Shown: positions 1 through 64,000 of the stretch, piece by piece | Numbering within the stretch: the first letter of the stretch is position 1 | How the letters are laid out: each line of letters begins with the position of its first letter | Made by a program: the position numbers and the translations under genes | Notes under the pieces: generated by a model | Seen by the model: the letters and a program-made list of their open reading frames with translations, nothing else | Database searches by the model: none | What the model was told of the DNA's origin: nothing | Virus record (IMG/VR): IMGVR_UViG_3300014494_000005 | Location: 186,001-250,000 of that record | DNA length: 64,000 nucleotides | Direction: 5' to 3' (one strand)

Positions 1-27
1 AATGGCTTTTTAATATAAAATTATAAA

Positions 28-2793
28 TTATGCCCCAACATCAGCAAATGATGCACCAGAAGGAGTAATTGTAAATGTAATTCCAATAAATTCAACAGCA
101 CGTGTTGGTTTTAAGAATATTTCACCATACAATTCGTTTCTATCCATTGTTTCTGGAGTATTATTTGAATTATCCATTTTAATTCTAAAGTCATTCAAAC
201 CTCTTTCTCTCTTAATACTGTCAAGAATAGGATTTGCTTTTGCCAAGAATTGGTCAATTGTTGTTTGGTCATTTTGTTCAAATACAAGTCTGATAGCAAT
301 ATTTGCAATAAGAACTTTAATTTGAAGTAATAATCTACGAACATTGATTCTATCAAGTGCACTTTCTTTAACTTGTAAAGTTTTTTGTCCGAAGATTGCT
401 GTACCTGCTTCTGCAAAATCAGCCATTGGGTTAATTCTACCAGCATATAAAATATCACGAGCTTCTTGAGACAATTTGTATCTTGATTTAATTGCATTAG
501 TTACACCACGATTTAAACCAGCAGGTGCAAACCAAGGAAATTTTACATTATCTGTAAATGCCATTGCTCTTACAACTTCGCCAGTAGCTGGAATATAAAC
601 ATTAACATTATTTTGATTATCTCTTATTTGAATCCAAGGGAAATATGTACATGAATAACTACTATCAATATCAACATCATTAAGTAATTCCACAACTTGT
701 TGAGCAGCTTCTACATCATCAGGAACACCAGTATTACCATTATTTGTTATATTTATATCAATATTTGGTGAATCAATTACATATAATGAATCGGTTCTTT
801 GTTGTTCAATCATATCAATTGTATCTTGAACTAAAATACTTTGGTCTGACCAGTTAATACCCGGAGTTGAGAAAAGATTAATTGTAACTTGTTCTGGGTT
901 TGAAAATGTATTTATTGCTGTTTGCCATGCATGAAAATCATTTGTTGGTATTGTTTCTGGATGACCGGGATGACCACTAAATATACCACCCTGTTGATAA
1001 CCATCACCATATGAACGGTCTTCACCATTTATACCTCTATTAACATCCCATCCATCAAAACCACGAGCAGGAACAAAAGTGAATTTTCTTGTTTTAATAC
1101 TATAATATGGATTTAGTGGGTCATTGGTATCAAGATATGTTTGTATTTGTCCCGCACCAACTTCAAATTGACCAATATATATTGTACCATTAGTATATAT
1201 ACCAGTTGCACCAGAATCCATATGGAATCCTTTTGTTTTAACAAAACCGTTTTGACCATTATAATTAAAAAAGTTCTGATTAATACCACTACCAGTTGAA
1301 TTGGTACTATCATAACCATGTTCAGAAATACCTAAAAATACTTTATTTACTTTATCAGTTTCGCTATATTTTGTTTTATAGAAAATTTTTGGTGGGATAC
1401 CATTAGTTGTTGGGTCACTTGTTGCTGACATTGCATAGTCATTAAATTCATAACCTTCAAAACCTGCAGGAAATACATCATTTGGAATATCTGTTGCAAG
1501 TTCAACCATAATATATTTACTTGCAAGATTATAAATACCATCAGTAGTACCAATTTTCTGTGCAATATAACTACTAAGTCCTTCAATCATTGTACATTTT
1601 GAATATGTTTCAAGTACTATTGGACTTGCATCAGTATCGTTAAAATCACGAACAACTACATCAAATTCATAAGTGTCTGGATTAATATTAACAATACTTA
1701 TTTTAATTTCATCATTTGCAGCATCACCATCAGAAATACTAATAAATTTGAATAATCTATTAACATGATTACCCATTAATTGAGATACAACCCAAGGAGT
1801 TTCAGGTGTTTGGAATCCAATTTTATAATTTGTAAAATTATTTGAAGTGGCAGTAATTAATGTTGTATTAATACCATAACCAATACCTTCTGAATCTAAT
1901 TTCTGAATAAGGTCAGGATAAATTGCTTGAACCCAAATTTTTGTTTTTTTGTCTTTTGGTGCTGAACCAATTACATTTGGTAAGAAACTACTTGAGTTTG
2001 GATTTAATGATACTGTATAATATTGTGTACTTCCAGTACTATATGCTCTTAGCATAAATTGACTAAATAAATCACCAACACCAATATTTGTAGTATTACC
2101 ACTTACAGTAAGTATAGTTGTATCAAATGTTGTAAGTTGAGTACTATGTGGTTGAATTATTGAAGTACCTCTGCTTCTAATTACAGCTAACACCATATTT
2201 TCATATTGACTATATGAAGTACCTGTAAATAATGTTACTTTATCTCTAGTTGTACCACTTCCAGTCATACTCAATGTAGTTGCAGTAAATGTGTGTACAT
2301 ATTCAGTAAATGTATTACCAAGATGTTTAGTAAATCCTGAAGAATACGTACCTGTTTGACCCTGATACATCAATGCGACACCCAAATATTGGTTATTTGT
2401 AAATGTATGGGTTGAAACAACAGGAATTCCACTTGATGCAACAGTACTTGGGTCAACACCAGCACTTAATGTTATTGCCCATGCATTTCCAGCATCATAT
2501 CCACTAAGTCCTAATACTCTGGTTACCCAAAGTTGATTAGTTTCACTAAGATATGAGTTGGCAACATATGGTAATTGATATTGGAGATTTCCATTTGAAA
2601 GTTTTTGTGTGCTTTGTCCACCAAATCTGCTTGTGAATTGAGTTGAATCTTGAACGAATACAGGTTCAAAAGCAGGTCCTTTAAGTGTTTCTCCTACAAG
2701 ACCCAAACAGGTAATTCCCACATTACGTACAACATACGTTAAATCACGTTCTTTAAATTTTACACCCGGTGAGGTGAATACAAATTCTGCCAT
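28..2793 (-). CDS. Tail sheath protein (T4 gp18-like)
   Basis: N-terminal SPGV..E and GET.KGPAFEP motifs; C-terminal WFAPAG.NRG, RINP, GQKTLQ..SALDRINVRRLL and KPTRAVEFI sheath motifs. Confidence 0.95.
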   Translation of the reverse strand: MAEFVFTSPGVKFKERDLTYVVRNVGITCLGLVGETLKGPAFEPVFVQDSTQFTSRFGGQSTQKLSNGNLQYQLPYVANSYLSETNQLWVTRVLGLSGYDAGNAWAITLSAGVDPSTVASSGIPVVSTHTFTNNQYLGVALMYQGQTGTYSSGFTKHLGNTFTEYVHTFTATTLSMTGSGTTRDKVTLFTGTSYSQYENMVLAVIRSRGTSIIQPHSTQLTTFDTTILTVSGNTTNIGVGDLFSQFMLRAYSTGSTQYYTVSLNPNSSSFLPNVIGSAPKDKKTKIWVQAIYPDLIQKLDSEGIGYGINTTLITATSNNFTNYKIGFQTPETPWVVSQLMGNHVNRLFKFISISDGDAANDEIKISIVNINPDTYEFDVVVRDFNDTDASPIVLETYSKCTMIEGLSSYIAQKIGTTDGIYNLASKYIMVELATDIPNDVFPAGFEGYEFNDYAMSATSDPTTNGIPPKIFYKTKYSETDKVNKVFLGISEHGYDSTNSTGSGINQNFFNYNGQNGFVKTKGFHMDSGATGIYTNGTIYIGQFEVGAGQIQTYLDTNDPLNPYYSIKTRKFTFVPARGFDGWDVNRGINGEDRSYGDGYQQGGIFSGHPGHPETIPTNDFHAWQTAINTFSNPEQVTINLFSTPGINWSDQSILVQDTIDMIEQQRTDSLYVIDSPNIDINITNNGNTGVPDDVEAAQQVVELLNDVDIDSSYSCTYFPWIQIRDNQNNVNVYIPATGEVVRAMAFTDNVKFPWFAPAGLNRGVTNAIKSRYKLSQEARDILYAGRINPMADFAEAGTAIFGQKTLQVKESALDRINVRRLLLQIKVLIANIAIRLVFEQNDQTTIDQFLAKANPILDSIKRERGLNDFRIKMDNSNNTPETMDRNELYGEIFLKPTRAVEFIGITFTITPSGASFADVGA

Positions 2794-3069
2794 GTTATTT
2801 AATTATTTTATTTTTCATTATTATTTTTCATTTTATAAACAATGCCTTATTGTTTTTCAAATAAATACTAAAAAATAATTGAAAAGAAGATTTGTCTTAA
2901 TTATTATCATCTTGTTATTTTGTTCATAAATCCAGATTTTATCAAATTTTATTTATTTCGGTTTATATTTTTAAAAATTTCAATTTTTCTATCTTAAATT
3001 CTTTTAAATTCTTCCAATAAAATTTTATATTTATTTTAAAAAAAATTTTATTTTTAAAAAATAAGTATT

Positions 3070-3077
3070 TATATTTG
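3070..3077 (+). promoter_or_regulatory. Bacteroidota-type -7 element TATATTTG overlapping the phage motif GTATTTATA (3065-3073)
   Basis: Matches TAnnTTTG, about 22 nt upstream of the ATG at 3100. Confidence 0.55.
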
Positions 3078-3099
3078 TAGCACTAAATATTATAAACAT

Positions 3100-4974
3100 A
3101 TGAAAAATATTATAAAAAATATAATTATTGATAATAATACTAATAATATTATATCACGAAGAGCAACAGAATCATTTTTTAAAAAAAATTATAATGAAAT
3201 TTTTAATCAAATAAACAATCAATTCAATTCAACCATATCATTTAATGCAAAATTATATTTATTGTTTTATGATATTCATGAAATACCTTTATGTATTATT
3301 TGTGGAAAACCAGTTAGATTTAAAAAATTTAGTGAAGGATTTTCAAAATATTGTTCAATGCAATGTATTGGAAAAGACAATAATATTAAAATCAAAAGAG
3401 AAAAAACATCAATAAAAAACTTTGGATTTAAATATACATTACTTTCTGAAGAAAAAAAAGAACAAATAAAACAAACCAATTTAGAAAGATATGGTATTGA
3501 ACATCCGCAACAATTAGATAGTGTTAAAGAAAAAACAAAACAAACTAATTTAAAAAAATATGGTGTTGAACATCATCTTAAATTAAAATCTCAACAAGAG
3601 AAACAAAAACAAACCAATTTGAAACGATATAATGTTGAAAATCCAATGCAGAATATTCAAATTAATAATAAATCAAAACAAACAAAAAATAAAAGATATG
3701 GTAATGAATATTATAATAATAAGGAAAAACAAAAACAAACATGTTTAACTAAATATGGTGTTGATTGTACATTAAAAGATAATAATATTAAAGAAAAAAC
3801 CAAACAAACAAATTTAAAAAAATTTGGTGTCAAAATTCCATCACAAAATTCAATAATAAAAAATAAAATTATTCTTAGTGTTAAAAAGACATTACGCATA
3901 AAAAATAAAAAACTATGGGCAAAAAATTTAAACATAAATGAAAATAATGTTGAATATACTATATATGATGAACTTATTATATCTAATTTATGTAAAAAAC
4001 ATAATAATTTTACAATAAATATTTCATTATTAAAAAATCGTTTAAGAGAAAAAATAGAAAATGTCTGTACTGAATGTAACCCAATTTCTGAAAATGTTTC
4101 AATTAAAGAAAACGAAATTAAAGATTTTATTAATAATGAAATAAACATAAAATCAGAAAAAATACGAATTGATAATAAAGAAATTGATATTTATTTACCA
4201 GACAATAAATTAGGTATTGAGTTCAATGGATTATATTGGCATTCAGAATTATATAAAGATAAGAATTATCACCTTAACAAAACTAATTTATGTGAACAAC
4301 AAGGCATACAACTGCTTCACATATTTGAAGATGAGTGGGTTAATAAAAAGGAAATTGTTAAATCAATAATTAAATCTAAGTTAGGTATTATTGAGAATAA
4401 AATATTTGCAAGAAAAACAATACTTAAAGAAATTAATAATATAACATGTAATAACTTCTTAAATAATAATCATATACAAGGTAATATTAATAGTAAAATT
4501 AGAATAGGTTTGTTTTATAATAATGATTTGGTATTGGTTATGACTTTTGGTAAAAAACGTATTGCTATGGGTAATAAAATTAATATTGAAGGAGAGTATG
4601 AGATGCATAGATTTTGCAATAAACTTAATACAAGTGTTATTGGTGGGGCAAGTAAATTGTTTAGCTATTTTACTAAGACATACGCTCCAAAATCAATTTT
4701 AACGTTTGCAGATAGAAGGTATAGTCAAGGTGGTTTATATAAGCAATTGGGATTTACTTTCATTGGCAATACTAAGCCAAATTATTGGTATTATAATAAT
4801 AAAATTAAAGAAATTAAAAGATATTATAGATATTCATTTAGAAAAAATATTCTTATGAAACAAGGTTTTGATAAAAATAAAACAGAATTTGAAATAATGA
4901 ATGATAATGGATATTTAAAAATTTATGATTGTGGTAACATGAAATTTGAAAAAACTTTTGATATTAATATTTAA
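3100..4974 (+). CDS. Putative homing endonuclease: TNLxKYGV repeats, Vsr-like nuclease and C-terminal GNAT/Mom-like domain
   Basis: Several QTNLxxYGV repeats; [16 protein letters not shown] Vsr-like motif; [29 protein letters not shown]-terminus. Confidence 0.7.
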
Positions 4975-4996
4975 TCAAATATTTTTATAAGTATAT

Positions 4997-5437
4997 ATGA
5001 AAATTTATAATTGTTATTTTGATGGTAGTTGTGAACCCAAGAATCCCAACGGAAACATGGGTTGGGGTGTTTATATTACAAGTGAAGACAAAGAATTTAA
5101 AAAATCTAGATTTTATAAAGCAAAAATTGGTAATACTTGTAATATTGCGGAATATCTTGCACTAATAATGATTTTTAAATTAATGAAAAATAAAATAGGT
5201 GTGAGAATTAATATTTACGGTGATAGTAAACTAGTTATTATGCAAACATTGGAATTATGGAAAATAAAGAAAGGATTGTATATTCCATATGCACATCAAG
5301 CAATAGAATTGTACAGAGCATTAAGAAAGAAAAATATTATTACACTTCAATGGATACCTAGAAAAGAAAATAGTATTGCAGATGAATTAAGTAAATCTAA
5401 AAATACAGATACTGGTGTAGTCAATAATAATTATTAA
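4997..5437 (+). CDS. rnhA: Ribonuclease HI
   Basis: YFDGS, TCNIAEYLAL, IYGDSKLV and WIPRKENSIADELS carry the D-E-D-D catalytic set. Confidence 0.9.
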   Translation: MKIYNCYFDGSCEPKNPNGNMGWGVYITSEDKEFKKSRFYKAKIGNTCNIAEYLALIMIFKLMKNKIGVRINIYGDSKLVIMQTLELWKIKKGLYIPYAHQAIELYRALRKKNIITLQWIPRKENSIADELSKSKNTDTGVVNNNY

Positions 5438-5497
5438 TTAAAATTTATAATTCAAATTCATTAAAATCTAATTTAAAATTTAGAAATGGAATATTAT

Positions 5498-5704
5498 TTA
5501 CATAAATTTATAATAATATTTCATAAAATTATGATATAAATATTTTATTATAAATATTGATATTAACACAATATATTCCAATAATAAGTAAATATAAGTT
5601 AATGGATTATAATAATTTGGTGTTAGGTTATAATAACCATCATAATCCATTCCCTCTGCTTCAAATATTAATAAAGCAACTAACCAAGCATATAAATATT
5701 TCAT
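5498..5704 (-). CDS. Small hydrophobic/membrane protein
   Basis: Two hydrophobic stretches; own upstream promoter motif at 5748-5777. Confidence 0.5.
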   Translation of the reverse strand: MKYLYAWLVALLIFEAEGMDYDGYYNLTPNYYNPLTYIYLLLEYIVLISIFIIKYLYHNFMKYYYKFM

Positions 5705-5747
5705 AACTTTTCGTTTTTAGTTAAACATTTAAATCATTTTTCTATTA

Positions 5748-5777
5748 TATACGGATTTCAATTAAAAATGTTACAAA
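5748..5777 (-). promoter_or_regulatory. Phage promoter motif TTTGTAACA-N15-CGTATA
   Basis: Exact motif and spacing recur at 9482-9511, 44044-44073 and 61149-61178, always upstream of an ORF. Confidence 0.65.
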
Positions 5778-5870
5778 CATATGTAAAATTATTATATTAA
5801 ATTCTATTTTTAAAAATATTTTACATAGGTAAGGATTTCTTGATGTTAGTATTTATAAAAAATAATATTT

Positions 5871-8183
5871 ATGAATAAATCTCAAAGAATTTTTTTAGGC
5901 ACTGGCAATACAAGTACTAAAGGTCAAGATAAATATATAAAAGTAAAACTTGAACAGGATGTTGAAACACTTGAATTTTTAACATTAAATCTTAGTACAG
6001 AAGATGCTTATCAAAATTTTAATGCTGATTATGGTGTATTAGTTGGTAGAGTAACAGCAAATGATGGAGTGGGTGTTCCAAATGCTAAAATAAGTATATT
6101 TATTCCATTAACTGATGCGGATGCAGAAGATAGCAATATATATAGTATCTATCCATATAAAACACCCAGAGATAAAAATAATGATGGAAAAAGATATAAT
6201 TTATTACCTCGTGTTTCGGAACTTAATCAAGAAACAGGTACATTTAAACCTAAACAACCTTTTGGTAGTTTTCCAATAAAACCAGAATTAGTTGTAAATG
6301 AATCATTTTTAAATGTATATAAAAAATATTATAAATATACTGCATTAACAAATAGTTCTGGCGATTATATGATTTTTGGAGTACCAACAGGTACACAAAC
6401 AGTTCATCTTAGTGTTGATATTACAGATATTGGTAAATATAGTATGTCGCCTGCAAGTATGATAAATGCCGGATATTCACCAAATCTTTTTACTAAAAAT
6501 GCCTCTGCAGTAAAACCAGCAATTGATTTAACAGATTTACCAAATATTGAAACACAAGAAATTACTGTTGATATAATTCCTTTCTGGGGAGATACCACAA
6601 ATTTTGAAATAGGAATAACACAATTAAACTTTAGAATAAAAGCGATATTATCTTCATCATTTGTTATATTTGGTACTACAATGACAATGGGATTATATGG
6701 TATTTTTGGTAATCCTGCTGCAAGTCCTGATAATTTAGGTTTTTATAGTTTGGATACTGATGATGGTAATTCTGGTGGTCAAAATAGAAATAATATGGAT
6801 ATAAGAACATATAGAACAGCCAATCCAGTAATTAGAGTATTTACATATACTACTGATGTACCACTTGTTGGTGGAAATATTGATTGGATTCATGCTGATA
6901 CAGAAAAACAAATTAGAGAATTAGATAAATCAGAATATATTGAATATAATACTAATGGTGATTTTTTATTAAGCATTCCATGTAATAGAGTTAAAGTAAT
7001 AACAAGTTCAACTGGTGAAGAAACTGTTGTTAATGATAATTCAACATCAGGTGTTTTTACTAAATTTTTTGGAATGATTTTAATTAAATATCCTGACCTT
7101 ATAGAATTACCAGAAAATTCATATTGGTCTTCATCACATAATTATGCTGGTGACCATCCACAACATAAAGCAAGGGGATGGTTTAAAATACCACAAACAG
7201 TTGCTTTACATTCTAATGAAAGTTTTGTTACGTCCGATATTCGTATTAATCCAGTAGGAGCATTAATGAGTGATAATGATTTTTGGAGAAAAAGTTATTA
7301 TGTTTTTACTGGTGGTGGTGTATATAGTGTCGCTCAATTTTATCCAACAAAATGGTCTCACAGTCCTGCTTTTAATACAGCAAATAATGTAAACACTGAA
7401 AACACATTTACTACTTCTATTGGTCATGCTTCTATTGGTGGTTCTTGGTTTAAAGTTGCCGGAACTGATTGGGTAACACAAAGAGAAACAACTGACCAAC
7501 AAAATTATATTATTACTCCATCAACAGGTATCACAAATCCTACACAACGTCAATATATATATGATTTTGCACCAAATGTAATTACTTTTGATAATTTATC
7601 AAATCCTGATAATAAAGGTAATAGATATTTTGGTGGTCAATGGTTAAATTTTTGTTTGTGTTTTCCTTGTTATGGTTGGGCATTTTCTCCTGACTCACCA
7701 AATAGACTTTACGAGTTTGCAGATGTTTATCATAGTCCTAGTGATATTTCCAACAATTTTTTTATTCAATCAAATAATCAAAAATTATTTGCTGGAATAA
7801 AAGATAGTTCCAATATATTAAGAGGTGATGCATTTCAAACAGCATTTATTAATATTCCAAAAAGTGAATTAACACAATTAAGTAAAATTCCAATAAAAGG
7901 TATTAATATTAGAAAATGGAATAATGCTGACCCCGCATATAATAAATATAATGAATATAATCCACATAAAATACAATTATCTGTTTCAAATCAATATTAT
8001 AAATATCAAAATTCAAAACCAATTGGTTATAATACCAATGGTCAAGAATATTATTTATTTGGTTGGGATGAATACGCTCCAACTACAACAATTCCTGCAG
8101 ATGAATTAAAAACAGCTTATTTATTTAAAGGTATGTATGGTAATGATTGTATACAATTATTGGCTGATTTCAATATTATATAA
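5871..8183 (+). CDS. Putative virion structural (baseplate/tail) protein
   Basis: 770 aa, Thr/Asn/Gly-rich; GVLVGRV...GVPNAKISIF beta-sandwich-like N-terminus; GTATTTATA at 5849-5857. Confidence 0.5.
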   Translation: MNKSQRIFLGTGNTSTKGQDKYIKVKLEQDVETLEFLTLNLSTEDAYQNFNADYGVLVGRVTANDGVGVPNAKISIFIPLTDADAEDSNIYSIYPYKTPRDKNNDGKRYNLLPRVSELNQETGTFKPKQPFGSFPIKPELVVNESFLNVYKKYYKYTALTNSSGDYMIFGVPTGTQTVHLSVDITDIGKYSMSPASMINAGYSPNLFTKNASAVKPAIDLTDLPNIETQEITVDIIPFWGDTTNFEIGITQLNFRIKAILSSSFVIFGTTMTMGLYGIFGNPAASPDNLGFYSLDTDDGNSGGQNRNNMDIRTYRTANPVIRVFTYTTDVPLVGGNIDWIHADTEKQIRELDKSEYIEYNTNGDFLLSIPCNRVKVITSSTGEETVVNDNSTSGVFTKFFGMILIKYPDLIELPENSYWSSSHNYAGDHPQHKARGWFKIPQTVALHSNESFVTSDIRINPVGALMSDNDFWRKSYYVFTGGGVYSVAQFYPTKWSHSPAFNTANNVNTENTFTTSIGHASIGGSWFKVAGTDWVTQRETTDQQNYIITPSTGITNPTQRQYIYDFAPNVITFDNLSNPDNKGNRYFGGQWLNFCLCFPCYGWAFSPDSPNRLYEFADVYHSPSDISNNFFIQSNNQKLFAGIKDSSNILRGDAFQTAFINIPKSELTQLSKIPIKGINIRKWNNADPAYNKYNEYNPHKIQLSVSNQYYKYQNSKPIGYNTNGQEYYLFGWDEYAPTTTIPADELKTAYLFKGMYGNDCIQLLADFNII

Positions 8184-8187
8184 CAAG

Positions 8188-8222
8188 AAACCCTCTTAAA
8201 ACTTAATTTAAGAAGGTTTTTT
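8188..8222 (+). terminator. Intrinsic terminator, copy 1 of a duplicated hairpin
   Basis: aaaccctcttaaa-acttaa-tttaagaaggttt followed by a T run, just after the stop at 8183. Confidence 0.75.
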
Positions 8223-8379
8223 ATGTTGCTTAATATTTAAATAAAATTGCAAATTCTTTTATTTCTTTCCACCTTAACCATTATAATAATTCCCATTTAA
8301 TACGATTACAATTACAGAATATATTGTCTTATTAAATCTATTATATAGTATATTTGAATTAAACAAATATAAATGAGAT

Positions 8380-8703
8380 ATGGATGATATGATAGATAAA
8401 ATTCTTAATGATATTAGAAAACTTGATGTTATTTTAACTGATGAAGAACAAACCATATTAATTTCTTATTACAAAGAAAAGAAATTTAGTAGTCTAAATG
8501 ATATGATTATTGCTTTTGTTATTAATGAAGGCAAAACTTTTGATAGAACGAATTGGACTGCTTTTTTAACTGATAAAATTAATTATGAGAAAATTAATAC
8601 AACTATAATAATTGATGAAGATATTATAAAATATTGTAAAGGACTTATATTATATTTATTTACTCAGATATTGCCATATAGAACCAATTATGACAATTTT
8701 TGA
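8380..8703 (+). CDS. Hypothetical protein
   Basis: 107-aa ORF in an accessory insert. Confidence 0.5.
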   Translation: MDDMIDKILNDIRKLDVILTDEEQTILISYYKEKKFSSLNDMIIAFVINEGKTFDRTNWTAFLTDKINYEKINTTIIIDEDIIKYCKGLILYLFTQILPYRTNYDNF

Positions 8704-8924
8704 CTATTTCTTTTTTTATCTCGTAAAATACACCACTCTTTTATTTGTTTATCTGTCATTTTTTCGCCTTCTTTTAAACCTAATTTAGATAATATTTCTA
8801 TATCGGGTTTAAATTCATATTTGTTGGAATCTTTGACAACTCTTATTATTTCTTTAAGACGAACATAATCATTATCATCTATTGATGAATAATTTTCCTT
8901 TTCCAAGTTAATAATTCTATTCAT
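8688..8924 (-). CDS. Hypothetical protein
   Basis: 78-aa ORF with a TATAAATAG variant of the phage motif upstream. Confidence 0.5.
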   Translation of the reverse strand: MNRIINLEKENYSSIDDNDYVRLKEIIRVVKDSNKYEFKPDIEILSKLGLKEGEKMTDKQIKEWCILRDKKRNSQKLS

Positions 8925-8970
8925 TATTTTTTGTTTTCTATAAATAGTATTAAAAAAAATTTATACCATT

Positions 8971-9008
8971 AAAAACCCTCTTAAAACTTAATTTAAGAGG
9001 GTTTTTTT
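8971..9008. terminator. Bidirectional intrinsic terminator, copy 2 of the duplicated hairpin
   Basis: aaaaaccctcttaaa-acttaa-tttaagagggttttttt; near-identical to 8188-8222. Confidence 0.75.
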
Positions 9009-9021
9009 AATGCTTGTATTT

Positions 9022-9429
9022 TTATTGTTTAGATAGATACTCAGTATATCCAAAATCCAATAATACCATTTTATTATTGGTAGGTGCTTTTATAATTGTC
9101 ATGGTATAAGGAGTGTTGTCATCTATAATATTCAAACTTAAAGTAGTTCCAGATATTGTCCAATTATCATAAACACTATGAATTGAAGCAACTTTATCAT
9201 CAGTATTAATACACTTAGTATCTTGAAACTCATAATTATTACCAGTAACAAAGTAATTCAATTTTCCATCAGTATATACTGAATCACAATGCCATTTTCC
9301 CAAATATTCGGGATGAAGCTGACCCGGTGTTTTAGTTACCGGAGTAGGTGTAACATTACCATCGTCTTTTTTACTACAACTTACACTAAGTAAGGTGATT
9401 GCAAGAATAAAATAAATTAAATTTTTCAT
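9022..9429 (-). CDS. Bacteroidota-type lipoprotein with lipocalin-like domain
   Basis: Signal peptide II MKNLIYFILAITLLSVS-C followed by SKKDD; YLGKW motif as in lipocalin-like proteins. Confidence 0.75.
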   Translation of the reverse strand: MKNLIYFILAITLLSVSCSKKDDGNVTPTPVTKTPGQLHPEYLGKWHCDSVYTDGKLNYFVTGNNYEFQDTKCINTDDKVASIHSVYDNWTISGTTLSLNIIDDNTPYTMTIIKAPTNNKMVLLDFGYTEYLSKQ

Positions 9430-9481
9430 TTTTTTGTTTTTAGTTAAACATTTGAATCATAATTTGAATCATTTTCTATTA

Positions 9482-9511
9482 TATACGAATTTCAATCAAA
9501 AATGTTACAAA
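9482..9511 (-). promoter_or_regulatory. Phage promoter motif TTTGTAACA-N15-CGTATA
   Basis: Exact motif upstream of the lipoprotein gene; part of an ~80 nt block shared with 5714-5777. Confidence 0.65.
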
Positions 9512-9544
9512 AACAAGAAAAAAATTTTAAGGTATTTATATTAT

Positions 9545-10693
9545 ATGGATAAAAAGATTCAAATACTGCTTGGTAGTCAGAAAAACACTAATTCTGTTAA
9601 TGTAGATACATACGATAAAGTTGAATTATTCAACAATACATCTGAACTTATGGAATATGATGTTAATGATGCAGTTAGTGAAACTGAAATTTTTAATATA
9701 GAAAGAGAAGAAAATGCAATTTATAGAATTTATGGAAGAATTGAATATATGTCATTATTAAATGGATTAATAAATAATTATACTGAATTTAAAGATTTTT
9801 TAACTCCAAGATTTAATGGTAATTCTAAAACCATAGAAAATTCATTTGAATTCTATTTGGTTAAACCATCAGCACAACATTCTTCATCTATTTTTGTAAG
9901 ACATTTTGAAGTAATTGCAACCCCAAATGATTTTGAACTATTTCCAGTAGGTTTTTCTAATAATGTATATGGTGAACAAACTTACGCATTTAATTTTAAA
10001 AGAGATTTTGATATTTCAACATATTTTGAATCATTTAATTCTCTTAATACAGAACAAAATTATTTAATACCTATAACTGAACTATTTCTATATGCCAAAT
10101 ATATTCCAAGTGTAACAGAAGTTCTTAAATATACTAATTGGGATACTAGTTTAACACCAATTCAAACATTATTAAATACGACACCATTAGTTATAGGTAG
10201 TACTGTATATGGTGATTTAATTAATTATAATATACCAGAATTTCTTCAAACACCTGTATCAGAACAAACATATTATATTTCAACAACATGTTCAGATGTA
10301 AGTGTACTTCGTTGGAAATACAATCCATTTATTTCATTTAAATTAAGATATTTTTCTAATGAACTTGATAGTGCTAATACTGGTAGTACTTCATATGATA
10401 TTATAACAACAATACCAGAATATGCAATACCAATAGATAATAAAGGAAATCTTGTTTGGCGTGATATTTTACCACAAGGATATGTAGACCCATTAACTGG
10501 AATTGGTGTTGATTATCCTTTTGTAAATAAAAGAAGATATTTATTTTCAAGAATTATTTTATCAATAGTTCCAGATATGACCGAACCACATACAAAAGAA
10601 ATATTTAATAATATATGGTTTAGTAAAAATGCAAGTAGTTTAAACATAACACCAATGACAAATTTAGGTAATATAGGAGCACCATGCCAGTAA
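9545..10693 (+). CDS. Putative structural protein
   Basis: Start moved from 9434 to ATG 9545, which directly follows GTATTTATA at 9532-9540. Confidence 0.5.
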   Translation: MDKKIQILLGSQKNTNSVNVDTYDKVELFNNTSELMEYDVNDAVSETEIFNIEREENAIYRIYGRIEYMSLLNGLINNYTEFKDFLTPRFNGNSKTIENSFEFYLVKPSAQHSSSIFVRHFEVIATPNDFELFPVGFSNNVYGEQTYAFNFKRDFDISTYFESFNSLNTEQNYLIPITELFLYAKYIPSVTEVLKYTNWDTSLTPIQTLLNTTPLVIGSTVYGDLINYNIPEFLQTPVSEQTYYISTTCSDVSVLRWKYNPFISFKLRYFSNELDSANTGSTSYDIITTIPEYAIPIDNKGNLVWRDILPQGYVDPLTGIGVDYPFVNKRRYLFSRIILSIVPDMTEPHTKEIFNNIWFSKNASSLNITPMTNLGNIGAPCQ

Positions 10694-11517
10694 TTAAAGA
10701 AACAATAAAATTTAATAATCTTGATTTGAATTTAAAATTCAGTTTAGGTTCTAGTATAGGTCTTACCGGATATCAACAAGAAATAGATAATTTAACAATT
10801 GATACTGAGGACGAACTTATTAATCCTGTAAATGATACTGAAGTACGTAGATTTAATAGTACCATTCAAAATAATTTATCATTTTATTTTCATTTAGATA
10901 GTGCTATAAATGAAATGGCAAATAATGTTGATTCTATTTCATTTATAAATGCAGGATTTACACAAGATGAAATAGATTTTAATCGTGACACAATACGCAA
11001 TAGTTTTTTTATTTTAGATTTTTATGACACCTATAATCCAAATACTCAAATTAAAATATTTACAACATATTTAACAAAAATTCTTGCAAATAATAATACT
11101 GCAAATTATTTAGTTGGTACAAGTCCTTTAATTAATTTTTTAAAAATAAAAAACCAATTTAATTATTGGTATGTACCACAATCATATATTGATTTATCTA
11201 ATGTATATGCTACTGGATACATTAAATTTAGTTTTTATAATGCAAAATATGGTAAAATTCAATTATTTTATAATAGAGATAATCAAGCACTTAAAACACC
11301 AGAAAAATTATATTTTAAAGCAATTTTGAATTTAACTTCGAGAACATGGAGTTTCTCAACAACATCAAGTCCAAATATCAATGCATATGAATTATATAAT
11401 AGTTCTACATATACAAATAAAATAAATAACACAGTATCTGATTTTAATAATTTGAAACAAAATTATCCAACGGGAAATACATTCAATTCTACAAAAGATA
11501 GTTATACAACAGAATAA
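10684..11517 (+). CDS. Putative structural protein
   Basis: 277-aa Asn/Thr-rich ORF overlapping the previous gene. Confidence 0.45.
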   Translation: MPVIKETIKFNNLDLNLKFSLGSSIGLTGYQQEIDNLTIDTEDELINPVNDTEVRRFNSTIQNNLSFYFHLDSAINEMANNVDSISFINAGFTQDEIDFNRDTIRNSFFILDFYDTYNPNTQIKIFTTYLTKILANNNTANYLVGTSPLINFLKIKNQFNYWYVPQSYIDLSNVYATGYIKFSFYNAKYGKIQLFYNRDNQALKTPEKLYFKAILNLTSRTWSFSTTSSPNINAYELYNSSTYTNKINNTVSDFNNLKQNYPTGNTFNSTKDSYTTE

Positions 11518-12266
11518 CCAATAACTGGTTTTCTAAGAGTTTTAACCATTTGAAATTCTTTTTCATCTTGAATAAAACCTAAGATTTTTAAAGCATATTT
11601 ACTAACAAAAAATCTATCACCATCAATATTTTCAATAGGATTTGATTCAGCAAAACCTTCAAATAATAATGGCATTGGATTTCCATTAATTGTAAGATAT
11701 TCTTGACGTGAAGCAAAGTTTTTTAATACTTGTTCATCATATAAATTAACATCCACACGATATTTAGTAAATAATGCCACTTCATATATCATATCAACAT
11801 TAACTGGTTCTGGCATTTTAAATTGTAAATAAATTACTTCACCTTCATCTAATATAGGAACATTCATATATCTGAATTTACGTGGTTGTGGAATTCTATA
11901 CATTGTTCCAAGTCTTGTACCAGCTTGTTTATCAATACGTCTTACAGTAATATATGGTGTGGGAACATTGTGGTCCCCGTCCATAAATCTCCAAGTTTTG
12001 CTGAATTCACCCCAACGGTCATTGTCAAGATAAAATGTTGGTACTTCTTTATTATCGATAACAGCTTTCATACCATATTGATTAACATAATCAAAAAGTG
12101 CTTGGTCTAAATTTTCAAGCAAAATGGTTCTAGGTAAATATTTGGTATCTAAATTAGTTTCTTTCATTAAGTCAGCAATTCTATCCATACCATATTTAAG
12201 ATATTCAGTACCTATCTTTGGTGGGTTAGTATCAATGGTTAATTTAGCTTTTTTTGGAAGTGACAT
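11502..12266 (-). CDS. Tail completion/terminator-like protein (gp15-like)
   Basis: Size, context and TPYITVRR...PVNVDMIYEV...Y.LKILGFI pattern. Confidence 0.5.
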   Translation of the reverse strand: MSLPKKAKLTIDTNPPKIGTEYLKYGMDRIADLMKETNLDTKYLPRTILLENLDQALFDYVNQYGMKAVIDNKEVPTFYLDNDRWGEFSKTWRFMDGDHNVPTPYITVRRIDKQAGTRLGTMYRIPQPRKFRYMNVPILDEGEVIYLQFKMPEPVNVDMIYEVALFTKYRVDVNLYDEQVLKNFASRQEYLTINGNPMPLLFEGFAESNPIENIDGDRFFVSKYALKILGFIQDEKEFQMVKTLRKPVIGYSVV

Positions 12267-12309
12267 AATCTTTTTTAGATAAATACTTGCATTTTAGAGA
12301 TACTTTTAA

Positions 12310-12317
12310 TACATTTG
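12310..12317 (+). promoter_or_regulatory. Bacteroidota-type -7 element TACATTTG
   Basis: TAnnTTTG at the head of the + strand metabolic operon (12370 onward). Confidence 0.55.
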
Positions 12318-12369
12318 CAAGATAAATTTTTTATATATAAAAACATTTTAAATTAAAAACATAAAAAAC

Positions 12370-12600
12370 ATGAAACTTTATTATTTTAATCCAAATGACT
12401 ATGGCACAGAATATTATGTATTGGCAGAAAATAAAATAAATGCGATTACATATTTATTAAATCATTTTAAACAAACAAAAAATATGGAAAAGTTTAAGAT
12501 GTGGAAAAACACTAATTCCAAAAATCCTCAAACATTTCCTATTAATTATACTTTAGAGGAACATGGAATTGGCGATGTGTTAGTATCATCAATATCATAA
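12370..12600 (+). CDS. Hypothetical protein
   Basis: 76-aa ORF, first gene after the promoter. Confidence 0.5.
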   Translation: MKLYYFNPNDYGTEYYVLAENKINAITYLLNHFKQTKNMEKFKMWKNTNSKNPQTFPINYTLEEHGIGDVLVSSIS

Positions 12601-12631
12601 ATAATATTTATATTTACTTAATACATTTTTA

Positions 12632-12982
12632 ATGTTAGTAGAACGAAAAGAATTTCAAGATAAAGATAAAAGTATTGGTTATATTGAAGCAGTTTTTAAT
12701 TCCGATAATATATTAAAAACTACATATTTTCCTAAAACAGAAAGACTTTATATTGCATTTAGTAGAGGACATACATATTCTTATAGTAATGTTAGTTTTG
12801 AAAAATACAATGAATTTGAAAAAGCCGAATCTCAAGGCAAATATTTTCATCAAAAAATAAATAACAACAAAGCACATTCAGTTCGTAAGGAATTTACATT
12901 ATATCCTAATGAAGTTAAAGATTTGAAACAAATTGTTGAAGATAAAATAAATACACAATTAAATGACAAAAATAACGAATAA
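12632..12982 (+). CDS. KTSC-domain protein
   Basis: S..I....Y......LYIAF..G..YSY.NV....Y..F..AES.GKYF...I pattern. Confidence 0.75.
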   Translation: MLVERKEFQDKDKSIGYIEAVFNSDNILKTTYFPKTERLYIAFSRGHTYSYSNVSFEKYNEFEKAESQGKYFHQKINNNKAHSVRKEFTLYPNEVKDLKQIVEDKINTQLNDKNNE

Positions 12983-13247
12983 TATATTTCATAATAATGT
13001 CTTTTATGATAAAGATGAATATATTAACGATTTTAATGATTTAATTAAACTATTATCCAATAATTCAATTGAAATTGTTTTTAGAACTAGAATTCCATAT
13101 TTAGATAAAAGTTATGAAGATTATTATGGTGTTGGCAAAGAAATAAGAATTGGTGATAGTTGTATTACTGGATATCATTCAATTAATCAAAACATAATAA
13201 ATAAAATAAAACAATTGATAGTTAAAGATTTGAAACAAATTGTTGAA
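12913..13247 (+). repeat. 28-bp direct repeat AGTTAAAGATTTGAAACAAATTGTTGAA at 12913-12940 and 13220-13247
   Basis: Exact copies; both encode VKDLKQIVE near the C-termini of adjacent ORFs. Confidence 0.9.
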
Positions 13248-13277
13248 AACAATAAATTAGAAGAAGATAATGAATAG
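12963..13277 (+). CDS. Hypothetical protein (apparent insertion)
   Basis: Lies between the two 28-bp repeats. Confidence 0.55.
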   Translation: MTKITNNIFHNNVFYDKDEYINDFNDLIKLLSNNSIEIVFRTRIPYLDKSYEDYYGVGKEIRIGDSCITGYHSINQNIINKIKQLIVKDLKQIVENNKLEEDNE

Positions 13278-13584
13278 TACTCAAGATTATGAAAATCTAA
13301 TTGAATTACTTAAAATAACATTGGAATTTTATGCCAATAAAAAAAATTATGAAAAAATAATTTATTCTGAGTTAAGAGGTAATATTTCATCTATTGATTT
13401 GGATGAATATGGTTCTCAAGCACGTTTTGCATTAAATAAAATTAAAGAAATTAGAGAAATTAATGAAAAATTAGTAAAGGATTATAGTGCCGAAATAGAA
13501 GCAGTTCAAAATAAAGGGGAACAAGAAATTATTAATACAATAGGAATACTTAAAAAAATGAGTAATGGTAATAACAACCTTTAA
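13270..13584 (+). CDS. Hypothetical protein
   Basis: 104-aa ORF overlapping both neighbours. Confidence 0.55.
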   Translation: MNSTQDYENLIELLKITLEFYANKKNYEKIIYSELRGNISSIDLDEYGSQARFALNKIKEIREINEKLVKDYSAEIEAVQNKGEQEIINTIGILKKMSNGNNNL

Positions 13585-13942
13585 AGAATATCAAACCGAA
13601 GCAAATTTTCTTAAAATATCATTAGATAAATTCTTAGAAACACATCCTGATACACCAATTGATGTAAAATTATTATTAGCGGTTGCTTATGATGGATTAG
13701 GACTAGGTGAAGCTGGTGAAGTTCAAGGTAAAATAAAGAAAATTATTAGAGATGATGGCGGTCATATTACACAAGAACATGTAATTGAAATAAAAAAAGA
13801 ATTGGGGGACTTGTTATGGTATATTTCATCGATGTGCGATAATCTTGATATTGGATTAGATGATGTAGCAACATCAAATATTGAAAAATTAAAATCTCGT
13901 AGAGATAGAAATACATTACATGGAAGTGGAGATAACAGATAA
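13565..13942 (+). CDS. mazG: MazG-like nucleotide pyrophosphohydrolase
   Basis: GLGEAGEVQGKIKK...KELGDLLWY...NIEKL..R. Confidence 0.9.
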   Translation: MVITTFKEYQTEANFLKISLDKFLETHPDTPIDVKLLLAVAYDGLGLGEAGEVQGKIKKIIRDDGGHITQEHVIEIKKELGDLLWYISSMCDNLDIGLDDVATSNIEKLKSRRDRNTLHGSGDNR

Positions 13943-13950
13943 TATAAAAT

Positions 13951-14388
13951 ATGAGAAAAATTAATATAATTAATAAATCAAACAATAGTTTACCTACATA
14001 TGCAACAGAAGGTTCTGCTGGTATGGATTTGCGTGCAAATTTAGATAAAGAAATTGTGATTAAATCATTAGAAAGATGCGTAATTCCAACAGGAATATTT
14101 ATTGAATTACCTATTGGTTATGAAGCACAAATAAGACCACGTTCTGGTTTAGCATTTAATTGTGGTGTTACAATACTTAATACACCCGGAACAATTGATA
14201 GTGATTATCGTGGAGAAATTAAAATAATTTTGATAAATTTAAGTAATCAAGATTTTTTGGTTAAACATGGTGATAGAATTGGTCAAATGATAATTTCAAA
14301 ATATGAAACAATTGAATTAAATTTAATTGATGAATTTGAAGTTAGCACAAAAAGAGGTGTAGGTGGTTTTGGGAGTACAGGTTTTTAA
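13951..14388 (+). CDS. dut: Trimeric dUTPase
   Basis: AGMDL, RPRSGLA, GTIDSDYRGE, RIGQ and RG.GGFGSTG motifs. Confidence 0.97.
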   Translation: MRKINIINKSNNSLPTYATEGSAGMDLRANLDKEIVIKSLERCVIPTGIFIELPIGYEAQIRPRSGLAFNCGVTILNTPGTIDSDYRGEIKIILINLSNQDFLVKHGDRIGQMIISKYETIELNLIDEFEVSTKRGVGGFGSTGF

Positions 14389-14403
14389 ACATCAATAAAA
14401 ATT

Positions 14404-15234
14404 ATGAAAACTGATTATTTTACATTAATTGAAATAATTAATAAGGAACTTGATGAAGTCATGGATTTCACAAATATTGATGGCTTCGATTATCAATATT
14501 TTAATTCAAACGATGAATCAACAATATCATTAATCGGTGAATTTAAATTAGATGATGGTTCGAATGTTCAAGTTCATATTCAAAAAATTAATCCAGAATT
14601 AGTTAAAACCCCACCAGTGCTTGATAAAACAAATGGTGTTTTTAATATAGTATATACTGTTGAAGGAAAAACAACAATAAAAGAATTGATTAAAATTTTA
14701 AAAACAATAACATTGATTGTTAAAATATATATTGATTCGAAGAATAATTCAAATCCAATATATATTTTATATTCAGAACCTAAAGATAATGTTGGCTTAA
14801 CTGATGGTCAAAAAAATGAATTATATAAAGAATTATTAAAAAAACAGTTAACTCCTGAATATAGAATATCATCAACAATATATAATAAATCAAAGGAATT
14901 AATTGCTTTTCAAAAGGATAAAATTTGGACAAAAAGATATAATAATAAAATGAAAATCTACCGTAAATTAATTAAGGATTTAGAAAAAACAATACTAATT
15001 AAAGAATGTAGAAAAGTAATTAATAATGAAATTGCTTTACAATATCGTAAAGAAGCAAGAGAAATAATTGCTTTAACTACAACTAAAATTCGTAAGGAAT
15101 TTATTAAATATCATAATGAAAATAAAGGAAATATTTGTTGTATGGTTCTTGATAAAGCAAAACAACAATTAATTGCTGAAGGAAAAATGAAAATTAATAA
15201 TAATGCATTTGGTAAATTATCGAAAAATAATTAA
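14404..15234 (+). CDS. Hypothetical protein
   Basis: 276-aa ORF between dut and thyA. Confidence 0.55.
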   Translation: MKTDYFTLIEIINKELDEVMDFTNIDGFDYQYFNSNDESTISLIGEFKLDDGSNVQVHIQKINPELVKTPPVLDKTNGVFNIVYTVEGKTTIKELIKILKTITLIVKIYIDSKNNSNPIYILYSEPKDNVGLTDGQKNELYKELLKKQLTPEYRISSTIYNKSKELIAFQKDKIWTKRYNNKMKIYRKLIKDLEKTILIKECRKVINNEIALQYRKEAREIIALTTTKIRKEFIKYHNENKGNICCMVLDKAKQQLIAEGKMKINNNAFGKLSKNN

Positions 15235-15237
15235 ATT

Positions 15238-16317
15238 ATGGAAGAATATTTAAATTTACTTGAAGATATTCTCGACAATGGTGTCGAGAAAGAAAGTGGT
15301 AGAGCAAATATGCCAAATACGATTGGTATATCTCATGCTGTAATTAGAATGGATTTACAAGATGGTTTTCCACTGCTTACCACAAAAAAAATGTATTGGA
15401 AGGGCATTGTACACGAGCTTTTATGGTTTTTACATGGAGATACAAACATAAAATATCTTGTCGATAATAATGTAAATATCTGGAATTCTGATGCTTATAG
15501 ATGGTATTTAAAACAAGCTAAAGACAGAGGATTTGAACCAAAATATGATAATATTGATAAATTTATTGAAGCAATAAAAAACAAAAATCTTGATAAATTT
15601 TATGAGGGCGAATGGGATTCTATATATAAATTAGGTGACCTTGGTAAAGTTTATGGTTATCAATGGCGTAATCAAAACGGTGTCGACCAAATAAAAGATG
15701 TATTAGATGGTCTTAAAACAAATCCATACAGTCGTTATCATATTATTAATGGCTGGAATAAGGCTGATTTTAAAGATATGGCACTTCCACCATGTCATTT
15801 ACTTTATCAATTTATTGTAAGACCATTAAGTTTTAAAGAAAGAAGAGATTTAGCATATTATTATGCTGTAAATAATAATAAATTTCCATTACTTATTGAT
15901 GCACATGGTTGGAAAGGAATACCTGAATATATGAACGTAATTGACAATACTGGTTGGAATATTCCTAAATTTTATCTTGATTTAAATATGTACCAACGTT
16001 CATGTGACGTTGGACTTGGCGTGAGTTTTAATTTAGCTTCAATGTCATTATTATTAATGATTTTTGCTAAATCATGTAATATGATTCTCGGAATTGCAAA
16101 TTGGATTGGTGGTGATACTCATATATATGTGAATCATATTGAAGCACTTAAAAAGCAATTGTTAAAAAAACCATATAAACTTCCACAAATGTTAATAAAT
16201 AAAGAATTGAATTCTTTAAATGATATTTTAAATTTAACTATTAATGATTTTGATTTGATTAACTATGAATCACATCCTGCAATAAAAATGGAATTATTTA
16301 CTGGATTAAAAAAATAG
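15238..16317 (+). CDS. thyA: Thymidylate synthase
   Basis: FPLLTTKK, ELLWF, LGKVYGYQWR, ALPPCH, YQRSCD and GDTHIY motifs; uninterrupted. Confidence 0.97.
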   Translation: MEEYLNLLEDILDNGVEKESGRANMPNTIGISHAVIRMDLQDGFPLLTTKKMYWKGIVHELLWFLHGDTNIKYLVDNNVNIWNSDAYRWYLKQAKDRGFEPKYDNIDKFIEAIKNKNLDKFYEGEWDSIYKLGDLGKVYGYQWRNQNGVDQIKDVLDGLKTNPYSRYHIINGWNKADFKDMALPPCHLLYQFIVRPLSFKERRDLAYYYAVNNNKFPLLIDAHGWKGIPEYMNVIDNTGWNIPKFYLDLNMYQRSCDVGLGVSFNLASMSLLLMIFAKSCNMILGIANWIGGDTHIYVNHIEALKKQLLKKPYKLPQMLINKELNSLNDILNLTINDFDLINYESHPAIKMELFTGLKK

Positions 16318-16371
16318 TAGGATTACCATTTATATTTTGATTTTCATAGTATTTATATTAAATAAAATATT

Positions 16372-17106
16372 ATGATTGGAATATATAGAATTAAAAATAT
16401 TATTAATAATAAATGTTATTATGGTTCGGCAAAAAATATTAAAAGAAGATGGGTTTTACATAAATCAGCACTAAAACATAATAGACATGAAAACATATAT
16501 TTACAAAGAGCATGGAATAAATATGGTGAGGAAAAATTTATTTTTGAAATTATTGAAGAATGTGAAATTGATAAATTATTAATTGTTGAACAAAAATATT
16601 TAAATATAAATCCTGAATATAACATTGGTAAACAAGCAAACGGTGGTGATAATTTAACCAATCACCCCAATAAAACGGCAATTATTAATAAAATTAAATT
16701 TAAAATTAATAAAAACATAGAAAATATGTCACCGGAAGAAAGAAAAAGAAAATTCTCAAGACCAATGGAAAAAAATCCGAATTGGAAAGGCGGGTCATCA
16801 ATTAACTATTGTTTATGCGGTAAGCAAATTGCACCAGAAAATAAATATTGTATTAAATGTTTACCAAGAAAAGGTGAAAACAATCCGTTTTATAATAAAA
16901 AACATAGTGAAAATACCAAAAAAATAATGTCCGTACAACGAAAAGGTAAATATAATGGAACACAAAATATAAAATTTAAAATAGATAATATAGAATATTT
17001 TTCACTTGGTGATGCTCACAATAAACTAAGTATACCAATACCAACAATACTTTATCGTTTAAAATCAAATAATCCTAAATTTAATAATTATAATTATATT
17101 GAATGA
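16372..17106 (+). CDS. Free-standing GIY-YIG homing endonuclease
   Basis: GIYRI..YYGSA..RRW N-terminus; GENNPFY.KKHSE NUMOD3-like repeat; GTATTTATA at 16349. Confidence 0.9.
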   Translation: MIGIYRIKNIINNKCYYGSAKNIKRRWVLHKSALKHNRHENIYLQRAWNKYGEEKFIFEIIEECEIDKLLIVEQKYLNINPEYNIGKQANGGDNLTNHPNKTAIINKIKFKINKNIENMSPEERKRKFSRPMEKNPNWKGGSSINYCLCGKQIAPENKYCIKCLPRKGENNPFYNKKHSENTKKIMSVQRKGKYNGTQNIKFKIDNIEYFSLGDAHNKLSIPIPTILYRLKSNNPKFNNYNYIE

Positions 17107-17357
17107 CAATATTGTACATATTAATAGGATTCTTAATAGTAATAATTCTATTACTTGCTTTGGCATTATATCAATTTTCAAAAAAGGGAATTTATTTATC
17201 AGATAAAGAAAAAGAATATATATTATTCACATTTTCAATATTTTCAGAATATGGTGATGATTTAGGTATTCAATCAAAAGAACAACATAAAAAACTTTGT
17301 GAAGAACTTGAAAAAATAAAAAATAAACACTTTAAAAAATCAAATAAAGAAGTTTAA
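17103..17357 (+). CDS. Small membrane protein
   Basis: N-terminal hydrophobic helix. Confidence 0.55.
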   Translation: MTILYILIGFLIVIILLLALALYQFSKKGIYLSDKEKEYILFTFSIFSEYGDDLGIQSKEQHKKLCEELEKIKNKHFKKSNKEV

Positions 17358-17376
17358 TTCCCTTATTTATTAATAA

Positions 17377-18102
17377 TTATCTCTTTACGCTTTCAAGTGT
17401 AAATATGCTTTGGTCTTTATTCCAATTATCAAAATTAAATGGGTCAATTCCCAATTTTTGTAAATATTTTGTTGTAACTACTTTAGTAATTTTAGGGTCA
17501 ATTTGCATATCTTTAATATCATCATAAAAATAATGTCTTTTATCTGCTTTAAGTTCTTCTGAATCATAACCATGATAATCCCATCCATTTAAAATTTTAT
17601 TATTTGATTTCAAAACAGCAAAATGTGTATATTTTGGATTAACACCTCGTGCTACTTCATTAATTGGTTTATCTTGTACTTTATCATATAAATTACTCAC
17701 AATTAAGTTAAATTCATCTTTAGCTAATTCCAAATCTTTTTCATTGGTAATCCAGAAATAATCAGTGCCTTCTTCGCTATCATTCTCCATTTGAATACCA
17801 CTACTTCTTAAATCATTAATAATCTGTAATTTTAACTTATCATTAGCACCAACAACAGTTGTACCTTCTCCAGTGAATAAATCATTATACATTGCATCAG
17901 TAATTTGTTTTATTTTTTCACTTTCTTGACTTGAAACAATAATTTTTTGTTCTGGTTTATTATAATATCCACCATCAGATGCTACTGCAAGTTCCTCATT
18001 TACTGATTCACTATTAGATACTGTTAAAAGTTCCTCATTTAATTTAAATTCGGGATTAACTTTATGCATGACTTCAAAAAGTCTTTGTTTATTATTTGCC
18101 AT
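17377..18102 (-). CDS. Acidic putative head-internal protein
   Basis: N-terminal RLFEVMHKVNPEFKLNE shared with 48208-48705; LNE/VNE/INE sites; phage motif at 18117-18125. Confidence 0.5.
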   Translation of the reverse strand: MANNKQRLFEVMHKVNPEFKLNEELLTVSNSESVNEELAVASDGGYYNKPEQKIIVSSQESEKIKQITDAMYNDLFTGEGTTVVGANDKLKLQIINDLRSSGIQMENDSEEGTDYFWITNEKDLELAKDEFNLIVSNLYDKVQDKPINEVARGVNPKYTHFAVLKSNNKILNGWDYHGYDSEELKADKRHYFYDDIKDMQIDPKITKVVTTKYLQKLGIDPFNFDNWNKDQSIFTLESVKR

Positions 18103-18154
18103 TATATTAATTTTTATATAAATACGTAATTAATTTCCTTTTGTTTCATTTATC

Positions 18155-18718
18155 TTAAACAATAGAAGTACCTTTTTCACCACCCTCAAAAAATTTGATT
18201 GTATCAGAAATTACCGGAACACCAGTTACTCTTTTCCAATATGGAAAAAATCCTCCAATTGTTTTTTTTGTTTCATCTGTAACATTATTTGCACTTTCAA
18301 CTTCATAATATCTATTCTTTTCACCACTCATATTATATTCAATAATATCACCTCTATTGATTTCTACTTGTTTTTCTTCAAGTTCTTTAAGATATACACC
18401 AAAACTAATATTACCAGTATTATCACGAGCAATACCACTTGGATTATTACCATAATTTTCCTGTTTACCTTCTTCGATAGTAACCATAACTTTTAATCTA
18501 ACTGGTGACATAAACTTTTTATCATTTGCTTTGGTTTGACCATATAAATTATGTGTTTTGGTTTCTATTAAGTTAATTCTATGCAAAATAACTTCTTGCG
18601 CATTATCAGTTTCTAAAAATTGTCTACCATACATAATATCTAAATCAATTGAACTTTGAGTTACAAATAATCCATATCGCTGAGATTCAAGGTCAACTAT
18701 TTGTTTTTTCTTTTTCAT
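18155..18718 (-). CDS. Neck/head-closure protein (gp14-like)
   Basis: Beta-rich head-closure-like pattern (ELEEKQVEINRGDIIEY...YYEV); late-module context. Confidence 0.5.
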   Translation of the reverse strand: MKKKKQIVDLESQRYGLFVTQSSIDLDIMYGRQFLETDNAQEVILHRINLIETKTHNLYGQTKANDKKFMSPVRLKVMVTIEEGKQENYGNNPSGIARDNTGNISFGVYLKELEEKQVEINRGDIIEYNMSGEKNRYYEVESANNVTDETKKTIGGFFPYWKRVTGVPVISDTIKFFEGGEKGTSIV

Positions 18719-18804
18719 TAATAATATTAATTATTTTTATATAAATACTGTTGTTTATTAACTTTAAAGTATTTATATTTGTAATTAATTTAAAATACAA
18801 AGCT

Positions 18805-18957
18805 ATGAGATACGATAAAGATAAAAATGATGTTCTTAATATTAGATTAAGTATTGGTTTAAAAGAACAATATTTAAAATTTGTAAAAGATAATGGATAT
18901 TGTCTATCCAAAAGAATAAGAATTTTGCTTGAAAATGATATGAAAAATGGAAAGTGA
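18805..18957 (+). CDS. Small ribbon-helix-helix-like DNA-binding protein
   Basis: LNIRLSIGLKEQYLKFVKDNGYCLSKRIRILLE; start set at ATG 18805, downstream of GTATTTATATTTG at 18769-18781. Confidence 0.5.
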   Translation: MRYDKDKNDVLNIRLSIGLKEQYLKFVKDNGYCLSKRIRILLENDMKNGK

Positions 18958-20095
18958 AGAATTAAAAGTATATTTAGAAACCAATAATAAATCTGGATAT
19001 AAAACAAGAGAAATACACATAAAAAATAATTTTCCTGACCTATACAATAAAATTATTGAATTCTCTAATTCAAATAGTTGGCATGAATTATTATATAATT
19101 ACATTAATAATTTATTTGAAAACCCTAAATGTATATCTTGTAACAAAATATTACATTTAAAAAAATATAATATTGGATATCACAAATATTGTTCAATTAA
19201 TTGTTTAAATAAATCAGAACAACATAAAGATAAAATAAAACAAACTTGTTTAAATACATTTGGTGTAGATAATCCATCAAAATCAAACGAAATTAAGAAA
19301 AAAATAAAAAATAAATTATATAAAAATGGAAAATGGTATAATCAAACGGATGAATGCAAAAATAAAACAAAACAAACTAATTTAAAAAAATATGGTGTTG
19401 ACCATTTTTCAAAAACAAAAGAATTTCATAATAAAAGAATTCAAACTAATATTAGAAGATATGGTATGGATTCATATAATAAAACAGAAAAATCAAAAAA
19501 TGAAACAAAAAAAAGAAATTTGGAAAAGTATAATACTGAATGGTTTTTATCAACAAATGAATTTAAAAAAAAATCAAAAAAAACTTGTTTAATTAAATAT
19601 GGTGTTGACCATCACACAAAAACTGAAGAATATAAAAATAAAATGAAAATTTATTATTTGAAAAAATATGGTGTTGAATATGCTACACAAAATAAAAGGG
19701 TTTCCGAAAAAATTGCAGCAACCATGATTGAGAGATATGGCGAATTATGGTTAAAACATGCCCCAAAATATAATCCTAATTCAATAATATATTTAGATTT
19801 ATTATCAGAAAAATTAGGGATAGAAATTCAACATGCATTAAATGGTGGTGAAAAGAAATTTATAAGATATTGGGTTGATGGTTTTATTGCGAAATATAAT
19901 ATATGTATTGAATGGGATGAAAAACATCATAATGCTAAACGACAAAAAGAACGTGATTTAATTAAAGAAAATTATCTTAAGGAAATGCATAATTGTCATA
20001 TTATAAGAATAAATGAAAAAGAATTTTTAAAAAATATTGAAGAAAATATAAAACTAATCTCTAATCAAATTAATTCTATAATTTCTTCAACATAA
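18947..20095 (+). CDS. Putative homing endonuclease (TNLxKYGV repeats plus DUF559/Vsr-like nuclease)
   Basis: Repeats as in 3100-4974; YWVDGF...CIEWDEKHH C-terminus. Confidence 0.7.
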   Translation: MESEELKVYLETNNKSGYKTREIHIKNNFPDLYNKIIEFSNSNSWHELLYNYINNLFENPKCISCNKILHLKKYNIGYHKYCSINCLNKSEQHKDKIKQTCLNTFGVDNPSKSNEIKKKIKNKLYKNGKWYNQTDECKNKTKQTNLKKYGVDHFSKTKEFHNKRIQTNIRRYGMDSYNKTEKSKNETKKRNLEKYNTEWFLSTNEFKKKSKKTCLIKYGVDHHTKTEEYKNKMKIYYLKKYGVEYATQNKRVSEKIAATMIERYGELWLKHAPKYNPNSIIYLDLLSEKLGIEIQHALNGGEKKFIRYWVDGFIAKYNICIEWDEKHHNAKRQKERDLIKENYLKEMHNCHIIRINEKEFLKNIEENIKLISNQINSIISST

Positions 20096-20100
20096 CTTGT

Positions 20101-21219
20101 TTATATCGAGATAATTGGAAATTTTGGAGGTTGGAATTTCATAGCATTGTTAACATTTTCAGCAATATCTGCACGAATTTTAGTCATATTTTCTTGACTT
20201 AAATATTCTAATTGGTCTAAAATAAGTTTTTCTGTATCTTCTTTTAACTTAATACCTTCATCTAATAAATGACGATAATCCATTGTAAGTTCTTTTTCTG
20301 TAACTCCTATCGAACCCGTATAAAATCCACGAATTCCACCAATAACTATTTTTACTTGAGCTATCAATAAATTTCTTATTTGTTGTTGTGCGATATCATT
20401 CATATTACTCCATTGTAATACTTTTGTTGGTGGGTCTGATGGAAGTTTAATAACATCGTTATTTTCTTCTAAACATTTATCTCTACCTTCTTTATTTGTA
20501 TCATAATACCAATACCAAACCTTTCGACCTGCATAATGTTTTCCCCATACAGAACCAATTTCATAACGACTATCTGGTATTGGATATAAATGTAACATTT
20601 TTTCACCTGTTGCTAAACCAGTAATACGATATGTTAATATTGATTGTAATACTCTTTGTTTCATTCTACGGTCTTGTGCAGATAAAAGTGTTGAAAACGT
20701 AGGTTGAACGTATAATGCAGGTCTACCTAAATACGACATTCCCATCATACCAGCACTCCATGCATTTAATGCAAATGGGTCAACTAAACCGCCATCAATT
20801 TCTGGTGGTGTTTCCCACAATACTTCATTTACTTCACGATTTTTAGGAATAATATAATGTTGTGTATGTCCACTAGTAATAATAAAATCTCTTTTAAGTT
20901 CCCAACCAGTAGCTGCTGGAGCATTAGTTCCTAAACCAACTTGTTTTGAATAAGCATATGTAAAACTTTCCATATAAGTATTTGGTTTAGTAGTAAAAGC
21001 ACTAAGAAAATCACTATTTTCTTTACTAAGACCTTCTAATCCAATCCATTGCTGTTCTATTAACCAAGTATTAACTAATGCAGAATAGTCTTCAACAACC
21101 ATTTCAAGATATGAATCTAGCATTTCATCTTTAATTTCAAATGGTCGTAATGGATACCCTAATGTATGTTTAACTCTAAGATATAATTTATTTTTATCTA
21201 CTGTTGTAATTAATGCCAT
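20101..21219 (-). CDS. Neck protein (gp13-like head-tail adaptor)
   Basis: LGYP...EI.DE.LD N-terminus; IIGGIRG...L.MDY..L..EG C-terminus. Confidence 0.65.
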   Translation of the reverse strand: MALITTVDKNKLYLRVKHTLGYPLRPFEIKDEMLDSYLEMVVEDYSALVNTWLIEQQWIGLEGLSKENSDFLSAFTTKPNTYMESFTYAYSKQVGLGTNAPAATGWELKRDFIITSGHTQHYIIPKNREVNEVLWETPPEIDGGLVDPFALNAWSAGMMGMSYLGRPALYVQPTFSTLLSAQDRRMKQRVLQSILTYRITGLATGEKMLHLYPIPDSRYEIGSVWGKHYAGRKVWYWYYDTNKEGRDKCLEENNDVIKLPSDPPTKVLQWSNMNDIAQQQIRNLLIAQVKIVIGGIRGFYTGSIGVTEKELTMDYRHLLDEGIKLKEDTEKLILDQLEYLSQENMTKIRADIAENVNNAMKFQPPKFPIISI

Positions 21220-21286
21220 AATAGTATTTTGATATAAATACTAAAAACTTTTTTTAAAAAAACATTTTAATCTCAAAAGATTGTTA

Positions 21287-21294
21287 TATATTTG
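21287..21294 (+). promoter_or_regulatory. Bacteroidota-type -7 element TATATTTG
   Basis: TAnnTTTG at the head of the helicase operon. Confidence 0.55.
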
Positions 21295-21317
21295 TGGTAC
21301 TCAAGATTAAAACATAT

Positions 21318-21800
21318 ATGTATAATATTGAATATGAAATCAAATTAAATGAACAGGGGAGACCTTGTATTGATTTATCACAAGATTATGAACATAGACC
21401 TGAAGATAAATTCTTTGCCATCGAATTAGCACGATATATACTTCAAGAGGTATATGGTCGTAGAAGTACAGAATTTGATAAGGAAGCAGCTAAAGTAATT
21501 GAAACAAGCATCAATTTGCTTGGACAAATTGGTGATGAAATAGCTGAGATATTATGGAATAATATGAAAAGTATTGGTGATTTTGATTTAATTTTAAAGA
21601 AAAAATATCATGTAATGGTTGAAACCATTAAATTGAGAGATGAATTAAATGAAAAATATATTCATTATAATGACAAAATTTACACAAGACAAGAAGGATT
21701 AAGAGTTCTTGTGCTTGAAAATAATATAATTTATGAACTACAAGGTGGAATAACAAATGAAAATTGGAAAGAATTAACAAATAATGGAAGCGAGACATAA
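21318..21800 (+). CDS. Hypothetical protein
   Basis: The GTG at 21294 overlaps the promoter, so ATG 21318 is preferred. Confidence 0.55.
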   Translation: MYNIEYEIKLNEQGRPCIDLSQDYEHRPEDKFFAIELARYILQEVYGRRSTEFDKEAAKVIETSINLLGQIGDEIAEILWNNMKSIGDFDLILKKKYHVMVETIKLRDELNEKYIHYNDKIYTRQEGLRVLVLENNIIYELQGGITNENWKELTNNGSET

Positions 21801-21972
21801 AAAAACTGGAAATAAATATTTAATAATTAATGATAATGTAATTAATGCAACAAATATTAATGACGGTCAATTAATGATATTATATTGTGGTAAAAGAAAA
21901 AATTCTGATTCAATTGAAATTTTTGTAAGGGAAAGATTAGAATTTCTCGAAAAATTTAAAATAATTTCTTAA
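21784..21972 (+). CDS. Small DUF1653-like protein
   Basis: RHKKTGNKY.I...A.......VLY......IFVR...EF..KF pattern. Confidence 0.5.
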   Translation: MEARHKKTGNKYLIINDNVINATNINDGQLMILYCGKRKNSDSIEIFVRERLEFLEKFKIIS

Positions 21973-21973
21973 T

Positions 21974-23458
21974 ATGAATCATAAACCAACACCAGAACAA
22001 GAAAGAATTTTTCTTTTTACAAAAAAAAGACCCGAAAATATACTTATTAAAGCCTTCGCAGGATGTGGAAAAACCTCAACTATTGTTGAAGCAGTTAAAT
22101 TACTACCACAAAATAAAAATATTATGTTTTTAGCATTTAATAAACATATTCAAGAAGAATTAAAAACCAAACTACCTGAATATGTTAGATGTTATACTAC
22201 TTATGGTCTTGGTACTTCAGCAATTAAAAGAAAATATGGTGATAAAATTCAATTTGATGAATTTAAAGCAGATAAGATAATATTAAAAAAATCAAAAAGT
22301 TGGGAATTACATGATGAATTTAAAGATGAAGAAGAAATTGGATTTTATTTAAATAACATAAAAAAACTCGCTAATTTATGTAGATTAACACTTACTACAA
22401 AATCAGAATATATTCCATATATTTCCGAAAGATATGATATTCCAATAAATAAACCAAAAGATATTAAAAGAGTATTAAAAGTCTTGGATGAAATGACAAT
22501 AGATAGAAAAACATTTGATTATACAGATATGATATATTTACCTGCTGTTGATAATAGTATTTGGATGTTTCCTCAAGATTATGTTTTTATTGATGAAATA
22601 CAGGATTTAAATAGATGCCAAATTAAAATTGTTGAAAAAATATTAAAAAAAGATAAAACAAATGGAAAAATTATTGGTAGATTAATTAGTGTCGGAGATT
22701 TTTTCCAAGGGGTCTACGGTTTCAACGCAGCAGATGACAAGTCTTTCGAATGGTTTGAAAAATTTCCAAATACAAAAATACTTCCACTTTCAGTATCATT
22801 TAGATGTTCAAAAAATGTGATAAAAAAAGCACAAGAAATTGTTCCTGATATTAAAGCATTAGATAATGCCCCTGATGGTATAGTAAGAGATGGTAATGTA
22901 ATTACTGAAGCGCAAAGTGGTGATTTTGTATTATGTAGAACTACAATGCCATTAGTAAAACTATTTTTTGAATTTCTTACACTACATAGAAAAGCAATTA
23001 TTAAAGGCTCTGATATTGGTGTACATCTTATTGAATTAATTGGTAAAATTAATAATATTGATAAATTAATTAAATTCTGGGAAAAAGAATTAGCAACATT
23101 TAGACGTGATTTAATGTCAGAAGGAATATTAAATCCTAATGAACATAGTGGATATACTGCTCTTGAAGATAAGGTGATGACATTATTATTTTTAGCCAGA
23201 CTTTCTGATAGTATTATTGATTTAAAATATAAAATAAAAACAATATTTACTGATGAAATACAAGGAATTTGTTTAAGTACTGTACATAAAATCAAAGGTT
23301 TAGAAGCTAATAGAGTTTTTATAATCAGACCTGATTTATTACCGTTACAAAATGTTAAATCTTGGCAATATATTCAAGAAAAAAACCTTGAATATGTGGC
23401 TTATACAAGAGCTAAACTTGAACTAATATTTGATAGAAATTGGACAGATGAAAAATAA
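21974..23458 (+). CDS. UvrD/Rep-like SF1 helicase
   Basis: AFAGCGKT Walker A, FIDEIQD, VGDFFQGVYGF, SFRC, STVHKIKGLE and YVAYTRAK. Confidence 0.93.
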   Translation: MNHKPTPEQERIFLFTKKRPENILIKAFAGCGKTSTIVEAVKLLPQNKNIMFLAFNKHIQEELKTKLPEYVRCYTTYGLGTSAIKRKYGDKIQFDEFKADKIILKKSKSWELHDEFKDEEEIGFYLNNIKKLANLCRLTLTTKSEYIPYISERYDIPINKPKDIKRVLKVLDEMTIDRKTFDYTDMIYLPAVDNSIWMFPQDYVFIDEIQDLNRCQIKIVEKILKKDKTNGKIIGRLISVGDFFQGVYGFNAADDKSFEWFEKFPNTKILPLSVSFRCSKNVIKKAQEIVPDIKALDNAPDGIVRDGNVITEAQSGDFVLCRTTMPLVKLFFEFLTLHRKAIIKGSDIGVHLIELIGKINNIDKLIKFWEKELATFRRDLMSEGILNPNEHSGYTALEDKVMTLLFLARLSDSIIDLKYKIKTIFTDEIQGICLSTVHKIKGLEANRVFIIRPDLLPLQNVKSWQYIQEKNLEYVAYTRAKLELIFDRNWTDEK

Positions 23459-23469
23459 TAAATTATAAT

Positions 23470-23751
23470 ATGGAATGGAAAGTTAAAATCGAAAGAAAAG
23501 AAAATCAAAGGATTGTTGTAAAATTCAATCCAGAAGCAGAACATTTATATTTTTATGGTCAATATAAACCTCATAATCAAGAATGGGTGACATTTAGTGA
23601 AAATAAATGTAAAATATTTGATATTGATGCAAATACAATTCAAGAAACATTATTAAGTACTTATGAAATAATGAAAAAAAGACTTGATAAATATAATGAA
23701 ATTGCAGAAGGATTTACTTTAATTAAAGTAATCGAAATTCAGGAAAAATAA
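23470..23751 (+). CDS. Hypothetical protein
   Basis: 93-aa ORF in the operon. Confidence 0.55.
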   Translation: MEWKVKIERKENQRIVVKFNPEAEHLYFYGQYKPHNQEWVTFSENKCKIFDIDANTIQETLLSTYEIMKKRLDKYNEIAEGFTLIKVIEIQEK

Positions 23752-23755
23752 ATTA

Positions 23756-24121
23756 TTATTTAGTGTTTGCACCCATATTGCTTCCAAGTGAACCGCCAGT
23801 ATTAGCAATAGGTTTTTCGTGATTTTGATTTTCTTTATTCATTGCTTCAATCGTTGCATTTAATGAACCAATCGAAGAATTAATATTACCAAGTTTATCA
23901 TAAAATATTTGATTTTGTGATTTTTGGTCTTCAAACATTTTGCTATAAACCTTTTCAGTATTATCAACTTTTGGTACTATAACAATTTGATAAAACCCAT
24001 AGAAAATTCCTAATATTGTACCTATTGTAGCAAAAAAACTTTTTAAAGTAAACACTATTTGAGTATTTGCATTTATTTGTACTTTAGTATTTATATCTGT
24101 TGTAGTTACTTTCTTTCTCAT
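23756..24121 (-). CDS. Single-TM coiled-coil membrane protein (possible lysis/spanin-like)
   Basis: TM FFATIGTILGIFYGFYQIVIV followed by coiled coil; ATG 24121 preferred to avoid overlap. Confidence 0.45.
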   Translation of the reverse strand: MRKKVTTTDINTKVQINANTQIVFTLKSFFATIGTILGIFYGFYQIVIVPKVDNTEKVYSKMFEDQKSQNQIFYDKLGNINSSIGSLNATIEAMNKENQNHEKPIANTGGSLGSNMGANTK

Positions 24122-24128
24122 TATTTCT

Positions 24129-24611
24129 TTATTTATTTTGAAAATAATTAGAACTTTCCCAAGAAATTTTAATATTAATTGTATCATTGCTTGTTTCATA
24201 CCAGTAAATTATTGTTGGTTTAGTATCAATTATTGCAGTAAATCCATTTGGAAATTGTTCATGTGTAACTTCAATGTCATTAATAAATACTTTTGCATTA
24301 TATATCCATGTCTTTACTAAAATATTATTTCTTTTTGATTCACTAATTAAAACTAATTCATATCTATATTTAGGTAAATTAGCTACTGTTTTTTGTGTAA
24401 TATTATAATTAGCATATGTTAAAACTTTTTGTTTTGTTATATAAGATGAAATAATAATTTTATCTACATATACATTATCTATAGATTTATCCACTGCCAC
24501 ATTACTCCAAGTACCAAGAGTATCATAAACAATTTTTTTATCATAAGATTGTGCTTTTAATGTTAAAATTGGAATAAACATTAAAAATAACAAAAAATAT
24601 AATTTTTTCAT
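24129..24611 (-). CDS. Secreted protein with signal peptide
   Basis: MKKLYFLLFLMFIPILTLKA-Q signal peptide I. Confidence 0.6.
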   Translation of the reverse strand: MKKLYFLLFLMFIPILTLKAQSYDKKIVYDTLGTWSNVAVDKSIDNVYVDKIIISSYITKQKVLTYANYNITQKTVANLPKYRYELVLISESKRNNILVKTWIYNAKVFINDIEVTHEQFPNGFTAIIDTKPTIIYWYETSNDTINIKISWESSNYFQNK

Positions 24612-24650
24612 AGTATTACTATTATTGCTATAAATACTTCAATATAAATA

Positions 24651-24680
24651 AAAAAAGGGATTGAATTCAATCCCTTTTTT
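24651..24680. terminator. Perfect 30-bp palindromic terminator after the MCP gene
   Basis: aaaaaagggattgaattcaatccctttttt. Confidence 0.8.
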
Positions 24681-24701
24681 CTTTATTTATTACTTAATTG
24701 A

Positions 24702-26387
24702 TTACTGTAAGTCACCAATTCCAAATGTCTGTAAACCATCACAGTAAATTCTACCATAATATCTGTTCAATACCATTTTCTTTGCATAACGAGTCATGAT
24801 ACCACGAATCGGTGTAAAGTCAAATGGATTGTACATTACAGGAGTTAACTGCATTGGTACGTATGGAGCATATATGTAACCTGTTTCCAAGATACTTGTT
24901 CCTTTATGACCAATTAATACTGTATTAGCTGGTGAATAAGGGTCACGATATACTAAATATCTTCCACTAAGAGTACCGATTTTTTCAATACCCATGTTAT
25001 ACTTATCCTGTTCAGGAGCAGCATTACTTACATGGAAATATTCAAGGTCATCGAATACTGCACTTACTTCAGGAGATACAACTACCCATGATGCACCACC
25101 ACGCAATGTCGATTTGTGGATTTGAGCAGAAATTTGGTTAATCTTTGTTACCAAAGTTTGATTCCAGTCTTTCTGTACACCATAGTAAGTGTTAGTTCCT
25201 TTACGAAGTCCGTTATAGTCCCAACGAGCAGTCCAAGCAGCACCTCTACGTAAATCACGAAGAATTTCACGGTCAATTTCAGCAGCCATTTGTTCTGACA
25301 ATAAAGCTGTTAATTCAGCTTCAGCGTCAATGTTATGGAATGCACTAACGTCCTGTGCCAATTCAGGTGTCCACATAGCACGCATTTTACGTGTTTCTAC
25401 AGATACTGTTACTTGGTCAAGTACGAAAGTTACTTCAGCCATTCTTGAATCTTCTTCAAGGTCGCTGTAAGTTCTATAAATTGCTTTAAATGTAGTTGTG
25501 CCAGTTGTGCCAGACAATGGTTGATAACCATTTGCGCCCGGATATTGAAGGTCAACAACAAAAACAATTTGTCCTAATTTATTAACAATACCTTGTCCAT
25601 ATTTCTGAACTTTTACGTTGAAAGGAATAGGATTACCAGCTACAATAGTTTCACTTGCATAAGGAGCAGGTGCGGTTAAAGTCTTATTTGATATGATATG
25701 TAAACCAGCAAGGAAAGATTCAGTATCAATCTGAACACCAGCAGGACCGATTAATTTACCATCATTAGTAGTTGAAAAACCGCTAAGTGTTATTGTTGCA
25801 AATTTGTCAGTACCAAGTGTGAATGCTGCAACTGTAGTTGCACCAGTAGCTACACTCATTGTACCTTTTGAACGGTCAAATAATGAAGTACCTTCATCGT
25901 TATATGAAGTTGCATAGAATGCATCATACAATGAACGTGTTTCAAATTGTGTTAAACTTGTGGTTGGTTTTTCAGCAGCGTTGCCATAAGCACCGTCTGG
26001 TGATGTGTGTAAATTACCCGGAGTGGTTGTTGTAGTAGAGCTATCTACTCTAACACTTGTTTTTGGGTTAATATAGTACAATTTACCAATAGGTAAGTTA
26101 AGTGCTTGTACAGACACGATATCATTTGCTAACAATTTAGCAAATACTCTTCGGATTACAGGGAATGCAACAGTTTCGAACTGACCACTTGAAGAAGAAT
26201 CACTTGATTCATTAATCATATGTGACAATTGATTTTCAAACAATTGTGCGCAGTTTTCTTTTACGTTACCTTCCAAACCTTCTAACAAACCGATTTTTTC
26301 CCATCTGTTAGTAGTTATTTCTCTTTGTTCACGGAGTTGTTTTAATCCAATATTACCAACTTCCGCAGATTCCATTAAAAATCCCAT
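24702..26387 (-). CDS. Major capsid protein (T4 gp23-like)
   Basis: RKMRAMWTPELAQDVSAFHNIDAEAELTALLSEQMAAEIDRE; YAPYVP...F.P..GIMTRY. Confidence 0.97.
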   Translation of the reverse strand: MGFLMESAEVGNIGLKQLREQREITTNRWEKIGLLEGLEGNVKENCAQLFENQLSHMINESSDSSSSGQFETVAFPVIRRVFAKLLANDIVSVQALNLPIGKLYYINPKTSVRVDSSTTTTTPGNLHTSPDGAYGNAAEKPTTSLTQFETRSLYDAFYATSYNDEGTSLFDRSKGTMSVATGATTVAAFTLGTDKFATITLSGFSTTNDGKLIGPAGVQIDTESFLAGLHIISNKTLTAPAPYASETIVAGNPIPFNVKVQKYGQGIVNKLGQIVFVVDLQYPGANGYQPLSGTTGTTTFKAIYRTYSDLEEDSRMAEVTFVLDQVTVSVETRKMRAMWTPELAQDVSAFHNIDAEAELTALLSEQMAAEIDREILRDLRRGAAWTARWDYNGLRKGTNTYYGVQKDWNQTLVTKINQISAQIHKSTLRGGASWVVVSPEVSAVFDDLEYFHVSNAAPEQDKYNMGIEKIGTLSGRYLVYRDPYSPANTVLIGHKGTSILETGYIYAPYVPMQLTPVMYNPFDFTPIRGIMTRYAKKMVLNRYYGRIYCDGLQTFGIGDLQ

Positions 26388-26411
26388 TTTATTTATTTAT
26401 TTAATTTTTTT

Positions 26412-28052
26412 TTAATTAATTATTTTTTTGCTTCTTGATTTTTCTACATACTCAATTAAATGTTTCATTCTATTAATGTGTTCATTATTTTCGTATGCCG
26501 TTTTTTCAACTACTTCATCAAGTTTTTGTTTTGAAGACGGTTGTATCGAAGCAGATACTTTGTTTTCAATGTTTTCAGTTAAAGTTTTACGGCTACCTTT
26601 CATTTCAGTAAGGATTGCTTTATACTTTTTCTGTGATTCAGCAATTGTATCAATTTTTTTAAATTCATTGATAATTTTAATTTTATCATCTTGCGTTAAT
26701 GCCAATGTTTCATTTACCAAAAGGTTATTTACATGAGCCAAATTGGTATTGAATGTTGCCATTTCTTTCAATTGATTGCGATATTTTTCCAATGCAGATT
26801 TATATTGTTCCACTAATGTAGTTACTGATTGTTTGTATTTCTTAGTTTCATTTAATTGTTTTGTTAATTTCTTATTTTCATCAATTAAACCACCAAGTTT
26901 TTTATCAGATTCGGTTTGAAGACCACTACGCATTTTGTTTGCTGCAGCAGTATCTCTATATCCTTTACCGGGTATAGTTGCTGTTACTTTTTTCATATTT
27001 GCAAGTGTTTGTGTTTTACTTTCTTCAATTTCACTTTCTGAAACACCACTACCACCTAATACGGCTTCAACGTCTTTGTCAGTAATTGGTTCTTCATCAA
27101 TAAGTTTGTCAGTAGGACCTTGTGCATGCTGTGTATTTATTTGACTGTCCGTGCCATAAGTTTGAGCACCATCAGTTGCACCACCAGCGTGCATTTCTTC
27201 TATGTTTTTTTCGTCAATAAGTTTATCAGTAGGACCTTGTGCGTGTTGTGTATTTATTTGACTGTCAGTGCCATAAGTTTGAGCACCATCAGTTGCACCA
27301 CCAGCATGCATTTCTTCCATATTATTACCCATTGATTTAATCATTTCATCAATTTGACTTCTCATATTAACTAATTGATTAAATGCAATTCCTTTATTGC
27401 CTTTTTCCATATATGAAGGTGATTCTGGTGCGATACCTTTCAGTTCCTCACCAAGTCCTTGCATAGTTGAAATTTCTTGTTCGATTTCATCCATTGTAAT
27501 GACTTCATCTTCATTTCCTGCACCTTCTAAAGCAGAACCTACTCCATCAACATCAAGTTCTGTTATGTTAAATTCTTCAGTTTGAAGTGGTTTTTTTGCT
27601 TTTTCATCGAAAGGTTTGCCGTCACCAGCAGTTTCTTCGACTTTTTGAACACCCTTTGCTTTTTCTTTATAAGGGTCACTTTTGCCTACAGTATCAGTGA
27701 TTTTTACATCTTCTTCAACTTTTGCCACTTTTTTTGCTGGTTCTGTGAATACACCATCTTTTCCAGCAATTTCTTCAACCTTTTTGGTCTCTTTTACTTC
27801 TTTTTTCATATCAGATTCTTTATTTGATTCGGTTTCACCTACAACTATAGGTTCTTTTGTTTCGTCAAGTTTTTTATATGACTCTTTTGTTTTTTTATTT
27901 TTATTTTGTAATTCTTCCTTTAATAAGTTATTAAACTTTTCAGGAAATTCTTCAGCTAATTTTTGTTTAGCATTAGCTTCCGCAGATTCCTTGATTGCAT
28001 TATAATCAGTTAATGCTTCTTTGATTATCGATGATTTCTTATCGTCTTTCAT
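26412..28052 (-). CDS. Prohead core/scaffold protein (gp22-like)
   Basis: Acidic coiled-coil protein between protease and MCP; the phage motif at 28087-28095 favours ATG 28052. Confidence 0.75.
   Translation of the reverse strand: MKDDKKSSIIKEALTDYNAIKESAEANAKQKLAEEFPEKFNNLLKEELQNKNKKTKESYKKLDETKEPIVVGETESNKESDMKKEVKETKKVEEIAGKDGVFTEPAKKVAKVEEDVKITDTVGKSDPYKEKAKGVQKVEETAGDGKPFDEKAKKPLQTEEFNITELDVDGVGSALEGAGNEDEVITMDEIEQEISTMQGLGEELKGIAPESPSYMEKGNKGIAFNQLVNMRSQIDEMIKSMGNNMEEMHAGGATDGAQTYGTDSQINTQHAQGPTDKLIDEKNIEEMHAGGATDGAQTYGTDSQINTQHAQGPTDKLIDEEPITDKDVEAVLGGSGVSESEIEESKTQTLANMKKVTATIPGKGYRDTAAANKMRSGLQTESDKKLGGLIDENKKLTKQLNETKKYKQSVTTLVEQYKSALEKYRNQLKEMATFNTNLAHVNNLLVNETLALTQDDKIKIINEFKKIDTIAESQKKYKAILTEMKGSRKTLTENIENKVSASIQPSSKQKLDEVVEKTAYENNEHINRMKHLIEYVEKSRSKKIIN
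27093..27317 (-). repeat. Tandem duplication of a 36-aa unit in the scaffold (117-nt period)
   Basis: EEMHAGGATDGAQTYGTDSQINTQHAQGPTDKLIDE twice (27210-27317 and 27093-27200); 6 nt differences, all synonymous. Confidence 0.95.
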
Positions 28053-28151
28053 ATTATTAATGTCGTAACTAATACCATAATTTTTATATAAATACATTCT
28101 CTTTACGAAAAAGTGTAATTACATACTAAAATTCTTATTTGTAAGTCTTTT

Positions 28152-30080
28152 TTATAATAAGAAATTATTAATTGCTTTTATTATTTTACCTTCTTCTTCC
28201 TTAATAAGAATACCATTTTTGTTTATATAATTCTCACCAAAACTTTTATCACCACGTTTTTCTGGAAATAAATATGCACCCGGAGTACTTGGAGTTGAAA
28301 CTAAATCGAAACCAATTAATTCAAAATCTCCTTGAACTAAATTTTCACCATTTATTTCTTTAAGTGTTCCAACACCACGACTTGAAATTCCTAATTTAAT
28401 TTTGTTTTGCAAATACAAAACAATTTTATCACCAATTACAGAAACAACACCATATCTAATATATCCGGGACTAACAATTATTTTTAATTGACCATATAAC
28501 ACATTTTCTTGTTCACCAGTACCCCACCACATTTTAGTAATCATATGAGAAATATTTTGAAGTGATATGATACTGGAATTACCTGTCCAATGTGATTTAC
28601 CATTTACTTTAATTAAAAAATTTCCATTTTTTACTCTTACACAAGCAATATTATCATCGAAATTTATTTCACTTATTTTTATACTTCTTTTATCTAAATA
28701 AATATGTTTTGTTTTTGAAATATTTAAATTATATTGTAAATGACTATTTTCTAATTTAATTAATCTTTTTTTATTTGCGTCTTCAGTAATATACTCAACA
28801 GTACCATCAGAAAGAATCATTTCCCTTTTTAATATTTTATGGTCAATAATTTCTCTATCTTTTGGTTGATAAGTAGTAATATTACCACAGCCACCAATCT
28901 TAATTAAAACTTCATGTAAATCTTCAATTAATTGTTTTGATATCGAAAAAACTGATTCTTTACGTATTTTATTGATAGTTTTATTTTTTATTAATCTTCC
29001 ATCACCTAATTCAAACCATCTAAACAATATTTTCAATAAATCGGAAGATGCTTGTTTTAATTCAATAGGAATATATTTATTAAATGAATCACCTAAAACA
29101 TATAAATAATCATATAATCTAGCATCATTTATGTGATATTGACATTTACCATCATTATGTTCATCCTTCCAATATTTAAAAGGTAATTTTTTTAATAAAT
29201 TTTCGATTATTATTTTCTTTTCAATATTCTTTTGTGTTATAACAACATCGTATCCCTTTAATTTATATTGATTTGATTTAGTTCCACCACAATGACCTTC
29301 AGCTAAATATATTCCTATAAATGCAAACCAATCTTCAGATTTAATATTTATTGATTTTGTGTATTTTTCGATTAAGTCATGTTTATAGTTAAAACTTAAA
29401 GTATTTTTATTTACACCGTTTAAAGTAAAATATTCCAAATATTGACCATTCCATTTAGCAGTTTTTAATATTTTATATTTACCTGACGATAAAATATTAT
29501 TTTTATTATCATAAATATCTTTAGCATAATAATATTCTTGTTTACGTTTAGAATCTTCTAATAAAAATCTATGATTTGCAGTAACCGTTAAATCAATATT
29601 AGTTCCCAAAAATTTATACATTTTGCCTTCATATGGCATATATATTTTTTTATCGATTTTTTGAATCTCAATTTGATTAGTATCTATATTAAGTGTTAAA
29701 ATTTCTTCATTGTCTGAAATATCTTTAAACCATTTCCAACCACTCTTTGTAAGTATTTGAGAATTAGATGCTTGCACACAATCGGGATGGTCTGCTTCTG
29801 ATACTGCACTATTTGTATTAACTAATTCCTGATATATTTTAACTTGTGGTATTAAAACATCTTTGGGATAAATTCGACCATTTTTGTTTTTAACACCCCA
29901 TTTTTGTAATATACAATTAACTAAAACTGGTTCATTAGGTTTAAGTTCAAAATTTTCATTAAGAATATCTTTATTAATTTCAGAACTAATATATCCTGCG
30001 TCATGTTCTATAAGAATCCCAAATCCTGTTTGACCTGCTTGTATTATTTTACTTTCGTTTAAAGGAAATATCATACTCAT
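28152..30080 (-). CDS. Prohead protease (gp21-like) with intein
   Basis: LQKWGVKNKNGRIYP, EADHP, GISSRGVG and FDLVSTPSTPGAY motifs. Confidence 0.93.
   Translation of the reverse strand: MSMIFPLNESKIIQAGQTGFGILIEHDAGYISSEINKDILNENFELKPNEPVLVNCILQKWGVKNKNGRIYPKDVLIPQVKIYQELVNTNSAVSEADHPDCVQASNSQILTKSGWKWFKDISDNEEILTLNIDTNQIEIQKIDKKIYMPYEGKMYKFLGTNIDLTVTANHRFLLEDSKRKQEYYYAKDIYDNKNNILSSGKYKILKTAKWNGQYLEYFTLNGVNKNTLSFNYKHDLIEKYTKSINIKSEDWFAFIGIYLAEGHCGGTKSNQYKLKGYDVVITQKNIEKKIIIENLLKKLPFKYWKDEHNDGKCQYHINDARLYDYLYVLGDSFNKYIPIELKQASSDLLKILFRWFELGDGRLIKNKTINKIRKESVFSISKQLIEDLHEVLIKIGGCGNITTYQPKDREIIDHKILKREMILSDGTVEYITEDANKKRLIKLENSHLQYNLNISKTKHIYLDKRSIKISEINFDDNIACVRVKNGNFLIKVNGKSHWTGNSSIISLQNISHMITKMWWGTGEQENVLYGQLKIIVSPGYIRYGVVSVIGDKIVLYLQNKIKLGISSRGVGTLKEINGENLVQGDFELIGFDLVSTPSTPGAYLFPEKRGDKSFGENYINKNGILIKEEEGKIIKAINNFLL
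28578..29780 (-). mobile_element. Intein (401 aa) with LAGLIDADG endonuclease
   Basis: Starts CVQASNSQILT after ADHPD; block B VTANHRF; IGIYLAEGH and FELGDG motifs; ends HWTGN followed by Ser. Confidence 0.92.
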
Positions 30081-30114
30081 TATTAAATGTCTTTTATATA
30101 AATAGTTTCAAATG

Positions 30115-30270
30115 CTATTTTATTTCAACAGCTATTTTAGGTTTTTCTTCTTTAATTATATTTTCTTTATAATCATTTGTATTTTCAATAAATATCTGAG
30201 TTTCTAATTCTGCTAATATATTATTAAGCAATAAATTAATTTCCTTGAGTTTATCTAATTTTTTTTGCAT
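30115..30270 (-). CDS. Small hypothetical protein (51 aa)
   Basis: Read by hand (MQKKLDKLKEIN...); fills the gap between neighbours. Confidence 0.4.
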   Translation of the reverse strand: MQKKLDKLKEINLLLNNILAELETQIFIENTNDYKENIIKEEKPKIAVEIK

Positions 30271-30282
30271 AAAACATAAGGA

Positions 30283-30696
30283 TTATTCTGGGATTGTTAT
30301 TTTTCTTACTTGCAATTGAATTTCATCAAGTTTTTTTAAGATTTTTTCAGATTCTACTCTACCAATTTTTTCACTTAAATCTAATAATATTGAAACGCCA
30401 TTTAATACATGTAATGTTTCTTTTTCAGATTCCATCCATTGACGATTTCTTTCTTCTTCACGCTTAAGCATTTCAATTCTAATTTTTTCTAAAGTATCTG
30501 AATGTTCTTTTCTGATAATATCAACCTTTGCAACATGTTGTTGTTGTATTAATTTTATTTCTGCACTTTTTTTCTTTAATGCTCTCATCATAACCAATGT
30601 TATTGGAAAAAATAATATTCCTGAAACAATAAATAAATAAAAAAATATATTTTGCCATATTTGCACTTGTAATAATATTGATTGAAATAACATCAT
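30283..30696 (-). CDS. Membrane-anchored coiled-coil protein (holin-like?)
   Basis: N-terminal TM segment followed by a long charged helix. Confidence 0.45.
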   Translation of the reverse strand: MMLFQSILLQVQIWQNIFFYLFIVSGILFFPITLVMMRALKKKSAEIKLIQQQHVAKVDIIRKEHSDTLEKIRIEMLKREEERNRQWMESEKETLHVLNGVSILLDLSEKIGRVESEKILKKLDEIQLQVRKITIPE

Positions 30697-30788
30697 TTTC
30701 GTTTTCTAATAAATAGTATAAATAACTCGATTGTCTTTACTAATTTTTATATTTTTTGTTATTCTGTATTTATATAAAAAATTGATAG

Positions 30789-33700
30789 ATGGTAAATGAC
30801 CCTACAATAACAAAAGGTGCACATTCAATTATTAATGGTAATGTAATTCTTGTAGAACCTAATGATATAAATATAAATAATAATTTAATTGATGGTGTTC
30901 CATTCGTTAATGGTATACCACAATATCAAGATATGTTTATTTTTGCAGAATTAACTGCGGTAAGTAAAGGAAGGTCAGTTATTATTAATTCAACAGTAAC
31001 AAGTGATAATGGTAAAAAAATAAATTTAATGGGACCAAATCAAGATAAAACATCTGATAATCCCGATTATTTAAATTTTACCACAAATTATTATGACGGT
31101 AGTATGGGTAATAAAGATGTTCTTGAAAGTTTTGGTATTACCAGTATTAAAATAACAGTTAATTCATCCTATGTCCCACAAGTTACTATTCAATTTGTAG
31201 ATATAAGAGGATTATCATTTTTTAATACTAAAAATTCACCATATAGAGCATTATTTGATTTTCCACCACCAATGTTCATGTTAACAGTTAAAGGATATTA
31301 TGGTAAAGCATTAACATATAAATTACATCTCGTTAAATATACAACAGAATTTCAAGCAGAAAATGGTAATTTTATAATTAATGCTGATTTTGTTGCAATG
31401 ACATTTGCGCCATTAAGCGATATATTATTTAGATATATTGTAAATGTACCATTAATTACGCATAATGAATCAATAAATCCTGAAGCAAAAAATCCACCAA
31501 GAACTACATATGAATTAATAATTAAATTAAGAAATTTATATTCAGATATTGATAAAAAATTTAAGGCACAACCAGTAAGTCATGATTATGATGTAGTACT
31601 TAATAAATTAACCGAAATTAATAATGCAATACTAACAATAAATGAATTTAATAAAAATGATAAATTAATAAGTAAAGGAAAAATACATTTAATAGTACAA
31701 ATGGTACAATCCATAGTACCTAATGCAAAACAAATTCCAACAACGCAACCAAATCAAAATTCTGATTATCAAGAAATTAATAATTTGAATCAATTTGATG
31801 ATATGTTAAAAAAACAATCAACATCTGGAACTGAAATTAATTCAAATATGAGATTATGTATTGGATATGTTGCAGGAACTAATATACCGACACCTGATGC
31901 AAGTACTGGATATACTGCAAATGTAAGTCGTATTAATGGATTAATAAATACTTTAAATGCGTATCGTGATAGTCTTATTAAACCAGTATCAATAACAAAT
32001 AAAAACATTCCAAATGCTGTTTATAAATATGGTAAATATAATATAGAATCAGGAACATATCAATCAACAAGATATGTTATGCTTGATATTACTGATTATT
32101 ATACTGAATTATACAAAACAAATATTAATTTAAATAAACAAAAAAATGACCTTGCATTAGATATAAACAATAAAGTCAATGATATTGTTATCAATGATTT
32201 AGGCATGATACCAACTGTATATAATATATTTAAAATAATTTTAAATGATGTTGATACCTTTTTTGATACGCTCAGAGATACATCAAATTTAGCAGAAAAT
32301 TATCATAATAGAATTCCAGATAAAACAATTATTGGTGGTAATAAATTATATGCGGATAATTTACAACAAATTTATTCGTTTCCATTAGTTATTCGACAAT
32401 CTCAAGTAGCTGGTGGTACAAAAGAAGAAAGAATTGCACCAATTGAATTACAAAAACAAGGTGCTGATTTTCCCGAATTAACACTTGTACAAAATTTTAT
32501 TGATAGTTTCCAAAAACAACACAATATTCAAGCACAACTTGATATGAGAGCCGAACAAAATGATGATGGTAGTTATAAGTGGATACCAGTATCCCCATTT
32601 GACTCAATACTTGGTGGTGCATCTCCAGTAAGTCCATATATTGGAACAATTAATTCTTCTTCCGATAAATTAACACAAATTTATCAAATTTTATTAAGAA
32701 GGTATTACATATTATCTCAAGGTACAATTCCTAATGTATATGTAAATAATAATGATGTAACTAATCAATATATTAATTTATATGCAGCTTCAGAAGCAGC
32801 AAATTTAGCTGCATCACTTGGAACACAATCAAATCCAGATTTTATTGATGCTGTAAAAAGTTCTATAGAAAATTATGCAAAAACTAATGGACTTGTTACA
32901 TTTTATAATGATATGTCAAAAGTTTCTGAAAATGGTATTAATTTATATAATTTAAATAATATTCCTAATGGAGTAAAAGAATTTCCAATAACACCAACAG
33001 ATGATACAAATGGACTTGTATATGTAAATAAAAATAATATTGGTTTTGAAGGAATTAATTTATATCCATCTCCTATTATTATGAGAACTGCAAATGATAC
33101 TCAAAATACAAATAATCCTATTGATAAATTTACTTCTGGTGTAGAAGGTCCTTGGTATAAAACATTATTTGTTGGCAGTCCTCGTGAATTTTGGTATAAC
33201 TTTACTCAAGAAAATGTATTATATATTAAAGATGTTGAAGATAAAGATGGTGATTTTACTAATGACAATACTGTATATAAATCAAGATATTTAGGTGGTT
33301 TAGTTACAGCAGCAATTATAAATAATGGTGATGTAATAACAACATTTAATAATTCATTAGCAAATGGTAACACATTTGGTGATTCTTCACATTTTTATGC
33401 CAGTGGTAATCTTGAAAATGCTACAAGTATTGTTGATGTATGGAGAGATTGTTTATCATTTAGAGTAACAAATATTGAAAAATCTATAGAAAATTCTGTT
33501 GATAAATTAATATATAATAAAATAATTAATATCAATTTATATCCAAATAATGCACGTTTAAGTGCATTATTATTGATATCAAATTTTGGATTTGCATTAG
33601 GACCTTTTAATTTATTTCCTAATGGCTTAAATGAATTAGTATTCACCACACCAGCAGTAATTGAAGTTCCAACATACTTACCATTATATATTGGAGCATT

Positions 33701-35408
33701 AATTGATGCAATCGAAGGTGGTGATACATATGTTCCTTGGATTAATACAATTATAGATTTTTATACAAATGACGTTGGTCAATATTTACCTAATGGTGGT
33801 AATTTTATTGCAGCAGATTTGCATGATGTTAAATTATATTTATCAGTAAAAGATAAAGCAAAATTTAAAGAAGCATTTAATAACTATTATAATGATTCTT
33901 TAGGTTTTCCTGCATTATTAAATAATGTTAATAATCTATATAATGAAGTACATAAGAAAGTAAAAGACTTACCATTACCAATAAATTATGGTAATGATAC
34001 ATATGATAATGCTTTAAATACTTATTATAATGATTTAAATATTGCATATGATATATATTTGAATCCAAAATCTACAAATACTACTACAAGTGCTATTGGA
34101 TATTTTTATCCTGATGTACTTAATTCATTAATTTTTAGAAAAAATATTATTGTTTTTAGTGAACTTACTTTTGAAAAGAAAACAACATATAATGCTGGAT
34201 ATACATCACTTGCAACAAGACAAACAAATAAAATATATCAAAAATTAGATAATAGTTTTTTTAACATTTTTTTTGTAAAATTAAATGAAGAACTTCTTGC
34301 AATGAATAAAAAAACAAAAGAAGAAAAAAATAAAATAGATAAAATAAAGGGTGATGTTGACATTATAACACAAACATATTATTCTTTTAAAAATATAAAT
34401 GATAAATGGTTAACAAGTCCTACAGAAACAATTAAAGGATATCCATATAATGATGCAGGAAAAAACTTAATAGATTCATTTGTATTTGTTGATAGAGCAA
34501 TGAATCCTATTGGTGATACAATAATTAATGCAGAATTACTTCCACAATTGTTTGAAGATACTAATGTTTCTGTTTTTAGTGTATTATCACAATTATTATC
34601 AGCAAATGGTTTCGAATTTTTTCCACTTCAAAATTTTATGTCATTTGATAATCCCGCTAATTGGGAAGATTCATTTAAAATACTTACAGGAGTTCCTGCC
34701 TTAAATCCATCAAGTGCTTTTGTATGTATGTATATAGGTGGTTCATCGAGCTATCCATCAACATCAAGTTCAGAAACCAATGGATTTATAAATGATGGTA
34801 TTATTGATTTAAGTAATCCACAAGTTAAGGATTTCAATACAACTCCAAATGATACCAAACAAGAACAAGAAATAAATTCAAATTTTCAATTTAGACAAGT
34901 ACGTGCATTTAGAGTTAGATTTGGTGAACAAAATCAATCAATGTTTACTAACATAAAAATTGATAGTAAAGAATATACAGATACAAATGAATCAATTAAT
35001 ATACTTGCAAGACTTGCTGGTGATAATAAAATAGATGCACCAACACCAAAAGGTCAAAATCTTTATAATTTATATGAAAATAGGTCATATAAAGCAACAA
35101 TTACTTCTATGGGAAATGCAACAATTCAACCCACACAATATTTTCAAATTGAAAACGTTCCATTATTTAATGGTGCTTATATTATATTAAGTGTTGAACA
35201 TACAATTACTGCAAATAAAATGATGACTGAATTTTCTGGAACTAAAATATTAAAATATCCTGTACCTCGTGTACTAAATCCAGTAGCATTTGTAGGTATT
35301 GATGAAGATATTAGTAATTTATCTGCTGGTCAAATTGTACAAGGAGCACTTTTAACAAATTATCCACAAACGCAATATAATTCAATGTATACATTTAAAC
35401 TAATATAA
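30789..35408 (+). CDS. Large baseplate hub/tail-associated protein
   Basis: 1539 aa; FGI.SI.I....SY.PQVTI.F.D N-terminus and GNA.IQPTQYF.......GAYII..V.H.I C-terminus resemble hub (gp27-like) folds; followed by a lysozyme-like gene. Confidence 0.55.
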   Translation: MVNDPTITKGAHSIINGNVILVEPNDININNNLIDGVPFVNGIPQYQDMFIFAELTAVSKGRSVIINSTVTSDNGKKINLMGPNQDKTSDNPDYLNFTTNYYDGSMGNKDVLESFGITSIKITVNSSYVPQVTIQFVDIRGLSFFNTKNSPYRALFDFPPPMFMLTVKGYYGKALTYKLHLVKYTTEFQAENGNFIINADFVAMTFAPLSDILFRYIVNVPLITHNESINPEAKNPPRTTYELIIKLRNLYSDIDKKFKAQPVSHDYDVVLNKLTEINNAILTINEFNKNDKLISKGKIHLIVQMVQSIVPNAKQIPTTQPNQNSDYQEINNLNQFDDMLKKQSTSGTEINSNMRLCIGYVAGTNIPTPDASTGYTANVSRINGLINTLNAYRDSLIKPVSITNKNIPNAVYKYGKYNIESGTYQSTRYVMLDITDYYTELYKTNINLNKQKNDLALDINNKVNDIVINDLGMIPTVYNIFKIILNDVDTFFDTLRDTSNLAENYHNRIPDKTIIGGNKLYADNLQQIYSFPLVIRQSQVAGGTKEERIAPIELQKQGADFPELTLVQNFIDSFQKQHNIQAQLDMRAEQNDDGSYKWIPVSPFDSILGGASPVSPYIGTINSSSDKLTQIYQILLRRYYILSQGTIPNVYVNNNDVTNQYINLYAASEAANLAASLGTQSNPDFIDAVKSSIENYAKTNGLVTFYNDMSKVSENGINLYNLNNIPNGVKEFPITPTDDTNGLVYVNKNNIGFEGINLYPSPIIMRTANDTQNTNNPIDKFTSGVEGPWYKTLFVGSPREFWYNFTQENVLYIKDVEDKDGDFTNDNTVYKSRYLGGLVTAAIINNGDVITTFNNSLANGNTFGDSSHFYASGNLENATSIVDVWRDCLSFRVTNIEKSIENSVDKLIYNKIININLYPNNARLSALLLISNFGFALGPFNLFPNGLNELVFTTPAVIEVPTYLPLYIGALIDAIEGGDTYVPWINTIIDFYTNDVGQYLPNGGNFIAADLHDVKLYLSVKDKAKFKEAFNNYYNDSLGFPALLNNVNNLYNEVHKKVKDLPLPINYGNDTYDNALNTYYNDLNIAYDIYLNPKSTNTTTSAIGYFYPDVLNSLIFRKNIIVFSELTFEKKTTYNAGYTSLATRQTNKIYQKLDNSFFNIFFVKLNEELLAMNKKTKEEKNKIDKIKGDVDIITQTYYSFKNINDKWLTSPTETIKGYPYNDAGKNLIDSFVFVDRAMNPIGDTIINAELLPQLFEDTNVSVFSVLSQLLSANGFEFFPLQNFMSFDNPANWEDSFKILTGVPALNPSSAFVCMYIGGSSSYPSTSSSETNGFINDGIIDLSNPQVKDFNTTPNDTKQEQEINSNFQFRQVRAFRVRFGEQNQSMFTNIKIDSKEYTDTNESINILARLAGDNKIDAPTPKGQNLYNLYENRSYKATITSMGNATIQPTQYFQIENVPLFNGAYIILSVEHTITANKMMTEFSGTKILKYPVPRVLNPVAFVGIDEDISNLSAGQIVQGALLTNYPQTQYNSMYTFKLI

Positions 35409-35409
35409 T

Positions 35410-36261
35410 ATGGCAATTACATCAATAACAGAACAAGGTAAAGCATTTATTCGCAGTGTATGCGAAGGTATTGGTTCTTCATTATTAAATGGTAAAAATA
35501 ATGAAGGTTCTTTACCTTATTGTTATCCTGAAACATCACCATCAAAAGTCTGGTATTCTCAAGCAAAATATAATGGAACATTAATTAAAACTAATCAAGA
35601 ATTAGGTGAAGCACTTATTGTATGGTTTAATAAATATGGACAACAATATCAAATGGACCCAAATGTAATAGCAGCACAAGCATATGCAGAATCTGGATAT
35701 AAATTATGGAATTATCCTCTAACAAGTACTGCATCAGGAATTAATCAATTTATTGCAACAACAGTATATAGTATGATTATAAATAATAGTAATTTTACAC
35801 AAGCTGAAAAAAATGCACTTACTGTTGGTTGGTCTGGAAATACAATGGATATGGATACATTTCGTGTCGATAAACCATTAGGAAGTAGAAATAGACCATA
35901 TGGACATCAAAATATTTGTAATAATCCTGAAATAATGATTAAAGCACAATTTGTATATCTAAAATATATTTCAGATAAATATACTAAAGGTATTACAAGT
36001 AGTACATTATTTGGTTATAGTAGAGGTGAAGGACTTTGTACCCCCTCATATAGCACATCAATACAAAAAGCAGCAAAATATAAATCTGGTTATGAATTAG
36101 AAGGTGTTAATTATGTATTAAGAATATTTAATCTTCTCGGTAAAAAACCAACACAAAAAGGTGGTAATCCTCATGGATATTTTGGCTATGATGATTTGGG
36201 AATGAATTTACCTTTTGATTCATATAAAGCTGAAGTAGATGAAACAAATCTTAGAACTTAA
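35410..36261 (+). CDS. Lytic transglycosylase/lysozyme-like tail protein
   Basis: YQMDPNVIAAQAYAESGY catalytic-Glu helix; ASGINQF. Confidence 0.7.
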   Translation: MAITSITEQGKAFIRSVCEGIGSSLLNGKNNEGSLPYCYPETSPSKVWYSQAKYNGTLIKTNQELGEALIVWFNKYGQQYQMDPNVIAAQAYAESGYKLWNYPLTSTASGINQFIATTVYSMIINNSNFTQAEKNALTVGWSGNTMDMDTFRVDKPLGSRNRPYGHQNICNNPEIMIKAQFVYLKYISDKYTKGITSSTLFGYSRGEGLCTPSYSTSIQKAAKYKSGYELEGVNYVLRIFNLLGKKPTQKGGNPHGYFGYDDLGMNLPFDSYKAEVDETNLRT

Positions 36262-37055
36262 AGTAATTCTTTTTTTAGTTCATATAAACTGATAATATTA
36301 TCATCAACATCTTTTTGCTTATAAACCATTTCTTTTATTTTTTGAATAGCTTTTACAACGCTATCTTTAGTATTATCTTTATTTATACTTTCTAAAATTG
36401 TAAGAGTTTCGGTTCTATAAGTTTCAAGAAGTGCTTGTTTTTCACTATCATTTGATTTAATAAGAGTAGTAAGTAAATTTTTATCATCTTCATTTAATGA
36501 TTCATATTTTTCATTAAATTTATTTACTGCAATTTCAATAACATCTTCATTAATAGGTTTCACATCAACATTTTCAATTAATGATTTTCTTGGTGTTTTT
36601 ATATGATTTAAAACTAAAGTAAATGATTCATGTATATTATCAACATTAATATTATCATAATCTTGAAGAGATTCTCTAATTAGATTATCTATTGCTTCAT
36701 ATAATTTAAGTTTATCTTGTTCTATTTGACTATAAAATGCGGGAACTTCTTCATATAATGAAGTTAATTTTTCGTGTTCTTTATCAATTTCTTGAATTGT
36801 ATAAACTTCAAATAATTTTATATTATTATCTATATAACGAGTTGCAGCAATATCACTTTCAATACATTTATTTTCTATATTATTAAACACTTTAAATTCT
36901 AATTCTAAAATTGGAGAACTTTTAATTATATCAAGAAAATCAAAAGCAATTTTCTTAGATTCTTCAATAAATTTATTATTGAAATATGAATCTTTTAATT
37001 TATTTGAAATTATCAAATTAACAATTCCTATATTGGCATTTTTCATATGATACAA
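36258..37055 (-). CDS. Hypothetical head-module protein
   Basis: Helical protein with several IxE/LxE sites, next to portal. Confidence 0.55.
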   Translation of the reverse strand: MYHMKNANIGIVNLIISNKLKDSYFNNKFIEESKKIAFDFLDIIKSSPILELEFKVFNNIENKCIESDIAATRYIDNNIKLFEVYTIQEIDKEHEKLTSLYEEVPAFYSQIEQDKLKLYEAIDNLIRESLQDYDNINVDNIHESFTLVLNHIKTPRKSLIENVDVKPINEDVIEIAVNKFNEKYESLNEDDKNLLTTLIKSNDSEKQALLETYRTETLTILESINKDNTKDSVVKAIQKIKEMVYKQKDVDDNIISLYELKKELL

Positions 37056-37127
37056 TTCGATTTATAATAAATACTCTAATTAGTTATAAATGTTATTATC
37101 GTACAATATATAAATAATACATCTAAA

Positions 37128-39137
37128 TTATTCGGGTAAATCAATGTTCTCAATATCCATAATTTCAGTATCTTGTATTTCAATAATTTTTTGTCCAGTG
37201 TTTATACTTTCACGATTTTCCAATAAATTATTTATTTCATTAATCATATCTAATGCTTTGTTATTCAAAGAATCATTAATTTTATTGTTTTCTTGAATAA
37301 TTTGTGTATGTTCTGATTCTTTTTTAATTTCTGTTTCTTTACTACTACCATATACTAATTTTTCAATATGTTTATTATATTCTTCTTCACTTAATTTAGG
37401 TTCTTTATTTTCCATCATTGCTTCAGCACCACCCCCCCCAGCAGGAGCACCACCAATAGGTGGAGCACCAGCACCTGCGCCACCACCAGTAGGTAATGCT
37501 CCACCTGTTGGAGCAGGAGCACCACCAATAGGTGGAGCACCAGCTTCACCACCAGTAGTACCAGACATTGACATTCCTTCTTCTGGTGAACCAAAACGTT
37601 TATCAATATCAGTAAATAAACCAGATTTTTTAATTGTAACTGGAGAATCTTGAAGTTCTTGCATAACAACCTTTTCCATTTTTTGTTGTTTCAAATCTTC
37701 AACAATTTCTCTATCAGTCATATTGAAAAGTACTCGTTTAGCGGTAGTATGTGACATAGCTGCAATACCACCTTCAGCACGAGTTAATTCTGTATATGTT
37801 TGTGCTTTATCACGCATTAATTCAGATTTCAATAATTCTTGTTGAGTACTTGGATTTGTAAGTGTAAGAGTGAAACTACTTAAATCTTCACCAGTATATC
37901 CTAATAAATATAAATGAATCATTGCCATTTTATTCAATTCTTGAATTATGGCTTGTTGAATACGATTTATTTTTTTAGAAAATCTAATATCATATTGTGC
38001 CATATTCTTACCAGCACCAGCAGAATCTTGAAATGATAAAAAGGGTTTTGGAATACCTAAACCTATAAATAAATTATCTCTTAAATATTCTATATCCTGT
38101 ATAGCATCTAAATTACTTGCACCGGGAAGTGTATCAATACCAGTTTCAGTATTTGCATTTCTAACAGGAATAAAATAATCTTCATCATTACCAAGTATAT
38201 TAAAACGATAATCAATTTGACCATCATTCGGATTTACTTGTGCAGTTTTTTTGAATTTAGTTGCAACTTTATAAATATATTCTTCAATATCATCTTCATC
38301 AATATTTCCAACATCTATTTTAAATACCTTCTTTTCACCAGCACGGATAATACGATATGTAAGCATAGCATCTTCAGCCATTACAAGTTGTCTGAACACT
38401 CTACGTATTTTATTTAAAACCGAACTACCATATGGTAAATATTTATCATCACCAAGTAATCTGAAATGAGCTATTTCAAAAACATTAAATTCATCACCAG
38501 TCATTCTTTCTTTAAATTTAACCAGTGGTTTACCATTTTGAATTCTTTCAAACCTTTCAATTTCATAATTTACCAATTGCTTTACATGTGTAATACCTTT
38601 TTTACGTTCGCCATAAAGTAATACAAAATTATCTCCATATTTACATGTATTTCTTACCCAAAAAGGTAAATTAACATTAACATTTACTATATCATAGAAA
38701 AATTCTTCCAACAACATTTTTATTCTTTCTTTGTTAGAATATATATTTAACATTTTACCATTTAAACCAATAGTAGTTGCTTCTTCCATAAATAAATCCA
38801 ATGCACTACTAATAATTGGATAATATTCCATACCCTCATAATCAATATATGCTGGTAGTCTTGCTGCTTCATATTGAAGTGCTTTTTGAAAACCCCTATC
38901 AGTTGTTCTAAAAAATTTATTTTGAAGTTCTCTTTTTTGTTCCAACTCCAAACCCTTTTTTTGAATTTCTTCAGGACTATTACCTTTAATTATTATTTTT
39001 GCTCTTTCAGGTGGTGGTGTAGATGCTTGTAGCATTACACTTGTAGATTGATTATCTTGAAAGCCAAAACCATCAAGATTCATCATTTTATTAAGTTCTT
39101 GATATATTGTTCCTTTATTTTTTGTTGGTTCAGCCAT
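37128..39137 (-). CDS. Portal protein (T4 gp20-like)
   Basis: EDAMLTYRIIRA.E..VFKIDVGN, EDYFIPVR, I.TLPGA.NL..I.DIEY and LGIPK motifs; Gly/Pro/Ala-rich C-terminal insert. Confidence 0.95.
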   Translation of the reverse strand: MAEPTKNKGTIYQELNKMMNLDGFGFQDNQSTSVMLQASTPPPERAKIIIKGNSPEEIQKKGLELEQKRELQNKFFRTTDRGFQKALQYEAARLPAYIDYEGMEYYPIISSALDLFMEEATTIGLNGKMLNIYSNKERIKMLLEEFFYDIVNVNVNLPFWVRNTCKYGDNFVLLYGERKKGITHVKQLVNYEIERFERIQNGKPLVKFKERMTGDEFNVFEIAHFRLLGDDKYLPYGSSVLNKIRRVFRQLVMAEDAMLTYRIIRAGEKKVFKIDVGNIDEDDIEEYIYKVATKFKKTAQVNPNDGQIDYRFNILGNDEDYFIPVRNANTETGIDTLPGASNLDAIQDIEYLRDNLFIGLGIPKPFLSFQDSAGAGKNMAQYDIRFSKKINRIQQAIIQELNKMAMIHLYLLGYTGEDLSSFTLTLTNPSTQQELLKSELMRDKAQTYTELTRAEGGIAAMSHTTAKRVLFNMTDREIVEDLKQQKMEKVVMQELQDSPVTIKKSGLFTDIDKRFGSPEEGMSMSGTTGGEAGAPPIGGAPAPTGGALPTGGGAGAGAPPIGGAPAGGGGAEAMMENKEPKLSEEEYNKHIEKLVYGSSKETEIKKESEHTQIIQENNKINDSLNNKALDMINEINNLLENRESINTGQKIIEIQDTEIMDIENIDLPE

Positions 39138-39208
39138 TTTTATAATTTTTTATATTTTTTTATAAATACTTCGATTTTTTTAAAAAGTCATTTAAATATA
39201 AATACATA

Positions 39209-40516
39209 CTATATTTTCTTTTTATCTTTAATACCATCAAATAACCATGCATTTGCTCCATATGGATTTAATGGTGATACACTATTAGGTGAAATCATTG
39301 GTCTGTTTTTTATATCAATTTTTCTTCCCATTTCATTTATATCATTATTGGTTATTATGGCATTAAGCATATGTTCAGTTATTCCTTTACTTTGTTTATA
39401 TCTCGCCATATCAAAATTAAGAACATACAAACCAATTGATAATCCCATAATTGAATCATCATGAAATGTACGTTTATGGTCTGCAACCCTATTACCAGCA
39501 ACAGTTACAAATGTTTTTAATTCTTCTAATAATCTAATTGACCTAATAATAACATCTTCTAAATGAATAGCTCTTTGTAATTCCAAAATAACTGATGCAC
39601 GATTATTACCTATAAAAAATCCAGGAATTAAATCAACATTAATTACTGTACCATCTGGCATTATTTTTTGACCTTTTTTTATATATCCTTGTAATCTATC
39701 TCTACTTGGTTTATGTGTTACTTCAGCATAATGAACATGTTCATTACCATAACCAAATTCTAATAATTTTTCAACACTTTGTACACCATAACCACCAGTA
39801 ATATCAACAACACAATATGCATTATTATATTTTCTACCATATTGATATGCTATTTCTGCAAGCATTTGTGGTGTAACTTTACCATAATATTCAGCAACTT
39901 GTTCAACTTTATGCCTTTTTATTTTAATTTTTTTTGTTTTACCACCTTTTTCTATTATTTTTTCTTCAATAGTTTCTATGGTTTTAAGTATATTTATTGT
40001 TGAATTATCTTCTCCATGACCCGGAGAGGCATCTAATGCCATAATATATTCTTCACCTGCTTCAGGGTCTTTCCAAATCCACATATTACCATCAACATAT
40101 TCTTGACGAATTGGAATTAGTTTTTCATTTTCTTCAATTCGTTTTAAATATTCTTTAGCAATAAAATTATCACCAGACCCCAAAAAAGAACAATTATGAT
40201 TTAAGATTCCATTTGCAAAATATTCACACCCTTCGCTATCAACAATATCATAAAATTCACAATCATTTATCGGTTCAACAGATTTAACATAAAAATCTCC
40301 TTCTGTTGTTGTTAAATATGCAACATTTGGTATTAATGATTTGGCATACATATCAACATTATTTGTAATGAATATATGGTCTTCACTAACAATAATTGAC
40401 ATATCATTTTCTAAAGTTATTTTTAATCCATTTTTTTTGTTCGATTTTTCCACTCCCAAAAAATCCACAAAATTTCCTGAATTATTTAATATTTCATATT
40501 CAGTATTAATTAACAT
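39209..40516 (-). CDS. terL: Terminase large subunit C-terminal fragment preceded by a C-intein (108 aa)
   Basis: IntC with SEDH block B, YDIV block F and ILNHN end; then CSFLGSG, ALDASPG and HDDSIMG nuclease motifs. Confidence 0.9.
   Translation of the reverse strand: MLINTEYEILNNSGNFVDFLGVEKSNKKNGLKITLENDMSIIVSEDHIFITNNVDMYAKSLIPNVAYLTTTEGDFYVKSVEPINDCEFYDIVDSEGCEYFANGILNHNCSFLGSGDNFIAKEYLKRIEENEKLIPIRQEYVDGNMWIWKDPEAGEEYIMALDASPGHGEDNSTINILKTIETIEEKIIEKGGKTKKIKIKRHKVEQVAEYYGKVTPQMLAEIAYQYGRKYNNAYCVVDITGGYGVQSVEKLLEFGYGNEHVHYAEVTHKPSRDRLQGYIKKGQKIMPDGTVINVDLIPGFFIGNNRASVILELQRAIHLEDVIIRSIRLLEELKTFVTVAGNRVADHKRTFHDDSIMGLSIGLYVLNFDMARYKQSKGITEHMLNAIITNNDINEMGRKIDIKNRPMISPNSVSPLNPYGANAWLFDGIKDKKKI
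40193..40516 (-). mobile_element. Split intein C-fragment (108 aa)
   Basis: MLINTEYEIL...FANGILNHN followed by Cys. Confidence 0.9.
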
Positions 40517-41670
40517 TGTAAAAATTTAACACATTTATTAATGATTTCATTATTTTTATTATTTCTATTATATTCTTCTGAAGTTACAAACATAATTTCA
40601 AATCCCATATCTTTCAATATGGAATATCTAATATCATCAATATCATTCGAATGCCAATAAGTACCGTTATATTCAATAACTTTATTGTTTTGTTTAAAAT
40701 CTAACATCATTACTGTTTTATCATAATTAAATTTTTCTGGTATTCTTAATACAAATTCTTTATTTAATTCGGTAAAATATATATTATTCTTATTATCTAT
40801 ATTATCATATATATTCCAAAACAATTCTTGAGAAATTTTACTATATCTATTTGCTTTTAATATTGATAATTTATTCATTTTAATATTTACATGTTCCTTA
40901 TATTTTATAATTCCTAATTCAGTACCAAATTTACGTTGAAACCATTCAATACTATTTGTTTTATTTATTTTAACATTTTCTTTTCGTTCATTATAATAAT
41001 AATTCCAATTATCACAATATGTTTTTTTAAACCAATTAATTGATGGATATTTGGGTTCACATTTTCCACAAATAATACTAAATTCACCCTTATTTATTCT
41101 CCAAAATTTTAATACATTATGCTTGTGACAATAAATATCAATATTATTAATTAATATATATAATCTCATTGATAATTTATTTAAATTTTTATTAAGTAAA
41201 TTCAAATGAGATGTATAGTATAATAAACTTAAATATAATTTTTTATCATCTCTTAATAATTTTCTATTTCCAGATTTTCCATAATAAATTTTATATTTAT
41301 TTTTTAATAAATTTATTGTTTCTATTTTAGAATACAATTCAACAATTTTCGATAATTCATCATTACATAAATCCCATTGTTTTTTTGCTGCATTTAAATT
41401 ATATTTCTTAAAATCGCATAATTTTGAGTCATAAATCATTAATTTGTTATCAATCTTAATTTTGTTAATGTCACCATTATATTTTTGTAAAAATAAAATT
41501 TTTGCTGGTAATTTTTTGTTTGACGGATATATTTGAATTTCCTTAGTATATTCGTTAATATATTTTAATAGATTTGGAAACAGCTTATTAAAATGTGCAA
41601 CACCGCCCATAATACTAAAATTTTTTATATTTACATTATTTAAATTTTTAATTAATATTTCTTTTTTCAT
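40510..41670 (-). CDS. Vsr-like homing endonuclease between the split-intein halves
   Basis: SKISQELFW...LDFK...VIEYNGTYWH C-terminal nuclease; its stop overlaps the IntC start. Confidence 0.75.
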   Translation of the reverse strand: MKKEILIKNLNNVNIKNFSIMGGVAHFNKLFPNLLKYINEYTKEIQIYPSNKKLPAKILFLQKYNGDINKIKIDNKLMIYDSKLCDFKKYNLNAAKKQWDLCNDELSKIVELYSKIETINLLKNKYKIYYGKSGNRKLLRDDKKLYLSLLYYTSHLNLLNKNLNKLSMRLYILINNIDIYCHKHNVLKFWRINKGEFSIICGKCEPKYPSINWFKKTYCDNWNYYYNERKENVKINKTNSIEWFQRKFGTELGIIKYKEHVNIKMNKLSILKANRYSKISQELFWNIYDNIDNKNNIYFTELNKEFVLRIPEKFNYDKTVMMLDFKQNNKVIEYNGTYWHSNDIDDIRYSILKDMGFEIMFVTSEEYNRNNKNNEIINKCVKFLQC

Positions 41671-41681
41671 ATTATATTTTA

Positions 41682-42878
41682 TTATAAATACTCACAAGAA
41701 TTATTTTGTTCATTAAGTTTATCATAAAATTTAAAAATTTCTAATGTTTCAATAATACCAGTTTTTTTATTTTTAATTGTAATTAATGAATCTTTTCCAA
41801 CGCACATAAGTTCCTGCGCTATCTTACGCATATCACCATTGGCATTACGAATTTGTTCTTCAAACCAAGGACTACTTGCTTCCCAGCCATCGTCCATCAT
41901 TTTAATTCTCTGTTCCTTACTCCAATTTGTATCAATTATTTTATTTTCAGTGGTTTTACCTTTATTTTTTAGCCAAACCAATTCTTTATTATAACGAGGG
42001 TCATTATACCACCATAATTCAACCGCTTTAAAATTATTTTTTCCTTTTCTTGCAGTATTAAATGTTTGATAAAAAACAGCATCAAGACCAGAAGGTGTAC
42101 TTACCATAATAGCATTACCACCAGTTTGTAATGTTGGCTGTGCTGAAGTCCAGAATTTATCACCCTTTTCTGCCCATGCTGTTTCATCCCAAAACAATAA
42201 AGTTGGTGTCATACCACGTAATGTTTTAGATGCAAATGCTCCTAATTTTGAATCATTATCATAATATTTCAATTTCTGTGTATCTTTTAAATTTTTTTCT
42301 GTATCTCTACCAGTTTTTGGTCTAAGCCATACAGGACAATTTTCAATAAAATCAACAACATCACTCATTAATTCATCACGTGCGGTTTCAAGTTTATCTG
42401 CAACAATAGCTACTTGTCTATTACGATTAAACATTACATACCAAGCAATATATGCACAAGTTGTTGTTGAAATACCTGCTTGACGATATTTATTAGCAAT
42501 AACAAAACGGTTTTCTAAATATGATTGAATTAATTCTTTTTGAAATTCAAATAATTTGAAAGGAACAATAAGACCAGCCTTACCTTGAGTTTGGTCAAAA
42601 ATTGTCAAATAAGTTTCAATAAAATAAATTGGATTTGAAGCACAACGAATAATTTCATCTTCTTGTTCATGAAGAGTTAATTCACTTGCTTTTTTTATTA
42701 GACCTGATTTTGCAACAATAATGGGTTCAATATTTCCAGATTTTTTTCGAAGTTCTTTTGCTAATTTTCTTTGTTCTTCTTTTTCTATTTCCTTTTGAGC
42801 ATCAAATGGAATGACTGGAATATGGTCAGGAAATTGTTCTTCTTCTTTATCTTTTAATTTGTCAATATCTTCAGACAT
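41682..42878 (-). CDS. terL: Terminase large subunit N-terminal ATPase fragment ending in an N-intein (40 aa)
   Basis: KYRQAGIST Walker A variant, LFWDETAW Walker B, STPSG; ...IAQELM then CVGKDSLITI...CEYL stop. Confidence 0.9.
   Translation of the reverse strand: MSEDIDKLKDKEEEQFPDHIPVIPFDAQKEIEKEEQRKLAKELRKKSGNIEPIIVAKSGLIKKASELTLHEQEDEIIRCASNPIYFIETYLTIFDQTQGKAGLIVPFKLFEFQKELIQSYLENRFVIANKYRQAGISTTTCAYIAWYVMFNRNRQVAIVADKLETARDELMSDVVDFIENCPVWLRPKTGRDTEKNLKDTQKLKYYDNDSKLGAFASKTLRGMTPTLLFWDETAWAEKGDKFWTSAQPTLQTGGNAIMVSTPSGLDAVFYQTFNTARKGKNNFKAVELWWYNDPRYNKELVWLKNKGKTTENKIIDTNWSKEQRIKMMDDGWEASSPWFEEQIRNANGDMRKIAQELMCVGKDSLITIKNKKTGIIETLEIFKFYDKLNEQNNSCEYL
41685..41804 (-). mobile_element. 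Split intein N-fragment (40 aa)
   Basis: Block A CVGKDSLITIK, then a stop after 40 residues. Confidence 0.85.
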
Positions 42879-43061
42879 TTATAAATATTTATAATAAATA
42901 CTATCCTTGATTAAAACCGCAAAGCTCGGTACATTCCTAAATGATGTATCGAACTTCGAAATCTTTTCTTCCTAATATGGTAAGATAGACAAAAAAACCA
43001 AAAACGCATAAATACGTTTTCTTAACTGTTTTACCTCATGGGTAATCAGATATTATAAATA

Positions 43062-43550
43062 CTATAATTTAATCGAAGAAGTTTCAACAAATTCATTATT
43101 TTTTAAAATAATTTTTCTGGCATTAAGTAAATCTTTGACTTTACTTAATGTCATACCATAATGAAATACTAATAATGGAAATTCTTCATTATCATCTTTT
43201 TCAAACATTTTTTCATAATCACCAAAATTACCATTTTCATCAGCTTGTTTTTCAATTTCATATGCTAAAGCATGTATTGTATGATAACCATGCATATATT
43301 CTCTATCAACTGCTTCATGTAGGCAAAATAAATCAAATGAACTGGTTTTTAAATTAAAAATTGCATTAATATATTCTTCTGTTGGTGGAGTTGCATTATC
43401 ACAAGCAGGACTTAAATCCCAACACCAACCTTCCATATCAATATTTGTTGGGTCTAATGAAAAGATAAATTCATATAGACCTTCACCCTTTGCATTATAA
43501 CCAATTTTTAAAATAAAAATTAGTTTTAATTTATTATCTTCGTAGTCCAT
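43062..43550 (-). CDS. Hypothetical acidic protein upstream of terL
   Basis: 162 aa; phage motif at 43564-43572. Confidence 0.6.
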   Translation of the reverse strand: MDYEDNKLKLIFILKIGYNAKGEGLYEFIFSLDPTNIDMEGWCWDLSPACDNATPPTEEYINAIFNLKTSSFDLFCLHEAVDREYMHGYHTIHALAYEIEKQADENGNFGDYEKMFEKDDNEEFPLLVFHYGMTLSKVKDLLNARKIILKNNEFVETSSIKL

Positions 43551-43601
43551 AATGTAATTTTATTATAAATACTTTTAATAAAAAAAGCCACTGGCGTGGC
43601 T

Positions 43602-44024
43602 TTAATTTTTATTGAATTCAAAACCTGTTTGTTCCTTTATTTCGCATAATATTATTGTTAGACACATATTATAATCATTTAATCTTTTTCTTATTTTATT
43701 TTTTAAATATAAATATAATATTTGAAATATAATTGATATTAAAAAAATAATTATTGATATTAGTGGACTTTTTGATAATAAAAATATTGGAAGGATGGCA
43801 AATATATAGCTTAAATTTTTTAATAATATTTTCCAACTAAAAATAACGTTAAGTAAATCGTCAAAATATTGAATAAATATTCTCCTATATTCAAACCAAT
43901 CACAATCTGAATTATCTTCTTTACTGCCTTGAACTTTTTTAAATATTTCAAGTTCGTGTTTCTTTGAACCACCACCAATAAATGTTCTAAAAAATTTATA
44001 TTTTAAAAATGTTCTATCTATCAT
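43602..44024 (-). CDS. Two-TM membrane protein
   Basis: Two hydrophobic helices; own promoter motif at 44044-44073. Confidence 0.55.
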   Translation of the reverse strand: MIDRTFLKYKFFRTFIGGGSKKHELEIFKKVQGSKEDNSDCDWFEYRRIFIQYFDDLLNVIFSWKILLKNLSYIFAILPIFLLSKSPLISIIIFLISIIFQILYLYLKNKIRKRLNDYNMCLTIILCEIKEQTGFEFNKN

Positions 44025-44043
44025 AATAATATAATTTAATTAT

Positions 44044-44073
44044 TATACGATAATGATATAAAAATGTTACAAA
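44044..44073 (-). promoter_or_regulatory. Phage promoter motif TTTGTAACA-N15-CGTATA
   Basis: Exact motif and spacing. Confidence 0.65.
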
Positions 44074-44098
44074 AAAACCCGAATAATTTCGGGTTTTT
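44071..44098. terminator. Intrinsic terminator after 44113-46470
   Basis: aaaaaaacccga-ataatt-tcgggttttt. Confidence 0.75.
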
Positions 44099-44112
44099 AA
44101 TTTTATGTGTTT

Positions 44113-46470
44113 TTACACTGTTCCTGCTACACTTCCACCAACAGCAGAATAATCATTTTTTGTTGCAGCATTTTTTATAGATTGTGGCGCATATTTTACG
44201 GTTTTGCTATCAGCAAGTCTTAATGTACCACCATTATTATCAACATATTGTTTTAATATATCATACTTAATATTAATTGGAGTTGTTTTTGATGCTCTAC
44301 CAATTGCACCCATAGTAGGATTAATTAATATGTTTTTAAATACTGAAGTAAATAATGCTTCAACACTCGCTGCATTATTGGGGTCAAGTTTTGCAAATTT
44401 TTCTTTAATACCAAGTCCAAAAATTTCATTTACATTATCTTTTTTTTTTAATACAGCAGATTCATATAATTTGTATTGTTTATCAATTATAGAATCAAGT
44501 TTTTTTAATGCTGGAGATTTTTTACTTTCAGTTAATATTGGTTTTCTTAAACCAGCATGTTCTTCAAGTCTGTTACGAATATATTTTCTAAGTTTTTTTT
44601 CGGATTCATTCATTGAAATGTCAATACTTTTATCAGGTTCTATTCTAATTTCAACGCCAGCACCTTCTGGTTTAATAACACCACCACCTAATGTATCAGC
44701 AGCAGGGGCAATATTTATTTCTGGTTTTTCTTCAGTAGTATCATCTTTAACTTCAGGTTCTTCTTCTTCTTTAATTTGTTTTATTGGTGCAGTTGCACTA
44801 AGTTTTTGACCTGCTTTTGGTTCAGGCACTTTTATTTCTTCAATAGGTTGTGTTTCAATTTTTGCTGGGTCATCAAGACTTTCAGCAACTGGATTTAAAC
44901 CAGCAATTCCAGCACCTTTACCAGTAACTTGTTGTGATATTGCTTTTATTATATTTTTAATATCAATAGGTTGTTGACCTGATTTAGTTAATCTTGTATT
45001 TAATGATTGAACTTGTTTACCTAAATTAGCAGCAATACCTTCAAGTTTTTTTACTTCACCGGGTACTTCACCAGCATGATATGCTTGTTGTACTCCTGTA
45101 GCATATTGACCAACCGCTTGTGCACCCTTTTGAACTGTACTACCAACAGCATTACTAACTGCTTGTGCACCTTTTTTAATATCACCACCAACTTTTTTAA
45201 ATGCACTACCAATACCACCAAAAAGTTCTTCAATTTGTTGTTTTTTAGATGCTTCATCACATTCACCTAATTCATTAGTATAAGGAGTTAATTTTTCACT
45301 GTATTCATCATGACCATAATCAGATTTCAATTTACCAAGAATTTCAGGAGTAATAAACAATGCAACTGCTTTAAAATCACCATCATTTTGTCCATCATTA
45401 TGTGCATTTGCATAACCACTAACTAAGTTAGTCATTTCTTCTTCACCACATTCTTGAATTGATTGTGCATTATATCCTCTTGATTCTGCGAATTTAGCAA
45501 AACTACTACATTCTGCACATTGTCCTTCTTCTACTTCAGCAGGTTCAGTTTTTTCAACATTTTGTCCCAAGTCTTCAATATCTTCATCAGGAACAACTTT
45601 AGTGATTTTTTCTGCCATTGCTTTTCTATCTTCAATTTCAACATCAGGGAATTTATCTTTAAATGCTGCAAGAAATGAATTAACATATGACTTAACTTGA
45701 GAATCTGTCATTTCTGTTTTTCTTATTTTTTCTGTCAATTTACCAAGAGATTTTTCAATTTCTTTTGTAGTAATATTTTTTTGGTCTTCTGGATTACCTT
45801 CTGTATTATCTTCTGGAGCAGGAATTTCTTCACCAGATTTATCATCAGTAGGTACTTCTGCAGGTATTTCACCAGTTTCATCACCAGCAGGTGCTCCATC
45901 AGTTGCAATATCAGTAGGTGGTGTTTGTTCTTCAGCACCTGTATTAGAAATAGGTTCTTCAGTAGGAGCAGGAGTTTCTAAACCACTTTCTGGTTCACCA
46001 CTTAAATCAGGAATAGGTTCTGAAGTAGGAGTTGTATCTTTTGCAGCATCTAATCCAGCAGCCATTTCTTGACTTGCTTTAATTTCTTCACCAGCTTTAT
46101 CTTCATTTAATCTTTTTTTACTACCAGTTTTATTTGATTTTAATGAAACTGCTTCATTAATTGTACGAAACAACATATTTCTTTGTTTTTCAGCTTCTGA
46201 TAATTTTTTATATTGAAATTCGGTAATATTCGCCAATCCACCAATATATGCAAAATCAGCAACATTTGGGTCTTCCTTAAGACCTGCTTTCTTAATGTAA
46301 TAATTATGACTTTCTTTAATAATGCCATAAGCAACGCCATCTGCTGCTCTTTTATAATCAATTAAAGTGCCTAAATTACGATTCTGAGATTCTTTTACAA
46401 TTGTTTTATTAACAACTGCCAAATTTCTCATTCTTTCATAATATGCTTCTTCTGATGTGTGTTTTTTCAT
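44113..46470 (-). CDS. Large acidic/Pro-rich putative prohead-core or internal head protein
   Basis: 785 aa low-complexity protein with many IxE/LxE/VxE sites; phage motif at 46513-46521. Confidence 0.55.
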   Translation of the reverse strand: MKKHTSEEAYYERMRNLAVVNKTIVKESQNRNLGTLIDYKRAADGVAYGIIKESHNYYIKKAGLKEDPNVADFAYIGGLANITEFQYKKLSEAEKQRNMLFRTINEAVSLKSNKTGSKKRLNEDKAGEEIKASQEMAAGLDAAKDTTPTSEPIPDLSGEPESGLETPAPTEEPISNTGAEEQTPPTDIATDGAPAGDETGEIPAEVPTDDKSGEEIPAPEDNTEGNPEDQKNITTKEIEKSLGKLTEKIRKTEMTDSQVKSYVNSFLAAFKDKFPDVEIEDRKAMAEKITKVVPDEDIEDLGQNVEKTEPAEVEEGQCAECSSFAKFAESRGYNAQSIQECGEEEMTNLVSGYANAHNDGQNDGDFKAVALFITPEILGKLKSDYGHDEYSEKLTPYTNELGECDEASKKQQIEELFGGIGSAFKKVGGDIKKGAQAVSNAVGSTVQKGAQAVGQYATGVQQAYHAGEVPGEVKKLEGIAANLGKQVQSLNTRLTKSGQQPIDIKNIIKAISQQVTGKGAGIAGLNPVAESLDDPAKIETQPIEEIKVPEPKAGQKLSATAPIKQIKEEEEPEVKDDTTEEKPEINIAPAADTLGGGVIKPEGAGVEIRIEPDKSIDISMNESEKKLRKYIRNRLEEHAGLRKPILTESKKSPALKKLDSIIDKQYKLYESAVLKKKDNVNEIFGLGIKEKFAKLDPNNAASVEALFTSVFKNILINPTMGAIGRASKTTPINIKYDILKQYVDNNGGTLRLADSKTVKYAPQSIKNAATKNDYSAVGGSVAGTV

Positions 46471-46548
46471 TTGAATATTATTTAATATCTTATTATTTAT
46501 CTTATATTTTTTTATAAATACTTAATTAAGAACAAAAAAATAGGAATC

Positions 46549-46797
46549 TTATATTATTTCATGTTTTTCATCTATTATTTTGTATTTCATCAACATTTCG
46601 TATATACTTGGAGTTATTAAATTTTTTCTTTGAAAATCATCAATAACTGTTTGGTTTGCTTTTTTATGTGAAATACCTTCATTCAAATATTTTGAATTTT
46701 TATGCAAACATTCTAATATGTCATAGAATACTTTTTCAGATTTTTTTCTTTCAATGTATTCTTTTAATTGTTCTTTTGTTATTATAAATCTTTTCAT
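46549..46797 (-). CDS. Hypothetical protein
   Basis: 82-aa ORF with a YLNE site. Confidence 0.5.
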   Translation of the reverse strand: MKRFIITKEQLKEYIERKKSEKVFYDILECLHKNSKYLNEGISHKKANQTVIDDFQRKNLITPSIYEMLMKYKIIDEKHEII

Positions 46798-46800
46798 AAC

Positions 46801-47613
46801 TTAATTCATGAATTCATCAAGGCTTAATTCTTGTGTTAAATAATCATTTTTTAATTCAATCATTTTTTCAAGATAACCAGTATTTCTCAGTAATTTAAAT
46901 ACCAGATTTTCAGTTGAATATTCTCCACCAGTATTAAGTCCTGATTGTCTATATTTTTTTATTTTTTCTTTTAATATTTCATGCTTTTTTAAAAAATCTT
47001 TTTGATTTTCATGTGTTTCTAAATCATCAATAGAATTCATAATATCTGCTGCTTTCAATTGTACATCAGCACTATCAATATTTACAATTTTTTTTATTGG
47101 TTTTCTAATCCAATCATTTTTAATAAGTGAATATGTTCCAGAAGAATAATGTGGTTCGGCACTATCTTGGAAATACATTTCAACATCATGTCCTTTTACT
47201 TGAATTGGTAAATTTTCTGCCCATAATTGCTTTTTCATCTTAAAAAAATCACCCACAAATTCTTTATTTTCTGATATTTGACTAAAATCAAGAATAACAT
47301 GAACATCTAAATCAGAATTTTCATTATAATTATAATTTGCAAGACTTCCTGTCAATATAATATCATTAAATTTAAGATTTTCAGCATCACAAAATTCAAT
47401 AAATCTTTTAGCATTCATTAATAAAATTTTTCTAACTTCTGGTTTTATTTTTTCTTCTGAATCCCAAATAAAAGGTGATAATGTATCATGCATTTGAATT
47501 GATGATACATCAATATTATCAGGTTCGACCACTTCTTTTAAAGTATCAGAAATATTATGATTTTTCCAATATCTACCAGACCAAAAACGTGGTGTTTTTT
47601 TTTCTTCAATCAT
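46801..47613 (-). CDS. Pol-beta superfamily nucleotidyltransferase
   Basis: IILTGSLANYNY...SDLDVH motif and third Asp/Glu in HDVEMY. Confidence 0.8.
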   Translation of the reverse strand: MIEEKKTPRFWSGRYWKNHNISDTLKEVVEPDNIDVSSIQMHDTLSPFIWDSEEKIKPEVRKILLMNAKRFIEFCDAENLKFNDIILTGSLANYNYNENSDLDVHVILDFSQISENKEFVGDFFKMKKQLWAENLPIQVKGHDVEMYFQDSAEPHYSSGTYSLIKNDWIRKPIKKIVNIDSADVQLKAADIMNSIDDLETHENQKDFLKKHEILKEKIKKYRQSGLNTGGEYSTENLVFKLLRNTGYLEKMIELKNDYLTQELSLDEFMN

Positions 47614-47627
47614 ATTTTATTAATATC

Positions 47628-48182
47628 TTAAGCTAATTCTGCTGCAAGTTCTTCATCACTAATCGGAAATAATTTCGAAATTATATCATCAATTTTATCA
47701 AGAATATCATAATGATTAGTATCAAAAAGATAATCAATTTTACCTTTAAGATGTTCAACTTTTTCCAAATATTCAGATGAATTATCTTCATTAACATTAA
47801 CTGGTACTGAAATATGTTTATTTTTTCTATCAATTAATAATCTATATAAAGTATCAATAACTTCAAGCTCACCCTGATTTAATAATAAATCTATAAATTC
47901 TTTTATTTTTGTAATTCTTGTTTTATATAGATTAATATCAGGAAAATTAATATTTTCTTTAAAAATTATCTTTGATTCTTCAATACCCTTTTTAAAACGT
48001 TTTGCTAATGCTTTACGTCTTGGAGTACATGTAGGTTTTGACATGGGTGTACAATAACCTTTATGTTCTGGATTAACAGCTTTTTGAATCCATTTTTTAT
48101 CGGTTTCAGTTAGTTTAAAATCTGGATTTAATTTTGCCATATTTTCCAAAAGCAATGATTTAGTATCAAATACTTTTTTCAT
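47628..48182 (-). CDS. Putative head-internal protein
   Basis: LLENMAKLNPDFKLTE N-terminus, related to 17377 and 48208; GYCTPMSKPTCTPRR segment. Confidence 0.5.
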   Translation of the reverse strand: MKKVFDTKSLLLENMAKLNPDFKLTETDKKWIQKAVNPEHKGYCTPMSKPTCTPRRKALAKRFKKGIEESKIIFKENINFPDINLYKTRITKIKEFIDLLLNQGELEVIDTLYRLLIDRKNKHISVPVNVNEDNSSEYLEKVEHLKGKIDYLFDTNHYDILDKIDDIISKLFPISDEELAAELA

Positions 48183-48207
48183 TTCAATTGTAATATATCA
48201 AATTTAA

Positions 48208-48705
48208 TTATTTACCAGTTTTTGCTTTATCCCAAGCAGCAACAGGAACTTTTTTTCCGTCATTATCTTCTACTTCTTTTAACTCTTTCTTTTCTTTATG
48301 TTCTTTTTTTTCTTCAGAAGGAATTTCAGATTCTTCATGTTCTTTAGATTCTTTTTCTTCAGCTTTTTCAAATTTCTTTTCTTTAGATTCTTCACCCTTT
48401 TTTTTATCAAAATTCCATTCTTGAAGATTTTCAGGATTTTCTTCACCAGTTTCTTCAGCAGGAACTTCTTCCTCTTCTTCACCATGAAGCATAGCATAAA
48501 GTTCATCAACTTTTGCTGTTAATTCTGCAAGTTTTTCTTCGGGAGTTTTTTCTTCGGAAGTTTCTTCACCTGATGGTAATGCTGCTACGGGTTCTTCTGG
48601 ACTTACTTCAGCACCCATTTCAACATCTTCATTTAATTTTGGCTTGAATGTTTTGTCGAGCCTACTCATGACCTCAAAAAGTCTTTTTTTATCATTTTTT
48701 TTCAT
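48208..48705 (-). CDS. Highly charged putative head-internal protein
   Basis: RLFEVMSRLDKTFKPKLNED N-terminus; Glu/Lys-rich. Confidence 0.5.
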   Translation of the reverse strand: MKKNDKKRLFEVMSRLDKTFKPKLNEDVEMGAEVSPEEPVAALPSGEETSEEKTPEEKLAELTAKVDELYAMLHGEEEEEVPAEETGEENPENLQEWNFDKKKGEESKEKKFEKAEEKESKEHEESEIPSEEKKEHKEKKELKEVEDNDGKKVPVAAWDKAKTGK

Positions 48706-48840
48706 GTTCTTGATTTTTATAATTTATTTTATTTTATATAAATACTTTATATGAAGCAATACGTTTAATTTTATCATTTTTAATAAATACTCAACTATAT
48801 TTAAATGGGTTTAGTATTTATAATTAAATTCTTATACAAA

Positions 48841-50871
48841 ATGAGTTTAGAATGTTTAAATGATATAATTCCCAATAATTTGGCAATACACATTGATTTA
48901 ACTAATATAAAATCATGGAAAAATTGGAATACAGGATTAACTGCTTTCAGTTTAACCAAATGGAATGGTGCTGTTTCTGATAATATTAATTTAATTGATT
49001 TTGGTCTTACTTCTTTTGATAATGGTAGAACTAATATTATGTGGAGTGGAATTACACTTACACCAAAAGATACATTATTTTCTATGTATAGAGTTGGTTA
49101 TAATATAGTTTATAATCCTTTATCAGGAGAAACAAGTGGCGTTATAGCAATAACACAATTTCTTCCAATAACTGGTATTACAAGTGGTATAACAGGTAAT
49201 TATTTCAAACTTAATGGTGGATATTTACAAGGTTTTTTTAAATTAAATGATTATAAATATGAATTATTACCAGCACGATATAATAATGGTATAACTATTG
49301 AAAATTTATTGTATTTGCAACCTGATTCACAAGGTATATTTTATATGATGGGTGCACGTGCAGAAGATAAATATAATCCATATTTTAGTGGTGAAACTAT
49401 AACAGGAAAAACTTCATTTACAGGTGTAACAACAAGTTTTGAAAATTATTTGGATGCAATTATAGAAAAACAAATAATTAAAAAAGGTTTTAAAGTACCA
49501 GAAGATAATAAAGAAAATATATTTAATGAAGCTCCTGAAATTAATAATATTAAAAATAATGTAATTGCATTTGAAATAACACAAGATAAAAGATTAACTT
49601 ATAAATATATTAATACAAATGGTAATATTATTACAAATCAATCTACACAAGTTTTAAGTGGAATTACTGGTTTAACTATAATTACAATTGTATTTACCCC
49701 TAATAATACAATTGATGACCCAGATTTAATTGATTGTACAGAACAAAGATTAGGTAAATTAATTTTTTATGCTAATGGTCGTGCAGTTTGGATACTACAT
49801 GATTTTCCTGAATTTTATTTTAAATCATTTTCTAATGATAAAGAAAAGCAATTAGGTGTACCATATTCTATAAGTTGGGGTGGTGGTAGTTTTGGTTTGA
49901 AACATTCATGGCATTACGATTATCAAACTTATGTGATATATAGTGGTCAAAATACAAATTATATTAATAACAAATTTTTGGTAGAATCCAATCCTATTTC
50001 AACAGATTGTTATACTGCACCAACAGGTGATACATATTTAGCAGGATTATCATTAAGTGCTGATAGTACAACATTTACATATATTGATAAATGTAATCCT
50101 AATGTAAAACATCCATTAACAGTAATGCGCATACAATATACTGGTGGAACTGGAAATACATATTTTATAAAATTCAATCAACCGATTTCAGTATTATCAA
50201 ATAGAGATTATATTACTAATTTATCATTATTTAATAATAGTTTTTTTAGTGGTGGCAGTATTAATAAAATATCAGTAATAATGTATAGTGATAATGTTGA
50301 TATTGATATTATTAATAGTACTGAATATATATATCCATTAACTAATGAATATATATTAAGTCTTCAAAATCTTGGATTACATCCATTTATGGATAGATGT
50401 GAATATGAATATGAATTGGATAAAGTAATGTATTATGGTATAAATGGAATTCCTGTTACTCCAGAAAACGCATTAACTGTCGGATTTGGTAATGAAAATC
50501 CTAATATTATATTAACGGGAGAAAATGGCTGGTTACCAATAAAAACTACATTTAGAACAAAAGATAATTCAGGAAAAAATATTGTATATGTGGGAATATT
50601 AATCGAAACAGATGGATTATTCAATACTGGTGGCACATTATATATTAATAATTTTACATATACTGCTTCAGATATTTTAGTACAAGATGAAAGAAAAAAT
50701 AATTTAACTATAGAACAAAATTTTGATTCTGGATTTATTGGTGGAATTCAAAAACTTAGAATATATGATAAAGCGTTTACTTCACCAGAAGTACTTCATA
50801 ATGCATTAATAGAATCAAAAAAGAATCCAAGTATTGTTGTGAATAAGGGTGGTAGAATTATTTATCGTTAA
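48841..50871 (+). CDS. Structural protein with C-terminal LamG/ConA-like end
   Basis: GGIQKLRIYDKAFT ending; start set at ATG 48841, after GTATTTATA at 48814-48822. Confidence 0.5.
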   Translation: MSLECLNDIIPNNLAIHIDLTNIKSWKNWNTGLTAFSLTKWNGAVSDNINLIDFGLTSFDNGRTNIMWSGITLTPKDTLFSMYRVGYNIVYNPLSGETSGVIAITQFLPITGITSGITGNYFKLNGGYLQGFFKLNDYKYELLPARYNNGITIENLLYLQPDSQGIFYMMGARAEDKYNPYFSGETITGKTSFTGVTTSFENYLDAIIEKQIIKKGFKVPEDNKENIFNEAPEINNIKNNVIAFEITQDKRLTYKYINTNGNIITNQSTQVLSGITGLTIITIVFTPNNTIDDPDLIDCTEQRLGKLIFYANGRAVWILHDFPEFYFKSFSNDKEKQLGVPYSISWGGGSFGLKHSWHYDYQTYVIYSGQNTNYINNKFLVESNPISTDCYTAPTGDTYLAGLSLSADSTTFTYIDKCNPNVKHPLTVMRIQYTGGTGNTYFIKFNQPISVLSNRDYITNLSLFNNSFFSGGSINKISVIMYSDNVDIDIINSTEYIYPLTNEYILSLQNLGLHPFMDRCEYEYELDKVMYYGINGIPVTPENALTVGFGNENPNIILTGENGWLPIKTTFRTKDNSGKNIVYVGILIETDGLFNTGGTLYINNFTYTASDILVQDERKNNLTIEQNFDSGFIGGIQKLRIYDKAFTSPEVLHNALIESKKNPSIVVNKGGRIIYR

Positions 50872-50873
50872 AT

Positions 50874-51080
50874 ATGAGTAAATTATCAGAAATTTATACT
50901 GGGTGGAAAAATTTCACTTTTCCAAATCTTAAAACAGAAGAATTAGCAAAAAAAAGAATTGAAATTTGTGTTAACAATTGTGATAAATTAAATAAAAGAA
51001 ATTTCTGTAAACTTTGTGGCTGTTATATGCCCGCAAAAGTAAGAAGTCCTAAATCGCATTGTTTTTTAAAAAAATGGTAA
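50874..51080 (+). CDS. Small Cys-rich protein
   Basis: RIEIC..C.......C..CGC.M.AK......C..KKW. Confidence 0.6.
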   Translation: MSKLSEIYTGWKNFTFPNLKTEELAKKRIEICVNNCDKLNKRNFCKLCGCYMPAKVRSPKSHCFLKKW

Positions 51081-51221
51081 TTAAATAGTATTTGTTGTAA
51101 CTACATATGAATCATCTAATTCTAATACATTGTTTTTTGATAATTCATTAAGTAACTCATTTTTTCTTTTATCAATTAATTCATTAACTTTATTTAATAT
51201 TTTTTTTCTCTCATTTGTCAT
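51081..51221 (-). CDS. Small hypothetical protein (46 aa)
   Basis: Read by hand (MTNERKKILNKVNE...). Confidence 0.35.
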   Translation of the reverse strand: MTNERKKILNKVNELIDKRKNELLNELSKNNVLELDDSYVVTTNTI

Positions 51222-51223
51222 GA

Positions 51224-51838
51224 TTAGCAATAAGGAATATTTTGAATCTTATCATTCATTTCTCTTGTACGGATATCCAATTTAGTTTCTGTTCCAATAA
51301 AGTCTGCAGTATATTCCCTAATAAATAACATTTGTATTTTTTGTGGTGCTTTTTTGAATGCAATAAATTCTATTTCATCACCGTCTTCAGTAGATAATGT
51401 AACATTTATATCATTCCAATTTAATGAGTTAAACCATGATTCACCATATGGTGCAACATCATTACCACCCTTATCATAAAAACCATCTTTACTAATTGAA
51501 ATATTATCGCTATCGAAATTTAAATAAAATATAATTGGTTTTTTTTGTAGGTCATAAGTATATTGAATTTTCAAGTAATATTCAATTGTAAGTTTATTTG
51601 CATCATCTAAATCCTCGTCCCAATTTCCACCAATACGAGCATCAGCAACTTCTACAATTTTTATTTTATTTTTTTTACTTAAAAGTGAATCACAAATAAA
51701 TTGTTTTTGCATATCTTCATTTTTTAGCAAAGTAATGTCTTCCTGTCCTTTAAGATGTTCATCATTACCTAAAAAATCGAATTCTGTAATTACTTCATTA
51801 ATTATTTTTATGATTTTTTTATTCTTCATCAAAATCAT
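51224..51838 (-). CDS. Hypothetical protein
   Basis: IIKIINE N-terminus; phage motif at 51844-51852. Confidence 0.55.
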   Translation of the reverse strand: MILMKNKKIIKIINEVITEFDFLGNDEHLKGQEDITLLKNEDMQKQFICDSLLSKKNKIKIVEVADARIGGNWDEDLDDANKLTIEYYLKIQYTYDLQKKPIIFYLNFDSDNISISKDGFYDKGGNDVAPYGESWFNSLNWNDINVTLSTEDGDEIEFIAFKKAPQKIQMLFIREYTADFIGTETKLDIRTREMNDKIQNIPYC

Positions 51839-51929
51839 TTTTTTATAAATACTAAATATATTATTTAAAAGTTGATGAATATCATCAAAAATATTGAAAT
51901 TATATTTACAATCTATGTATTTATGAACA

Positions 51930-52080
51930 GAGAATCATTGCTTAATTAGTAATTAAGTTAGCTCTGAGAACAGGAATGATTTTTAAAAATTTATTGCCAG
52001 AAAGTGGTTATGTAAATTTTTAAGACTTGACTAAGAATTTTAAAAGTAATTGCATCACAATAAAAGTGATGCAATTTTTT
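51930..52080 (+). ncRNA. Candidate structured small RNA
   Basis: GTATTTATG at 51917-51925, nested hairpins, terminator at 52048-52080, no substantial ORF. Confidence 0.35.
52048..52080 (+). terminator. Intrinsic terminator
   Basis: aattgcatcac-aataaaa-gtgatgcaatt-tttt. Confidence 0.8.
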
Positions 52081-52103
52081 ATAAAAATATTTTTCAATTT
52101 TTA

Positions 52104-52134
52104 TTTGTATTTATAATTTTATTGCATATATTTG
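52104..52134 (+). promoter_or_regulatory. Bacteroidota primary-sigma promoter for tRNA operon 1
   Basis: TTTG (52104-07) -N19- TATATTTG (52127-34), exact consensus spacing. Confidence 0.85.
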
Positions 52135-52171
52135 TAGTCATTTTGTTATTCATATTATGGATTTTTAGATT

Positions 52172-52246
52172 ATGAAAAATTTAATACATATTCAACCCCA
52201 ACCACAGCAACATCCACAGATGTCTGAATGGGGAAATTATGCTTAA
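52172..52246 (+). CDS. Attenuator leader peptide 1, MKNLIHIQPQPQQHPQMSEWGNYA
   Basis: 10 of 11 consecutive codons are His/Gln/Pro; contains antiterminator strand GAATGGGG (52226-33). Confidence 0.85.
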   Translation: MKNLIHIQPQPQQHPQMSEWGNYA

Positions 52247-52277
52247 ATTTTTCGAAAGAAGTTTTAGGTTAATGTTG

Positions 52278-52305
52278 ACCCCATTCGTAAGAGTGGGGTT
52301 TTTTT
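52278..52305 (+). terminator. Attenuator terminator 1
   Basis: accccattc-gtaa-gagtggggt-tttttt; its 5' arm CCCCATTC is complementary to 52226-52233. Confidence 0.9.
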
Positions 52306-52316
52306 ATTATATATAT

Positions 52317-52401
52317 CGGGGTGTAGGTCTGTAGTTGGTAGCAGTCCTGCCTTGGAAGCAGGTGGAGAAATCCCTCGCACGTTCGAACCGTGTCACCCCG
52401 A
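52317..52401 (+). tRNA. tRNA-Pro(TGG) with long variable arm
   Basis: cggggtg/caccccg acceptor; cctgc-CTTGGAA-gcagg; gga-gaaa-tcc variable hairpin; TTCGAAC T loop. Confidence 0.9.
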
Positions 52402-52473
52402 AGTGATTGATGTTAAATTACTTGCACGTAGTAATCACTGCATAACCAAAAGGTTAACTAAAAATTTAGCAAA

Positions 52474-52484
52474 GTTCTTTGAAA
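52474..52484 (+). promoter_or_regulatory. boxA-like antitermination motif GTTCTTTGAAA
   Basis: Resembles rRNA-operon boxA; preceded by small hairpins; similar motifs at 54522 and 57995. Confidence 0.5.
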
Positions 52485-52511
52485 TACCTAATAATAATAT
52501 ATAATTTATAT

Positions 52512-52585
52512 GGGATGATTGGTGTAGCGGTAGCATGCCAGATTGTGGTTCTGTCGGGGAGGTTTCAAATACCTCATCACCCCCA
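52512..52585 (+). tRNA. tRNA-His(GTG)
   Basis: Encoded G-1 opposite C73; TTGTGGT anticodon loop; gaggt-TTCAAAT-acctc T arm. Confidence 0.88.
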
Positions 52586-52642
52586 AATTCTCTAGTGATG
52601 TAATTAATATATTGCTGGTTTGAATATATTGAAACAATAAAT

Positions 52643-52729
52643 TGTTCTGTGATGAAATTGGCTAAACATGTCAGACTTTGACTCTGATGCTCTTTAGTGA
52701 GTTTGTAAGTTCGAATCTTACCAGAACAG
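52643..52729 (+). tRNA. tRNA-Gln(TTG) with long variable arm
   Basis: tgttctg/cagaaca acceptor, G73; tcaga-CTTTGAC-tctga; gctc-tttagt-gagt variable hairpin. Confidence 0.9.
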
Positions 52730-52778
52730 CAATATTAATTTTTTTAATTATCTTTGTTAAAATTTTAAATTAATTATT

Positions 52779-53732
52779 ATGTCATATAATTTATTTCTTG
52801 ATGACTTCCGCAGTCCTATCGATTCTTTTTATTATTTAGGGAATCCAATATATAATATTCTTGATTGGAAAATTGTACGAAATTATGATGAATTTGTGAA
52901 AACGATTCAAGAAAATGGTATTCCAGAAACTATTAGTTTTGACCATGATTTGGAAAATTCTGAAGAGTGGATGGATATTATTGGATATGAAGGAATTTAC
53001 ATGGTTTCAAATTTTGGTCGTATTTTAAGAACAAAAAAATCAAAAGGTACAACAGGTAATAATATTTTAACTCCATTAAAAAACATATCTGGATTATATG
53101 TAACATTATATAATTGCGGTAAAAATATACACAAAAAAATTCATAGATTAGTTTTAGAATCATTTATGGGTATTAATAATGAAAAATCACAAGTTAATCA
53201 TATTGATGGAAATAGATGGAATAATCATATTAATAATTTAGAGTGGTGTACATCATCTGAAAATATATGGCATTCACATAATGTATTATATAGAGATTTT
53301 TCTGCATATGGTGAAAACCATAAAAATAGTATGACAGTATCTCAATATGATATAAATAATAATCTAATTAATATTTATGGTTCAGTTAATGAAGCAGGAA
53401 GGCAATTAAATATTAGTTTTTCGAACATTGCAAAATGTGCTAGAGGTGAAAGAAAAATTGCTGGTGGATTTATTTGGAAATATGAAAATCTCAAAGTAAC
53501 AATAAATACAAAAATTTCACACATTGAATATAAAGATTATGCTAAGAATTTCTTTATACCTAAATATGAAGAAAAAACTGGTTATCATTGTGCTAAATGG
53601 TTAATAGATTATTGCATTGACAATAAATTAGAATTACCAAAAACAATTTTAATACACTCAATGAATCCAGTTGGAAGTCGAAATATTAAATCATTATTTG
53701 ATAGTTATTTCAAATCACTTAATTTATCTTAA
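52779..53732 (+). CDS. Cyclic-phosphate-processing receiver-like (cREC) protein with an in-frame NUMOD4-HNH endonuclease insert
   Basis: LFLDDFR..ISFDHDL N-half and EEKTGYHCAKWL..HSMNPVG C-half flank EEWMDIIGYEGIYMVSNFGR (NUMOD4), VNHIDGNRWNNHINNLEW (HNH) and a NUMOD1-like end. Confidence 0.7.
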   Translation: MSYNLFLDDFRSPIDSFYYLGNPIYNILDWKIVRNYDEFVKTIQENGIPETISFDHDLENSEEWMDIIGYEGIYMVSNFGRILRTKKSKGTTGNNILTPLKNISGLYVTLYNCGKNIHKKIHRLVLESFMGINNEKSQVNHIDGNRWNNHINNLEWCTSSENIWHSHNVLYRDFSAYGENHKNSMTVSQYDINNNLINIYGSVNEAGRQLNISFSNIAKCARGERKIAGGFIWKYENLKVTINTKISHIEYKDYAKNFFIPKYEEKTGYHCAKWLIDYCIDNKLELPKTILIHSMNPVGSRNIKSLFDSYFKSLNLS

Positions 53733-53735
53733 TTT

Positions 53736-54152
53736 TTATTTAACCCAAAATTTTCCTAATAATGTAATAATTGTGATTAGTATTGATATTCCCGCAACAA
53801 TGTATGCAATCATAGCATTTCCACCTGCTTTTATATTTTCAGATTTTTCGACTTTAATTGTAAGTGCATCAATTTTATCATTAGCATTTTTTAACAATAC
53901 TTCTGTCTCAATACGTGGCATTAATGTTCTCGACTGGTCACCAAGTTGTGCACGAAATTCATTAACACATTCAAAACGTTTTTCTGTTGCAACCTCTGCC
54001 TTATTAACAGCTAATTCCATTGCTTGATACCTTTGAGTTACACGTTCGTCTCTTTCAGCAAGCAATATTTTATAATGTTCATATTGATTTTTTAATACAA
54101 CATCATAATGCTCTTTAAGAGCTTCAAGCGTCCAAATTGTGTTATTTTCCAT
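53736..54152 (-). CDS. Coiled-coil protein with C-terminal TM helix (holin-like?)
   Basis: Long coiled coil ending in a hydrophobic helix. Confidence 0.5.
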   Translation of the reverse strand: MENNTIWTLEALKEHYDVVLKNQYEHYKILLAERDERVTQRYQAMELAVNKAEVATEKRFECVNEFRAQLGDQSRTLMPRIETEVLLKNANDKIDALTIKVEKSENIKAGGNAMIAYIVAGISILITIITLLGKFWVK

Positions 54153-54250
54153 TAATTTATTAGTGTTAGATATTTATTAGCCATTTAATGTTAATAAATA
54201 CTTTTTAGAACGTCTAAAAATATTGTATATAAAAAATAATTTAAAAAAAG

Positions 54251-54281
54251 TTTGTATATATTGTAACATTTTATATCTTTG
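54251..54281 (+). promoter_or_regulatory. Bacteroidota primary-sigma promoter for tRNA operon 2
   Basis: TTTG (54251-54) -N19- TATCTTTG (54274-81), followed by CA. Confidence 0.85.
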
Positions 54282-54321
54282 CAACGTATTTAGAATAAAA
54301 GAAACTATTTTTAATTTTAAA

Positions 54322-54414
54322 ATGATGAAAAAAGTACTCGACATATTGGTATCAGAGATGGCAGTTGTCCTATTATGGGCAGATGCAGAAGATACATTAT
54401 ATTCAGTCGGGTAA
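54322..54414 (+). CDS. Attenuator leader peptide 2, MMKKVLDILVSEMAVVLLWADAEDTLYSVG
   Basis: Codons cover every anticodon of the downstream operon; contains antiterminator strand CAGTCGGG (54404-11). Confidence 0.85.
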   Translation: MMKKVLDILVSEMAVVLLWADAEDTLYSVG

Positions 54415-54450
54415 TATTTATTACAAATAACACCTCCTTTCTTAAATGAA

Positions 54451-54486
54451 AAATCCCGACTGCTAAAATGGTCGGGATTTTTTTTT
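54451..54486 (+). terminator. Attenuator terminator 2
   Basis: aaatcccgac-tgctaaaatg-gtcgggattt plus T run; CCCGACTG (54455-62) is complementary to 54404-54411. Confidence 0.9.
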
Positions 54487-54490
54487 AGAA

Positions 54491-54520
54491 TTTGTAACAA
54501 ATAAAATTTTTCTTTGTATA
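54491..54520 (+). promoter_or_regulatory. Variant phage promoter TTTGTAACA-N15-TGTATA just after the attenuator
   Basis: One mismatch to the motif seen exactly at four other sites. Confidence 0.45.
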
Positions 54521-54521
54521 C

Positions 54522-54534
54522 TGTTCTTTGACAT
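54522..54534 (+). promoter_or_regulatory. boxA-like motif TGTTCTTTGACAT
   Basis: Resembles rRNA-operon boxA; 12 nt before the first tRNA. Confidence 0.55.
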
Positions 54535-54545
54535 GTTGGAAATTC

Positions 54546-54615
54546 GTTCTCGTAGTATAATGGTTAGTATGTATCACTGTCTATGATAAGGAGGGGTTCG
54601 AATCCCACGGGGACG
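54546..54615 (+). tRNA. tRNA-Asp(GTC)
   Basis: gttctcg/cggggac acceptor, G73; tatca-CTGTCTA-tgata; T stem imperfect. Confidence 0.85.
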
Positions 54616-54686
54616 GCAATGATTATTAATGTGTTATAATAATTATCTGTTATATTAAATTATATTAAAAATGAAATAATTAATTT

Positions 54687-54770
54687 GCTGCATTATACAA
54701 GTGGTTAAAGTGGCTTGCCCTTCAAGCAAGTGCCGAAAGGCTTCGCAGGATTCGAATTCCTCATGCAGTA
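54687..54770 (+). tRNA. tRNA-Glu(TTC) with C33 and long variable arm
   Basis: gctgcat/atgcagt acceptor; cttgc-CCTTCAA-gcaag; gcc-gaaa-ggc variable hairpin. Confidence 0.8.
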
Positions 54771-54797
54771 CTGAAATATAAATTTAAAATTTAAATT

Positions 54798-55187
54798 ATG
54801 AAAAATTTGTATATTAATGCAACTCACAGTACACCCGCAGTTTTTTTTAATATTAATAAAGGTATTCTTACAATAACAGGAAAATCATTTCCTGAGAATT
54901 CCTCAATGTTTTTTGATGATATTGATAAAGCATTAGATGAATTTATTAAAGAACATTCTAATGTTGATTTAACAATTACTTGTGAATTTGAATATATTAA
55001 TTCATTATCAAATAAAGCAGTTTTTAATATATTAGAAAAAGCAGCAAAATCTCTTAATAATGTTATAGTTGTTTGGAAATATGAAGAAAACGATGAAGAT
55101 ATGAAAGAGCAGGGAGAATTTTTTGAAACATCTTTTAAAACTAAAATTCATTTTCATTATAAACATTTTTTAATACAACCAGAATGA
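54798..55187 (+). CDS. SiaC-family (DUF1987) regulatory phosphoprotein
   Basis: T.STP.V.F....G.L.I.GKSFPEN...F; EYINSLS; VWKYEENDEDM.E.GE.F. Confidence 0.8.
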   Translation: MKNLYINATHSTPAVFFNINKGILTITGKSFPENSSMFFDDIDKALDEFIKEHSNVDLTITCEFEYINSLSNKAVFNILEKAAKSLNNVIVVWKYEENDEDMKEQGEFFETSFKTKIHFHYKHFLIQPE

Positions 55188-55192
55188 TAAAT

Positions 55193-55265
55193 GCTCGGTT
55201 CGTCTAATGGTTAGGACAAAAGATTCTCATTCTTTTAAATATGTTTTCGATTAACATACCGAGTA
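55193..55265 (+). tRNA. tRNA-Glu(CTC)
   Basis: gctcggt/accgagt acceptor; aaaga-TTCTCAT-tcttt; atgtt-TTCGATT-aacat. Confidence 0.88.
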
Positions 55266-55343
55266 CAGAAATAAATATGATGTTGGAAATACTAACATTA
55301 TCATATAAAATTTGATTTAATGCTGGCTTTTATCAACAAATAT

Positions 55344-55418
55344 ATTCCCTTAACTCAGATGGGTCAGAGTGTTTGCCTTACAAGCAAAATGTCGTAGGTT
55401 CGAAGCCTACAGGGAATA
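55344..55418 (+). tRNA. tRNA-Val(TAC)
   Basis: attccct/agggaat acceptor; tttgc-CTTACAA-gcaaa; canonical cloverleaf. Confidence 0.95.
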
Positions 55419-55503
55419 CAAAAGATTGTAGTGCCAAATACAATCATAATATCGCCTTAATTACCGATATTTAATATTTATCGGTTAAAAAGGTGATACC
55501 TTT

Positions 55504-55591
55504 CTCTCAGTGTTGTAACTGGTAGCCAAGCTGGTTTAAGAAACCAGTGCGAAATAATAGTAGCGTGTCGGTTCGAGTCCGACTTGAGAGA
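55504..55591 (+). tRNA. tRNA-Leu(AAG), A34, long variable arm
   Basis: ctctcag/ttgagag acceptor, A73; ctggt-TTAAGAA-accag places AAG at 34-36. Confidence 0.8.
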
Positions 55592-55599
55592 CAATAAAC

Positions 55600-55674
55600 G
55601 TGAATGTAGCCAAATGGTTAATAGGCAATCGATTTAGACTCGAAAATTTGCTGGTTCGACTCCAGTCATTCACA
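55600..55674 (+). tRNA. tRNA-Leu(TAG) with short variable loop
   Basis: gtgaatg/cattcac acceptor; tcga-TTTAGAC-tcga; ~5-nt variable region. Confidence 0.8.
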
Positions 55675-55740
55675 CAAAGATATTTTTTAAAAAACAATAA
55701 TCTTTCCTAATATTTCATGTATTTATATTAAATATAATAT

Positions 55741-56469
55741 ATGAAATATACAAAAGAATTTTTAGAACCAATTGTTCTTAAAAGCAAAGCAATTAGTGAA
55801 GTATTACGTTATTTAAAATTAAATGCTAATGGTGGTAATCATGCACATATTTCAAAAACCATAAAAAAATATAATATTGATACATCACATTTTCTTGGAC
55901 AAAGTTGGAATAGAGGTAAATCGCCACGAAATAGACATACCATAGAAAGTTTCATTAAACTTGTTTTAAAATTAAATGGTATGGGATGGCAAAGTCATCA
56001 AATAAAATTAAAATTATTTGAATTAAATTTAAAAGAAAGAAAATGTGGAATTTGTGGACAAAATGAAATATGGAATAATAATAAACTTGGTTTAGAGTTA
56101 GACCATATTAATGGAATACACAATGATAATAGATTAGAAAATTTAAGAATTTTATGTCCAAATTGTCATTCACAAATGCCAACACAAGGTGTTAGAAATA
56201 TTCATAATGGAAAAATAATTAACATTAAAGTTCATAAAGAAAAAATAATAAAAAATAAAATAATTAATATTTGTAATTGTGGTAAAAAAATAAAAAATAA
56301 TTCTAAAACATGTGTTAATTGCTATTCATTAAAACAAAGAAAAGTTAATAGACCATCATTTGAAACACTTCAAGAAGAAGTTAAAACATTAGGATATACT
56401 GGAACTGGAAGAAAATATGGTGTGAGTGATAATACGATAAGAAAATGGATTAAATTTTACACGAAATAA
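55741..56469 (+). CDS. HNH homing endonuclease inside the tRNA array
   Basis: CGICG...LELDHINGIHNDNRLENLRILCPNCH; C-terminal HTH; GTATTTATA at 55719. Confidence 0.9.
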   Translation: MKYTKEFLEPIVLKSKAISEVLRYLKLNANGGNHAHISKTIKKYNIDTSHFLGQSWNRGKSPRNRHTIESFIKLVLKLNGMGWQSHQIKLKLFELNLKERKCGICGQNEIWNNNKLGLELDHINGIHNDNRLENLRILCPNCHSQMPTQGVRNIHNGKIINIKVHKEKIIKNKIINICNCGKKIKNNSKTCVNCYSLKQRKVNRPSFETLQEEVKTLGYTGTGRKYGVSDNTIRKWIKFYTK

Positions 56470-56472
56470 AAT

Positions 56473-56548
56473 GGGGTATGGGACTGCTAGGGTTGGTCAT
56501 CTCGTCTGCACCGAGAAAATCAGGAGGATTCGAATTCCTCATGCTCCA
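56473..56548 (+). tRNA. tRNA-Ala(TGC) with C33
   Basis: ggggtat/atgctcc acceptor with G3:U70 and A73; tctcg-TCTGCAC-cgaga. Confidence 0.85.
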
Positions 56549-56587
56549 CATTATCAAATAGTTATATAGATAATCACAATAAAATAT

Positions 56588-56661
56588 GGCACAGTACTCC
56601 AATTGGTAGAGAGAAACGGCTTAAACCCGTTAAAGTGTGAATTCGAATTTCACTTGTGCTA
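56588..56661 (+). tRNA. tRNA-Leu(TAA) with short variable loop
   Basis: ggcacag/ttgtgct acceptor; aacgg-CTTAAAC-ccgtt; 5-nt variable region. Confidence 0.82.
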
Positions 56662-56683
56662 CAAAATAAATTAATTATAATAT

Positions 56684-56755
56684 ACGTCTGTCGTCTAATG
56701 GTTAAGATAACGGCTTCCAACCCCGTGGATGAGGTTTCGATTACTTCCAGACGTG
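56684..56755 (+). tRNA. tRNA-Trp(CCA)
   Basis: A1-U72 and G73; acggc-TTCCAAC-cccgt with a 31-39 mismatch. Confidence 0.82.
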
Positions 56756-56821
56756 CTAAAATAAAAAATAAATATTATATTATTTGCATATATTTATATA
56801 ATAAACTAAATTTGTCAAATT

Positions 56822-57550
56822 ATGTTAATAATAAATTACAATAAAAAAGATTATTACGATGGTGTTGTTGGTACGATGGGTATCGATAAAACACTTGTTT
56901 ATGACCGTAAAATAATTGAGGTTGAAGAAAAAAAAATTCCATCAATATTTCAAAGAAAGGGATTTTCTTGGAAAAAAAGTAAAGATTCACCTTTTTTAAA
57001 TATTGAAAATCATACAATAAAAAATGAACAACATAAAAATTATCAAAATTGTAGTTCTTTTATTATTGGATTTTGTGGAAAACTATATATTGGTTGGAAA
57101 TTATATAGCGAAAACAGAAAAGTTTATCCAGAAAAACTTACAACTACAATTACATATGATTTTGATTTAATAAAAACAATTATTGATAATAAAGGTTGGT
57201 ATGGAAACCTTGAAGAGCAGTATAATTATATTAAAAATTATAATTCACTTCAATTATTTAGAGATTTTAAAGCACCTGTTTTTATTTATGATAGTGATTA
57301 TAATAGAATAAATATTGGTCATTATCATAAACGTAATGAAAAACTTTTTATTAATCCAATTTTAAGCGATTATCATTTTTATAAAATATTTGATAGTTTT
57401 CAAGCATTTCAAGAAATAAGTATGTTTATGGGTGGTGTGCTTGGTAAAGGCGAAAAAGAAATTATTGAAGTGGCTGATAAATATAAAATTACTCAACATG
57501 GTTTTGATTATAAATGGAGTTTTAGAAAAAAATCTGAAAAGAATAAATGA
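56822..57550 (+). CDS. Hypothetical protein
   Basis: 242-aa ORF within the tRNA operon. Confidence 0.6.
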   Translation: MLIINYNKKDYYDGVVGTMGIDKTLVYDRKIIEVEEKKIPSIFQRKGFSWKKSKDSPFLNIENHTIKNEQHKNYQNCSSFIIGFCGKLYIGWKLYSENRKVYPEKLTTTITYDFDLIKTIIDNKGWYGNLEEQYNYIKNYNSLQLFRDFKAPVFIYDSDYNRINIGHYHKRNEKLFINPILSDYHFYKIFDSFQAFQEISMFMGGVLGKGEKEIIEVADKYKITQHGFDYKWSFRKKSEKNK

Positions 57551-57813
57551 AACAAGAATTGCATAAAATATTTATAATTCCTGCTCGATTTATTAAACAA
57601 ACTAAAGATAATAAATATGTTATTCGATGTCTAATTGAAAAAAATATTACTGAAGACCGTATATTTGATGATAATTCACTTAAAGGATTAATAAATCCTA
57701 AGTATTTATTAATCGGAATAATGACAGGAGTTGGATATATGCAAATAAATTTTGTTGATGCTAATGATTATGAAAAAATGTTTAATGTAAAATGGAAAAT
57801 TTTAGTAAAATAA
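57547..57813 (+). CDS. Hypothetical protein
   Basis: ATGA-type overlap with the previous gene. Confidence 0.5.
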   Translation: MKQELHKIFIIPARFIKQTKDNKYVIRCLIEKNITEDRIFDDNSLKGLINPKYLLIGIMTGVGYMQINFVDANDYEKMFNVKWKILVK

Positions 57814-57986
57814 GCGATGAAATAATATCACAACTTAAATCTATATGTTATAGTGGTGATTTATCTGATATTGGTAATGAAATTGGTATTGTAATTGCTA
57901 AATATTTTGATAAAGATAATACTGTTGATGATTTCATTCATGGTTTAAAACATGGAATATCATTAACTGATGGAACACATGGTTAA
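57792..57986 (+). CDS. Hypothetical protein
   Basis: 64-aa ORF. Confidence 0.45.
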   Translation: MENFSKISDEIISQLKSICYSGDLSDIGNEIGIVIAKYFDKDNTVDDFIHGLKHGISLTDGTHG

Positions 57987-58009
57987 TATAATAAGTTCTT
58001 TAAAATAAT

Positions 58010-58372
58010 GGGGATGAATGGATTTGACTGTATGTAGAAAAATGATGTAAGCAAGTAGTAGTTGAATCGGACTACTTTTAAAAAGGTTCAAAACAATAAA
58101 TGCAGAAGACATTATGTCTATTCCTACTTCCTTGACAAAAGGAAATAGCGTATTTGTAAAGAGTGCTGAACTTGCAATTGCGTAATAGGAAAAAAATAAA
58201 CAGCAAAAAACTTCCAAGTCAGAAGGGAAGTAAAAACAATTCTGGACAGTTTTGTAGTTGTTCTGGAAAAATACAATTAACATTTTGCTGATTTAGGAAA
58301 ATCAAATAAACTTGTAGAAAACTTATTAATCACATTGCAACACCGGGGAATCGATGCCCCGCATCTCCACCA
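58010..58372 (+). ncRNA. ssrA: tmRNA; tag reading frame AEDIMSIPTSLTKGNSVFVKSAELAIA (58102-58182, stops TAA TAG)
   Basis: GGGGATG...GGATTTGAC 5' end pairs with CATCTCC-A-CCA 3' end with G3:U; ATAAAT-GCA resume context; hydrophobic Ala-ending tag. Confidence 0.93.
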
Positions 58373-58408
58373 AATATTTTTCATCTCCACAGTATTTATA
58401 TTAAAATA

Positions 58409-58960
58409 TTGATGGAGATGAAAAATTTAAAAAAAAGAAAAACTAAATTAATTAAATGCGATAATTGTGGAAATGATTTTGAAAAATCGATATCCGAAAT
58501 AAAAAGAAATAAAAATCATTTTTGTTCATTAAGATGTTCAGCAATCCATCGTAATGATATCAATCGAAAAAATTTTGAAGGATATATAGGAAATCCAAAA
58601 TTTTTAATTGCAAATAATCATAAAGATGAATATACAGGTTTTCGTGATTTTATTAGAAGAGCAAAACAAAGAAATAAATTAGGGAATTTAACATTAATTG
58701 ATTTAAAAGAACAATGGCAAAAACAAAATGGAATTTGTCCTTATACTGGAATACAATTAGAATTGCCAAATTATTCTAAAACAAAAAAATTTTCAATACA
58801 AGAAGCAGCATCTTTAGATAGAATAAATTCAAATAAACCATATGAAAAAGATAATATTGTTTTTGTAAGTACACCAATTAATTATATGAAAAATACGATG
58901 ACAGAAGAAGAAACAATTGCATTTTGTAAAAAAATTGCATTATTTTGGAATAATAAATAA
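58409..58960 (+). CDS. HNH-like endonuclease with N-terminal zinc ribbon
   Basis: CDNCG..FCSLRCS; CPYTG..SLDRINSNKPYEKDNIVFV; GTATTTATA at 58392. Confidence 0.75.
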   Translation: MMEMKNLKKRKTKLIKCDNCGNDFEKSISEIKRNKNHFCSLRCSAIHRNDINRKNFEGYIGNPKFLIANNHKDEYTGFRDFIRRAKQRNKLGNLTLIDLKEQWQKQNGICPYTGIQLELPNYSKTKKFSIQEAASLDRINSNKPYEKDNIVFVSTPINYMKNTMTEEETIAFCKKIALFWNNK

Positions 58961-58961
58961 T

Positions 58962-59048
58962 GGCGAAGTGATGAAATAGGTAGTACATGCAGGTCTTAAA
59001 AACCTGTGAACAGTAATGTTCGTGTGGGTTCGATTCCCATCTTCGCTA
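58962..59048 (+). tRNA. tRNA-Leu(TAA), canonical class II
   Basis: ggcgaag/cttcgct acceptor; caggt-CTTAAAA-acctg; long variable arm. Confidence 0.93.
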
Positions 59049-59092
59049 CGAATAAATTAATTAAAGTATTTATATAAAAACTTATAATAACA

Positions 59093-59257
59093 ATGAATAT
59101 ATTAATTATAAATCAATCAACACCAATTAACTATCCAATAATAATTGTACCTGTTGGTTGTCAATTTAATATACCTAATAGAATAATGTGTAGTGGTGGT
59201 TTTCTTGTTTATAATAAACCATCTGAAAAAATATTAATTAATTATGGCAAATATTAG
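59093..59257 (+). CDS. Small hypothetical protein (54 aa)
   Basis: Read by hand; follows GTATTTATA at 59066. Confidence 0.35.
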   Translation: MNILIINQSTPINYPIIIVPVGCQFNIPNRIMCSGGFLVYNKPSEKILINYGKY

Positions 59258-59360
59258 AAAACCACATCCAAAAGAAGATGATTGTGGATGTGGAAAATCA
59301 GTTAAAATAACTGAAAGAAAAAAAATTGAATATAGACGAATTATAAAGAAAAGAGGATAA
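59244..59360 (+). CDS. Small basic protein with CGCG motif (38 aa)
   Basis: MANIRKPHPKEDDCGCGKSVKITERKKIEYRRIIKKRG. Confidence 0.4.
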   Translation: MANIRKPHPKEDDCGCGKSVKITERKKIEYRRIIKKRG

Positions 59361-59443
59361 CTCCTTGTGATGAAATTGGTAGCACGTGCTCGCCTCAAAA
59401 GCGAGTGCCTTCGGGCGTGTCGGTTCGACTCCGACCAAGGAGA
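59361..59443 (+). tRNA. tRNA-Leu(CAA)
   Basis: ctccttg/caaggag acceptor; ctcgc-CTCAAAA-gcgag; gcc-ttcg-ggc variable arm. Confidence 0.95.
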
Positions 59444-59462
59444 CAAATAGAAGGGAAATTTT

Positions 59463-59957
59463 ATGTATATGGTATTACAGATTCCCATGCGTGAACAGAA
59501 TTATGATTTTGATTGTAGTCTTGCAGTAGCATGGTCGTACTTAAAACATTCTAAAATAAAAGTTGATTATAATACACTTTTAAAAATATCAAAAATTTCA
59601 CCAATTGATGGATTATGTCCAGAAAAATTAGTTATTTTACTAAAAAAATTTGGTTTAGAAACCAATTTAGAAGAACGTAAAAATATTAAATATTTAAAAA
59701 ATCAAATAATTACTAAAAAACCAGTAATTGTTCTTTTACAAGCAAATAAAGAATATAAGAAATCTTGGAAAAATACTTGGACTCACGGACATTATTGCAT
59801 TATATTTGGTTTTGATGACTTTCGGGTATTTATTTATGACCCATATATTGGTGGAATTAAATTATTCGCATATGACCAATTTAATAATCGTTGGCATGAT
59901 GAATGGAATGGTAAAAAATATATTAAGTCAGTAATAATAAAAAATGAAAATTTATGA
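59463..59957 (+). CDS. Peptidase C39-like cysteine protease
   Basis: EQ..DFDCSLA (Gln/Cys), GHYCII.GFD (His), YDP (Asp). Confidence 0.8.
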   Translation: MYMVLQIPMREQNYDFDCSLAVAWSYLKHSKIKVDYNTLLKISKISPIDGLCPEKLVILLKKFGLETNLEERKNIKYLKNQIITKKPVIVLLQANKEYKKSWKNTWTHGHYCIIFGFDDFRVFIYDPYIGGIKLFAYDQFNNRWHDEWNGKKYIKSVIIKNENL

Positions 59958-60118
59958 ATTTTGGATTAAGAAAAAATAGTAAAATAAAATTCAAAGAAAT
60001 ACCTGAAGAAATTGATGAATCTGAAATTGATTTAGATAATCCAGAAGCAATGGAATTAACATGGAAAAGCATTGAATGGTCATTGAAAAAACATAAAGAT
60101 ATAATCTCAAAAATATAA
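59954..60118 (+). CDS. Small hypothetical protein (54 aa)
   Basis: Read by hand; ATGA overlap with the C39 gene. Confidence 0.4.
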   Translation: MNFGLRKNSKIKFKEIPEEIDESEIDLDNPEAMELTWKSIEWSLKKHKDIISKI

Positions 60119-60170
60119 AATATGAAAAAAATTTTGAATTCTTGTAACGCACTAAAGCGTAACAAGAAAA

Positions 60171-60500
60171 ATGGGAAATAAAAATTTAGTAAAAACAACC
60201 ACAAATCGTGGCGAATTCAATCGTGCATATAAATTGCATCTTGAACGAATAGGAAAAATTCATTGTTCATACTGTGGTTTTCATCTTGGTGAAAATAATG
60301 GCAAAAAATGGTATGGTGGAATTATTTACGATGACATGGAAACTTGTCATGGTAAAAGAAAAGGAAATAATACAAGATTTCCAAACTGGAAATTGGTTTC
60401 TAAAAATAGAAAACAATGGATGCGAAAACCAATTAAAATTGTTGAAGAACATAGAATTGGACACAAAAGAACATATGTTGAGATTAAATTCTCAACATAA
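60171..60500 (+). CDS. Hypothetical basic protein
   Basis: CSYCG.H motif; WK..SK.RKQW ending. Confidence 0.5.
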   Translation: MGNKNLVKTTTNRGEFNRAYKLHLERIGKIHCSYCGFHLGENNGKKWYGGIIYDDMETCHGKRKGNNTRFPNWKLVSKNRKQWMRKPIKIVEEHRIGHKRTYVEIKFST

Positions 60501-60503
60501 TTT

Positions 60504-60574
60504 AGCGATGTCATTCAACGGTAGGATATCTCTCTCATAAGGAGCAAATACGAGTCCGATTCTCGTCATCGCTA
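60504..60574 (+). tRNA. tRNA-Met(CAT), probably elongator (Ile2 not excluded)
   Basis: agcgatg/catcgct acceptor with G2-C71, C3-G70, A73; CTCATAA loop; T loop TCCGATT. Confidence 0.8.
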
Positions 60575-60580
60575 CAAATA

Positions 60581-60605
60581 AAAAAATTCGTCATTTGACG
60601 AATTC
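60581..60605. terminator. Terminator hairpin at the end of tRNA operon 2 and the convergent gene
   Basis: aaaaaattcgtca-tt-tgacgaatt. Confidence 0.65.
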
Positions 60606-60625
60606 AGAATTCCAACATGTTTATT

Positions 60626-61072
60626 TTATTGAAAATTTACTTTGCAAGTTTGATTTTTGAAATCAAATTCTAAATCCTTAACATATAATGATTTACCTAA
60701 TATAAGTGAAGTTTTTTCGTTAATAACGAATTTCCATTTAGTTTCTTCGATATTTTTTTGCGATTTTTGTTCTATTTCATCTGAATGAATATTATGCATT
60801 TCCATATTATAAGTTCCTTCAAGTTTTTCTATACTAATAATAAAATTTTCAATACCCATATCATTTAACCAAAATGAAACTTGCCATGTGATTATAATAT
60901 TACTTTCTGTAACATCAGCATCAAATTCTGTTGAAAAACCACTATAATTATAAAAATACACATTTTTTACGAGTTGTTTAAAATTAAAATTATCACCACC
61001 TATAACATATGATTCATTAATTACATTCTTTTCAATTTCTTCATTTACCACTTTTTTTATAGAACTCACCAT
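60626..61072 (-). CDS. Hypothetical protein
   Basis: IKKVVNEEIEKNVINE N-terminus; phage motif at 61088-61096. Confidence 0.55.
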   Translation of the reverse strand: MVSSIKKVVNEEIEKNVINESYVIGGDNFNFKQLVKNVYFYNYSGFSTEFDADVTESNIIITWQVSFWLNDMGIENFIISIEKLEGTYNMEMHNIHSDEIEQKSQKNIEETKWKFVINEKTSLILGKSLYVKDLEFDFKNQTCKVNFQ

Positions 61073-61148
61073 AAAAACACAATTTTATATAAATACTCTA
61101 TGTTTTCTTAAATTTCTTTTATACATTTGCACATATTAAAACAAAAGA

Positions 61149-61178
61149 TTTGTAACATTATTACAAAAAATTCGTATA
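61149..61178 (+). promoter_or_regulatory. Phage promoter motif TTTGTAACA-N15-CGTATA (plus TACATTTG at 61122-61129)
   Basis: Exact motif 8 nt before ATG 61186. Confidence 0.65.
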
Positions 61179-61185
61179 AATTAAA

Positions 61186-62049
61186 ATGGTTTATAATTAT
61201 AATAAACAACATTGTTGGCAATATGATATTAGGTTAAATAATTTAACCAATGATTTAAAACAAGCAAATATAACTCTTGATGAATCGAAAAATTTAAAAG
61301 TATCTGATTTTAAATTTCAATTTGAAGAAAAAGATTTATGTTTTCAAGAAATTAAAAGTTTTATTGAAAAACATGAATGGTTGGGTAGAGTAAGTTTATA
61401 TCCAACACATATTTTTACTGCACGATATAATGGAATTTTAGCAGGTGTAGTAATTATTGATATGCCAAGTGTGTTTTCGAAATTATTGGGAGAAGAAACA
61501 AAAAAGATTGAAAGATTAATAAGCAGAGGTGCTTGTATTAGTTGGTCGCCCAAAAATTTAGGTAGTTCTTTGATTATGTTTGCAATTAATTGGATGGTAA
61601 AAAATACACAATATCGTTTATTTGTTGCTTATTCAGATGTTGAAGCTAAAGAATTAGGCACAATTTATCAAGCATGTAATTTTTATTATTTGGGTAAGAA
61701 ATCTGGTGCAAAAAATCAATATAAAATTGAAACCGGAAGATGGGTATCCGATAGATATTTTAGAGCAAGGTCTGTTTATAAAAGACTTGCAAAAGAAAAT
61801 GAAATTATTTGGCATGATGAATGGCAAAACGGAGATAGTGTAATGTTTGATAAAATGCCGGAAGAAATTGCATTACAAATAAGAAAACTTTCAAAGGACT
61901 ATTTATTGTCCTGTGAAAGTAGAGAAATGAAACCAAAACATAAATATGCATATGTTTTGGGTAAAAATAATACTGAAACAAAAAAATTAAGAAGAATATT
62001 TATAGAAAGAAACAAAATTTATTCATATCCAAAAGAAAGGGGAAATTAA
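61186..62049 (+). CDS. Mom-like GNAT-fold DNA modification protein
   Basis: LAGVV, RLISRGAC..PKNLGS.LI, VAYSD...ELGTIYQACNFYYLG, KHKYAY.L. Confidence 0.7.
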   Translation: MVYNYNKQHCWQYDIRLNNLTNDLKQANITLDESKNLKVSDFKFQFEEKDLCFQEIKSFIEKHEWLGRVSLYPTHIFTARYNGILAGVVIIDMPSVFSKLLGEETKKIERLISRGACISWSPKNLGSSLIMFAINWMVKNTQYRLFVAYSDVEAKELGTIYQACNFYYLGKKSGAKNQYKIETGRWVSDRYFRARSVYKRLAKENEIIWHDEWQNGDSVMFDKMPEEIALQIRKLSKDYLLSCESREMKPKHKYAYVLGKNNTETKKLRRIFIERNKIYSYPKERGN

Positions 62050-62050
62050 A

Positions 62051-63142
62051 GTGAAATTACTTGAAAAAGTTGATTGGAAAATATTAAATAACTATATTGA
62101 TAATAGTCTCATTATAGCAAATAAACACCCAAATTATGAAATTTGGATTTTGAACTATTCAGTAAAAGCTCAATCAAAAAAATTTTGGGACGAATATACT
62201 ATGTCTTGTCGTGGATTGGTTGTTGATGTTGAAGGTAATATTTTAGCACGTCCATTTATGAAATTTAAAAATTATGAAGAATATGATTCTTCTGAAATTG
62301 ATTTATATATGACTCAAGAATTTGAAATATTTGAAAAAGTCGATGGTTCACCTATTATCTTATTTTACTATGCACCACGTATGGAATGGATTGTGGCAAG
62401 TAGAGGTTCATTTATTTCAGAACAATGTATTGAAGCACAAAAAATGATTGATATTAACATATACGATAAATTGAATAAAAATTGTACTTTTTTATTTGAA
62501 GTATTATATCCAGAAAATCGTATTGTTGTTGATTATGGTGATAGAAGAGAACTTGTATTACTTGGAAGAATTGTAACTGAAACCGGAATTGAAGCATATT
62601 ATAATGAATTAGTTGCACAATATTCAAATTATTTTTCAATTGTTAAGAAATATGATATAAATAATATTAAAAATCTTAAAGATTTACAAAAACTTGAAGA
62701 AGAAAATCGTGAAGGATTTGTTGTAAGATTTAAAGATGGTTTTAGAGTTAAAGTTAAGTTTGCAGAATATTGTAGATTACATGTTATTTTAACAAATGTT
62801 TCAAACTTAACAATTTGGGAACATTTAATGAATAATTATGATTTTGATTCATTACTTGACAGAGTTCCAGATGAATTTTATAATTGGTTAAAGAAAACAA
62901 CAAAAATTATACAAACTGATTTTAATGAAATTGAAAGATTGTCATTAAAAGAATTTGTAAGAATTTACCATGTTAATGGAATTACAAATCGTAGAGAATT
63001 TGCTATGGAAGCATTAAAGACAGAATATCGTTCAATATTGTTTAAGTTATATGACAAAAAAAACTACGATGATATTATTTGGAAACAAGTAAGACCCGTT
63101 TACAGCAAACCATTTAAAGATGGTTTTGAATATAGTGTTTAA
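62051..63142 (+). CDS. RNA ligase (T4 Rnl1-like)
   Basis: CRGLVVD..ILARPF.KF.NY; FEKVDGS motif I; FLFEV; EGFVV...KVK. Confidence 0.88.
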   Translation: MKLLEKVDWKILNNYIDNSLIIANKHPNYEIWILNYSVKAQSKKFWDEYTMSCRGLVVDVEGNILARPFMKFKNYEEYDSSEIDLYMTQEFEIFEKVDGSPIILFYYAPRMEWIVASRGSFISEQCIEAQKMIDINIYDKLNKNCTFLFEVLYPENRIVVDYGDRRELVLLGRIVTETGIEAYYNELVAQYSNYFSIVKKYDINNIKNLKDLQKLEEENREGFVVRFKDGFRVKVKFAEYCRLHVILTNVSNLTIWEHLMNNYDFDSLLDRVPDEFYNWLKKTTKIIQTDFNEIERLSLKEFVRIYHVNGITNRREFAMEALKTEYRSILFKLYDKKNYDDIIWKQVRPVYSKPFKDGFEYSV

Positions 63143-63170
63143 AAAGCGAAGAATTTTCTTCGCTTTTTTT
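63141..63170 (+). terminator. Intrinsic terminator
   Basis: aaaaagcgaagaa-tt-ttcttcgcttttttt. Confidence 0.8.
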
Positions 63171-63222
63171 GTATTTATTTGTATTTATTGTAAATGTTAT
63201 TAAGTGAATTAATCGTATAATC

Positions 63223-64000
63223 ATGAATATCATTCAAATAATTAAAGAAGAAGTTAAAAATTATTTAGCTGAATCTAAACAAACAGAACAACAAGCTATT
63301 GCTATTTTAAAAAAAATGGTATAGATGATAATAATATAAATAATTTAATAAATAAATTTCGAGGTATTGATAAGTCAAAAAATCAAATTCTTATTCCTAT
63401 TATGTCTAAAGCATATCTTGAAGTTGGTGATAGAGGATTAAATGATATATTACGTTTATTTACAACAGTATCTGAATTGCTTAATACAAATAAAATTACT
63501 ACACCACAAATATCCGATGTAGGATATATTATTAATAATAAAACATTTTCTAATTATCTAAAATTTGCTGAATTTATTCATGGATTAGAATCTATGTCTA
63601 AAGGTCTCGAACAATGGAAAGGCAAAATTAATGTAGACACCAACGAATCACCAATTTGGGAAGGTAATAACATTAAAATTTATGATGGTAATGATGTTGG
63701 TAAATGTATTCATTATACTACTGGTGCACTTACTGGACAACATTATGGTTTTTGTATTGGGCAACCAGCAAATACTATGTGGCAAAGTTATCGTGATACT
63801 AAAACAAGTACATTTTATTATGTTATTGATAGTAATCGTGATTTAAGTGACCCATTACATATTGTTGTTGTTGATGCTACTGATAGAGGAATTGAATTAA
63901 CTGATGCAAATAATACTACAGGTAATATTGAAAAATATGGTAATAAGATTCAAAGTTATTTTAAATATTTAAAAAATAAAAAAGTTCCAGTAGAAAAATT
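63223..64000 (+). CDS. Hypothetical protein, frameshifted at the A8 run (63309-63316), runs off the window end
   Basis: Frame 0 MNIIQIIKEEVKNYLAESK... stops at 63324; the -1 frame is open from before the A run to the window end. Confidence 0.45.

Follow-up and report, generated by a model that had tools for sequence, protein, structure and literature searches.

Large terminase (TerL) genes that are fractured around a split intein have already been described from metagenomes (PMC2677866, PMC11766414), as a preliminary description of the locus studied here acknowledged. Dassa 2009 (PMC2677866) reported a terminase from Lake Gatun 'fractured at an unusual point', with a C part of 122 aa that held all motifs except N1. 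In 15 fractured loci of that study the endonuclease and IntC reading frames overlapped by 6-69 bp, and a hairpin upstream of the endonuclease ORF was frequent, though not obligatory. Work on AceL-TerL, GOS-TerL and the consensus Cat-TerL (Thiel 2014; Bachmann & Mootz 2015; Stevens 2018) is summarised in PMC11766414; according to that summary, their IntN fragments measure 25, 37 and 30 aa and their IntC fragments 104, 115 and 104 aa, respectively, and AceL-TerL and Cat-TerL use Cys1/Cys+1. The prototype of the EDxHD (Vsr-like) homing endonucleases, I-Bth0305I, comes from a group I intron in recA (PMC3239194, PDB 3r3p).

Here we analysed a window of 64,000 nucleotides (the whole stretch of DNA under study) from the genome of a T4-like peat-soil phage of 348,923 bp (~349 kb) and 25% GC. 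The source of the phage was peat or permafrost. Judging from its sequence, the terL locus in this window very probably carries a selfish 1.6-kb element composed of a split intein and an EDxHD endonuclease, with TerL restored by trans-splicing and the element homing into empty alleles. As in the Terminase locus of Dassa 2009, a gp17-type TerL is encoded as two co-oriented ORFs with an intein half on each, and in layout the unusual break with a long C part corresponds exactly to that locus. The arrangement is that of a fractured gene, and it resembles the loci of that study in that a free-standing Vsr-like or GIY-YIG endonuclease lies between the halves, with its 3' end over the start of the downstream half (here by 7 bp). 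Compared by description with the Dassa 2009 terminase, the IntC is 108 aa instead of 122, and its host is a 349-kb peat/permafrost phage instead of a tropical lake metagenome. In contrast to the Dassa 2009 loci, no hairpin was detected upstream of the endonuclease ORF when positions 41650-41770 were folded (z 0.5 against shuffles). By their published description in PMC11766414, AceL-TerL, GOS-TerL and Cat-TerL are likewise TerL inteins divided by nature into a short IntN and a long IntC, and the Cys1/Cys+1 pair of the window is that of AceL-TerL and Cat-TerL; unlike theirs, the IntN of the window is 40 aa long. Reading of the minus strand located every feature of the preliminary description where it had been placed and confirmed it to the base, except that the N-extein boundary, put at 41802, is correctly 41805 (Table 1).

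Table 1 Features of the interrupted terL locus, in window positions.
Feature	Position	Strand	Length and content
TerL-N + IntN ORF	41682-42878	-	398 aa = 358 aa TerL-N + 40 aa IntN
Endonuclease ORF	40510-41670	-	386 aa
IntC/TerL-C ORF	39209-40516	-	435 aa = 108 aa IntC + 327 aa TerL-C
TerL N-extein, ATPase part of large terminase	41805-42878	-	358 aa, C-terminal ...RKIAQELM
IntN	41685-41804	-	40 aa, Cys1 first, block A only, tail ...EQNNSCEYL
TerL-N/IntN stop TAA (41682-41684), second in-frame TAA, 11-nt spacer from stop to endonuclease ATG	41671-41684	-	
ATGTTAA overlap of endonuclease stop TAA and IntC start ATG	40510-40516	-	7 nt
IntC	40193-40516	-	108 aa; block B S44-E-D-H47, block F D90, block G H107-N108
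TerL C-extein, nuclease part	39209-40192	-	327 aa + stop, N-terminal CSFLGSGDNF
Entire inserted element (IntN + endonuclease gene + IntC)	40193-41804	-	1,612 nt

Split terminases of cultured phages were also compared. The terminase of Vibrio phage Va1 (MK387337.2; QAU04494, QAU04493) is annotated merely as 'putative terminase'. It is interrupted at the same point (...E/C...HN/CNFLGSS, slashes marking the boundaries), its IntN is also short (33 aa), its IntC is about 41% identical to that of the window, and its endonuclease belongs to the same family (motifs SKISQKLF and IEFQGNYWH). In Va1, however, endonuclease and IntC/TerL-C form a single in-frame fusion of 762 aa, whereas the endonuclease is a separate ORF in the window and is fused to IntN in the window phage's own relatives. 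TerL is split in Aeromonas phage PX29 (gp17A/gp17B) and Providencia phage PSTRCR_127 as well, the IntN fragments being 33-37 aa long and the IntC about 111 aa; the PX29 annotation reads N-intein / GIY-YIG endonuclease plus C-intein. Their endonuclease is GIY-YIG, unlike the Vsr-like one of the window, and their insertion point, QEH/C-x-x-F, is displaced upstream by one residue when the F-x-G anchor is taken as reference.

The two outer ORFs had been taken for the halves of a terminase, and they do have this identity. Pfam Terminase_6N matched the N half above its cut-off (E 3.8e-8) and matched only once in the 348,923-bp genome; the Terminase_6C match on the C half was weak. Both halves are colinear with 685-aa TerLs: the N-extein is 72-85% identical to, and colinear with, intein-less TerLs of 681-708 aa, and the C-extein is 90-93% identical to the C-terminal part of the intein-less TerLs P0046 and P0047. 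Intein-less relatives are 85-93% identical. The TerL-N ORF runs ...RKIAQELM and then enters IntN with CVGKDSLITIKNKKTGIIETLEIFKFYDKLNEQNNSCEYL, while IntC ends ...ANGILNHN and is followed by the CSFLGSGDNF of the C-extein. Removing the intein parts gives QELM-CSFLGSG exactly, as had been predicted, and intein-less homologues of 681-689 aa (...AQEL[LM]-CSFLGSG...) are uninterrupted across this junction, reading ...GDMRKIAQEL[LM]CSFLGSGDNFIA. The expected spliced-junction peptide is ...AQELM-CSFLGSGDNFIAK. At the DNA level, the empty allele L091 reads GAACTTATG followed directly by TGCAATTTTTTGGGG (the sequence around its junction being also given as GAACTTATG followed by TGCAATTTT), and the flanks of the window match up to exactly that point, with 87-90% identity to the empty-site relative on each flank reaching the junction. 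Because the intein-less homologues are colinear and the flanks match as far as the junction, the pattern did not arise by chance. The junction aligns weakly (domain E 0.6) to a segment of T4 gp17, QEHTAAFEGTSG, at about gp17 residues 345-360. We conclude with high confidence that the only large-terminase gene of the phage is a 'fractured gene', in which the in-frame element separates codons 358 and 359 of a 685-aa TerL that is otherwise ordinary. As terL is single in the genome, DNA packaging in an abundant peat/permafrost jumbo phage appears to depend on the joining of the halves by post-translational ligation.

The IntC aligns to residues 29-128 of the gp41-1 intein (structure 6qaz; phmmer, E 7.4e-7), and through this match it belongs to the HINT family; the Pfam Intein_splicing score was 18.3 bits, under the curated cut-off of 35.8. 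Because IntC starts at gp41-1 residue 29, the split is atypical and falls after block A, as the preliminary description had it, leaving a short IntN with block A and a long IntC with blocks B, F and G, the division seen in atypically split TerL inteins. The catalytic residues proved invariant in relatives. Among cluster representatives diverged to about 60% identity (57 for IntC and 19 for IntN), H47, D90, H107, N108 and Cys+1 occur in 57 of 57 and S44 in 55, and Cys1, which is Cys359 of the TerL-N ORF, in 19 of 19. An IntC length of 108 aa was found in 50 of 59 split alleles. The locus thus carries the hallmarks of a class 1 intein: Cys1, S-x-x-H, the block F Asp, His-Asn and a Cys+1 nucleophile, in an in-frame insert whose removal gives back the host protein. 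It is probably a class-1 HINT-type intein, broken after its first ~30-40 residues, that re-joins TerL at the protein level. The tail EQNNS[SC].YL of IntN is conserved among relatives; in the window it (EQNNSCEYL) makes up roughly the last 10 of the 40 IntN residues, and in relatives it is the linker to the endonuclease.

Complex prediction docked IntN with IntC and scored the pair 0.62, whereas none of three controls exceeded 0.19. Of 78 solved complexes 51 reached the docking mark, as did 2 of 108 mismatched pairs, and a pass may reflect likeness to split-intein complexes already solved. At least 88% of the contacts in the model were common to three runs, with a partner pLDDT of at least 68. 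Contacts are predicted between IntN 360-366 and IntC blocks B (42-43), F (86-91) and G (99-103), and TerL-N residues 359-392 as a stretch are predicted to touch the same three blocks.

The ORF in the gap had been called a Vsr-like nuclease. As a single sequence it scored 15 bits with Pfam MTES_1575, under the curated cut-off of 38.2, and searched singly against the PDB it returned spurious matches only (Epx1, ACE2), so that a profile of 37 sequences was needed. This profile of the endonuclease homologues matches I-Bth0305I (3r3p) with an E of 9.9e-6. The AF2 model (pLDDT 88.7) has 3r3p as its top Foldseek match (prob 1.00, TM 0.56), with 1vsr also listed, and homologues are annotated PF04480/PF18741, all of which upholds the Vsr-like assignment. 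Its helical/zinc-ribbon N-terminal part precedes the nuclease domain, which is of the Vsr-like 'EDxHD' kind and spans approximately residues 270-386. The whole protein resembles I-Bth0305I in being multidomain, with an N-terminal DNA-binding part and a C-terminal nuclease domain recognised by profile (E 1e-5) and fold. It differs in that its gene lies inside an intein and in that its N-terminal ~270 aa, with a Cys-rich ribbon (C181, C201), are unrelated to I-Bth0305I in sequence. In the 37-sequence alignment E305, D324, E333, W339, H340 and D345 are invariant, so the Vsr-type domain contains the conserved composite catalytic motif of Glu, Asp, His and Asp that characterises the EDxHD family; we infer that these residues map one to one onto those of I-Bth0305I. 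The gene is a predicted free-standing homing endonuclease of the Vsr-like EDxHD family, and a search of the phage's own genome with its protein found no copy besides itself. The reported overlap of its stop with the IntC start was read directly as the shared ATGTTAA, and overlaps of this 7-nt type are also present in five relatives (L005, L008, L010, L011, L012). The region upstream of the IntC ATG folds no better than shuffles.

Across relatives, this one terL site occurs in five states: empty, contiguous mini-intein, IntN-endonuclease fusion, free endonuclease (the window) and endonuclease remnant. In L005, L008, L011 and L012 the stretch between IntN and the endonuclease is an open in-frame linker, so that both lie in a single ORF, and in L007 only a remnant of the endonuclease of ~90 aa is left, fused to IntN. 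Contiguous mini-inteins of ~147 aa that lack a homing endonuclease (HE) occupy the site in P0230, P0231, P0232 and P0235; their existence indicates that IntN and IntC make one domain, and these alleles must splice in cis. No contiguous allele in which the endonuclease joined both neighbours in frame was found among alleles of up to 1,390 aa. The split layout is present in at least 60 protein clusters, in addition to the cultured phages Va1, PX29 and PSTRCR_127. A tree of C-exteins from 60 occupied and as many empty alleles contained 22 state changes, at least 7 of them forced by well-supported branches; these 120 alleles are the best matches to a query that itself contains IntC, and recombination near homing sites could blur the tree. 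In this tree the extein of the window clusters with P0046 and P0047, two empty alleles. The interspersion of occupied and empty alleles on this tree indicates that the element is mobile.

Could the intein splice while the endonuclease is only a decaying or domesticated passenger, with the element immobile in this phage, inherited vertically and occasionally lost with precision? We consider this unlikely. Decay of the endonuclease does happen, as in L007, the HE-less contiguous mini-inteins fit a passenger, and losses could partly explain the patchy distribution; the endonuclease of the window, however, is full length, keeps all 19 invariant columns of the 37-member alignment and is modelled with the high pLDDT given above. 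Exact loss of an intein at the DNA level is also rare, and homing accounts better for the state changes among close alleles, of which at least 7 are well supported.

It is also improbable, and clearly more so, that the TerL halves act as a non-covalent complex, with the intein parts serving as a dimerisation module or splicing too slowly to matter. Phage Aeh1, whose fractured NrdA lacks an intein, provides the model, and fractured genes that assemble without inteins are indeed documented (Dassa 2009; PMC3045599). By the weak alignment, TerL is broken close to where the ATPase and nuclease domains of T4 gp17 meet, which makes separately folded domains plausible. Yet non-covalent docking would not need Cys1, H47, D90, H107, N108 and Cys+1 to be invariant in ~57 diverged representatives, and the mini-inteins at this position have to splice, since an unspliced TerL would bear a 147-aa insert. 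The homologous AceL-TerL and GOS-TerL do splice, according to the summary in PMC11766414.

We give almost no credence to removal of the interruption at the RNA level (a group I/II intron with its endonuclease), an assembly artefact or the dead terL of a defective phage: Vsr-like endonucleases do also occur in group I introns, as I-Bth0305I does in recA, but no Rfam family matched in 38500-43500 at E up to 1, no joints and hence no spliced RNA were seen in four RNA libraries, whose contigs (which may include contaminating DNA) are colinear over both ORF boundaries, the intein blocks directly adjoin the exteins, and the same layout recurs in the protein clusters and cultured phages named above. 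RNA-level splicing, named beforehand as the outcome that would count against joining of the proteins, is therefore unsupported, with neither ribozyme structure nor spliced RNA found by the Rfam scan and in the RNA libraries. The 3.9-kb stretch is matched by one identical contig in each of four DNA runs, which excludes an assembly error. Two apparent 'joints' in the DNA runs, 39427/40560 and 40581/41285, were 21-nt low-complexity matches to other contigs and not variants.

For a trans-splicing, homing element we propose the following course. Transcription probably yields one message for the three ORFs, which lie close together and in the same orientation, and termination-reinitiation at ATGTTAA probably accounts for the translation of IntC/TerL-C. 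The 40-aa IntN of TerL-N is predicted to dock into the 108-aa IntC of TerL-C and so complete the HINT fold, whereupon Cys1, the block B S-x-x-H, the block F Asp, the terminal His-Asn and Cys+1 would perform canonical trans-splicing, as their invariance suggests. The product would be a 685-aa TerL with the junction of intein-less relatives, QELM-CSFLGSG. The endonuclease, whose homing we infer from the patchy distribution on the extein tree, would cut the intein-less terL of related phages during co-infection, and repair would then copy the cassette in. The three-ORF arrangement of the window would be one among several interconvertible states of the locus in relatives.

The layout itself was described in 2009 and is common in metagenomes, and what is new here is another example of it. 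The architecture, the endonuclease family and the atypical TerL split were all published between 2009 and 2018, and current understanding is unchanged. What the relatives contribute is one site in five states, which makes the locus a clear natural case of a homing element caught in several of them. Short-IntN split inteins are sought after as protein-ligation tools; the pair of the window (40/108 aa, Cys1/Cys+1, native junction LM/CSF) could supply orthogonal pairs, as could dozens of relatives at 60-84% identity. A wider generalisation is possible, although we hold it tentatively and with some doubt: a lineage of ~325-365-kb phages may keep every stage of intein fracture at one terL codon, with repeated flips, and unrelated endonucleases, Vsr-like in the window and Va1 but GIY-YIG in PX29 and PSTRCR_127, may interrupt the HINT fold at one and the same loop. 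If so, endonucleases would have a second, recurrent entry point into inteins in the loop that follows the first strand-helix unit, that loop would also be where 'atypically' split inteins generally originate, and the lineage would offer a large natural panel of diverged short-IntN pairs.

Some further observations concern the composition and surroundings of the locus. The linker DNA of the contiguous allele P0230 was compared with the ATGTTAA overlap of the window, but their resemblance is too AT-rich to indicate whether P0230 arose from a split allele by deletion of the endonuclease. A sigma-70 promoter scan was uninformative (50 sites against 42.7 expected). GC content is 17-18% in IntN and the endonuclease gene (18.4% in the endonuclease) and 28-31% in the exteins. 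The sole terminator-like hairpin, at 43584-43603, lies upstream of the whole gene cluster.

The large-terminase gene in the window is divided between the outer two of three co-oriented ORFs. The first, which encodes the N-terminal part of the terminase (TerL-N), reaches RKIAQELM and then continues into a 40-aa tail with Cys as its first residue (IntN). The first 108 aa of the third (IntC) have HN as their last residues, after which the terminase resumes with CSFLGSG (TerL-C). The second encodes an endonuclease; it is separated from the first by 11 nt and overlaps the third by 7 nt (ATGTTAA). When the ORFs were re-read, the layout, junction residues and stop/start overlap in the preliminary description all proved correct. 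The relatives found by searching with the third ORF fall into two kinds: ~60 clusters are proteins of ~430 aa with the 108-aa segment at their start, and another ~60 are TerLs of 681-708 aa in which the segment is missing and whose C-terminal part is up to 93% identical. In protein alignment, the intein-less TerLs are colinear with TerL-N and TerL-C and have ...GDMRKIAQEL[LM]CSFLGSGDNFIA... at the junction, and the DNA of one such empty allele, at a relative's locus (L091), matches the window up to the junction itself (87% identity on the N side, 90% on the C side). The window therefore has an insert of 1,612 nt (40193-41804). The ORF directly upstream of terL, which is conserved in all relatives (158-165 aa), is from its position a candidate small terminase subunit.

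Coordinates of the split terminase locus and other features in the window
Feature	Position	Strand	Details
ORF 1 (TerL-N + IntN)	41682-42878	-	398 aa; Pfam Terminase_6N
ORF 2 (endonuclease)	40510-41670	-	386 aa
ORF 3 (IntC + TerL-C)	39209-40516	-	435 aa
ORF directly upstream of terL	43062-43550	-	no Pfam match
Prohead core protease gene (Pfam Peptidase_S77) with intein	28152-30080; intein ~28578-29780	-	contiguous, 401 aa
DUF7487 (PF24308) + MTES_1575 ORFs	3100-4974, 18947-20095	+	PF24308 E 1e-26 and 3e-45

IntC matches the gp41-1 intein structure (6qaz) from residue 29 to the last residue (E 7.4e-7), placing blocks B, F and G on IntC and only block A on the 40-aa IntN; a split at this point is the "atypical" one. 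H47, D90, H107, N108 and Cys+1 are invariant in 57 IntC cluster representatives, which diverge to ~60% identity, while S44 is kept in 55 of them and Cys1 in 19 of 19 IntN sequences. Together with the exact empty-allele junction, the gp41-1 match and these invariant residues uphold the original reading of a split intein in the terminase. The TerL halves might conceivably assemble non-covalently without splicing, but this would leave the invariance of the catalytic residues unexplained. A library-wide IntC search also showed that some relatives have a contiguous intein at this site. In an 821-aa TerL (P0230), for example, a 10-aa linker joins IntN to IntC in a single-chain mini-intein of 147 aa, so that IntN and IntC make up one HINT domain. 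A more distant TerL (P0233, 1,021 aa) has four HINT-like stretches, among which is a contiguous mini-intein whose insertion site is homologous (...EQNYG/C...YLNHN/CDFHGSS; slashes mark junctions).

We also predicted the complex of IntC(1-125) with TerL-N(345-398), using three runs and three controls. The pair scored 0.62 versus 0.19 for the best control. Among solved complexes, 51 of 78 reach this mark; among mismatched pairs, 2 of 108 do. At least 88% of contacts were common to the three runs, partner pLDDT was at least 68, and IntN residues 360-366 were predicted to pack on blocks B, F and G of IntC. The prediction is a likeness to known split inteins, not proof of binding.

The gap protein has ~95 homologues; PF04480 and PF18741 occur in the more distant of them, which JGI names very-short-patch-repair endonucleases. 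A 37-sequence profile matches the catalytic domain of I-Bth0305I (3r3p; E 9.9e-6), which is also the best Foldseek match (prob 1.00, TM 0.56; 1vsr is also listed) of the AF2 model (pLDDT 88.7). E305, D324, E333, W339, H340 and D345 are invariant among the homologues, consistent with the composite EDxHD motif of the I-Bth0305I family (PMC3239194). Domains, profile and fold matches, and invariant residues thus bear out the proposed Vsr-like identity, although the enzyme may be inactive in the window's phage.

Removal of the interruption by RNA splicing, the alternative named in the preliminary description, finds no support: the Rfam scan gave no matches, and contigs from RNA libraries, where DNA contamination is possible, run colinear over both ORF boundaries with no joints. 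In one RNA run (X15), a 167-nt contig matches 33 nt of the conserved TerL-N end (41856-41888) and then diverges; this contig probably represents the allele of a related phage in that sample. Four DNA runs contain identical contigs, which rules out an assembly artefact.

The state of the locus varies among relatives. At four loci (L005, L008, L011 and L012), as in 13 protein clusters (788-813 aa), TerL-N, IntN and the endonuclease form a single in-frame ORF, with a conserved Met at the position matching the start of the window's free endonuclease ORF. In the window and at locus L010, a stop directly follows ...NNSCEYL, and the downstream indels differ between them. Fused and free forms interchange at least 4-5 times on the endonuclease tree, and locus L007 retains only a ~90-aa endonuclease remnant. 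A tree of C-exteins (the TerL-C parts) from 60 occupied and 60 empty alleles contains 22 state changes, of which well-supported branches force at least seven, and groups the window's extein with two empty alleles (P0046 and P0047). GC content is 17-18% in IntN and the endonuclease gene and 28-31% in the exteins. Taken together, the state switches, interspersed empty and occupied exteins, remnant and GC contrast indicate, with the caveats of hit-selection bias and recombination, that the element is actively mobile and not a frozen relic.

Relatives are rich in mobile elements. L007 (3008-5950 and 7374-11771) has an extra LAGLIDADG intein in TerL-N at ...IMVS/C and two inteins in its 1,465-aa portal. 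At L091 (5128-8058 and 2351-2935) the portal contains an intein, and a GIY-YIG gene lies just upstream of the intein-less terL; the P0046 empty allele is likewise preceded by a GIY-YIG gene.

The fractured terminase is real, was correctly interpreted, and belongs to a known kind. As the preliminary description noted, the layout and short-IntN TerL inteins are familiar from metagenomes. [quoted passage not shown] 2009 (PMC2677866), who reported endonuclease/IntC overlaps of 6-69 bp and described a terminase locus as "fractured at an unusual point", its C part of 122 aa lacking motif N1 only. Characterised tools include AceL-TerL, GOS-TerL and Cat-TerL (IntN/IntC 25/104, 37/115 and 30/104 aa; PMC11766414). 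Among cultured phages, Vibrio phage Va1 shares the site and endonuclease family, but its endonuclease is fused to IntC; Aeromonas PX29 and Providencia PSTRCR_127 share the layout, but with a GIY-YIG endonuclease and a site one residue off. IntC has 282 matches at E <=0.001 in a 50%-identity representative library; in the best 147, IntC is N-terminal in 92 proteins, 47 of which have a TerL-like C-x-F-x-G motif after it. Split TerL inteins of this kind are therefore common, and what the locus adds is modest: the alternative states that one site takes within one phage lineage, and a large set of short-IntN pairs that have diverged from each other.

The window covers bases 186001-250000 of its source, an IMG/VR virus record. 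This record (348,923 bp, rated complete by CheckV, GC ~25%) encodes T4-like structural proteins (Gp23 capsid, Gp20 portal, S77 prohead protease and tail sheath), and identical sequence is present in peat, permafrost and bioreactor metagenomes. Four sequencing runs (X1, X5, X9 and X10), labelled permafrost, peat or bioreactor under four study codes and dated 2018-2025, each contain a 16,765-nt contig with zero differences to the window (39100-43000 compared), and all sampled words were found in 14 runs. The identical contigs could reflect one resampled site, a very clonal phage or library-to-library carry-over.

The intein in the prohead protease (junctions ...SEADHPD/CVQASN...HWTGN/SSIISL) is the second of this phage to lie in a head-morphogenesis gene; its middle part is LAGLIDADG-like, and its Pfam Intein_splicing match is below cut-off. 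The two DUF7487 ORFs, with sub-threshold C-terminal MTES_1575 (Vsr-like REase) domains, look like further free-standing homing-endonuclease-like genes, not obviously within fractured genes.

What the first reader, a model, noticed from the sequence alone, without database searches (positions are those of the whole stretch)
52100..63170. Integrated counter-defence island against tRNA depletion
Within 11 kb lie two codon-sensing attenuators, 15 tRNAs (many with non-canonical features), a tmRNA, a cREC-like gene and an Rnl1-like RNA ligase. Established knowledge: T4 Rnl1/Pnk repair PrrC-cut tRNA, and cREC-type receiver domains were proposed to process cyclic-phosphate RNA ends. Inference: a sense/replace/repair/rescue system against host anticodon nucleases or toxins, switched on only when a defence has actually fired.
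Basis: inference. Interest (0 to 1): 0.85.

Follow-up and report, generated by a model that had tools for sequence, protein, structure and literature searches.

The report
Phage tRNA operons switched by codon-sensing leaders
A giant T4-like phage from peat puts its own tRNA genes behind short leader peptides made of exactly the codons those tRNAs read, so slow decoding should switch on replacement tRNAs; I found no earlier report of this control on tRNA genes.

Summary
There are two leader-peptide attenuators, 15 tRNA genes (14 solid, one marginal), a tmRNA, a cREC gene and a T4 Rnl1-type RNA ligase.

The attenuators are the real discovery. Each has a Bacteroidota-type promoter motif, a 24-30 codon ORF, a region 2 that perfectly complements the 5' arm of an intrinsic terminator, and then tRNA genes. 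Leader 1 is rich in His, Gln and Pro codons and precedes tRNA-Pro/His/Gln. Leader 2 is rich in Val, Leu, Asp, Glu, Ala and Trp codons and precedes tRNAs for those amino acids.

The same genome has two more units beyond the window. From leader 4's peptide I predicted its tRNA set before fetching the DNA, and the prediction held. All 29 anticodon species have a cognate codon in their own leader. I found 42 distinct leaders in 44 related loci, all following the rule, with compensatory changes in the antiterminator.

The "integrated, defence-triggered island" reading is only partly supported. The attenuators sense slow decoding from any cause. The ligase and tmRNA lie behind promoter-like motifs of their own, no 5'-kinase was found, and unrelated genes are interspersed. 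I found no published precedent.

The parts
52104..52134 (+). Promoter-like motif 1 (TTTG, 19 nt spacer, TATATTTG; Bacteroidota -33/-7 type), 38 nt upstream of leader 1
   Evidence: Pattern search. The motif is not enriched window-wide (5 matches against 5.65 expected), so its role as a promoter is inferred from position.
52172..52246 (+). Leader ORF 1, MKNLIHIQPQPQQHPQMSEWGNYA. It holds region 1 (CCCCA, 52196-52200) and region 2 (GAATGGGG, 52226-52233).
   Evidence: 10 of 23 residues are P/H/Q against 2.0 expected.
52277..52306 (+). Intrinsic terminator 1. The 5' arm holds region 3 (CCCCATTC, 52279-52286), followed by the 3' arm and a U-run.
52316..52730 (+). tRNA operon 1: Pro(tgg) 52316-52402 (long variable arm), His(gtg) 52513-52584, Gln(ttg) 52643-52730 (long variable arm)
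52779..53732 (+). cREC gene with an in-frame HNH/NUMOD homing-endonuclease insertion (residues ~67-244). In relatives it is uninterrupted and always follows the last tRNA-Gln.
54251..54281 (+). Promoter-like motif 2 (TTTG, 19 nt spacer, TATCTTTG). The surrounding ~45-nt block is nearly identical upstream of leader 4.
54322..54414 (+). Leader ORF 2, MMKKVLDILVSEMAVVLLWADAEDTLYSVG. It holds region 1 (ACTCGAC, 54336-54342) and region 2 (CAGTCGGG, 54404-54411, ending at the stop codon).
54452..54487 (+). Intrinsic terminator 2. Region 3 is CCCGACTG at 54455-54462, followed by the 3' arm and a U-run.
54545..56756 (+). tRNA operon 2: Asp(gtc) 54545-54617, Glu(ttc) 54687-54771, Glu(ctc) 55193-55266, Val(tac) 55344-55419, Leu(aag) 55504-55592, Leu(tag) 55600-55675, Ala(tgc) 56473-56549, Leu(taa) 56588-56662, Trp(cca) 56684-56756. 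A SiaC-family ORF (54798-55187) and an HNH ORF (55741-56469) lie between them.
56783..56814 (+). Promoter-like motif ahead of the conserved ORF 56822-57550 (phrog_4243, unknown function). It suggests the genes downstream, including the tmRNA, have their own promoter.
58010..58372 (+). tmRNA. The tag ORF at 58102-58185 reads AEDIMSIPTSLTKGNSVFVKSAELAIA.
   Evidence: Relatives carry tmRNAs with similar tags.
58962..60575 (+). Three tRNAs with no attenuator of their own: Leu(taa) 58962-59049, Leu(caa) 59361-59444, Met(cat) 60504-60575. Their codons TTG and ATG occur in leader 2, and in relative L006 these tRNAs sit inside operon 2.
61186..62049 (+). Mom-family ORF lying directly upstream of the ligase, with one base between them
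62051..63142 (+). T4 Rnl1-type RNA ligase, followed by a terminator at 63141-63168

Best explanation
The tRNA genes of this ~349-kb T4-like phage sit in operons that each begin with a ribosome-mediated transcription attenuator. The host is probably Bacteroidota. Two units lie in the window and two more lie downstream in the same genome.

Proposed mechanism:
1. A host-type promoter drives a 24-42 codon leader that holds at least one codon for every anticodon species in the operon behind it.
2. If all those aminoacyl-tRNAs are plentiful, the ribosome runs to the 3' end of the leader. It then either covers region 2 or lets region 1 pair with region 2. The terminator (regions 3 and 4) forms and the tRNA genes stay off.
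3. If any sampled tRNA is scarce, the ribosome stalls on region 1. Region 2 pairs with region 3, the terminator cannot form, and the whole operon is transcribed.
4. The new tRNAs relieve the stall and close a negative feedback loop.

This is a self-regulating supply of a nearly complete tRNA set. It would compensate for any loss of decoding capacity, whether from host anticodon nucleases, host shut-off or the phage's own codon demand.

I read the tmRNA, cREC and Rnl1-type ligase as neighbouring translation-maintenance genes of the same phage clade, not as parts of the same switch. cREC may be co-transcribed with operon 1.

Shown by sequence: the anatomy, the codon match, the conservation and the covariation. 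Inferred: the switching itself, the promoter assignments, the host, and the physiological trigger.
For: Codon content:
- Residues belonging to the operon's own amino-acid set: L1 10/23, L2 19/29, L3 9/29, L4 37/41. Binomial P values are 8e-6, 1e-4, 0.017 and 5e-9.
- All 29 anticodon species have a cognate codon in their own leader. For random ORFs, P is below 5e-5 for L2 and 7.5e-4 for L4.

Prediction test: from leader 4's peptide I predicted tRNAs for T, C, S, I, R, N, F and G. Fetching the DNA showed Thr x3, Cys, Asn x2, Ile, Ser x2, Phe, Gly, Met/Ile2 and Arg.

Structure:
- A 7-10 nt perfect complement between regions 2 and 3 occurs in 14 of 15 leaders, and shuffles reach this in 0.06-1% of trials.
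- Only the two leader terminators, among 13 hairpins in the window, have such a complement of 8 nt or more.
- A co-transcriptional fold model gives the antiterminator when a ribosome sits on the regulatory codons, and for L1 and L2 it gives the terminator otherwise.

Conservation: 42 distinct leaders in 44 related loci all match the class of tRNAs downstream.

Covariation in 8 class-2 leaders: the antiterminator has 4 pairs and 7 cells with changes on both sides, reached by 0-6 of 500 shuffles, and the slid controls are much lower. The terminator has 3 such pairs.

In class-3 leaders, conservation peaks at YY.GKKSYKK and at region 2. No Rfam family, T-box included, matches the leaders.
Against: - There is no experimental or read-level evidence of termination or read-through. 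The metatranscriptome data are low-depth contigs and may include DNA.
- At equilibrium the full-length RNAs always fold into the terminator. For L3 and L4 the model prefers the region 2-region 3 pairing even without a ribosome, so switching depends on kinetics I cannot compute.
- Region 1-region 2 pairing is short, at 4-6 nt.
- The promoter motif is not enriched window-wide.
- One leader codon, CGC in L4, has no cognate phage tRNA among those found.
- All leaders come from one phage clade, so there are only four independent leader classes.
Confidence: 0.65

Rival explanations
1. The whole 11 kb is one integrated counter-defence system (sense, replace, repair, rescue) that evolved against host anticodon nucleases or tRNA toxins and is switched on only after such a defence fires.
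For: - The attenuators would respond to tRNA cleavage. There is precedent that toxin-driven tRNA loss stalls ribosomes, and its authors link that stalling to induction of a uORF-attenuated gene (PMC10287673).
- The phage tRNAs have unusual anticodon loops and body shapes. Non-U33 occurs in 51 of 464 tRNAs across the clade, including 9 of 15 Glu(ttc) and 9 of 64 Lys(ttt). Long variable arms occur in 42 of 267 tRNAs that are not Leu, Ser or Tyr. This fits the proposal that phage tRNAs evade tRNases (PMC10264068).
- The tRNA set covers all 20 amino acids. It includes C34 tRNAs for G-ending codons that the phage rarely uses: GC3 is 0.11 in its genes but 0.22-0.34 in the leaders.
- cREC always follows operon 1, and the ligase and tmRNA are syntenic in all relatives.
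Against: - The ligase and tmRNA have no attenuator and lie behind promoter-like motifs of their own.
- No 5'-kinase or Pnk was found in about 97 kb examined, although a distant phage, pT24, has Pnk next to its ligase.
- cREC function is only a published prediction.
- Unrelated genes are interspersed.
- An attenuator cannot tell defence from any other cause of stalling.
- Sensors covering every amino acid look like general homeostasis rather than a response to a particular nuclease.
Confidence: 0.25
2. The leaders are timing or nutrient sensors. They report amino-acid starvation or the general translation state of the infected cell, and tune tRNA transcription to the infection stage rather than to tRNA loss.
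For: Leader-peptide attenuators classically report aminoacyl-tRNA charging, which also falls on amino-acid starvation (textbook knowledge of the trp and his operons). The model predicts termination when no ribosome loads on L1 or L2, which ties tRNA expression to active translation.
Against: Making more tRNA does not relieve amino-acid starvation, so that response would be futile. The isoacceptor-level codon sampling (four different Leu codons for four Leu tRNAs, all four Thr codons, both Lys and both Glu codons) points to sensing individual tRNA species rather than amino acids.
Confidence: 0.07
3. The short ORFs are chance ORFs or small protein genes, and the hairpins are ordinary terminators of upstream transcription units. 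No regulation is involved.
For: AT-rich genomes have many short ORFs, and there is no direct expression evidence.
Against: The codon match, the full anticodon coverage, the region 2 complement, the covariation, the successful prediction and the conservation of the regulatory codons while the rest of the peptide drifts all argue against it.
Confidence: 0.03

Closest known systems
Leader-peptide (ribosome-mediated) transcription attenuators of amino-acid operons and of pheST (trpL, hisL, leuL, thrL, pheL, pheM)
   Same: A short translated leader with a run of regulatory codons, mutually exclusive antiterminator (regions 2 and 3) and terminator (regions 3 and 4) hairpins followed by a U-run, and read-out of aminoacyl-tRNA supply through ribosome position.
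   Different: The regulated genes are the tRNAs themselves, so the loop is closed directly on the sensed molecule. Each leader mixes codons of 2 to 9 amino acids and samples each isoacceptor, acting as an OR gate. The system is viral, and four units partition the phage's whole tRNA set.
T-box riboswitches
   Same: A transcription antitermination decision that depends on tRNA status, placed upstream of translation-related genes.
   Different: A T-box binds uncharged tRNA directly, has a single specifier codon and is not translated. There is no Rfam T-box match here, and the leaders have start and stop codons and a multi-codon content.
T4 tRNA repair (PrrC against Pnk and Rnl1) and phage tRNAs as counter-defence (van den Berg et al. 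2023, PMC10264068)
   Same: A T4-like phage with an Rnl1-type ligase that keeps the catalytic motifs, many phage tRNAs, and unusual anticodon loops.
   Different: No Pnk was found nearby. In those systems tRNA expression is not known to be regulated by the decoding state.
uORF-attenuated stress genes that respond to ribosome stalling (for example whiB7; PMC10287673)
   Same: Ribosome stalling on a short upstream ORF, including stalling caused by toxin-mediated tRNA loss, turns on downstream genes.
   Different: Those systems induce resistance or stress regulators, not the depleted tRNAs, and they carry no codon-to-gene matching.
cREC-linked RNA repair neighbourhoods (Iyer et al. 2021, PMC7824862)
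   Same: A cREC domain in a jumbo phage that also encodes an RNA ligase.
   Different: Here cREC is tied to a tRNA operon (after tRNA-Gln in 5 genomes) and lies about 9 kb from the ligase. In this genome it also carries an HNH insertion.

Membership tests
Ribosome-mediated (leader-peptide) transcription attenuator | A short ORF with start and stop codons, enriched in the codons whose decoding is sensed | tested here: met
   Enrichment P ranges from 8e-6 to 5e-9 for three leaders and is 0.017 for L3. Anticodon coverage is 29 of 29.
Ribosome-mediated (leader-peptide) transcription attenuator | An intrinsic terminator between the leader and the regulated genes | tested here: met
   Stems have 10-14 bp and are followed by runs of 7-9 U, ending 10-60 nt before the first tRNA.
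Ribosome-mediated (leader-peptide) transcription attenuator | An antiterminator pairing (regions 2 and 3) that excludes the terminator, placed so that ribosome position decides between them | tested here: met
   Perfect 7-10 nt complements, compensatory changes, and region 2 lying in the last codons of the ORF.
Ribosome-mediated (leader-peptide) transcription attenuator | A region 1-region 2 pairing that sequesters region 2 when the ribosome is not stalled | tested here: inconclusive
   It is present in the minimum-free-energy folds of L1 and L2 but is only 4-6 nt long. For L3 and L4 the equilibrium model prefers the region 2-region 3 pairing.
Ribosome-mediated (leader-peptide) transcription attenuator | Read-through that rises when the cognate aminoacyl-tRNA is limiting | not testable with these tools
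   This needs reporter assays, Term-seq or in vitro coupled assays. The metatranscriptome contigs are uninformative.
T-box riboswitch | The conserved T-box fold with a specifier loop and a tRNA acceptor-binding bulge | tested here: not met
   No Rfam match at E up to 1 in 51500-64000.
T4 Rnl1-type RNA ligase (PF09511) | Nucleotidyltransferase motifs I (KxDG), III, IV (EGxV) and V (KxK) | tested here: met
   K96, D98, G99, E150, E221-V224, K234 and K236 are invariant in 9 relatives and align to the T4 Rnl1 motifs.
T4 Rnl1-type RNA ligase (PF09511) | Works together with an end-healing polynucleotide kinase/phosphatase | tested here: not met
   No Pnk was found by Pfam or PHROGs among ORFs of the window and about 10 kb downstream. 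tblastn with phage pT24's Pnk against the window and downstream loci also found nothing. The rest of the 349-kb genome was not examined.
cREC (PF20274) | Match to the family profile and conserved acidic motifs | tested here: met
   (74 bits against a cut-off of 27). One search shows the LDDFR, SFDHDL and HSMN motifs intact on both sides of the HNH insertion.
cREC (PF20274) | Cyclic-phosphate processing activity | not testable with these tools
   This is only a published prediction (PMC7824862).
tmRNA (RF00023) | Full-length covariance-model match and a tag reading frame | tested here: met
   (68.6 bits, model positions 1-374). One search gives the tag, which ends in ...AELAIA.
allo-tRNA (8/4 or 9/3 tRNAs with long variable arms; PMC5389517) | An acceptor stem of 8-9 bp combined with a T stem of 3-4 bp | tested here: not met
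   The long-arm Trp, Glu and Gln tRNAs are drawn with 7/5 stems, and the long-arm Trp keeps G73 and the CCA anticodon. tRNA-Pro is drawn with one possible extra acceptor pair (8/5).

The most novel reading that the evidence does not exclude
A virus carries its own "tRNA-stat". Per-isoacceptor decoding sensors detect when host immunity (anticodon nucleases, tRNA-tail cutters or toxins) or host shut-off removes tRNAs, and they induce a near-complete replacement set. Members of that set are structurally disguised, with class-II-type variable arms on Trp, Glu, Gln, Pro, Val and Lys tRNAs, arm-less Leu tRNAs and C33 anticodon loops, so that the same nucleases miss them. cREC, the Rnl1-type ligase and the tmRNA would mend and rescue what remains.
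Probability: 0.3. Interest if true: 0.92.

Novelty: new variant of a known kind. Interest (0 to 1): 0.86.

Why it matters
Leader-peptide attenuation has been known for about fifty years as a control of amino-acid biosynthesis genes and a few synthetase genes. Here the same device is wired to the tRNA genes themselves, in a virus.

The leaders act as multiplexed sensors, with one codon or more for each isoacceptor, and together they cover all 20 amino acids. That gives a simple, testable answer to how large phages regulate their tRNA arsenals. It also offers a way to test the debated purpose of phage tRNAs, codon compensation against counter-defence: deplete one tRNA and see which operon turns on.

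The leaders are compact natural biosensors of decoding capacity and could be reused as reporters. The clade-wide class-II-shaped tRNAs for amino acids that never use that shape in bacteria raise separate questions about tRNA identity and nuclease evasion.

Tried and rejected
- Known RNA families: nothing at the leaders, T-box included.
- Stop-codon suppressor tRNAs or recoding: no tRNA in the window has an anticodon complementary to a stop codon.
- allo-tRNA (8/4 or 9/3) identity for the long-arm tRNAs: not met.
- Equilibrium folding of the full leader with a masked ribosome footprint: it always gives the terminator and so is uninformative, as for trp. I replaced it with a model truncated before region 4.
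- Close relatives in GenBank phages: none by DNA, and the best ligase match is 35% identical. Tenacibaculum phage pT24 has few tRNAs and no leader, so it is not a model.
- Search for a Pnk with pT24's protein: no hit.
- Function of the conserved ORF 56822-57550 (phrog_4243): no Pfam hit, the Atlas gave only weak leads, an AlphaFold model had pLDDT 66, and Foldseek against the PDB found nothing at E below 0.4.
- Metatranscriptomes: four peat RNA runs hold low-depth contigs over the region, with no usable 3'-end information and possible DNA carry-over.
- A natural loss of tRNA-His in relative L050, which would have tested co-variation: relaxed ARAGORN found the His tRNA, so there was no loss.
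- The terminator at 8974-9003, which has a 7-nt upstream complement: it is a repeated terminator with no leader.
- Four literature searches for leader-peptide control of tRNA genes found nothing. The library holds open-access papers only.

Full report
WHAT IS THERE

The window has 26% G+C and comes from a T4-like myophage. It encodes a Gp23-type capsid protein, a Gp20-type portal, a tail sheath, a T4-type terminase, dUTPase, ThyA and many homing endonucleases. The same sequence is contig IMGVR_UViG_3300014494_000005, 348,923 bp long. It is found in peat and permafrost metagenomes.

- 15 tRNA genes, all on the + strand.
- A tmRNA scoring 68.6 bits on Rfam, with the tag AEDIMSIPTSLTKGNSVFVKSAELAIA.
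- A cREC-domain gene.
- A T4 Rnl1-type ligase with motifs I, III, IV and V intact.

Of the tRNAs, 14 exceed Rfam's gathering score. The fifteenth, Ala(tgc) at 56473-56549, appears only with relaxed ARAGORN. It does have the G3:U70 pair, and relatives carry tRNA-Ala at the same place.

THE ATTENUATORS

Upstream of tRNA-Pro/His/Gln lies a 24-codon ORF, MKNLIHIQPQPQQHPQMSEWGNYA. Upstream of tRNA-Asp, Glu, Glu, Val, Leu, Leu, Ala, Leu and Trp lies a 30-codon ORF, MMKKVLDILVSEMAVVLLWADAEDTLYSVG. Each is followed by a strong intrinsic terminator.

Inside the last codons of each ORF is an 8-nt perfect complement (region 2) to the terminator's 5' arm (region 3):
- Leader 1: GAATGGGG pairs with CCCCATTC.
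- Leader 2: CAGTCGGG pairs with CCCGACTG.

Shuffled upstream sequence reaches this in 5 and 20 of 5000 trials. Among the 13 terminator-like hairpins of the window, only these two have such a complement of 8 nt or more. A further segment inside the regulatory codons (region 1) pairs with region 2 in the minimum-free-energy folds.

I modelled the transcript before region 4 is made. With a ribosome on the regulatory codons, region 3 is held by region 2, which is the antiterminator. With the ribosome at the leader's 3' end, or with no ribosome on L1 and L2, region 3 is left free for the terminator. With the whole terminator present, equilibrium folding always gives the terminator. The classical trp attenuator behaves the same way, so the decision must be kinetic.

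CODON MATCH AND A PREDICTION

The same genome continues beyond the window (locus L003 position x equals window position x + 52050).
- Leader 3, MFTFGTYYYGKKSYKKQLMRIGNAVFKIQC, precedes Lys(ttt), Tyr(gta) and Lys(ctt).
- Leader 4, MMKTLTTNIFSSISTTTSRIGRTIFCSNFIGRNSNVSGILFS, precedes a further tRNA cluster.

From leader 4's peptide alone I predicted tRNAs for Thr, Cys, Ser, Ile, Arg, Asn, Phe and Gly. Fetching the DNA showed Thr(cgt), Thr(ggt), Cys, Asn, Ile, Ser(gct), Ser(tga), Phe, Gly, Met/Ile2(cat), Asn, Thr(tgt) and Arg(tct).

The four operons therefore partition the amino acids as {P,H,Q}, {D,E,V,L,A,W}, {K,Y} and {T,C,I,S,F,G,M,N,R}.
- Residues of the operon's own set are enriched in each leader, with P values of 8e-6, 1e-4, 0.017 and 5e-9.
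- At codon level, each of the 29 anticodon species has a cognate codon in its own leader. Examples are four different Leu codons for four Leu tRNAs, all four Thr codons, and both Lys and both Glu codons.
- Random ORFs of the phage reach full coverage with P below 5e-5 for L2 and 7.5e-4 for L4.
- The leaders use G- or C-ending codons two to three times more often than the phage's genes (GC3 0.22-0.34 against 0.11). Part of this reflects the G+C-rich pairing regions.

RELATIVES

IMG/VR and a metagenome scan with a ligase alignment gave more than 80 loci of one phage clade, with ligases 63-75% identical. They come from peat, sediments and activated sludge.

An unbiased finder required a terminator, an upstream complement to its 5' arm, and an ORF covering that complement. 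It recovered 55 leaders with 42 distinct peptides in 44 loci:
- 27 Tyr/Lys leaders before Tyr and Lys tRNAs.
- 8 Asp/Glu/Val/Leu/Ala/Trp leaders before that tRNA set.
- 3 Pro/His/Gln leaders before Pro, His and Gln tRNAs.
- 4 Thr/Ser/Arg/Ile/Gly/Phe/Cys/Asn leaders before that tRNA set.

There were no exceptions. In class-3 leaders, conservation peaks at YY.GKKSYKK and at region 2, while the rest of the peptide drifts.

In an alignment of eight class-2 leaders, the antiterminator helix has four pairs and seven cells with changes on both sides. For example, window AGTCGGG/CCCGACT corresponds to L053 GGTCGAG/CTCGACC. This is reached by 0-6 of 500 shuffles and is far above all slid controls. The terminator has three such pairs. 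These leaders are orthologues, so the independent evidence amounts to four leader classes plus the covariation.

WHAT THE OTHER PARTS SHOW

cREC. It follows the last tRNA-Gln and precedes leader 2 in five genomes, so it is a conserved tail of operon 1. By eye there is a TATCTTTG motif just upstream of it, so it may also have its own promoter. In this genome alone, a ~180-residue HNH/NUMOD endonuclease is inserted in frame after the SFDHDL motif. Its proposed cyclic-phosphate activity is a prediction from comparative genomics (PMC7824862).

Ligase. It lies one base after a Mom-family gene, has no attenuator, and is followed by a terminator.

tmRNA. The tmRNA, Leu(taa), Leu(caa) and Met(cat) lie behind a promoter-like motif at 56783-56814. 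In relative L006, Leu(caa) and Met(cat) sit inside operon 2, and their codons TTG and ATG occur in leader 2.

Missing and interspersed genes. No polynucleotide kinase was found in the window or about 33 kb downstream. Ribonucleotide reductase and VWA proteins lie between operons 3 and 4.

So co-location is conserved, but it holds inside a single syntenic clade. A single integrated switch is not shown.

UNUSUAL tRNAs

Across the clade, counting distinct sequences at default ARAGORN settings:
- 42 of 267 tRNAs for amino acids other than Leu, Ser and Tyr are 82 nt or longer and have a long variable arm. By amino acid: Trp 13/26, Glu 6/16, Val 5/18, Gln 3/10, Lys 9/90, Pro 2/6, Cys 2/5.
- 40 of 95 Leu tRNAs lack the long arm.

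The long-arm tRNA-Trp keeps G73, the CCA anticodon and 7/5 stems, so these are not allo-tRNAs. Genomes often carry a normal and a long-arm copy with the same anticodon.

About 11% of the tRNAs lack U33, counted at a relaxed threshold that may include some false calls. This includes 9 of 15 Glu(ttc) and 9 of 64 Lys(ttt). I cannot say what these features do. Evasion of tRNases is one reading (PMC10264068).

INTERPRETATION

The best-supported mechanism is classical ribosome-mediated attenuation applied to tRNA operons, giving feedback-controlled supply of a near-complete tRNA set. By standard wobble rules, which is my own inference, the set serves all 20 amino acids and every codon box except CGN.

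Such a circuit responds to any shortage of decoding capacity. It would therefore counter tRNA-targeting defences without being specific to them.

NOVELTY

Four full-text searches found no report of leader-peptide control of tRNA genes, in phages or elsewhere. That library holds open-access papers only, so earlier work may exist. I rate the finding a new variant of a known kind: the mechanism is old, while the regulated target, the multiplexed isoacceptor-sampling leaders and the viral setting are new.

Noticed in passing
window 52779-53732: The cREC gene of this genome alone carries an in-frame HNH_3/NUMOD homing-endonuclease insertion (residues ~67-244) after the conserved SFDHDL motif. Four relatives have an uninterrupted cREC of ~125 residues. 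No intein or group I intron signature was seen.
   Followed up: partly
window 52316-52402, 52643-52730, 54687-54771, 55600-55675, 56588-56662; relatives L045-L124: A clade-wide pattern: class-II-shaped tRNAs (long variable arm) for Trp, Glu, Gln, Pro, Val, Lys and Cys, and Leu tRNAs without the long arm. A genome often holds a normal and a long-arm copy with the same anticodon. About 11% of the tRNAs lack U33. The function is unknown.
   Followed up: partly
L125 (JBAZIW010000001.1, 362,763 bp) = L061 (Ga0265297_10000074): A 362,763-bp contig deposited as a "Candidatus Paceibacterota" MAG carries a 71%-identical ligase. The same contig as L061 carries a Tyr/Lys leader and tRNA operon, so it looks like a relative of this phage rather than a bacterial genome.
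   Followed up: partly
window 54240-54295 and L003:20395-20452: A ~45-nt promoter block (GTTTGTATATATTGTAACATTTTATATCTTTGCAACGTATTTAGA) is almost identical upstream of leaders 2 and 4, and it is conserved in relatives L007 and L010.
   Followed up: partly
window 63224-63420: A short ORF stops at a TAG just after a run of eight A's. A long ORF continues in another frame (289 aa, continuing in L003:11352-12221). This could be a frameshift, a homopolymer sequencing error, or simply two genes.
   Followed up: no
window 28152-30080 (-), 15238-17106 (+), 40510-42878 (-): Mobile elements sit in core genes. The prohead protease ORF shows a weak intein-splicing match (E 1.3e-4, below Pfam's cut-off). 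A GIY-YIG endonuclease lies next to thymidylate synthase, which matches its profile in two stretches. The terminase N-terminal domain ORF is followed by a separate 386-residue ORF that may be its other half.
   Followed up: no
window 54798-55187: A SiaC-family (PF09345) ORF sits inside tRNA operon 2, between Glu(ttc) and Glu(ctc). It is present only in this genome and in L007.
   Followed up: partly
window 8190-8222 and 8974-9003: Two near-identical copies of one terminator hairpin (AACCCTCTTAAAACTTAATTTAAGA(A/G)GGTTTTTT) lie about 780 nt apart.
   Followed up: no
window 56822-57550, 60171-60500, 60626-61072 (-): Three ORFs of unknown function are conserved in nearly all relatives, between the tRNA operons, the tmRNA and the ligase. 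For the first (phrog_4243) an AlphaFold model (pLDDT 66) has no match in the PDB.
   Followed up: partly

Follow-up and report, generated by a model that had tools for sequence, protein, structure and literature searches.

The closest described systems are the leader-peptide (ribosome-mediated) transcription attenuators of amino-acid biosynthetic operons (trp, his, leu, thr, ilv, pheA). In these, a short, promoter-proximal open reading frame (ORF) carries a run of regulatory codons and is followed by an intrinsic terminator; a mutually exclusive antiterminator shares the 5' arm of that terminator, and the position of the ribosome decides between the two structures. Three further systems are close. 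The pheST attenuator of E. coli appears to place a leader peptide in front of a gene of the translation apparatus, and to respond to decoding of the codons that the product serves. T-box riboswitches generally also choose between terminator and antiterminator according to tRNA status. Finally, T4-like and other large phages typically carry arrays of tRNA genes on one strand. Why they do so, and when the genes are used, is debated; proposed reasons include codon-usage compensation, independence from a degraded host, and escape from tRNA-cleaving defences.

The locus of interest lies in a 64,000-nucleotide stretch of DNA (IMGVR_UViG_3300014494_000005:186001-250000; hereafter, the window) from a roughly 350-kb T4-like phage with about 25% G+C and promoters of the Bacteroidota type. 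The phage has a T4-like major head protein (phrog_138), portal and protease, and its closest capsids, about 40% identical, belong to uncultured huge phages and to a Flavobacterium phage. A preliminary description of the locus proposed a leader-peptide attenuator in front of tRNA-Pro, tRNA-His and tRNA-Gln, and every element that it listed was confirmed base for base. Inspection of the window further revealed a second unit of the same architecture about 2 kb downstream, with a different leader and a different set of tRNA genes. The features of both units are listed in Table 1.

Table 1. Features of the two tRNA units in the window (positions counted from the first nucleotide of the window).
Feature	Position	Strand	Description
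Leader-1 promoter	52104-52134	+	Bacteroidota type: TTTG 52104-52107, 19-nt spacer, TAtaTTTG 52127-52134; conserved in all family-1 relatives
Leader-1 ORF	52172-52246	+	24 codons plus TAA (MKNLIHIQPQPQQHPQMSEWGNYA)
Leader-1 sensing run	52187-52219	+	Codons 6-16, reading H I Q P Q P Q Q H P Q; 10 of 11 are His/Gln/Pro
Leader-1 region 1	52196-52200	+	CCCCA; pairs with TGGGG of region 2 in the minimum-energy fold; not significant beyond base composition
Leader-1 region 2	52226-52233	+	GAATGGGG; 5' strand of the antiterminator; encodes E-W-G; 97.6% of cells paired with region 3, one compensatory UA to CG change
Small hairpin inside the antiterminator loop	52241-52269	+	GCTTAA (last codon plus stop) pairs with TTAGGT; RNAalifold consensus with 3 pairs that change on both sides
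Leader-1 terminator	52277-52305	+	Stem 52277-52300; region 3 (CCCCATTC) 52279-52286; GTAA loop; region 4 (GAGTGGGG) 52291-52298; T run 52299-52305
tRNA-Pro(TGG)	52316-52402	+	87 nt; starts 10 nt after the T run; ARAGORN and Rfam (40.2 bits)
Sigma-70-like match	52466-52495		Between tRNA-Pro and tRNA-His
tRNA-His(GTG)	52513-52584	+	ARAGORN and Rfam
tRNA-Gln(TTG)	52643-52730	+	88 nt, with a long variable arm; ARAGORN and Rfam
Leader-2 promoter	54251-54281	+	TTTG, 19 nt, TAtcTTTG; conserved in relatives and reused before the family-3 leaders
Leader-2 ORF	54322-54414	+	30 codons plus stop; codons 14-24 (54361-54393) read AVVLLWADAED, all amino acids served by the downstream tRNAs
Leader-2 region 2	54404-54411	+	CAGTCGGG; abuts the stop codon
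Leader-2 terminator	54450-54486	+	Region 3 (CCCGACTG) 54455-54462; region 4 (GGTCGGG) 54470-54476; then the T run
tRNA-Asp(GTC)	54545-54617	+	First tRNA of unit 2; ARAGORN and Rfam
tRNA-Glu(TTC)	54687-54770	+	Rfam only; its homologue in the related locus L006 is called by ARAGORN
Rest of the unit-2 array	55193-59444	+	Interrupted by ORFs and a tmRNA gene: Glu(CTC), Val(TAC), Leu(AAG), Leu(TAG), Leu(TAA), Trp(CCA), Leu(TAA), Leu(CAA); the homologous array is contiguous in the related locus L062

Several tests indicate that the arrangement is more than chance. The complementary pair GAATGGGG and CCCCATTC occurs once in the window and in 0 of 100 shuffles, and the first leader folds with a z-score of -3.95. 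The exact promoter pattern occurs three times in 64 kb (1.6 expected), and two of the three sit before the two leaders, whose ORFs begin 37 and 40 nt after the -7 box. Ten His/Gln/Pro residues among 23 has a binomial P = 7e-6 against the phage's own proteome. Of 14 strong terminators in the window, only the two leader terminators have a GC-rich complement about 40 nt upstream (score 14, against 9 or less for the others).

We next searched for relatives. A blastn search of GenBank phages with positions 51900-52800 gave no match, and the clade is known only from metagenomes: IMG/VR contains near-identical contigs of up to 349 kb, as well as many diverged relatives. A scan of bacterial genomes gave no host, the only true hit being a phage contig deposited as a bacterial MAG. 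Relatives were screened for (i) the promoter, (ii) an ORF of 15-60 codons, (iii) a hairpin with a T run, and (iv) a tRNA within 200 nt, which yielded 57 distinct leaders; a further scan added 12 leaders of a Lys/Tyr type. In a scan for the pattern WADAED, most of the 88 hits were chance matches inside long ORFs, and only 4 new leaders emerged. While the screen required an ORF, 59 of the 61 promoter hits carry a recognisable leader; of the other two, one is cut by a contig end before any ORF and one has no leader at all.

The resulting collection of about 70 distinct leaders falls into four unrelated families that share one architecture: promoter, ORF of 18-47 codons, region 2, a spacer of about 40 nt, region 3, region 4, a T run, then tRNAs. 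Family 1 (23 distinct leaders) carries a Pro/Gln/His run followed by EWGNYA, and precedes arrays made essentially only of Pro, His and Gln tRNAs, although copy number and order vary. Three loci that appeared to have lost tRNA-His carry divergent tRNA-His genes missed by ARAGORN (two, both GTG, were found by Rfam and one was read directly from the sequence), and one locus has an extra call of tRNA-Phe at the end of its array. Family 2 (22 leaders) is of the LLWADAED type and precedes Asp, Glu, Val, Leu, Ala and Trp tRNAs. Family 3 is rich in Thr, Ser, Ile, Asn, Arg, Gly, Phe and Cys, and family 4 (13 leaders) is of the TYYYGKKSYKK type and precedes only Lys and Tyr tRNAs. Family 3 was encountered behind the family-2 promoter, in a part of the same phage genome outside the window, and provided a blind test: its tRNA set was predicted from the peptide and written down before the downstream sequence was examined. 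The prediction held, with ARAGORN finding Thr, Thr, Cys, Ile, Ser, Ser, Phe, Gly, Met and Asn tRNAs, and Arg further on. In the window's phage the four units lie on one strand within about 25 kb, with leader 4 about 1.7 kb and leader 3 about 8.5 kb past the end of the window. Since each family is one homologous lineage, the independent evidence amounts to four families rather than 70 leaders.

Leader composition mirrors the downstream tRNA set. The mean own-set fraction, against proteome background, is 0.36 against 0.084 in family 1, 0.66 against 0.31 in family 2, and 0.82 against 0.47 in family 3; families 2 and 3 contain practically no Pro, His or Gln. Across the families, 17 of 19 amino acids are most frequent in the leader family that precedes their tRNA gene (P = 6e-9), and the two misfits—Trp in family 1 and Gly in family 4—are encoded inside region 2, where the RNA sequence is constrained. 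Rare amino acids fit as well: the single Cys codon of family 3 and the single Trp codon of family 2 are conserved, and tRNA-Cys and tRNA-Trp sit in those arrays. Selection acts on set membership rather than on sequence, with within-set shares of amino-acid changes of 0.81, 0.93 and 0.94, against 0.33, 0.39 and 0.52 expected. Pro and Gln codons vary synonymously, and indels are multiples of three. Leaders are also enriched 2-3 fold, relative to phage genes, in rare G/C-ending codons, of which CTC, ACG, AAG, GAG and TTG have matching phage isoacceptors (Leu-AAG, Thr-CGT, Lys-CTT, Glu-CTC and Leu-CAA). In the window, the Leu codons of leader 2 (CTC, TTG, CTA, TTA) correspond to the four Leu anticodons present (AAG, CAA, TAG, TAA). 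However, within-family tracking of synonymous codons against anticodons is weak (P = 0.04, 0.02 and 0.92) and confounded by truncated loci and shared ancestry, and tracking of Met codons against tRNA-CAT genes could not be interpreted.

In nearly every leader, a segment at or near the end of the ORF (region 2) is complementary to the 5' arm of the terminator (region 3), at a constant distance of about 40 nt; this complementarity reaches p<=0.01 in 40 of 57 leaders. The pairs covary. Family 1 has GAATGGGG/CCCCATTC and, in two lineages, GAACGGGG/CCCCGTTC, while family 2 shows 17 double-change cells against 8.8 in shuffles, with flanking pairs that extend into the terminator loop, where region 4 cannot pair. 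In L006, a three-way G-to-A change is seen in regions 2, 3 and 4. The terminators covary too. By contrast, the region 1 to region 2 hairpin of the trp paradigm was not supported as a general feature. It is present in the minimum-energy folds of both window leaders, and CTCGAC is conserved in family 2 (9 of 21 leaders at p<=0.05), but there is no support in families 1, 3 and 4 beyond base composition, so untranslated RNA would read through.

To examine the geometry of the proposed switch, we first folded the RNA with the complete terminator present. Under these conditions the terminator always wins at equilibrium, and hence the model depends on co-transcriptional kinetics, as in classical attenuators. 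The RNA was therefore folded as it exists before region 4 is made, with a 28-nt ribosome footprint masked. In this model, the antiterminator of leader 1 is allowed with the A site on codons 2-15 and lost from codon 16-17, with the matched run ending at codon 16. In leader 2 it is allowed on codons 2-24 and lost from codon 25, with the run ending at codon 24, and in a family-4 leader (L136) it is allowed on codons 2-16 (codon 17 partly, 0.28) and lost from codon 18, with the run ending at codon 16. Over all leaders, matched codons are about 100% up to 4-5 codons before region 2 and collapse at -3/-2 in all four families, the position expected if the run must lie where a stalled ribosome does not yet cover region 2. 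In families 3 and 4, and in some family-2 leaders, the stop codon lies 13-27 nt past region 2; here, a terminating ribosome would have to block pairing by steric hindrance rather than by covering region 2.

Taken together, these results support ribosome-mediated attenuation in which each tRNA operon is induced when decoding of its own codons is slow, a reading to which we assign a probability of about 0.8. We propose that a ribosome stalled anywhere in the run leaves region 2 free to pair with region 3 as soon as the latter is transcribed, such that the terminator cannot form and the tRNA genes are transcribed. A ribosome that passes the run in time sits on region 2 or in the spacer just behind it, regions 3 and 4 form the terminator, and transcription ends. 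The outcome would be a demand-driven, self-limiting supply of each tRNA group, with ribosome speed on the matched codons as the demand signal. In the absence of transcript ends, ribosome profiles or reporter data, translation of the leaders, stalling and the direction of the switch are inferred. The core of the preliminary description is supported, including by the test that it had itself proposed, namely whether the codons of homologous leaders track the tRNA set. Two points qualify this. Firstly, that the tRNAs are transcribed only when decoding fails cannot be shown: a conserved motif, GTTCTTTGACATGTTGGAAATTT, lies directly before the first tRNA in many loci, and a copy lies, with the sigma-70-like match, between tRNA-Pro and tRNA-His in the window. 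This GTTCTTTGACATGTTGG motif could be a bypass promoter, or a processing site, although GTTCTTTGA is not supported as a general phage promoter (there are 3 copies in the window, one of which is inside an ORF). Secondly, the classical anti-antiterminator does not, as described above, appear to be general across the families.

A bolder reading, which we consider only slightly more likely than not, is that the phage carries a complete "codon test-strip" system, in which four attenuators divide all 20 amino acids among them and each leader samples the codons, including rare ones, that its operon's isoacceptors read. The phage would thus measure decoding capacity in the infected cell group by group, and top up only the tRNAs that run short. 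Shortage could follow shut-off of host tRNA synthesis, a mismatch between phage and host codon usage, or cleavage of host tRNAs by anticodon-nuclease defences. This would be the first known feedback control of tRNA gene transcription by the decoding of the tRNAs' own codons. Such attenuators also offer compact natural parts that report the availability of defined tRNA groups.

Other explanations are less likely. The attenuators could, hypothetically, sense general translation capacity—whether any ribosome follows the polymerase in time—with leader composition being incidental or serving another purpose. Without a ribosome, the antiterminator forms by default in leaders 2 and 3 (P = 0.91 and 1.0), and the region 1 to region 2 pairing does not appear to be general; the basic switch therefore reports whether a ribosome has arrived. 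We nevertheless consider this reading unlikely, because it does not explain why four leaders divide the amino acids in the same way as the four tRNA operons, why matched codons stop exactly at the footprint boundary, or why substitutions stay within the set. Similarly doubtful is that the signal is amino-acid starvation (uncharged tRNA), as in biosynthetic operons, rather than a shortage of tRNA molecules. A stalled ribosome cannot tell a missing tRNA from an uncharged one, as appears to be established for the trp and his attenuators (modelling in PMC1183508). However, making more tRNA does not relieve a lack of amino acid, so the regulated product would not correct the signal, and the inclusion of rare codons served by specific phage isoacceptors fits a test of tRNA supply.

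It is more improbable still that the short ORFs are ordinary genes for small proteins, each with an ordinary terminator, and that the tRNAs are made by leaky readthrough or from their own promoters. Family-2 peptides are indeed hydrophobic and well conserved, and both the conserved motif before the first tRNA and the sigma-70-like match are compatible with separate promoters. Against this, four unrelated peptides each mirror the downstream tRNA set and vary freely within it, the antiterminator covaries and is absent from other terminators in the window, and the short distance between the T run and tRNA-Pro leaves no room for a promoter. A T-box-like riboswitch that binds tRNA directly, without translation, would also tie expression to tRNA status, but can all but be dismissed, given that Rfam reported no T-box match even at E up to 1 in positions 51000-60500, that ORFs, start codons and reading frame are conserved, and that many different codons are represented rather than one specifier.

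How, then, does this locus compare with the systems described at the outset? A T-box typically binds uncharged tRNA through a specifier codon and needs no translation, whereas here the reading frame is conserved. With regard to the tRNA arrays of large phages, we found no description of leader ORFs and attenuators in front of them in literature searches that did not cover subscription journals, such that prior description cannot be excluded; in the same searches, leader-peptide attenuators were found only for biosynthetic, resistance, ribosomal-protein and similar genes. The pheST attenuator appears to control an aminoacyl-tRNA synthetase rather than tRNA genes, to sense a single amino acid, and to be bacterial. 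No sequence or Rfam relationship to the attenuators of biosynthetic operons was detected; the one weak Thr_leader match (23.3 bits against a gathering score of 55, E = 0.78, at 54403-54485) is at chance level. The switch itself is classical, but differs from the attenuators of biosynthetic operons in that (i) the regulated genes are tRNAs, not enzymes, (ii) each leader tests 2 to 9 amino acids at once, rather than one or two, (iii) the region 1 to region 2 anti-antiterminator appears weak or absent in most families, and (iv) the system is encoded by a phage and comes as a set of four that together covers all amino acids.

The unit-2 tRNA region (the array behind the family-2, Asp/Glu/Val/Leu/Ala/Trp leader) contains a phage-encoded tmRNA gene (Rfam RF00023, 68.6 bits). 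Relatives have one too: locus L084 with a tag peptide, and locus L107 at 119 bits. In addition, three of the window's tRNA genes are long (see table). For tRNA-Gln(TTG), the Rfam alignment shows a 15-nt insertion that forms a class-II-like long variable arm, while tRNA-Pro(TGG) and tRNA-Glu(TTC) were judged long by length only; such arms are unusual for these amino acids. Notably, relatives carry both a normal and a long copy (for example, Pro of 77 and 96 nt in locus L013). A further tRNA-like sequence, with a good T arm and anticodon loop TCTGCAC (TGC, possibly Ala), is called by neither ARAGORN nor Rfam; the related locus L006 has two tRNA-Ala(TGC) genes at the corresponding place.

Comparison with relatives also reveals interruptions. 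An HNH endonuclease domain (phrog_59) is inserted in a gene that is short and uninterrupted in L006, and other ORFs break up the unit-2 tRNA array, which is contiguous in the related locus L062. The tRNA island appears to have been invaded by homing-endonuclease-type genes.

Coordinates of the additional features
Sequence	Positions	Strand	Feature
Window	52049-52075		Terminator-like hairpin
Window	52316-52402		tRNA-Pro(TGG), 87 nt
Window	52643-52729		tRNA-Gln(TTG), 88 nt
Window	54687-54770		tRNA-Glu(TTC), 84 nt
Window	54523-54544 and 52474-52482		Conserved motif GTTCTTTGACATGTTGGAAATTT (also in many loci)
Window	52779-53732 (+); also 54799-55190 and 55743-56469	+ (first)	HNH endonuclease domain insertion; other ORFs
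Window	54431-54445		Family-2 spacer motif CACCTCCTTTCTTAA
Window	about 56472-56551	+	tRNA-like sequence
Window	58010-58372	+	tmRNA gene
L105	about 2590-2900		Non-coding stretch and tRNA-like gene
L122	about 10780-11090	-	Non-coding stretch and tRNA-like gene
L135	about 2730-3020		Non-coding stretch and tRNA-like gene
L144	9036-9400		Apparently structured RNA

The surroundings of the leaders revealed several points of interest. Firstly, a terminator-like hairpin, readable on both strands, sits just upstream of the leader-1 promoter, with no + strand gene before it; it may act as an insulator. Secondly, GTTCTTTGACATGTTGGAAATTT ends directly at the first tRNA of most family 1–3 units, and could be a bypass promoter or a processing site. 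Thirdly, CACCTCCTTTCTTAA appears to resemble the 3' tail of 16S rRNA; in predicted folds, it pairs with AGAAAG in the 5' untranslated region. Finally, in five loci (L107, L132, L147, L152 and L157), a basic ORF of about 43 aa sits after the family-1 terminator, between the attenuator and the Pro/His/Gln tRNAs, and so would be under the same control.

Other loci depart from the leader arrangement. In L105, L122 and L135, a conserved non-coding stretch of about 250 nt, plus an odd tRNA-like gene with an enlarged anticodon region, precedes the Lys tRNAs in place of a family-4 (Lys/Tyr) leader. In locus L144, the family-2/3 promoter is followed by a G+C-rich, apparently structured RNA rather than by a leader ORF. 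The leader-1 unit itself is also carried by a 362,763-bp contig deposited as a "Candidatus Paceibacterota" MAG (JBAZIW010000001.1); this contig has the same length as IMG/VR phage contig 3300029288_000055, and is probably a phage genome binned as a bacterium.

What the first reader, a model, noticed from the sequence alone, without database searches (positions are those of the whole stretch)
52317..54770. Class II-type long variable arms on Pro, Gln and Glu tRNAs
tRNA-Pro (gga-gaaa-tcc), tRNA-Gln (gctc-tttagt-gagt) and tRNA-Glu-TTC (gcc-gaaa-ggc) each carry a paired variable arm. In bacteria long arms are normally limited to Leu, Ser, Tyr and Sec. Possible roles: evading nucleases that read tRNA shape, or altered aminoacylation (e.g. 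Leu/Ser scaffolds given new anticodons).
Basis: partly seen in the sequence, partly recalled or inferred. Interest (0 to 1): 0.7.

Follow-up and report, generated by a model that had tools for sequence, protein, structure and literature searches.

The report
Phage Pro/Gln/Glu tRNAs with extra arm
A 349-kb peat-soil jumbo phage and dozens of its relatives carry proline, glutamine and glutamate tRNAs built with the extra stem-loop that bacteria normally reserve for leucine, serine and tyrosine tRNAs, and evolution has actively preserved that arm, probably as part of the phage-host fight over tRNAs.

Summary
ARAGORN and the Rfam tRNA model find tRNA-Pro(UGG) at 52317-52401, tRNA-Gln(UUG) at 52643-52729 and tRNA-Glu(UUC) at 54687-54770.

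The window lies in a 348,923-bp, 26% GC jumbo phage from peat and permafrost with about 38 tRNAs. Related phage contigs yielded 21 distinct long-arm Gln, 12 Glu and 20 Pro tRNAs. Their cloverleaves are about 99% paired, and the extra arm is kept by compensatory substitutions.

Metatranscriptome contigs run colinearly through the arms, so no splicing is seen. The acceptor ends match the normal-size Pro, Gln and Glu tRNAs of the same phages, not Leu, Ser or Tyr. These tRNAs read the phage's dominant codons: CCA 58%, CAA 91%, GAA 95%.

The cores are partly class-II-like. The Gln D arm resembles Leu, and the relatives' Pro resembles Ser. The window's Pro, however, is a Pro body with inserted pieces.

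The most likely reading is cognately charged decoders whose shape was remodelled under tRNA-targeted conflict. That function is inferred, not shown. The same clade also has Leu tRNAs without the arm, and C33 in many Glu tRNAs. I found no description of this in the searchable literature.

The parts
52317..52401 (+). tRNA-Pro(UGG), 85 nt to the discriminator A73. Layout: acceptor 52317-52323 / 52394-52400 (C1-G72); U8 A9; 3-nt insertion GGU at 52326-52328; 4-bp D stem 52329-52332 / 52341-52344; anticodon 52353-52355 with A37 rather than G37; T arm 52377-52393.
   Evidence: ARAGORN. Rfam tRNA 40.2 bits, with the CM alignment showing both insertions. Best match to the home-made Pro profile once the V region is removed.
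52363..52376 (+). Variable region of tRNA-Pro: U, hairpin GGA-GAAA-UCC (52364-52373), then CUC.
   Evidence: Sequence. The CM treats it as a 12-nt insertion. The hairpin appears in the MFE fold. GGA/UCC is kept in L129 with a different loop.
52513..52584 (+). tRNA-His(GUG), normal size, lying between the long-arm Pro and Gln (context).
52643..52729 (+). tRNA-Gln(UUG), 87 nt to the discriminator G73. Features: U1-A72 and G2-C71; 3-bp D stem 52652-52654 / 52667-52669 with an 12-nt loop; anticodon 52678-52680.
   Evidence: ARAGORN. Rfam 53.8 bits. Family alignment A1 is 98.8% paired with covariation in all helices.
52688..52704 (+). Variable region of tRNA-Gln: U, hairpin GCUC-UUUAGU-GAGU (52689-52702), then UU. 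This is a Leu-like layout (1 nt / stem-loop / 2 nt, with A15-U48 possible).
54687..54770 (+). tRNA-Glu(UUC), 84 nt to the discriminator A73. Features: G1.U72 and C2-G71; 3-bp D stem; anticodon loop CCUUCAA (C33 at 54720, anticodon 54721-54723); T stem with a bulged or mismatched first pair.
   Evidence: ARAGORN at -ps90. Rfam 34.5 bits, but not returned. Family alignment A2 is 98.8% paired.
54731..54744 (+). Variable region of tRNA-Glu: U, hairpin GCC-GAAA-GGC (54732-54741), then UUC.
   Evidence: Two of the three arm pairs change on both sides among relatives, with a near-constant GAAA loop.
55600..55675 (+). tRNA-Leu(UAG) of class-I size (76 nt, 5-nt variable loop, A73). It is the mirror image of the finding.
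   Evidence: (58.9 bits).
56588..56662 (+). tRNA-Leu(UAA) of class-I size (75 nt). A normal long-arm Leu(UAA) lies at 58962-59049.
   Evidence: (51.7 bits). Its acceptor signature is shared with the long Leu(UAA) tRNAs.
62051..63142 (+). T4 Rnl1-type RNA ligase gene inside the tRNA array. This is context: a tRNA-repair function.
   Evidence: Pfam RNA_lig_T4_1, E = 5.7e-21.

Best explanation
The three genes are genuine, transcribed and evolutionarily maintained phage tRNAs. Each combines the anticodon and acceptor-end identity marks of Pro, Gln or Glu with a class-II-like core, meaning a stem-loop in the variable region. In Gln and Glu the core also has a 3-bp D stem with a large D loop.

Shown:
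- The cloverleaf and the arm are under structural selection in a whole clade of AT-rich jumbo phages.
- The arm stays in the RNA-library contigs.
- The phage encodes no GluRS/GlnRS-type or ProRS-type synthetase.
- These are the phage's only tRNAs for its dominant CCA, CAA and GAA codons.

Inferred:
- Host ProRS, GlnRS (or GluRS plus amidotransferase) and GluRS charge them with the cognate amino acid, and they serve in phage translation.
- The arm arose more than once. One route was insertion into a cognate body (the window's Pro). Another was remoulding or recombination of Leu- or Ser-type tRNAs whose anticodon and acceptor end were converted (Gln here, and the Pro of relatives).

Most likely purpose, inferred and the least certain step: the changed shape makes phage tRNAs differ from the host's class-I-shaped Pro, Gln and Glu tRNAs. 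tRNA-directed nucleases or toxins that read the tRNA core or variable region would then bind them poorly. These could be host defences, or a phage-made host-shutoff activity. Translation of the phage's main codons would survive. The mirror-image arm-less Leu tRNAs and the C33 Glu tRNAs in the same arrays fit the same logic.
For: - Real tRNAs with a paired arm.
- Structure maintained across 21, 11 and 16 distinct relatives, with 98.8-99.5% of cells paired. None of 500 shuffles reached the observed pairing or covariation score, and pairing falls to 32-50% when partners are slid.
- The arm helices are kept, with two-sided changes.
- RNA-library contigs are colinear through Pro/His/Gln (X15 52331-53668, X18 52580-52813) and through Glu (X15 54685-55235, X16 54608-54829), with no joint at the arms.
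- Acceptor-end signatures equal those of the normal-size paralogs and differ from Leu, Ser and Tyr.
- No phage PF00749 or PF00587 synthetase was found.
- The phage has no normal-size Pro(UGG), Gln(UUG) or Glu(UUC), and its codon use is CCA 58%, CAA 91%, GAA 95%.
- Signs of tRNA conflict in the context: an Rnl1-type RNA ligase and a cREC domain gene in the array, a tmRNA, a CCA-adding enzyme, and non-U33 anticodon loops in 45 of 518 distinct clade tRNAs.
- In larger relatives the same anticodon occurs in both a long and a normal-size copy.
- Precedents: phage tRNAs escape anticodon nucleases through sequence changes (PMC10264068), and the MenT3 toxin uses the long variable loop as a determinant (PMC11541572).
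Against: - No charging, nuclease or expression-level experiment exists. The host is unknown, so host tRNAs and defences cannot be compared.
- RNA-library contigs may be precursors or DNA carry-over (caveat stated). Mature ends and CCA were not seen.
- In E. coli, GluRS identity depends on the D-helix and short variable loop (my knowledge, not tested here). A long arm could therefore hinder cognate charging of Glu.
- Pro has A37 instead of the usual G37.
- Body similarity of many family members is to Ser, Leu or Tyr tRNAs, and A73 is also the Leu/Tyr discriminator.
- The arm sits far from the anticodon loop, where most known anticodon nucleases cut.
- Arms come and go among relatives (Cys 76-89 nt, Thr 75-88 nt). 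That pattern could also fit weak or lineage-specific selection.
Confidence: 0.5

Rival explanations
1. Missense (mis-charged) tRNAs. The class-II core makes LeuRS, SerRS or TyrRS charge them, so that Pro, Gln and Glu codons are partly read as Leu, Ser or Tyr. This is what nematode nev-tRNAs and bacterial allo-tRNAs do.
For: - D arms are closest to Ser, Tyr and Leu tRNAs.
- With the anticodon masked and the V region removed, the window's Gln scores 37.4 bits on Leu against 36.9 on Gln. The window's Glu scores best, weakly, on Ser. 16 of 20 long-arm Pro tRNAs score best on Ser.
- Pro and Glu have A73, the Leu/Tyr discriminator.
- Pro has A37, as in Ser(UGA)-type loops.
Against: - Pairs 1:72 to 3:70 and N73 match the cognate normal-size paralogs and not Leu, Ser or Tyr. 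Ser tRNAs of the clade are G-C, G-C, A-U with G73, and none of the three has that.
- They are the phage's only tRNAs for codons that make up 58-95% of Pro, Gln and Glu codons. Mis-charging would scramble the phage's own proteome.
- The window's Pro is unambiguously Pro-like (29.6 against 8.3 bits).
- The 3-bp arms are short for SerRS (my knowledge).
Confidence: 0.12
2. Structural or neutral explanation. The hairpins are tolerated insertions, or stabilisers of AT-rich, weakly paired tRNA cores, with no role in conflict.
For: - The arms are short (3-4 bp) with stable GNRA or UUCG-type loops.
- Arm presence varies among relatives for Cys, Thr, Trp and Val.
- The phage tRNAs are AT-rich and several MFE folds are weak.
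Against: - Compensatory changes and near-complete pairing across phages whose terminase is only 72-90% identical.
- The whole core is remodelled, not only extended by a hairpin.
- The reverse change, loss of the arm in Leu, occurs in the same genomes. That is not expected from a stabilising role.
Confidence: 0.2
3. Self-marking handle. The arm is a binding site for a phage-encoded factor that treats phage tRNAs differently from host tRNAs. Candidates are the 1032-aa CCA-adding enzyme, the RNA ligase or repair proteins, or a modification enzyme.
For: - The Gln arm sequence (ACC...GGU followed by UU) is more conserved than pairing alone requires.
- The Glu loop is almost always GAAA.
- The phage encodes a CCA-adding enzyme with long extra regions and an Rnl1-type ligase in the array.
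Against: - Arm sequences and lengths differ completely between isotypes (3 bp to 7-9 bp).
- No candidate partner was shown to co-occur with the arms, and no binding test was made.
Confidence: 0.1
4. The arms are introns or processing spacers that are removed, or the genes are decaying pseudo-tRNAs or non-translational RNAs. One non-translational role would be amino-acid donors for the neighbouring Mom-like transferase.
For: - Glu is weak for the generic tRNA model (34.5 bits) and has C33 and an imperfect T stem.
- A Mom-family gene lies in the array, and Mom uses Gly-tRNA (PMC13219725).
Against: - No joint at any arm in four RNA libraries.
- The hairpins are 10-14 nt, with no known bacterial splicing signal.
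- All helices covary, which pseudogenes would not show.
- Mom is specific for Gly-tRNA (PMC13219725), and only 1 of 16 distinct Gly tRNAs in the clade and none in the five relatives or the window's genome is long-armed.
Confidence: 0.05

Closest known systems
Class II (type II) bacterial tRNAs: Leu, Ser, Tyr, Sec
   Same: A stem-loop in the variable region between positions 44 and 48. Gln and Glu also have a 3-bp D stem, a large D loop and a possible 15-48 Levitt pair. The Gln layout (1 nt / stem / 2 nt) is like Leu. The relatives' Pro layout (1 nt / 7-9 bp / 1 nt) is like Ser.
   Different: The anticodons and acceptor-end identity marks are those of Pro, Gln and Glu. The arms of the window's three are only 3-4 bp. 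The window's Pro keeps a class-I 4-bp D stem.
Nematode nev-tRNAs and eukaryotic nov-tRNAs (PMC3333845; Hamashima et al. 2016, cited in PMC5389517)
   Same: V-arm-bearing tRNAs whose anticodons belong to class-I amino acids.
   Different: Those are Leu- or Ser-type tRNAs with a changed anticodon and are charged with Leu in vitro. Here the acceptor end is also that of the anticodon's amino acid, the carrier is a phage, and these tRNAs read the genome's main codons.
Bacterial allo-tRNAs and selC* tRNA-Cys (PMC5389517)
   Same: A long V-arm on tRNAs with many non-Ser anticodons. They are found in soil and peat metagenomes and in some phages.
   Different: allo-tRNAs have 8/4 or 9/3 acceptor/T stems, tRNA-Sec-like D arms and G73/U73 serine identity. 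The tRNAs here are 7/5 (Glu: 7 plus a 5-bp T stem with a bulge) with cognate-type ends.
Phage tRNAs that escape tRNA-targeting defences (PMC10264068, PMC11464382, PMC11555353)
   Same: Phage-encoded isoacceptors that deviate from the norm, lie in large tRNA arrays and sit beside RNA-repair genes. The C33 Glu loops in this clade are the same kind of change.
   Different: The known cases rely on anticodon-loop or anticodon-stem substitutions. A change of the whole tRNA class (gain or loss of the variable arm) has not been described, and it is not shown here to confer escape.
Alloacceptor tRNA remoulding / tRNA gene recruitment (known mainly from organelles; my knowledge)
   Same: A duplicated tRNA of one isotype acquires the anticodon and identity of another. 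This fits the Ser-like body of the relatives' Pro and the Leu-like D arm of Gln.
   Different: Here the change crosses the class I / class II boundary, and the result is kept in many phages. The window's Pro did not arise this way.

Membership tests
Class II tRNA architecture | Variable region of 10 nt or more that forms a stem-loop between the anticodon and T arms | tested here: met
   The variable regions are 14, 17 and 14 nt with 3-4 bp hairpins. The helices are maintained in relatives.
Class II tRNA architecture | Class-II-type D arm (3-bp stem, enlarged loop) | tested here: inconclusive
   Gln and Glu have 3 covarying D pairs and 11-13 nt loops, with nearest D arms Ser, Tyr and Leu. The window's Pro has a canonical 4-bp D stem plus a 3-nt insertion before it.
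Class II tRNA architecture | In bacteria the isotype is Leu, Ser, Tyr or Sec | tested here: not met
   The anticodons are UGG, UUG and UUC, and the acceptor ends match Pro, Gln and Glu paralogs.
allo-tRNA (PMC5389517) | 8/4 or 9/3 acceptor/T-stem composition | tested here: not met
   Seven acceptor pairs and five T pairs covary in Gln and in the relatives' Pro. Glu has 7 acceptor pairs plus 5 T pairs with a bulge. ARAGORN's eighth pair in the window's Pro uses flanking bases and is not in the CM alignment.
allo-tRNA (PMC5389517) | Serine identity (G73/U73 with a long arm) and a tRNA-Sec-like D arm (long stem, tetraloop) | tested here: not met
   Pro and Glu have A73. Gln has G73 but with U1-A72. 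The D loops are 8-13 nt.
nev-/nov-tRNA type (Leu-charged V-arm tRNA with a foreign anticodon) | Leu-type body including the acceptor end and A73 | tested here: not met
   Only the D arm of Gln is Leu-like (17 of 21 positions identical to the phage's Leu(UAA)). The acceptor ends differ from Leu.
nev-/nov-tRNA type (Leu-charged V-arm tRNA with a foreign anticodon) | Charged with leucine | not testable with these tools
   This needs aminoacylation assays.
Functional tRNA-Pro / Gln / Glu isoacceptors | Isotype-specific acceptor and discriminator marks shared with canonical paralogs | tested here: met
   Pro has C1-G72 and A73. Gln has U1-A72 and G2-C71. Glu has G1.U72, C2-G71 and A73. Each set is found in both the long and the normal-size copies.
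Functional tRNA-Pro / Gln / Glu isoacceptors | Canonical anticodon loop (U33; G37 in tRNA-Pro) | tested here: not met
   The window's Glu has C33 (CCUUCAA). The long-arm Pro has A37 (CUUGGAA), whereas 27 of 38 normal-size Pro(UGG) tRNAs have G37. Gln is canonical.
Functional tRNA-Pro / Gln / Glu isoacceptors | Cognate aminoacylation and use on the ribosome | not testable with these tools
   This is inferred from identity marks, codon use and the absence of other phage copies.
tRNA intron | The insert is removed from the mature RNA | tested here: not met
   RNA-library contigs are colinear and no joint is seen at the arms. The caveat is that assembled contigs can miss rare spliced forms.
Counter-defence phage tRNAs (PMC10264068) | A phage-encoded copy that resists a host tRNA nuclease cleaving the host counterpart | not testable with these tools
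   The host and its defences are unknown. Only the context is suggestive.

The most novel reading that the evidence does not exclude
A clade of soil and peat jumbo phages carries a 'shape-swapped' tRNA set. Class-I amino acids (Pro, Gln, Glu, and in relatives Thr, Trp, Val, Cys, Met, Ile, Asn, Lys, His) are served by tRNAs rebuilt with a class-II variable arm. Leu (and perhaps Ser) is also served by arm-less copies. In the largest genomes these often sit beside a normally shaped copy of the same anticodon. This would be a systematic strategy to keep cognate charging while escaping, or exploiting, factors that recognise tRNA class. In effect it would be a natural, partly orthogonal tRNA set.
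Probability: 0.3. Interest if true: 0.85.

Novelty: new variant of a known kind. Interest (0 to 1): 0.72.

Why it matters
The division of tRNAs into class I and class II, with the long arm confined to Leu, Ser, Tyr and Sec in bacteria, is a textbook regularity and a major identity signal for synthetases.

Here that boundary is crossed repeatedly and in both directions, and the result is kept by selection in tRNAs that appear to retain their cognate identity. If confirmed, four things follow.
- ProRS, GlnRS and GluRS, EF-Tu and the ribosome tolerate class-II cores on these isotypes in nature.
- There is a new axis, the shape of the whole core, along which phage tRNAs may escape or exploit tRNA-directed immunity and toxins.
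- Clear evolutionary examples become available of tRNA identity conversion across classes.
- Ready-made scaffolds become available for engineering orthogonal tRNAs.

It also warns annotators that length-based or isotype-model-based tRNA calls will mislabel or miss such genes. Glu(UUC) here is missed by default ARAGORN and by Rfam's filtered search.

Tried and rejected
- **Alternative genetic code.** The genome has a tRNA(CUA), but stop-to-stop ORF coverage is practically the same with TAG as stop or as sense (0.57-0.98 per 20 kb). I kept code 11.
- **First pattern scans.** An exact-pattern scan for the window's Pro type in viral contigs found nothing. The first Gln scan found only 100% identical copies, which are useless for covariation.
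- **Terminase flanks.** Flanks of terminase relatives rarely reached the tRNA arrays (11 tRNAs in 80 loci). I therefore searched whole records by handle and used degenerate patterns.
- **Deposited phages.** blastn of the region against deposited phage genomes matched only homing-endonuclease pieces and no tRNA.
- **Bacterial and archaeal genomes.** The scan gave chance or partial matches (a normal 74-nt Peregrinibacteria tRNA-Gln, a Halovenus locus and a Chitinophagales locus without a tRNA) and phage contigs binned into MAGs.
- **Single-sequence folding.** It is not decisive. The Gln and the G002-type Pro MFE structures are not cloverleaves.
- **Home-made isotype profiles.** The first version, with the V region left in, favours class-II models simply because of length. 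I repeated it with the V region removed and use only that version.
- **Rfam re-scans.** The gathering-mode scan and the narrow scan did not return Glu(UUC), although one search did. I treat Glu as supported mainly by the comparative data.
- **Mom hypothesis.** The idea that the odd tRNAs feed the neighbouring Mom-like transferase was dropped, because Mom is specific for Gly-tRNA (PMC13219725).
- **Further Pfam scans.** More ORFs between the tRNA blocks gave no further tRNA enzyme.
- **Literature.** Eight searches found no description of such phage tRNAs.

Full report
**What the window is**

The window is bases 186,001-250,000 of a 348,923-bp virus record that CheckV rates as complete. It has 23-32% GC and a T4-type large terminase. 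It is found in peat, permafrost and bioreactor metagenomes. ORF coverage fits the standard code. ARAGORN finds 33 tRNA genes at default settings and 38 at a relaxed setting, in a few blocks between about 238 and 283 kb. Rfam also finds a tmRNA inside the window at 58010-58372.

**The observation**

- tRNA-Pro(UGG) at 52317-52401, 40.2 bits.
- tRNA-Gln(UUG) at 52643-52729, 53.8 bits.
- tRNA-Glu(UUC) at 54687-54770, 34.5 bits. ARAGORN finds it only at -ps90, and two other Rfam runs miss it.

The covariance-model alignment of Pro shows two insertions into an otherwise canonical tRNA. One is 3 nt (GGU) between A9 and the D stem. The other is 12 nt in the variable region.

The sequence is not an assembly accident. 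Five other IMG/VR contigs are identical over up to 12 kb, and 14 DNA runs hold it completely.

**Relatives and covariation**

The terminase has many relatives of 70-90% identity in IMG/VR, including complete genomes of 327 and 363 kb with 55-59 tRNA matches. I took their tRNA arrays and scanned viral contigs with degenerate patterns taken from the first orthologues. This gave 21 distinct long-arm Gln(UUG), 12 Glu and 20 Pro(UGG) sequences.

- **Gln** (A1, 21 sequences): 98.8% of cells are paired and 18 of 24 pairs change on both sides. The arm helix is 94.7% paired, although it is mostly a conserved ACC...GGU followed by UU.
- **Glu** (A2, 11 sequences): 98.8% paired. Two of the three arm pairs show compensatory changes (A-U/G-C/C-G and C-G/U-A), and the loop is nearly always GAAA.
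- **Pro** of most relatives (A4, 16 sequences): 99.5% paired. The arm is 7 bp and 99.1% paired, with GC<->CG and CG<->GC/UA exchanges.

In all three, none of 500 shuffles reached the observed pairing or covariation score, and sliding the partners by 1-3 columns drops pairing to 32-50%.

The window's own Pro type is rarer. One further distinct sequence (L129:202-291) keeps GGA/UCC and the 3-nt insertion but has a different loop. So the arms are real and selected, not chance hairpins.

**Are the arms spliced out?**

Four metatranscriptome runs from peat hold the region. Their contigs run colinearly through Pro, His and Gln (52331-53668; 52580-52813) and through Glu (54685-55235; 54608-54829). 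There are no gaps or joints at the arms. The tool warns that DNA may be present in RNA libraries and that contigs drop rare forms. This is therefore absence of evidence for splicing, not proof of mature full-length tRNA.

**Whose tRNAs are they? Acceptor end against body**

I tabulated pairs 1:72, 2:71 and 3:70 and the discriminator for all distinct tRNAs of the clade.
- Long-arm Gln has U1-A72 and G2-C71, like the normal-size Gln tRNAs.
- Long-arm Glu has G1.U72, C2-G71 and A73, like normal-size Glu.
- Long-arm Pro has C1-G72 and A73, like normal-size Pro.
- The same holds for long-arm Trp (A1-U72, G73), Thr (G-C, C-G, U73) and Cys (U73).
- Leu, Ser (G-C, G-C, A-U, G73) and Tyr (G-C x3, A73) are different.

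The cores tell another story. The D-arm nearest neighbours of long-arm Pro, Gln and Glu are Ser, Tyr and Leu tRNAs. The window's Gln D arm is nearly the same as that of the phage's own Leu(UAA).

I then scored against home-made profiles with the anticodon masked and the variable region cut out.
- The window's Pro is plainly a Pro body (29.6 bits, next profile 8.3).
- The window's Gln ties between Leu (37.4) and Gln (36.9).
- The window's Glu is weak on every profile, while 8 of 12 family members prefer Glu.
- 16 of 20 long-arm Pro tRNAs, the 7-bp-arm type of the relatives, prefer Ser.

The arm was therefore acquired by more than one route. One route is insertion into a cognate tRNA. The other is conversion of class-II tRNAs by changing the anticodon and the acceptor end.

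**Function in decoding**

The window's phage has no normal-size Pro(UGG), Gln(UUG), Glu(UUC) or Thr(UGU). The long-arm genes are its only copies. They match its dominant codons: CCA 58% of Pro, CAA 91% of Gln, GAA 95% of Glu and ACA 53% of Thr. No GluRS/GlnRS-type or ProRS-type synthetase domain is encoded, so host enzymes must charge them. The phage does encode a CCA-adding enzyme of 1032 aa, which fits the lack of encoded CCA. Mis-charging these tRNAs would damage the phage's own proteins. This is why I rank the missense reading low, despite the class-II-like cores.

**Host comparison**

A scan of one genome per prokaryotic species for the Gln family found only phage contigs that had been binned into MAGs. 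One of them is the 363-kb relative itself, deposited as a scaffold of a 'Candidatus Paceibacterota' MAG. That MAG's own contigs (36-40% GC) carry ordinary tRNAs. Pro is 72-74 nt, Gln 73-74 nt and Glu 73-76 nt, and long arms occur only on Leu and Ser. This is a bin-mate, not a proven host, but it is the expected bacterial pattern.

**Context and likely purpose**

The array is interleaved with homing endonucleases, one of them inserted in a cREC (cyclic-phosphate RNA-end processing) domain gene. It also holds a T4 Rnl1-type RNA ligase, a Mom-family transferase and the tmRNA.

In the clade, 45 of 518 distinct tRNAs lack U33. Sixteen of 29 Glu(UUC) tRNAs, including the window's, have the loop CCUUCAA. 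The long-arm Pro tRNAs have A37 instead of G37.

The same genomes hold Leu(UAG), Leu(UAA) and other Leu tRNAs of class-I size, with Leu-type ends. In the largest relative eight anticodons occur in both a long and a short form.

Published work gives precedents. Phage tRNAs escape anticodon nucleases through sequence changes (PMC10264068; PARIS, PMC11464382; retron Ec78, PMC11555353). At least one bacterial toxin, MenT3, uses the long variable loop as a recognition handle (PMC11541572).

I therefore think the most likely purpose is to give phage tRNAs a shape that tRNA-directed enzymes do not expect while keeping cognate charging. This last step is inference. Neutral or stabilising insertions, or a handle for a phage factor, remain live alternatives.

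**Comparison with known kinds**

- These are not allo-tRNAs, which have 8/4 or 9/3 stems and serine identity (PMC5389517).
- They are not nev- or nov-tRNAs, which are Leu-type tRNAs with foreign anticodons charged with Leu (PMC3333845).
- A 2020 review of non-canonical tRNAs lists nothing like them (PMC7609411).
- Eight full-text searches found no report of class-II arms on phage Pro, Gln or Glu tRNAs.

I class the finding as a new variant of a known kind.

**Verdict**

The function is open but testable.

Noticed in passing
window 55600-55675 and 56588-56662: There are tRNA-Leu(UAG) and tRNA-Leu(UAA) genes of class-I size (76 and 75 nt, 5-nt variable loop, A73), with Rfam scores of 58.9 and 51.7 bits. 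A normal long-arm Leu(UAA) lies at 58962-59049. In the clade, 29 of 70 distinct Leu tRNAs lack the arm.
   Followed up: partly
window 54719-54725 (anticodon loop of Glu-UUC): The loop is CCUUCAA, so position 33 is C rather than the near-universal U. The same loop occurs in 16 of 29 distinct Glu(UUC) tRNAs of the clade, both long and normal-size, and 45 of 518 distinct tRNAs lack U33.
   Followed up: partly
window 52351-52357: The long-arm tRNA-Pro has A37 (loop CUUGGAA), whereas most normal-size Pro(UGG) tRNAs of the clade have G37 (UUUGGGA). It would therefore lack the m1G37 site typical of tRNA-Pro.
   Followed up: no
window 52326-52328: There is a 3-nt insertion (GGU) between A9 and the D stem of tRNA-Pro. 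It is conserved as GCU in the only other relative of this type, L129:202-291.
   Followed up: partly
window 58010-58372: A phage-encoded tmRNA lies inside the tRNA array (Rfam RF00023, 68.6 bits, full length).
   Followed up: no
window 52779-53732: This ORF lies between tRNA-Gln and tRNA-Asp. It matches the cREC_REC domain (cyclic-phosphate RNA-end processing) in two stretches, with an HNH/NUMOD homing-endonuclease module in between. It looks like an endonuclease inserted in-frame into an RNA-repair-associated gene.
   Followed up: no
window 61186-62049 and 62051-63142: A Mom-family transferase and a T4 Rnl1-type RNA ligase sit side by side within the tRNA array. Mom of phage Mu uses Gly-tRNA to modify adenine in DNA (PMC13219725).
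   Followed up: partly
G000:C1:268386-268463 (outside the window): There is a tRNA with anticodon CUA (an amber suppressor, called 'Pyl' by ARAGORN) in a genome whose ORFs fit the standard code equally well with or without TAG as a stop. Relatives G001 and G002 also carry one.
   Followed up: partly
G000:C1:261779-261863 and 282699-282791 (complement), outside the window: The same phage has two further long-arm tRNAs of class-I isotypes: Thr(UGU), 85 nt, and a second His(GUG), 93 nt. Relatives add Val, Trp, Cys, Met, Ile, Asn and Lys.
   Followed up: partly
L259 (JBAZIW010000001.1, 362,763 bp): The complete genome of a related jumbo phage (the same length as IMGVR_UViG_3300029288_000055) is deposited as scaffold 1 of a 1.3-Mb 'Candidatus Paceibacterota' MAG. 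This is either a binning error or a hint at a candidate-phyla-radiation host.
   Followed up: partly
window 39209-42878 (minus strand): The large terminase (Terminase_6N match in 41682-42878) is followed by separate ORFs, one with a weak intein-splicing-domain match. The terminase gene may be interrupted by an intein or a mobile insertion.
   Followed up: no
window 56473-56549 and 60504-60574: Two tRNAs are missed by default ARAGORN. Ala(UGC) is found only at -ps90 and shares 20 identical bases with the T arm and acceptor of Glu(UUC). A CAU-anticodon tRNA scores 52.9 bits in Rfam.
   Followed up: no
G000:C1:91436-94534 (minus strand; L277:937-4035): This 1032-aa protein has a CCA-adding tRNA nucleotidyltransferase core (residues about 211-576) and long unassigned N- and C-terminal regions. 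A LAGLIDADG endonuclease gene lies next to it.
   Followed up: partly
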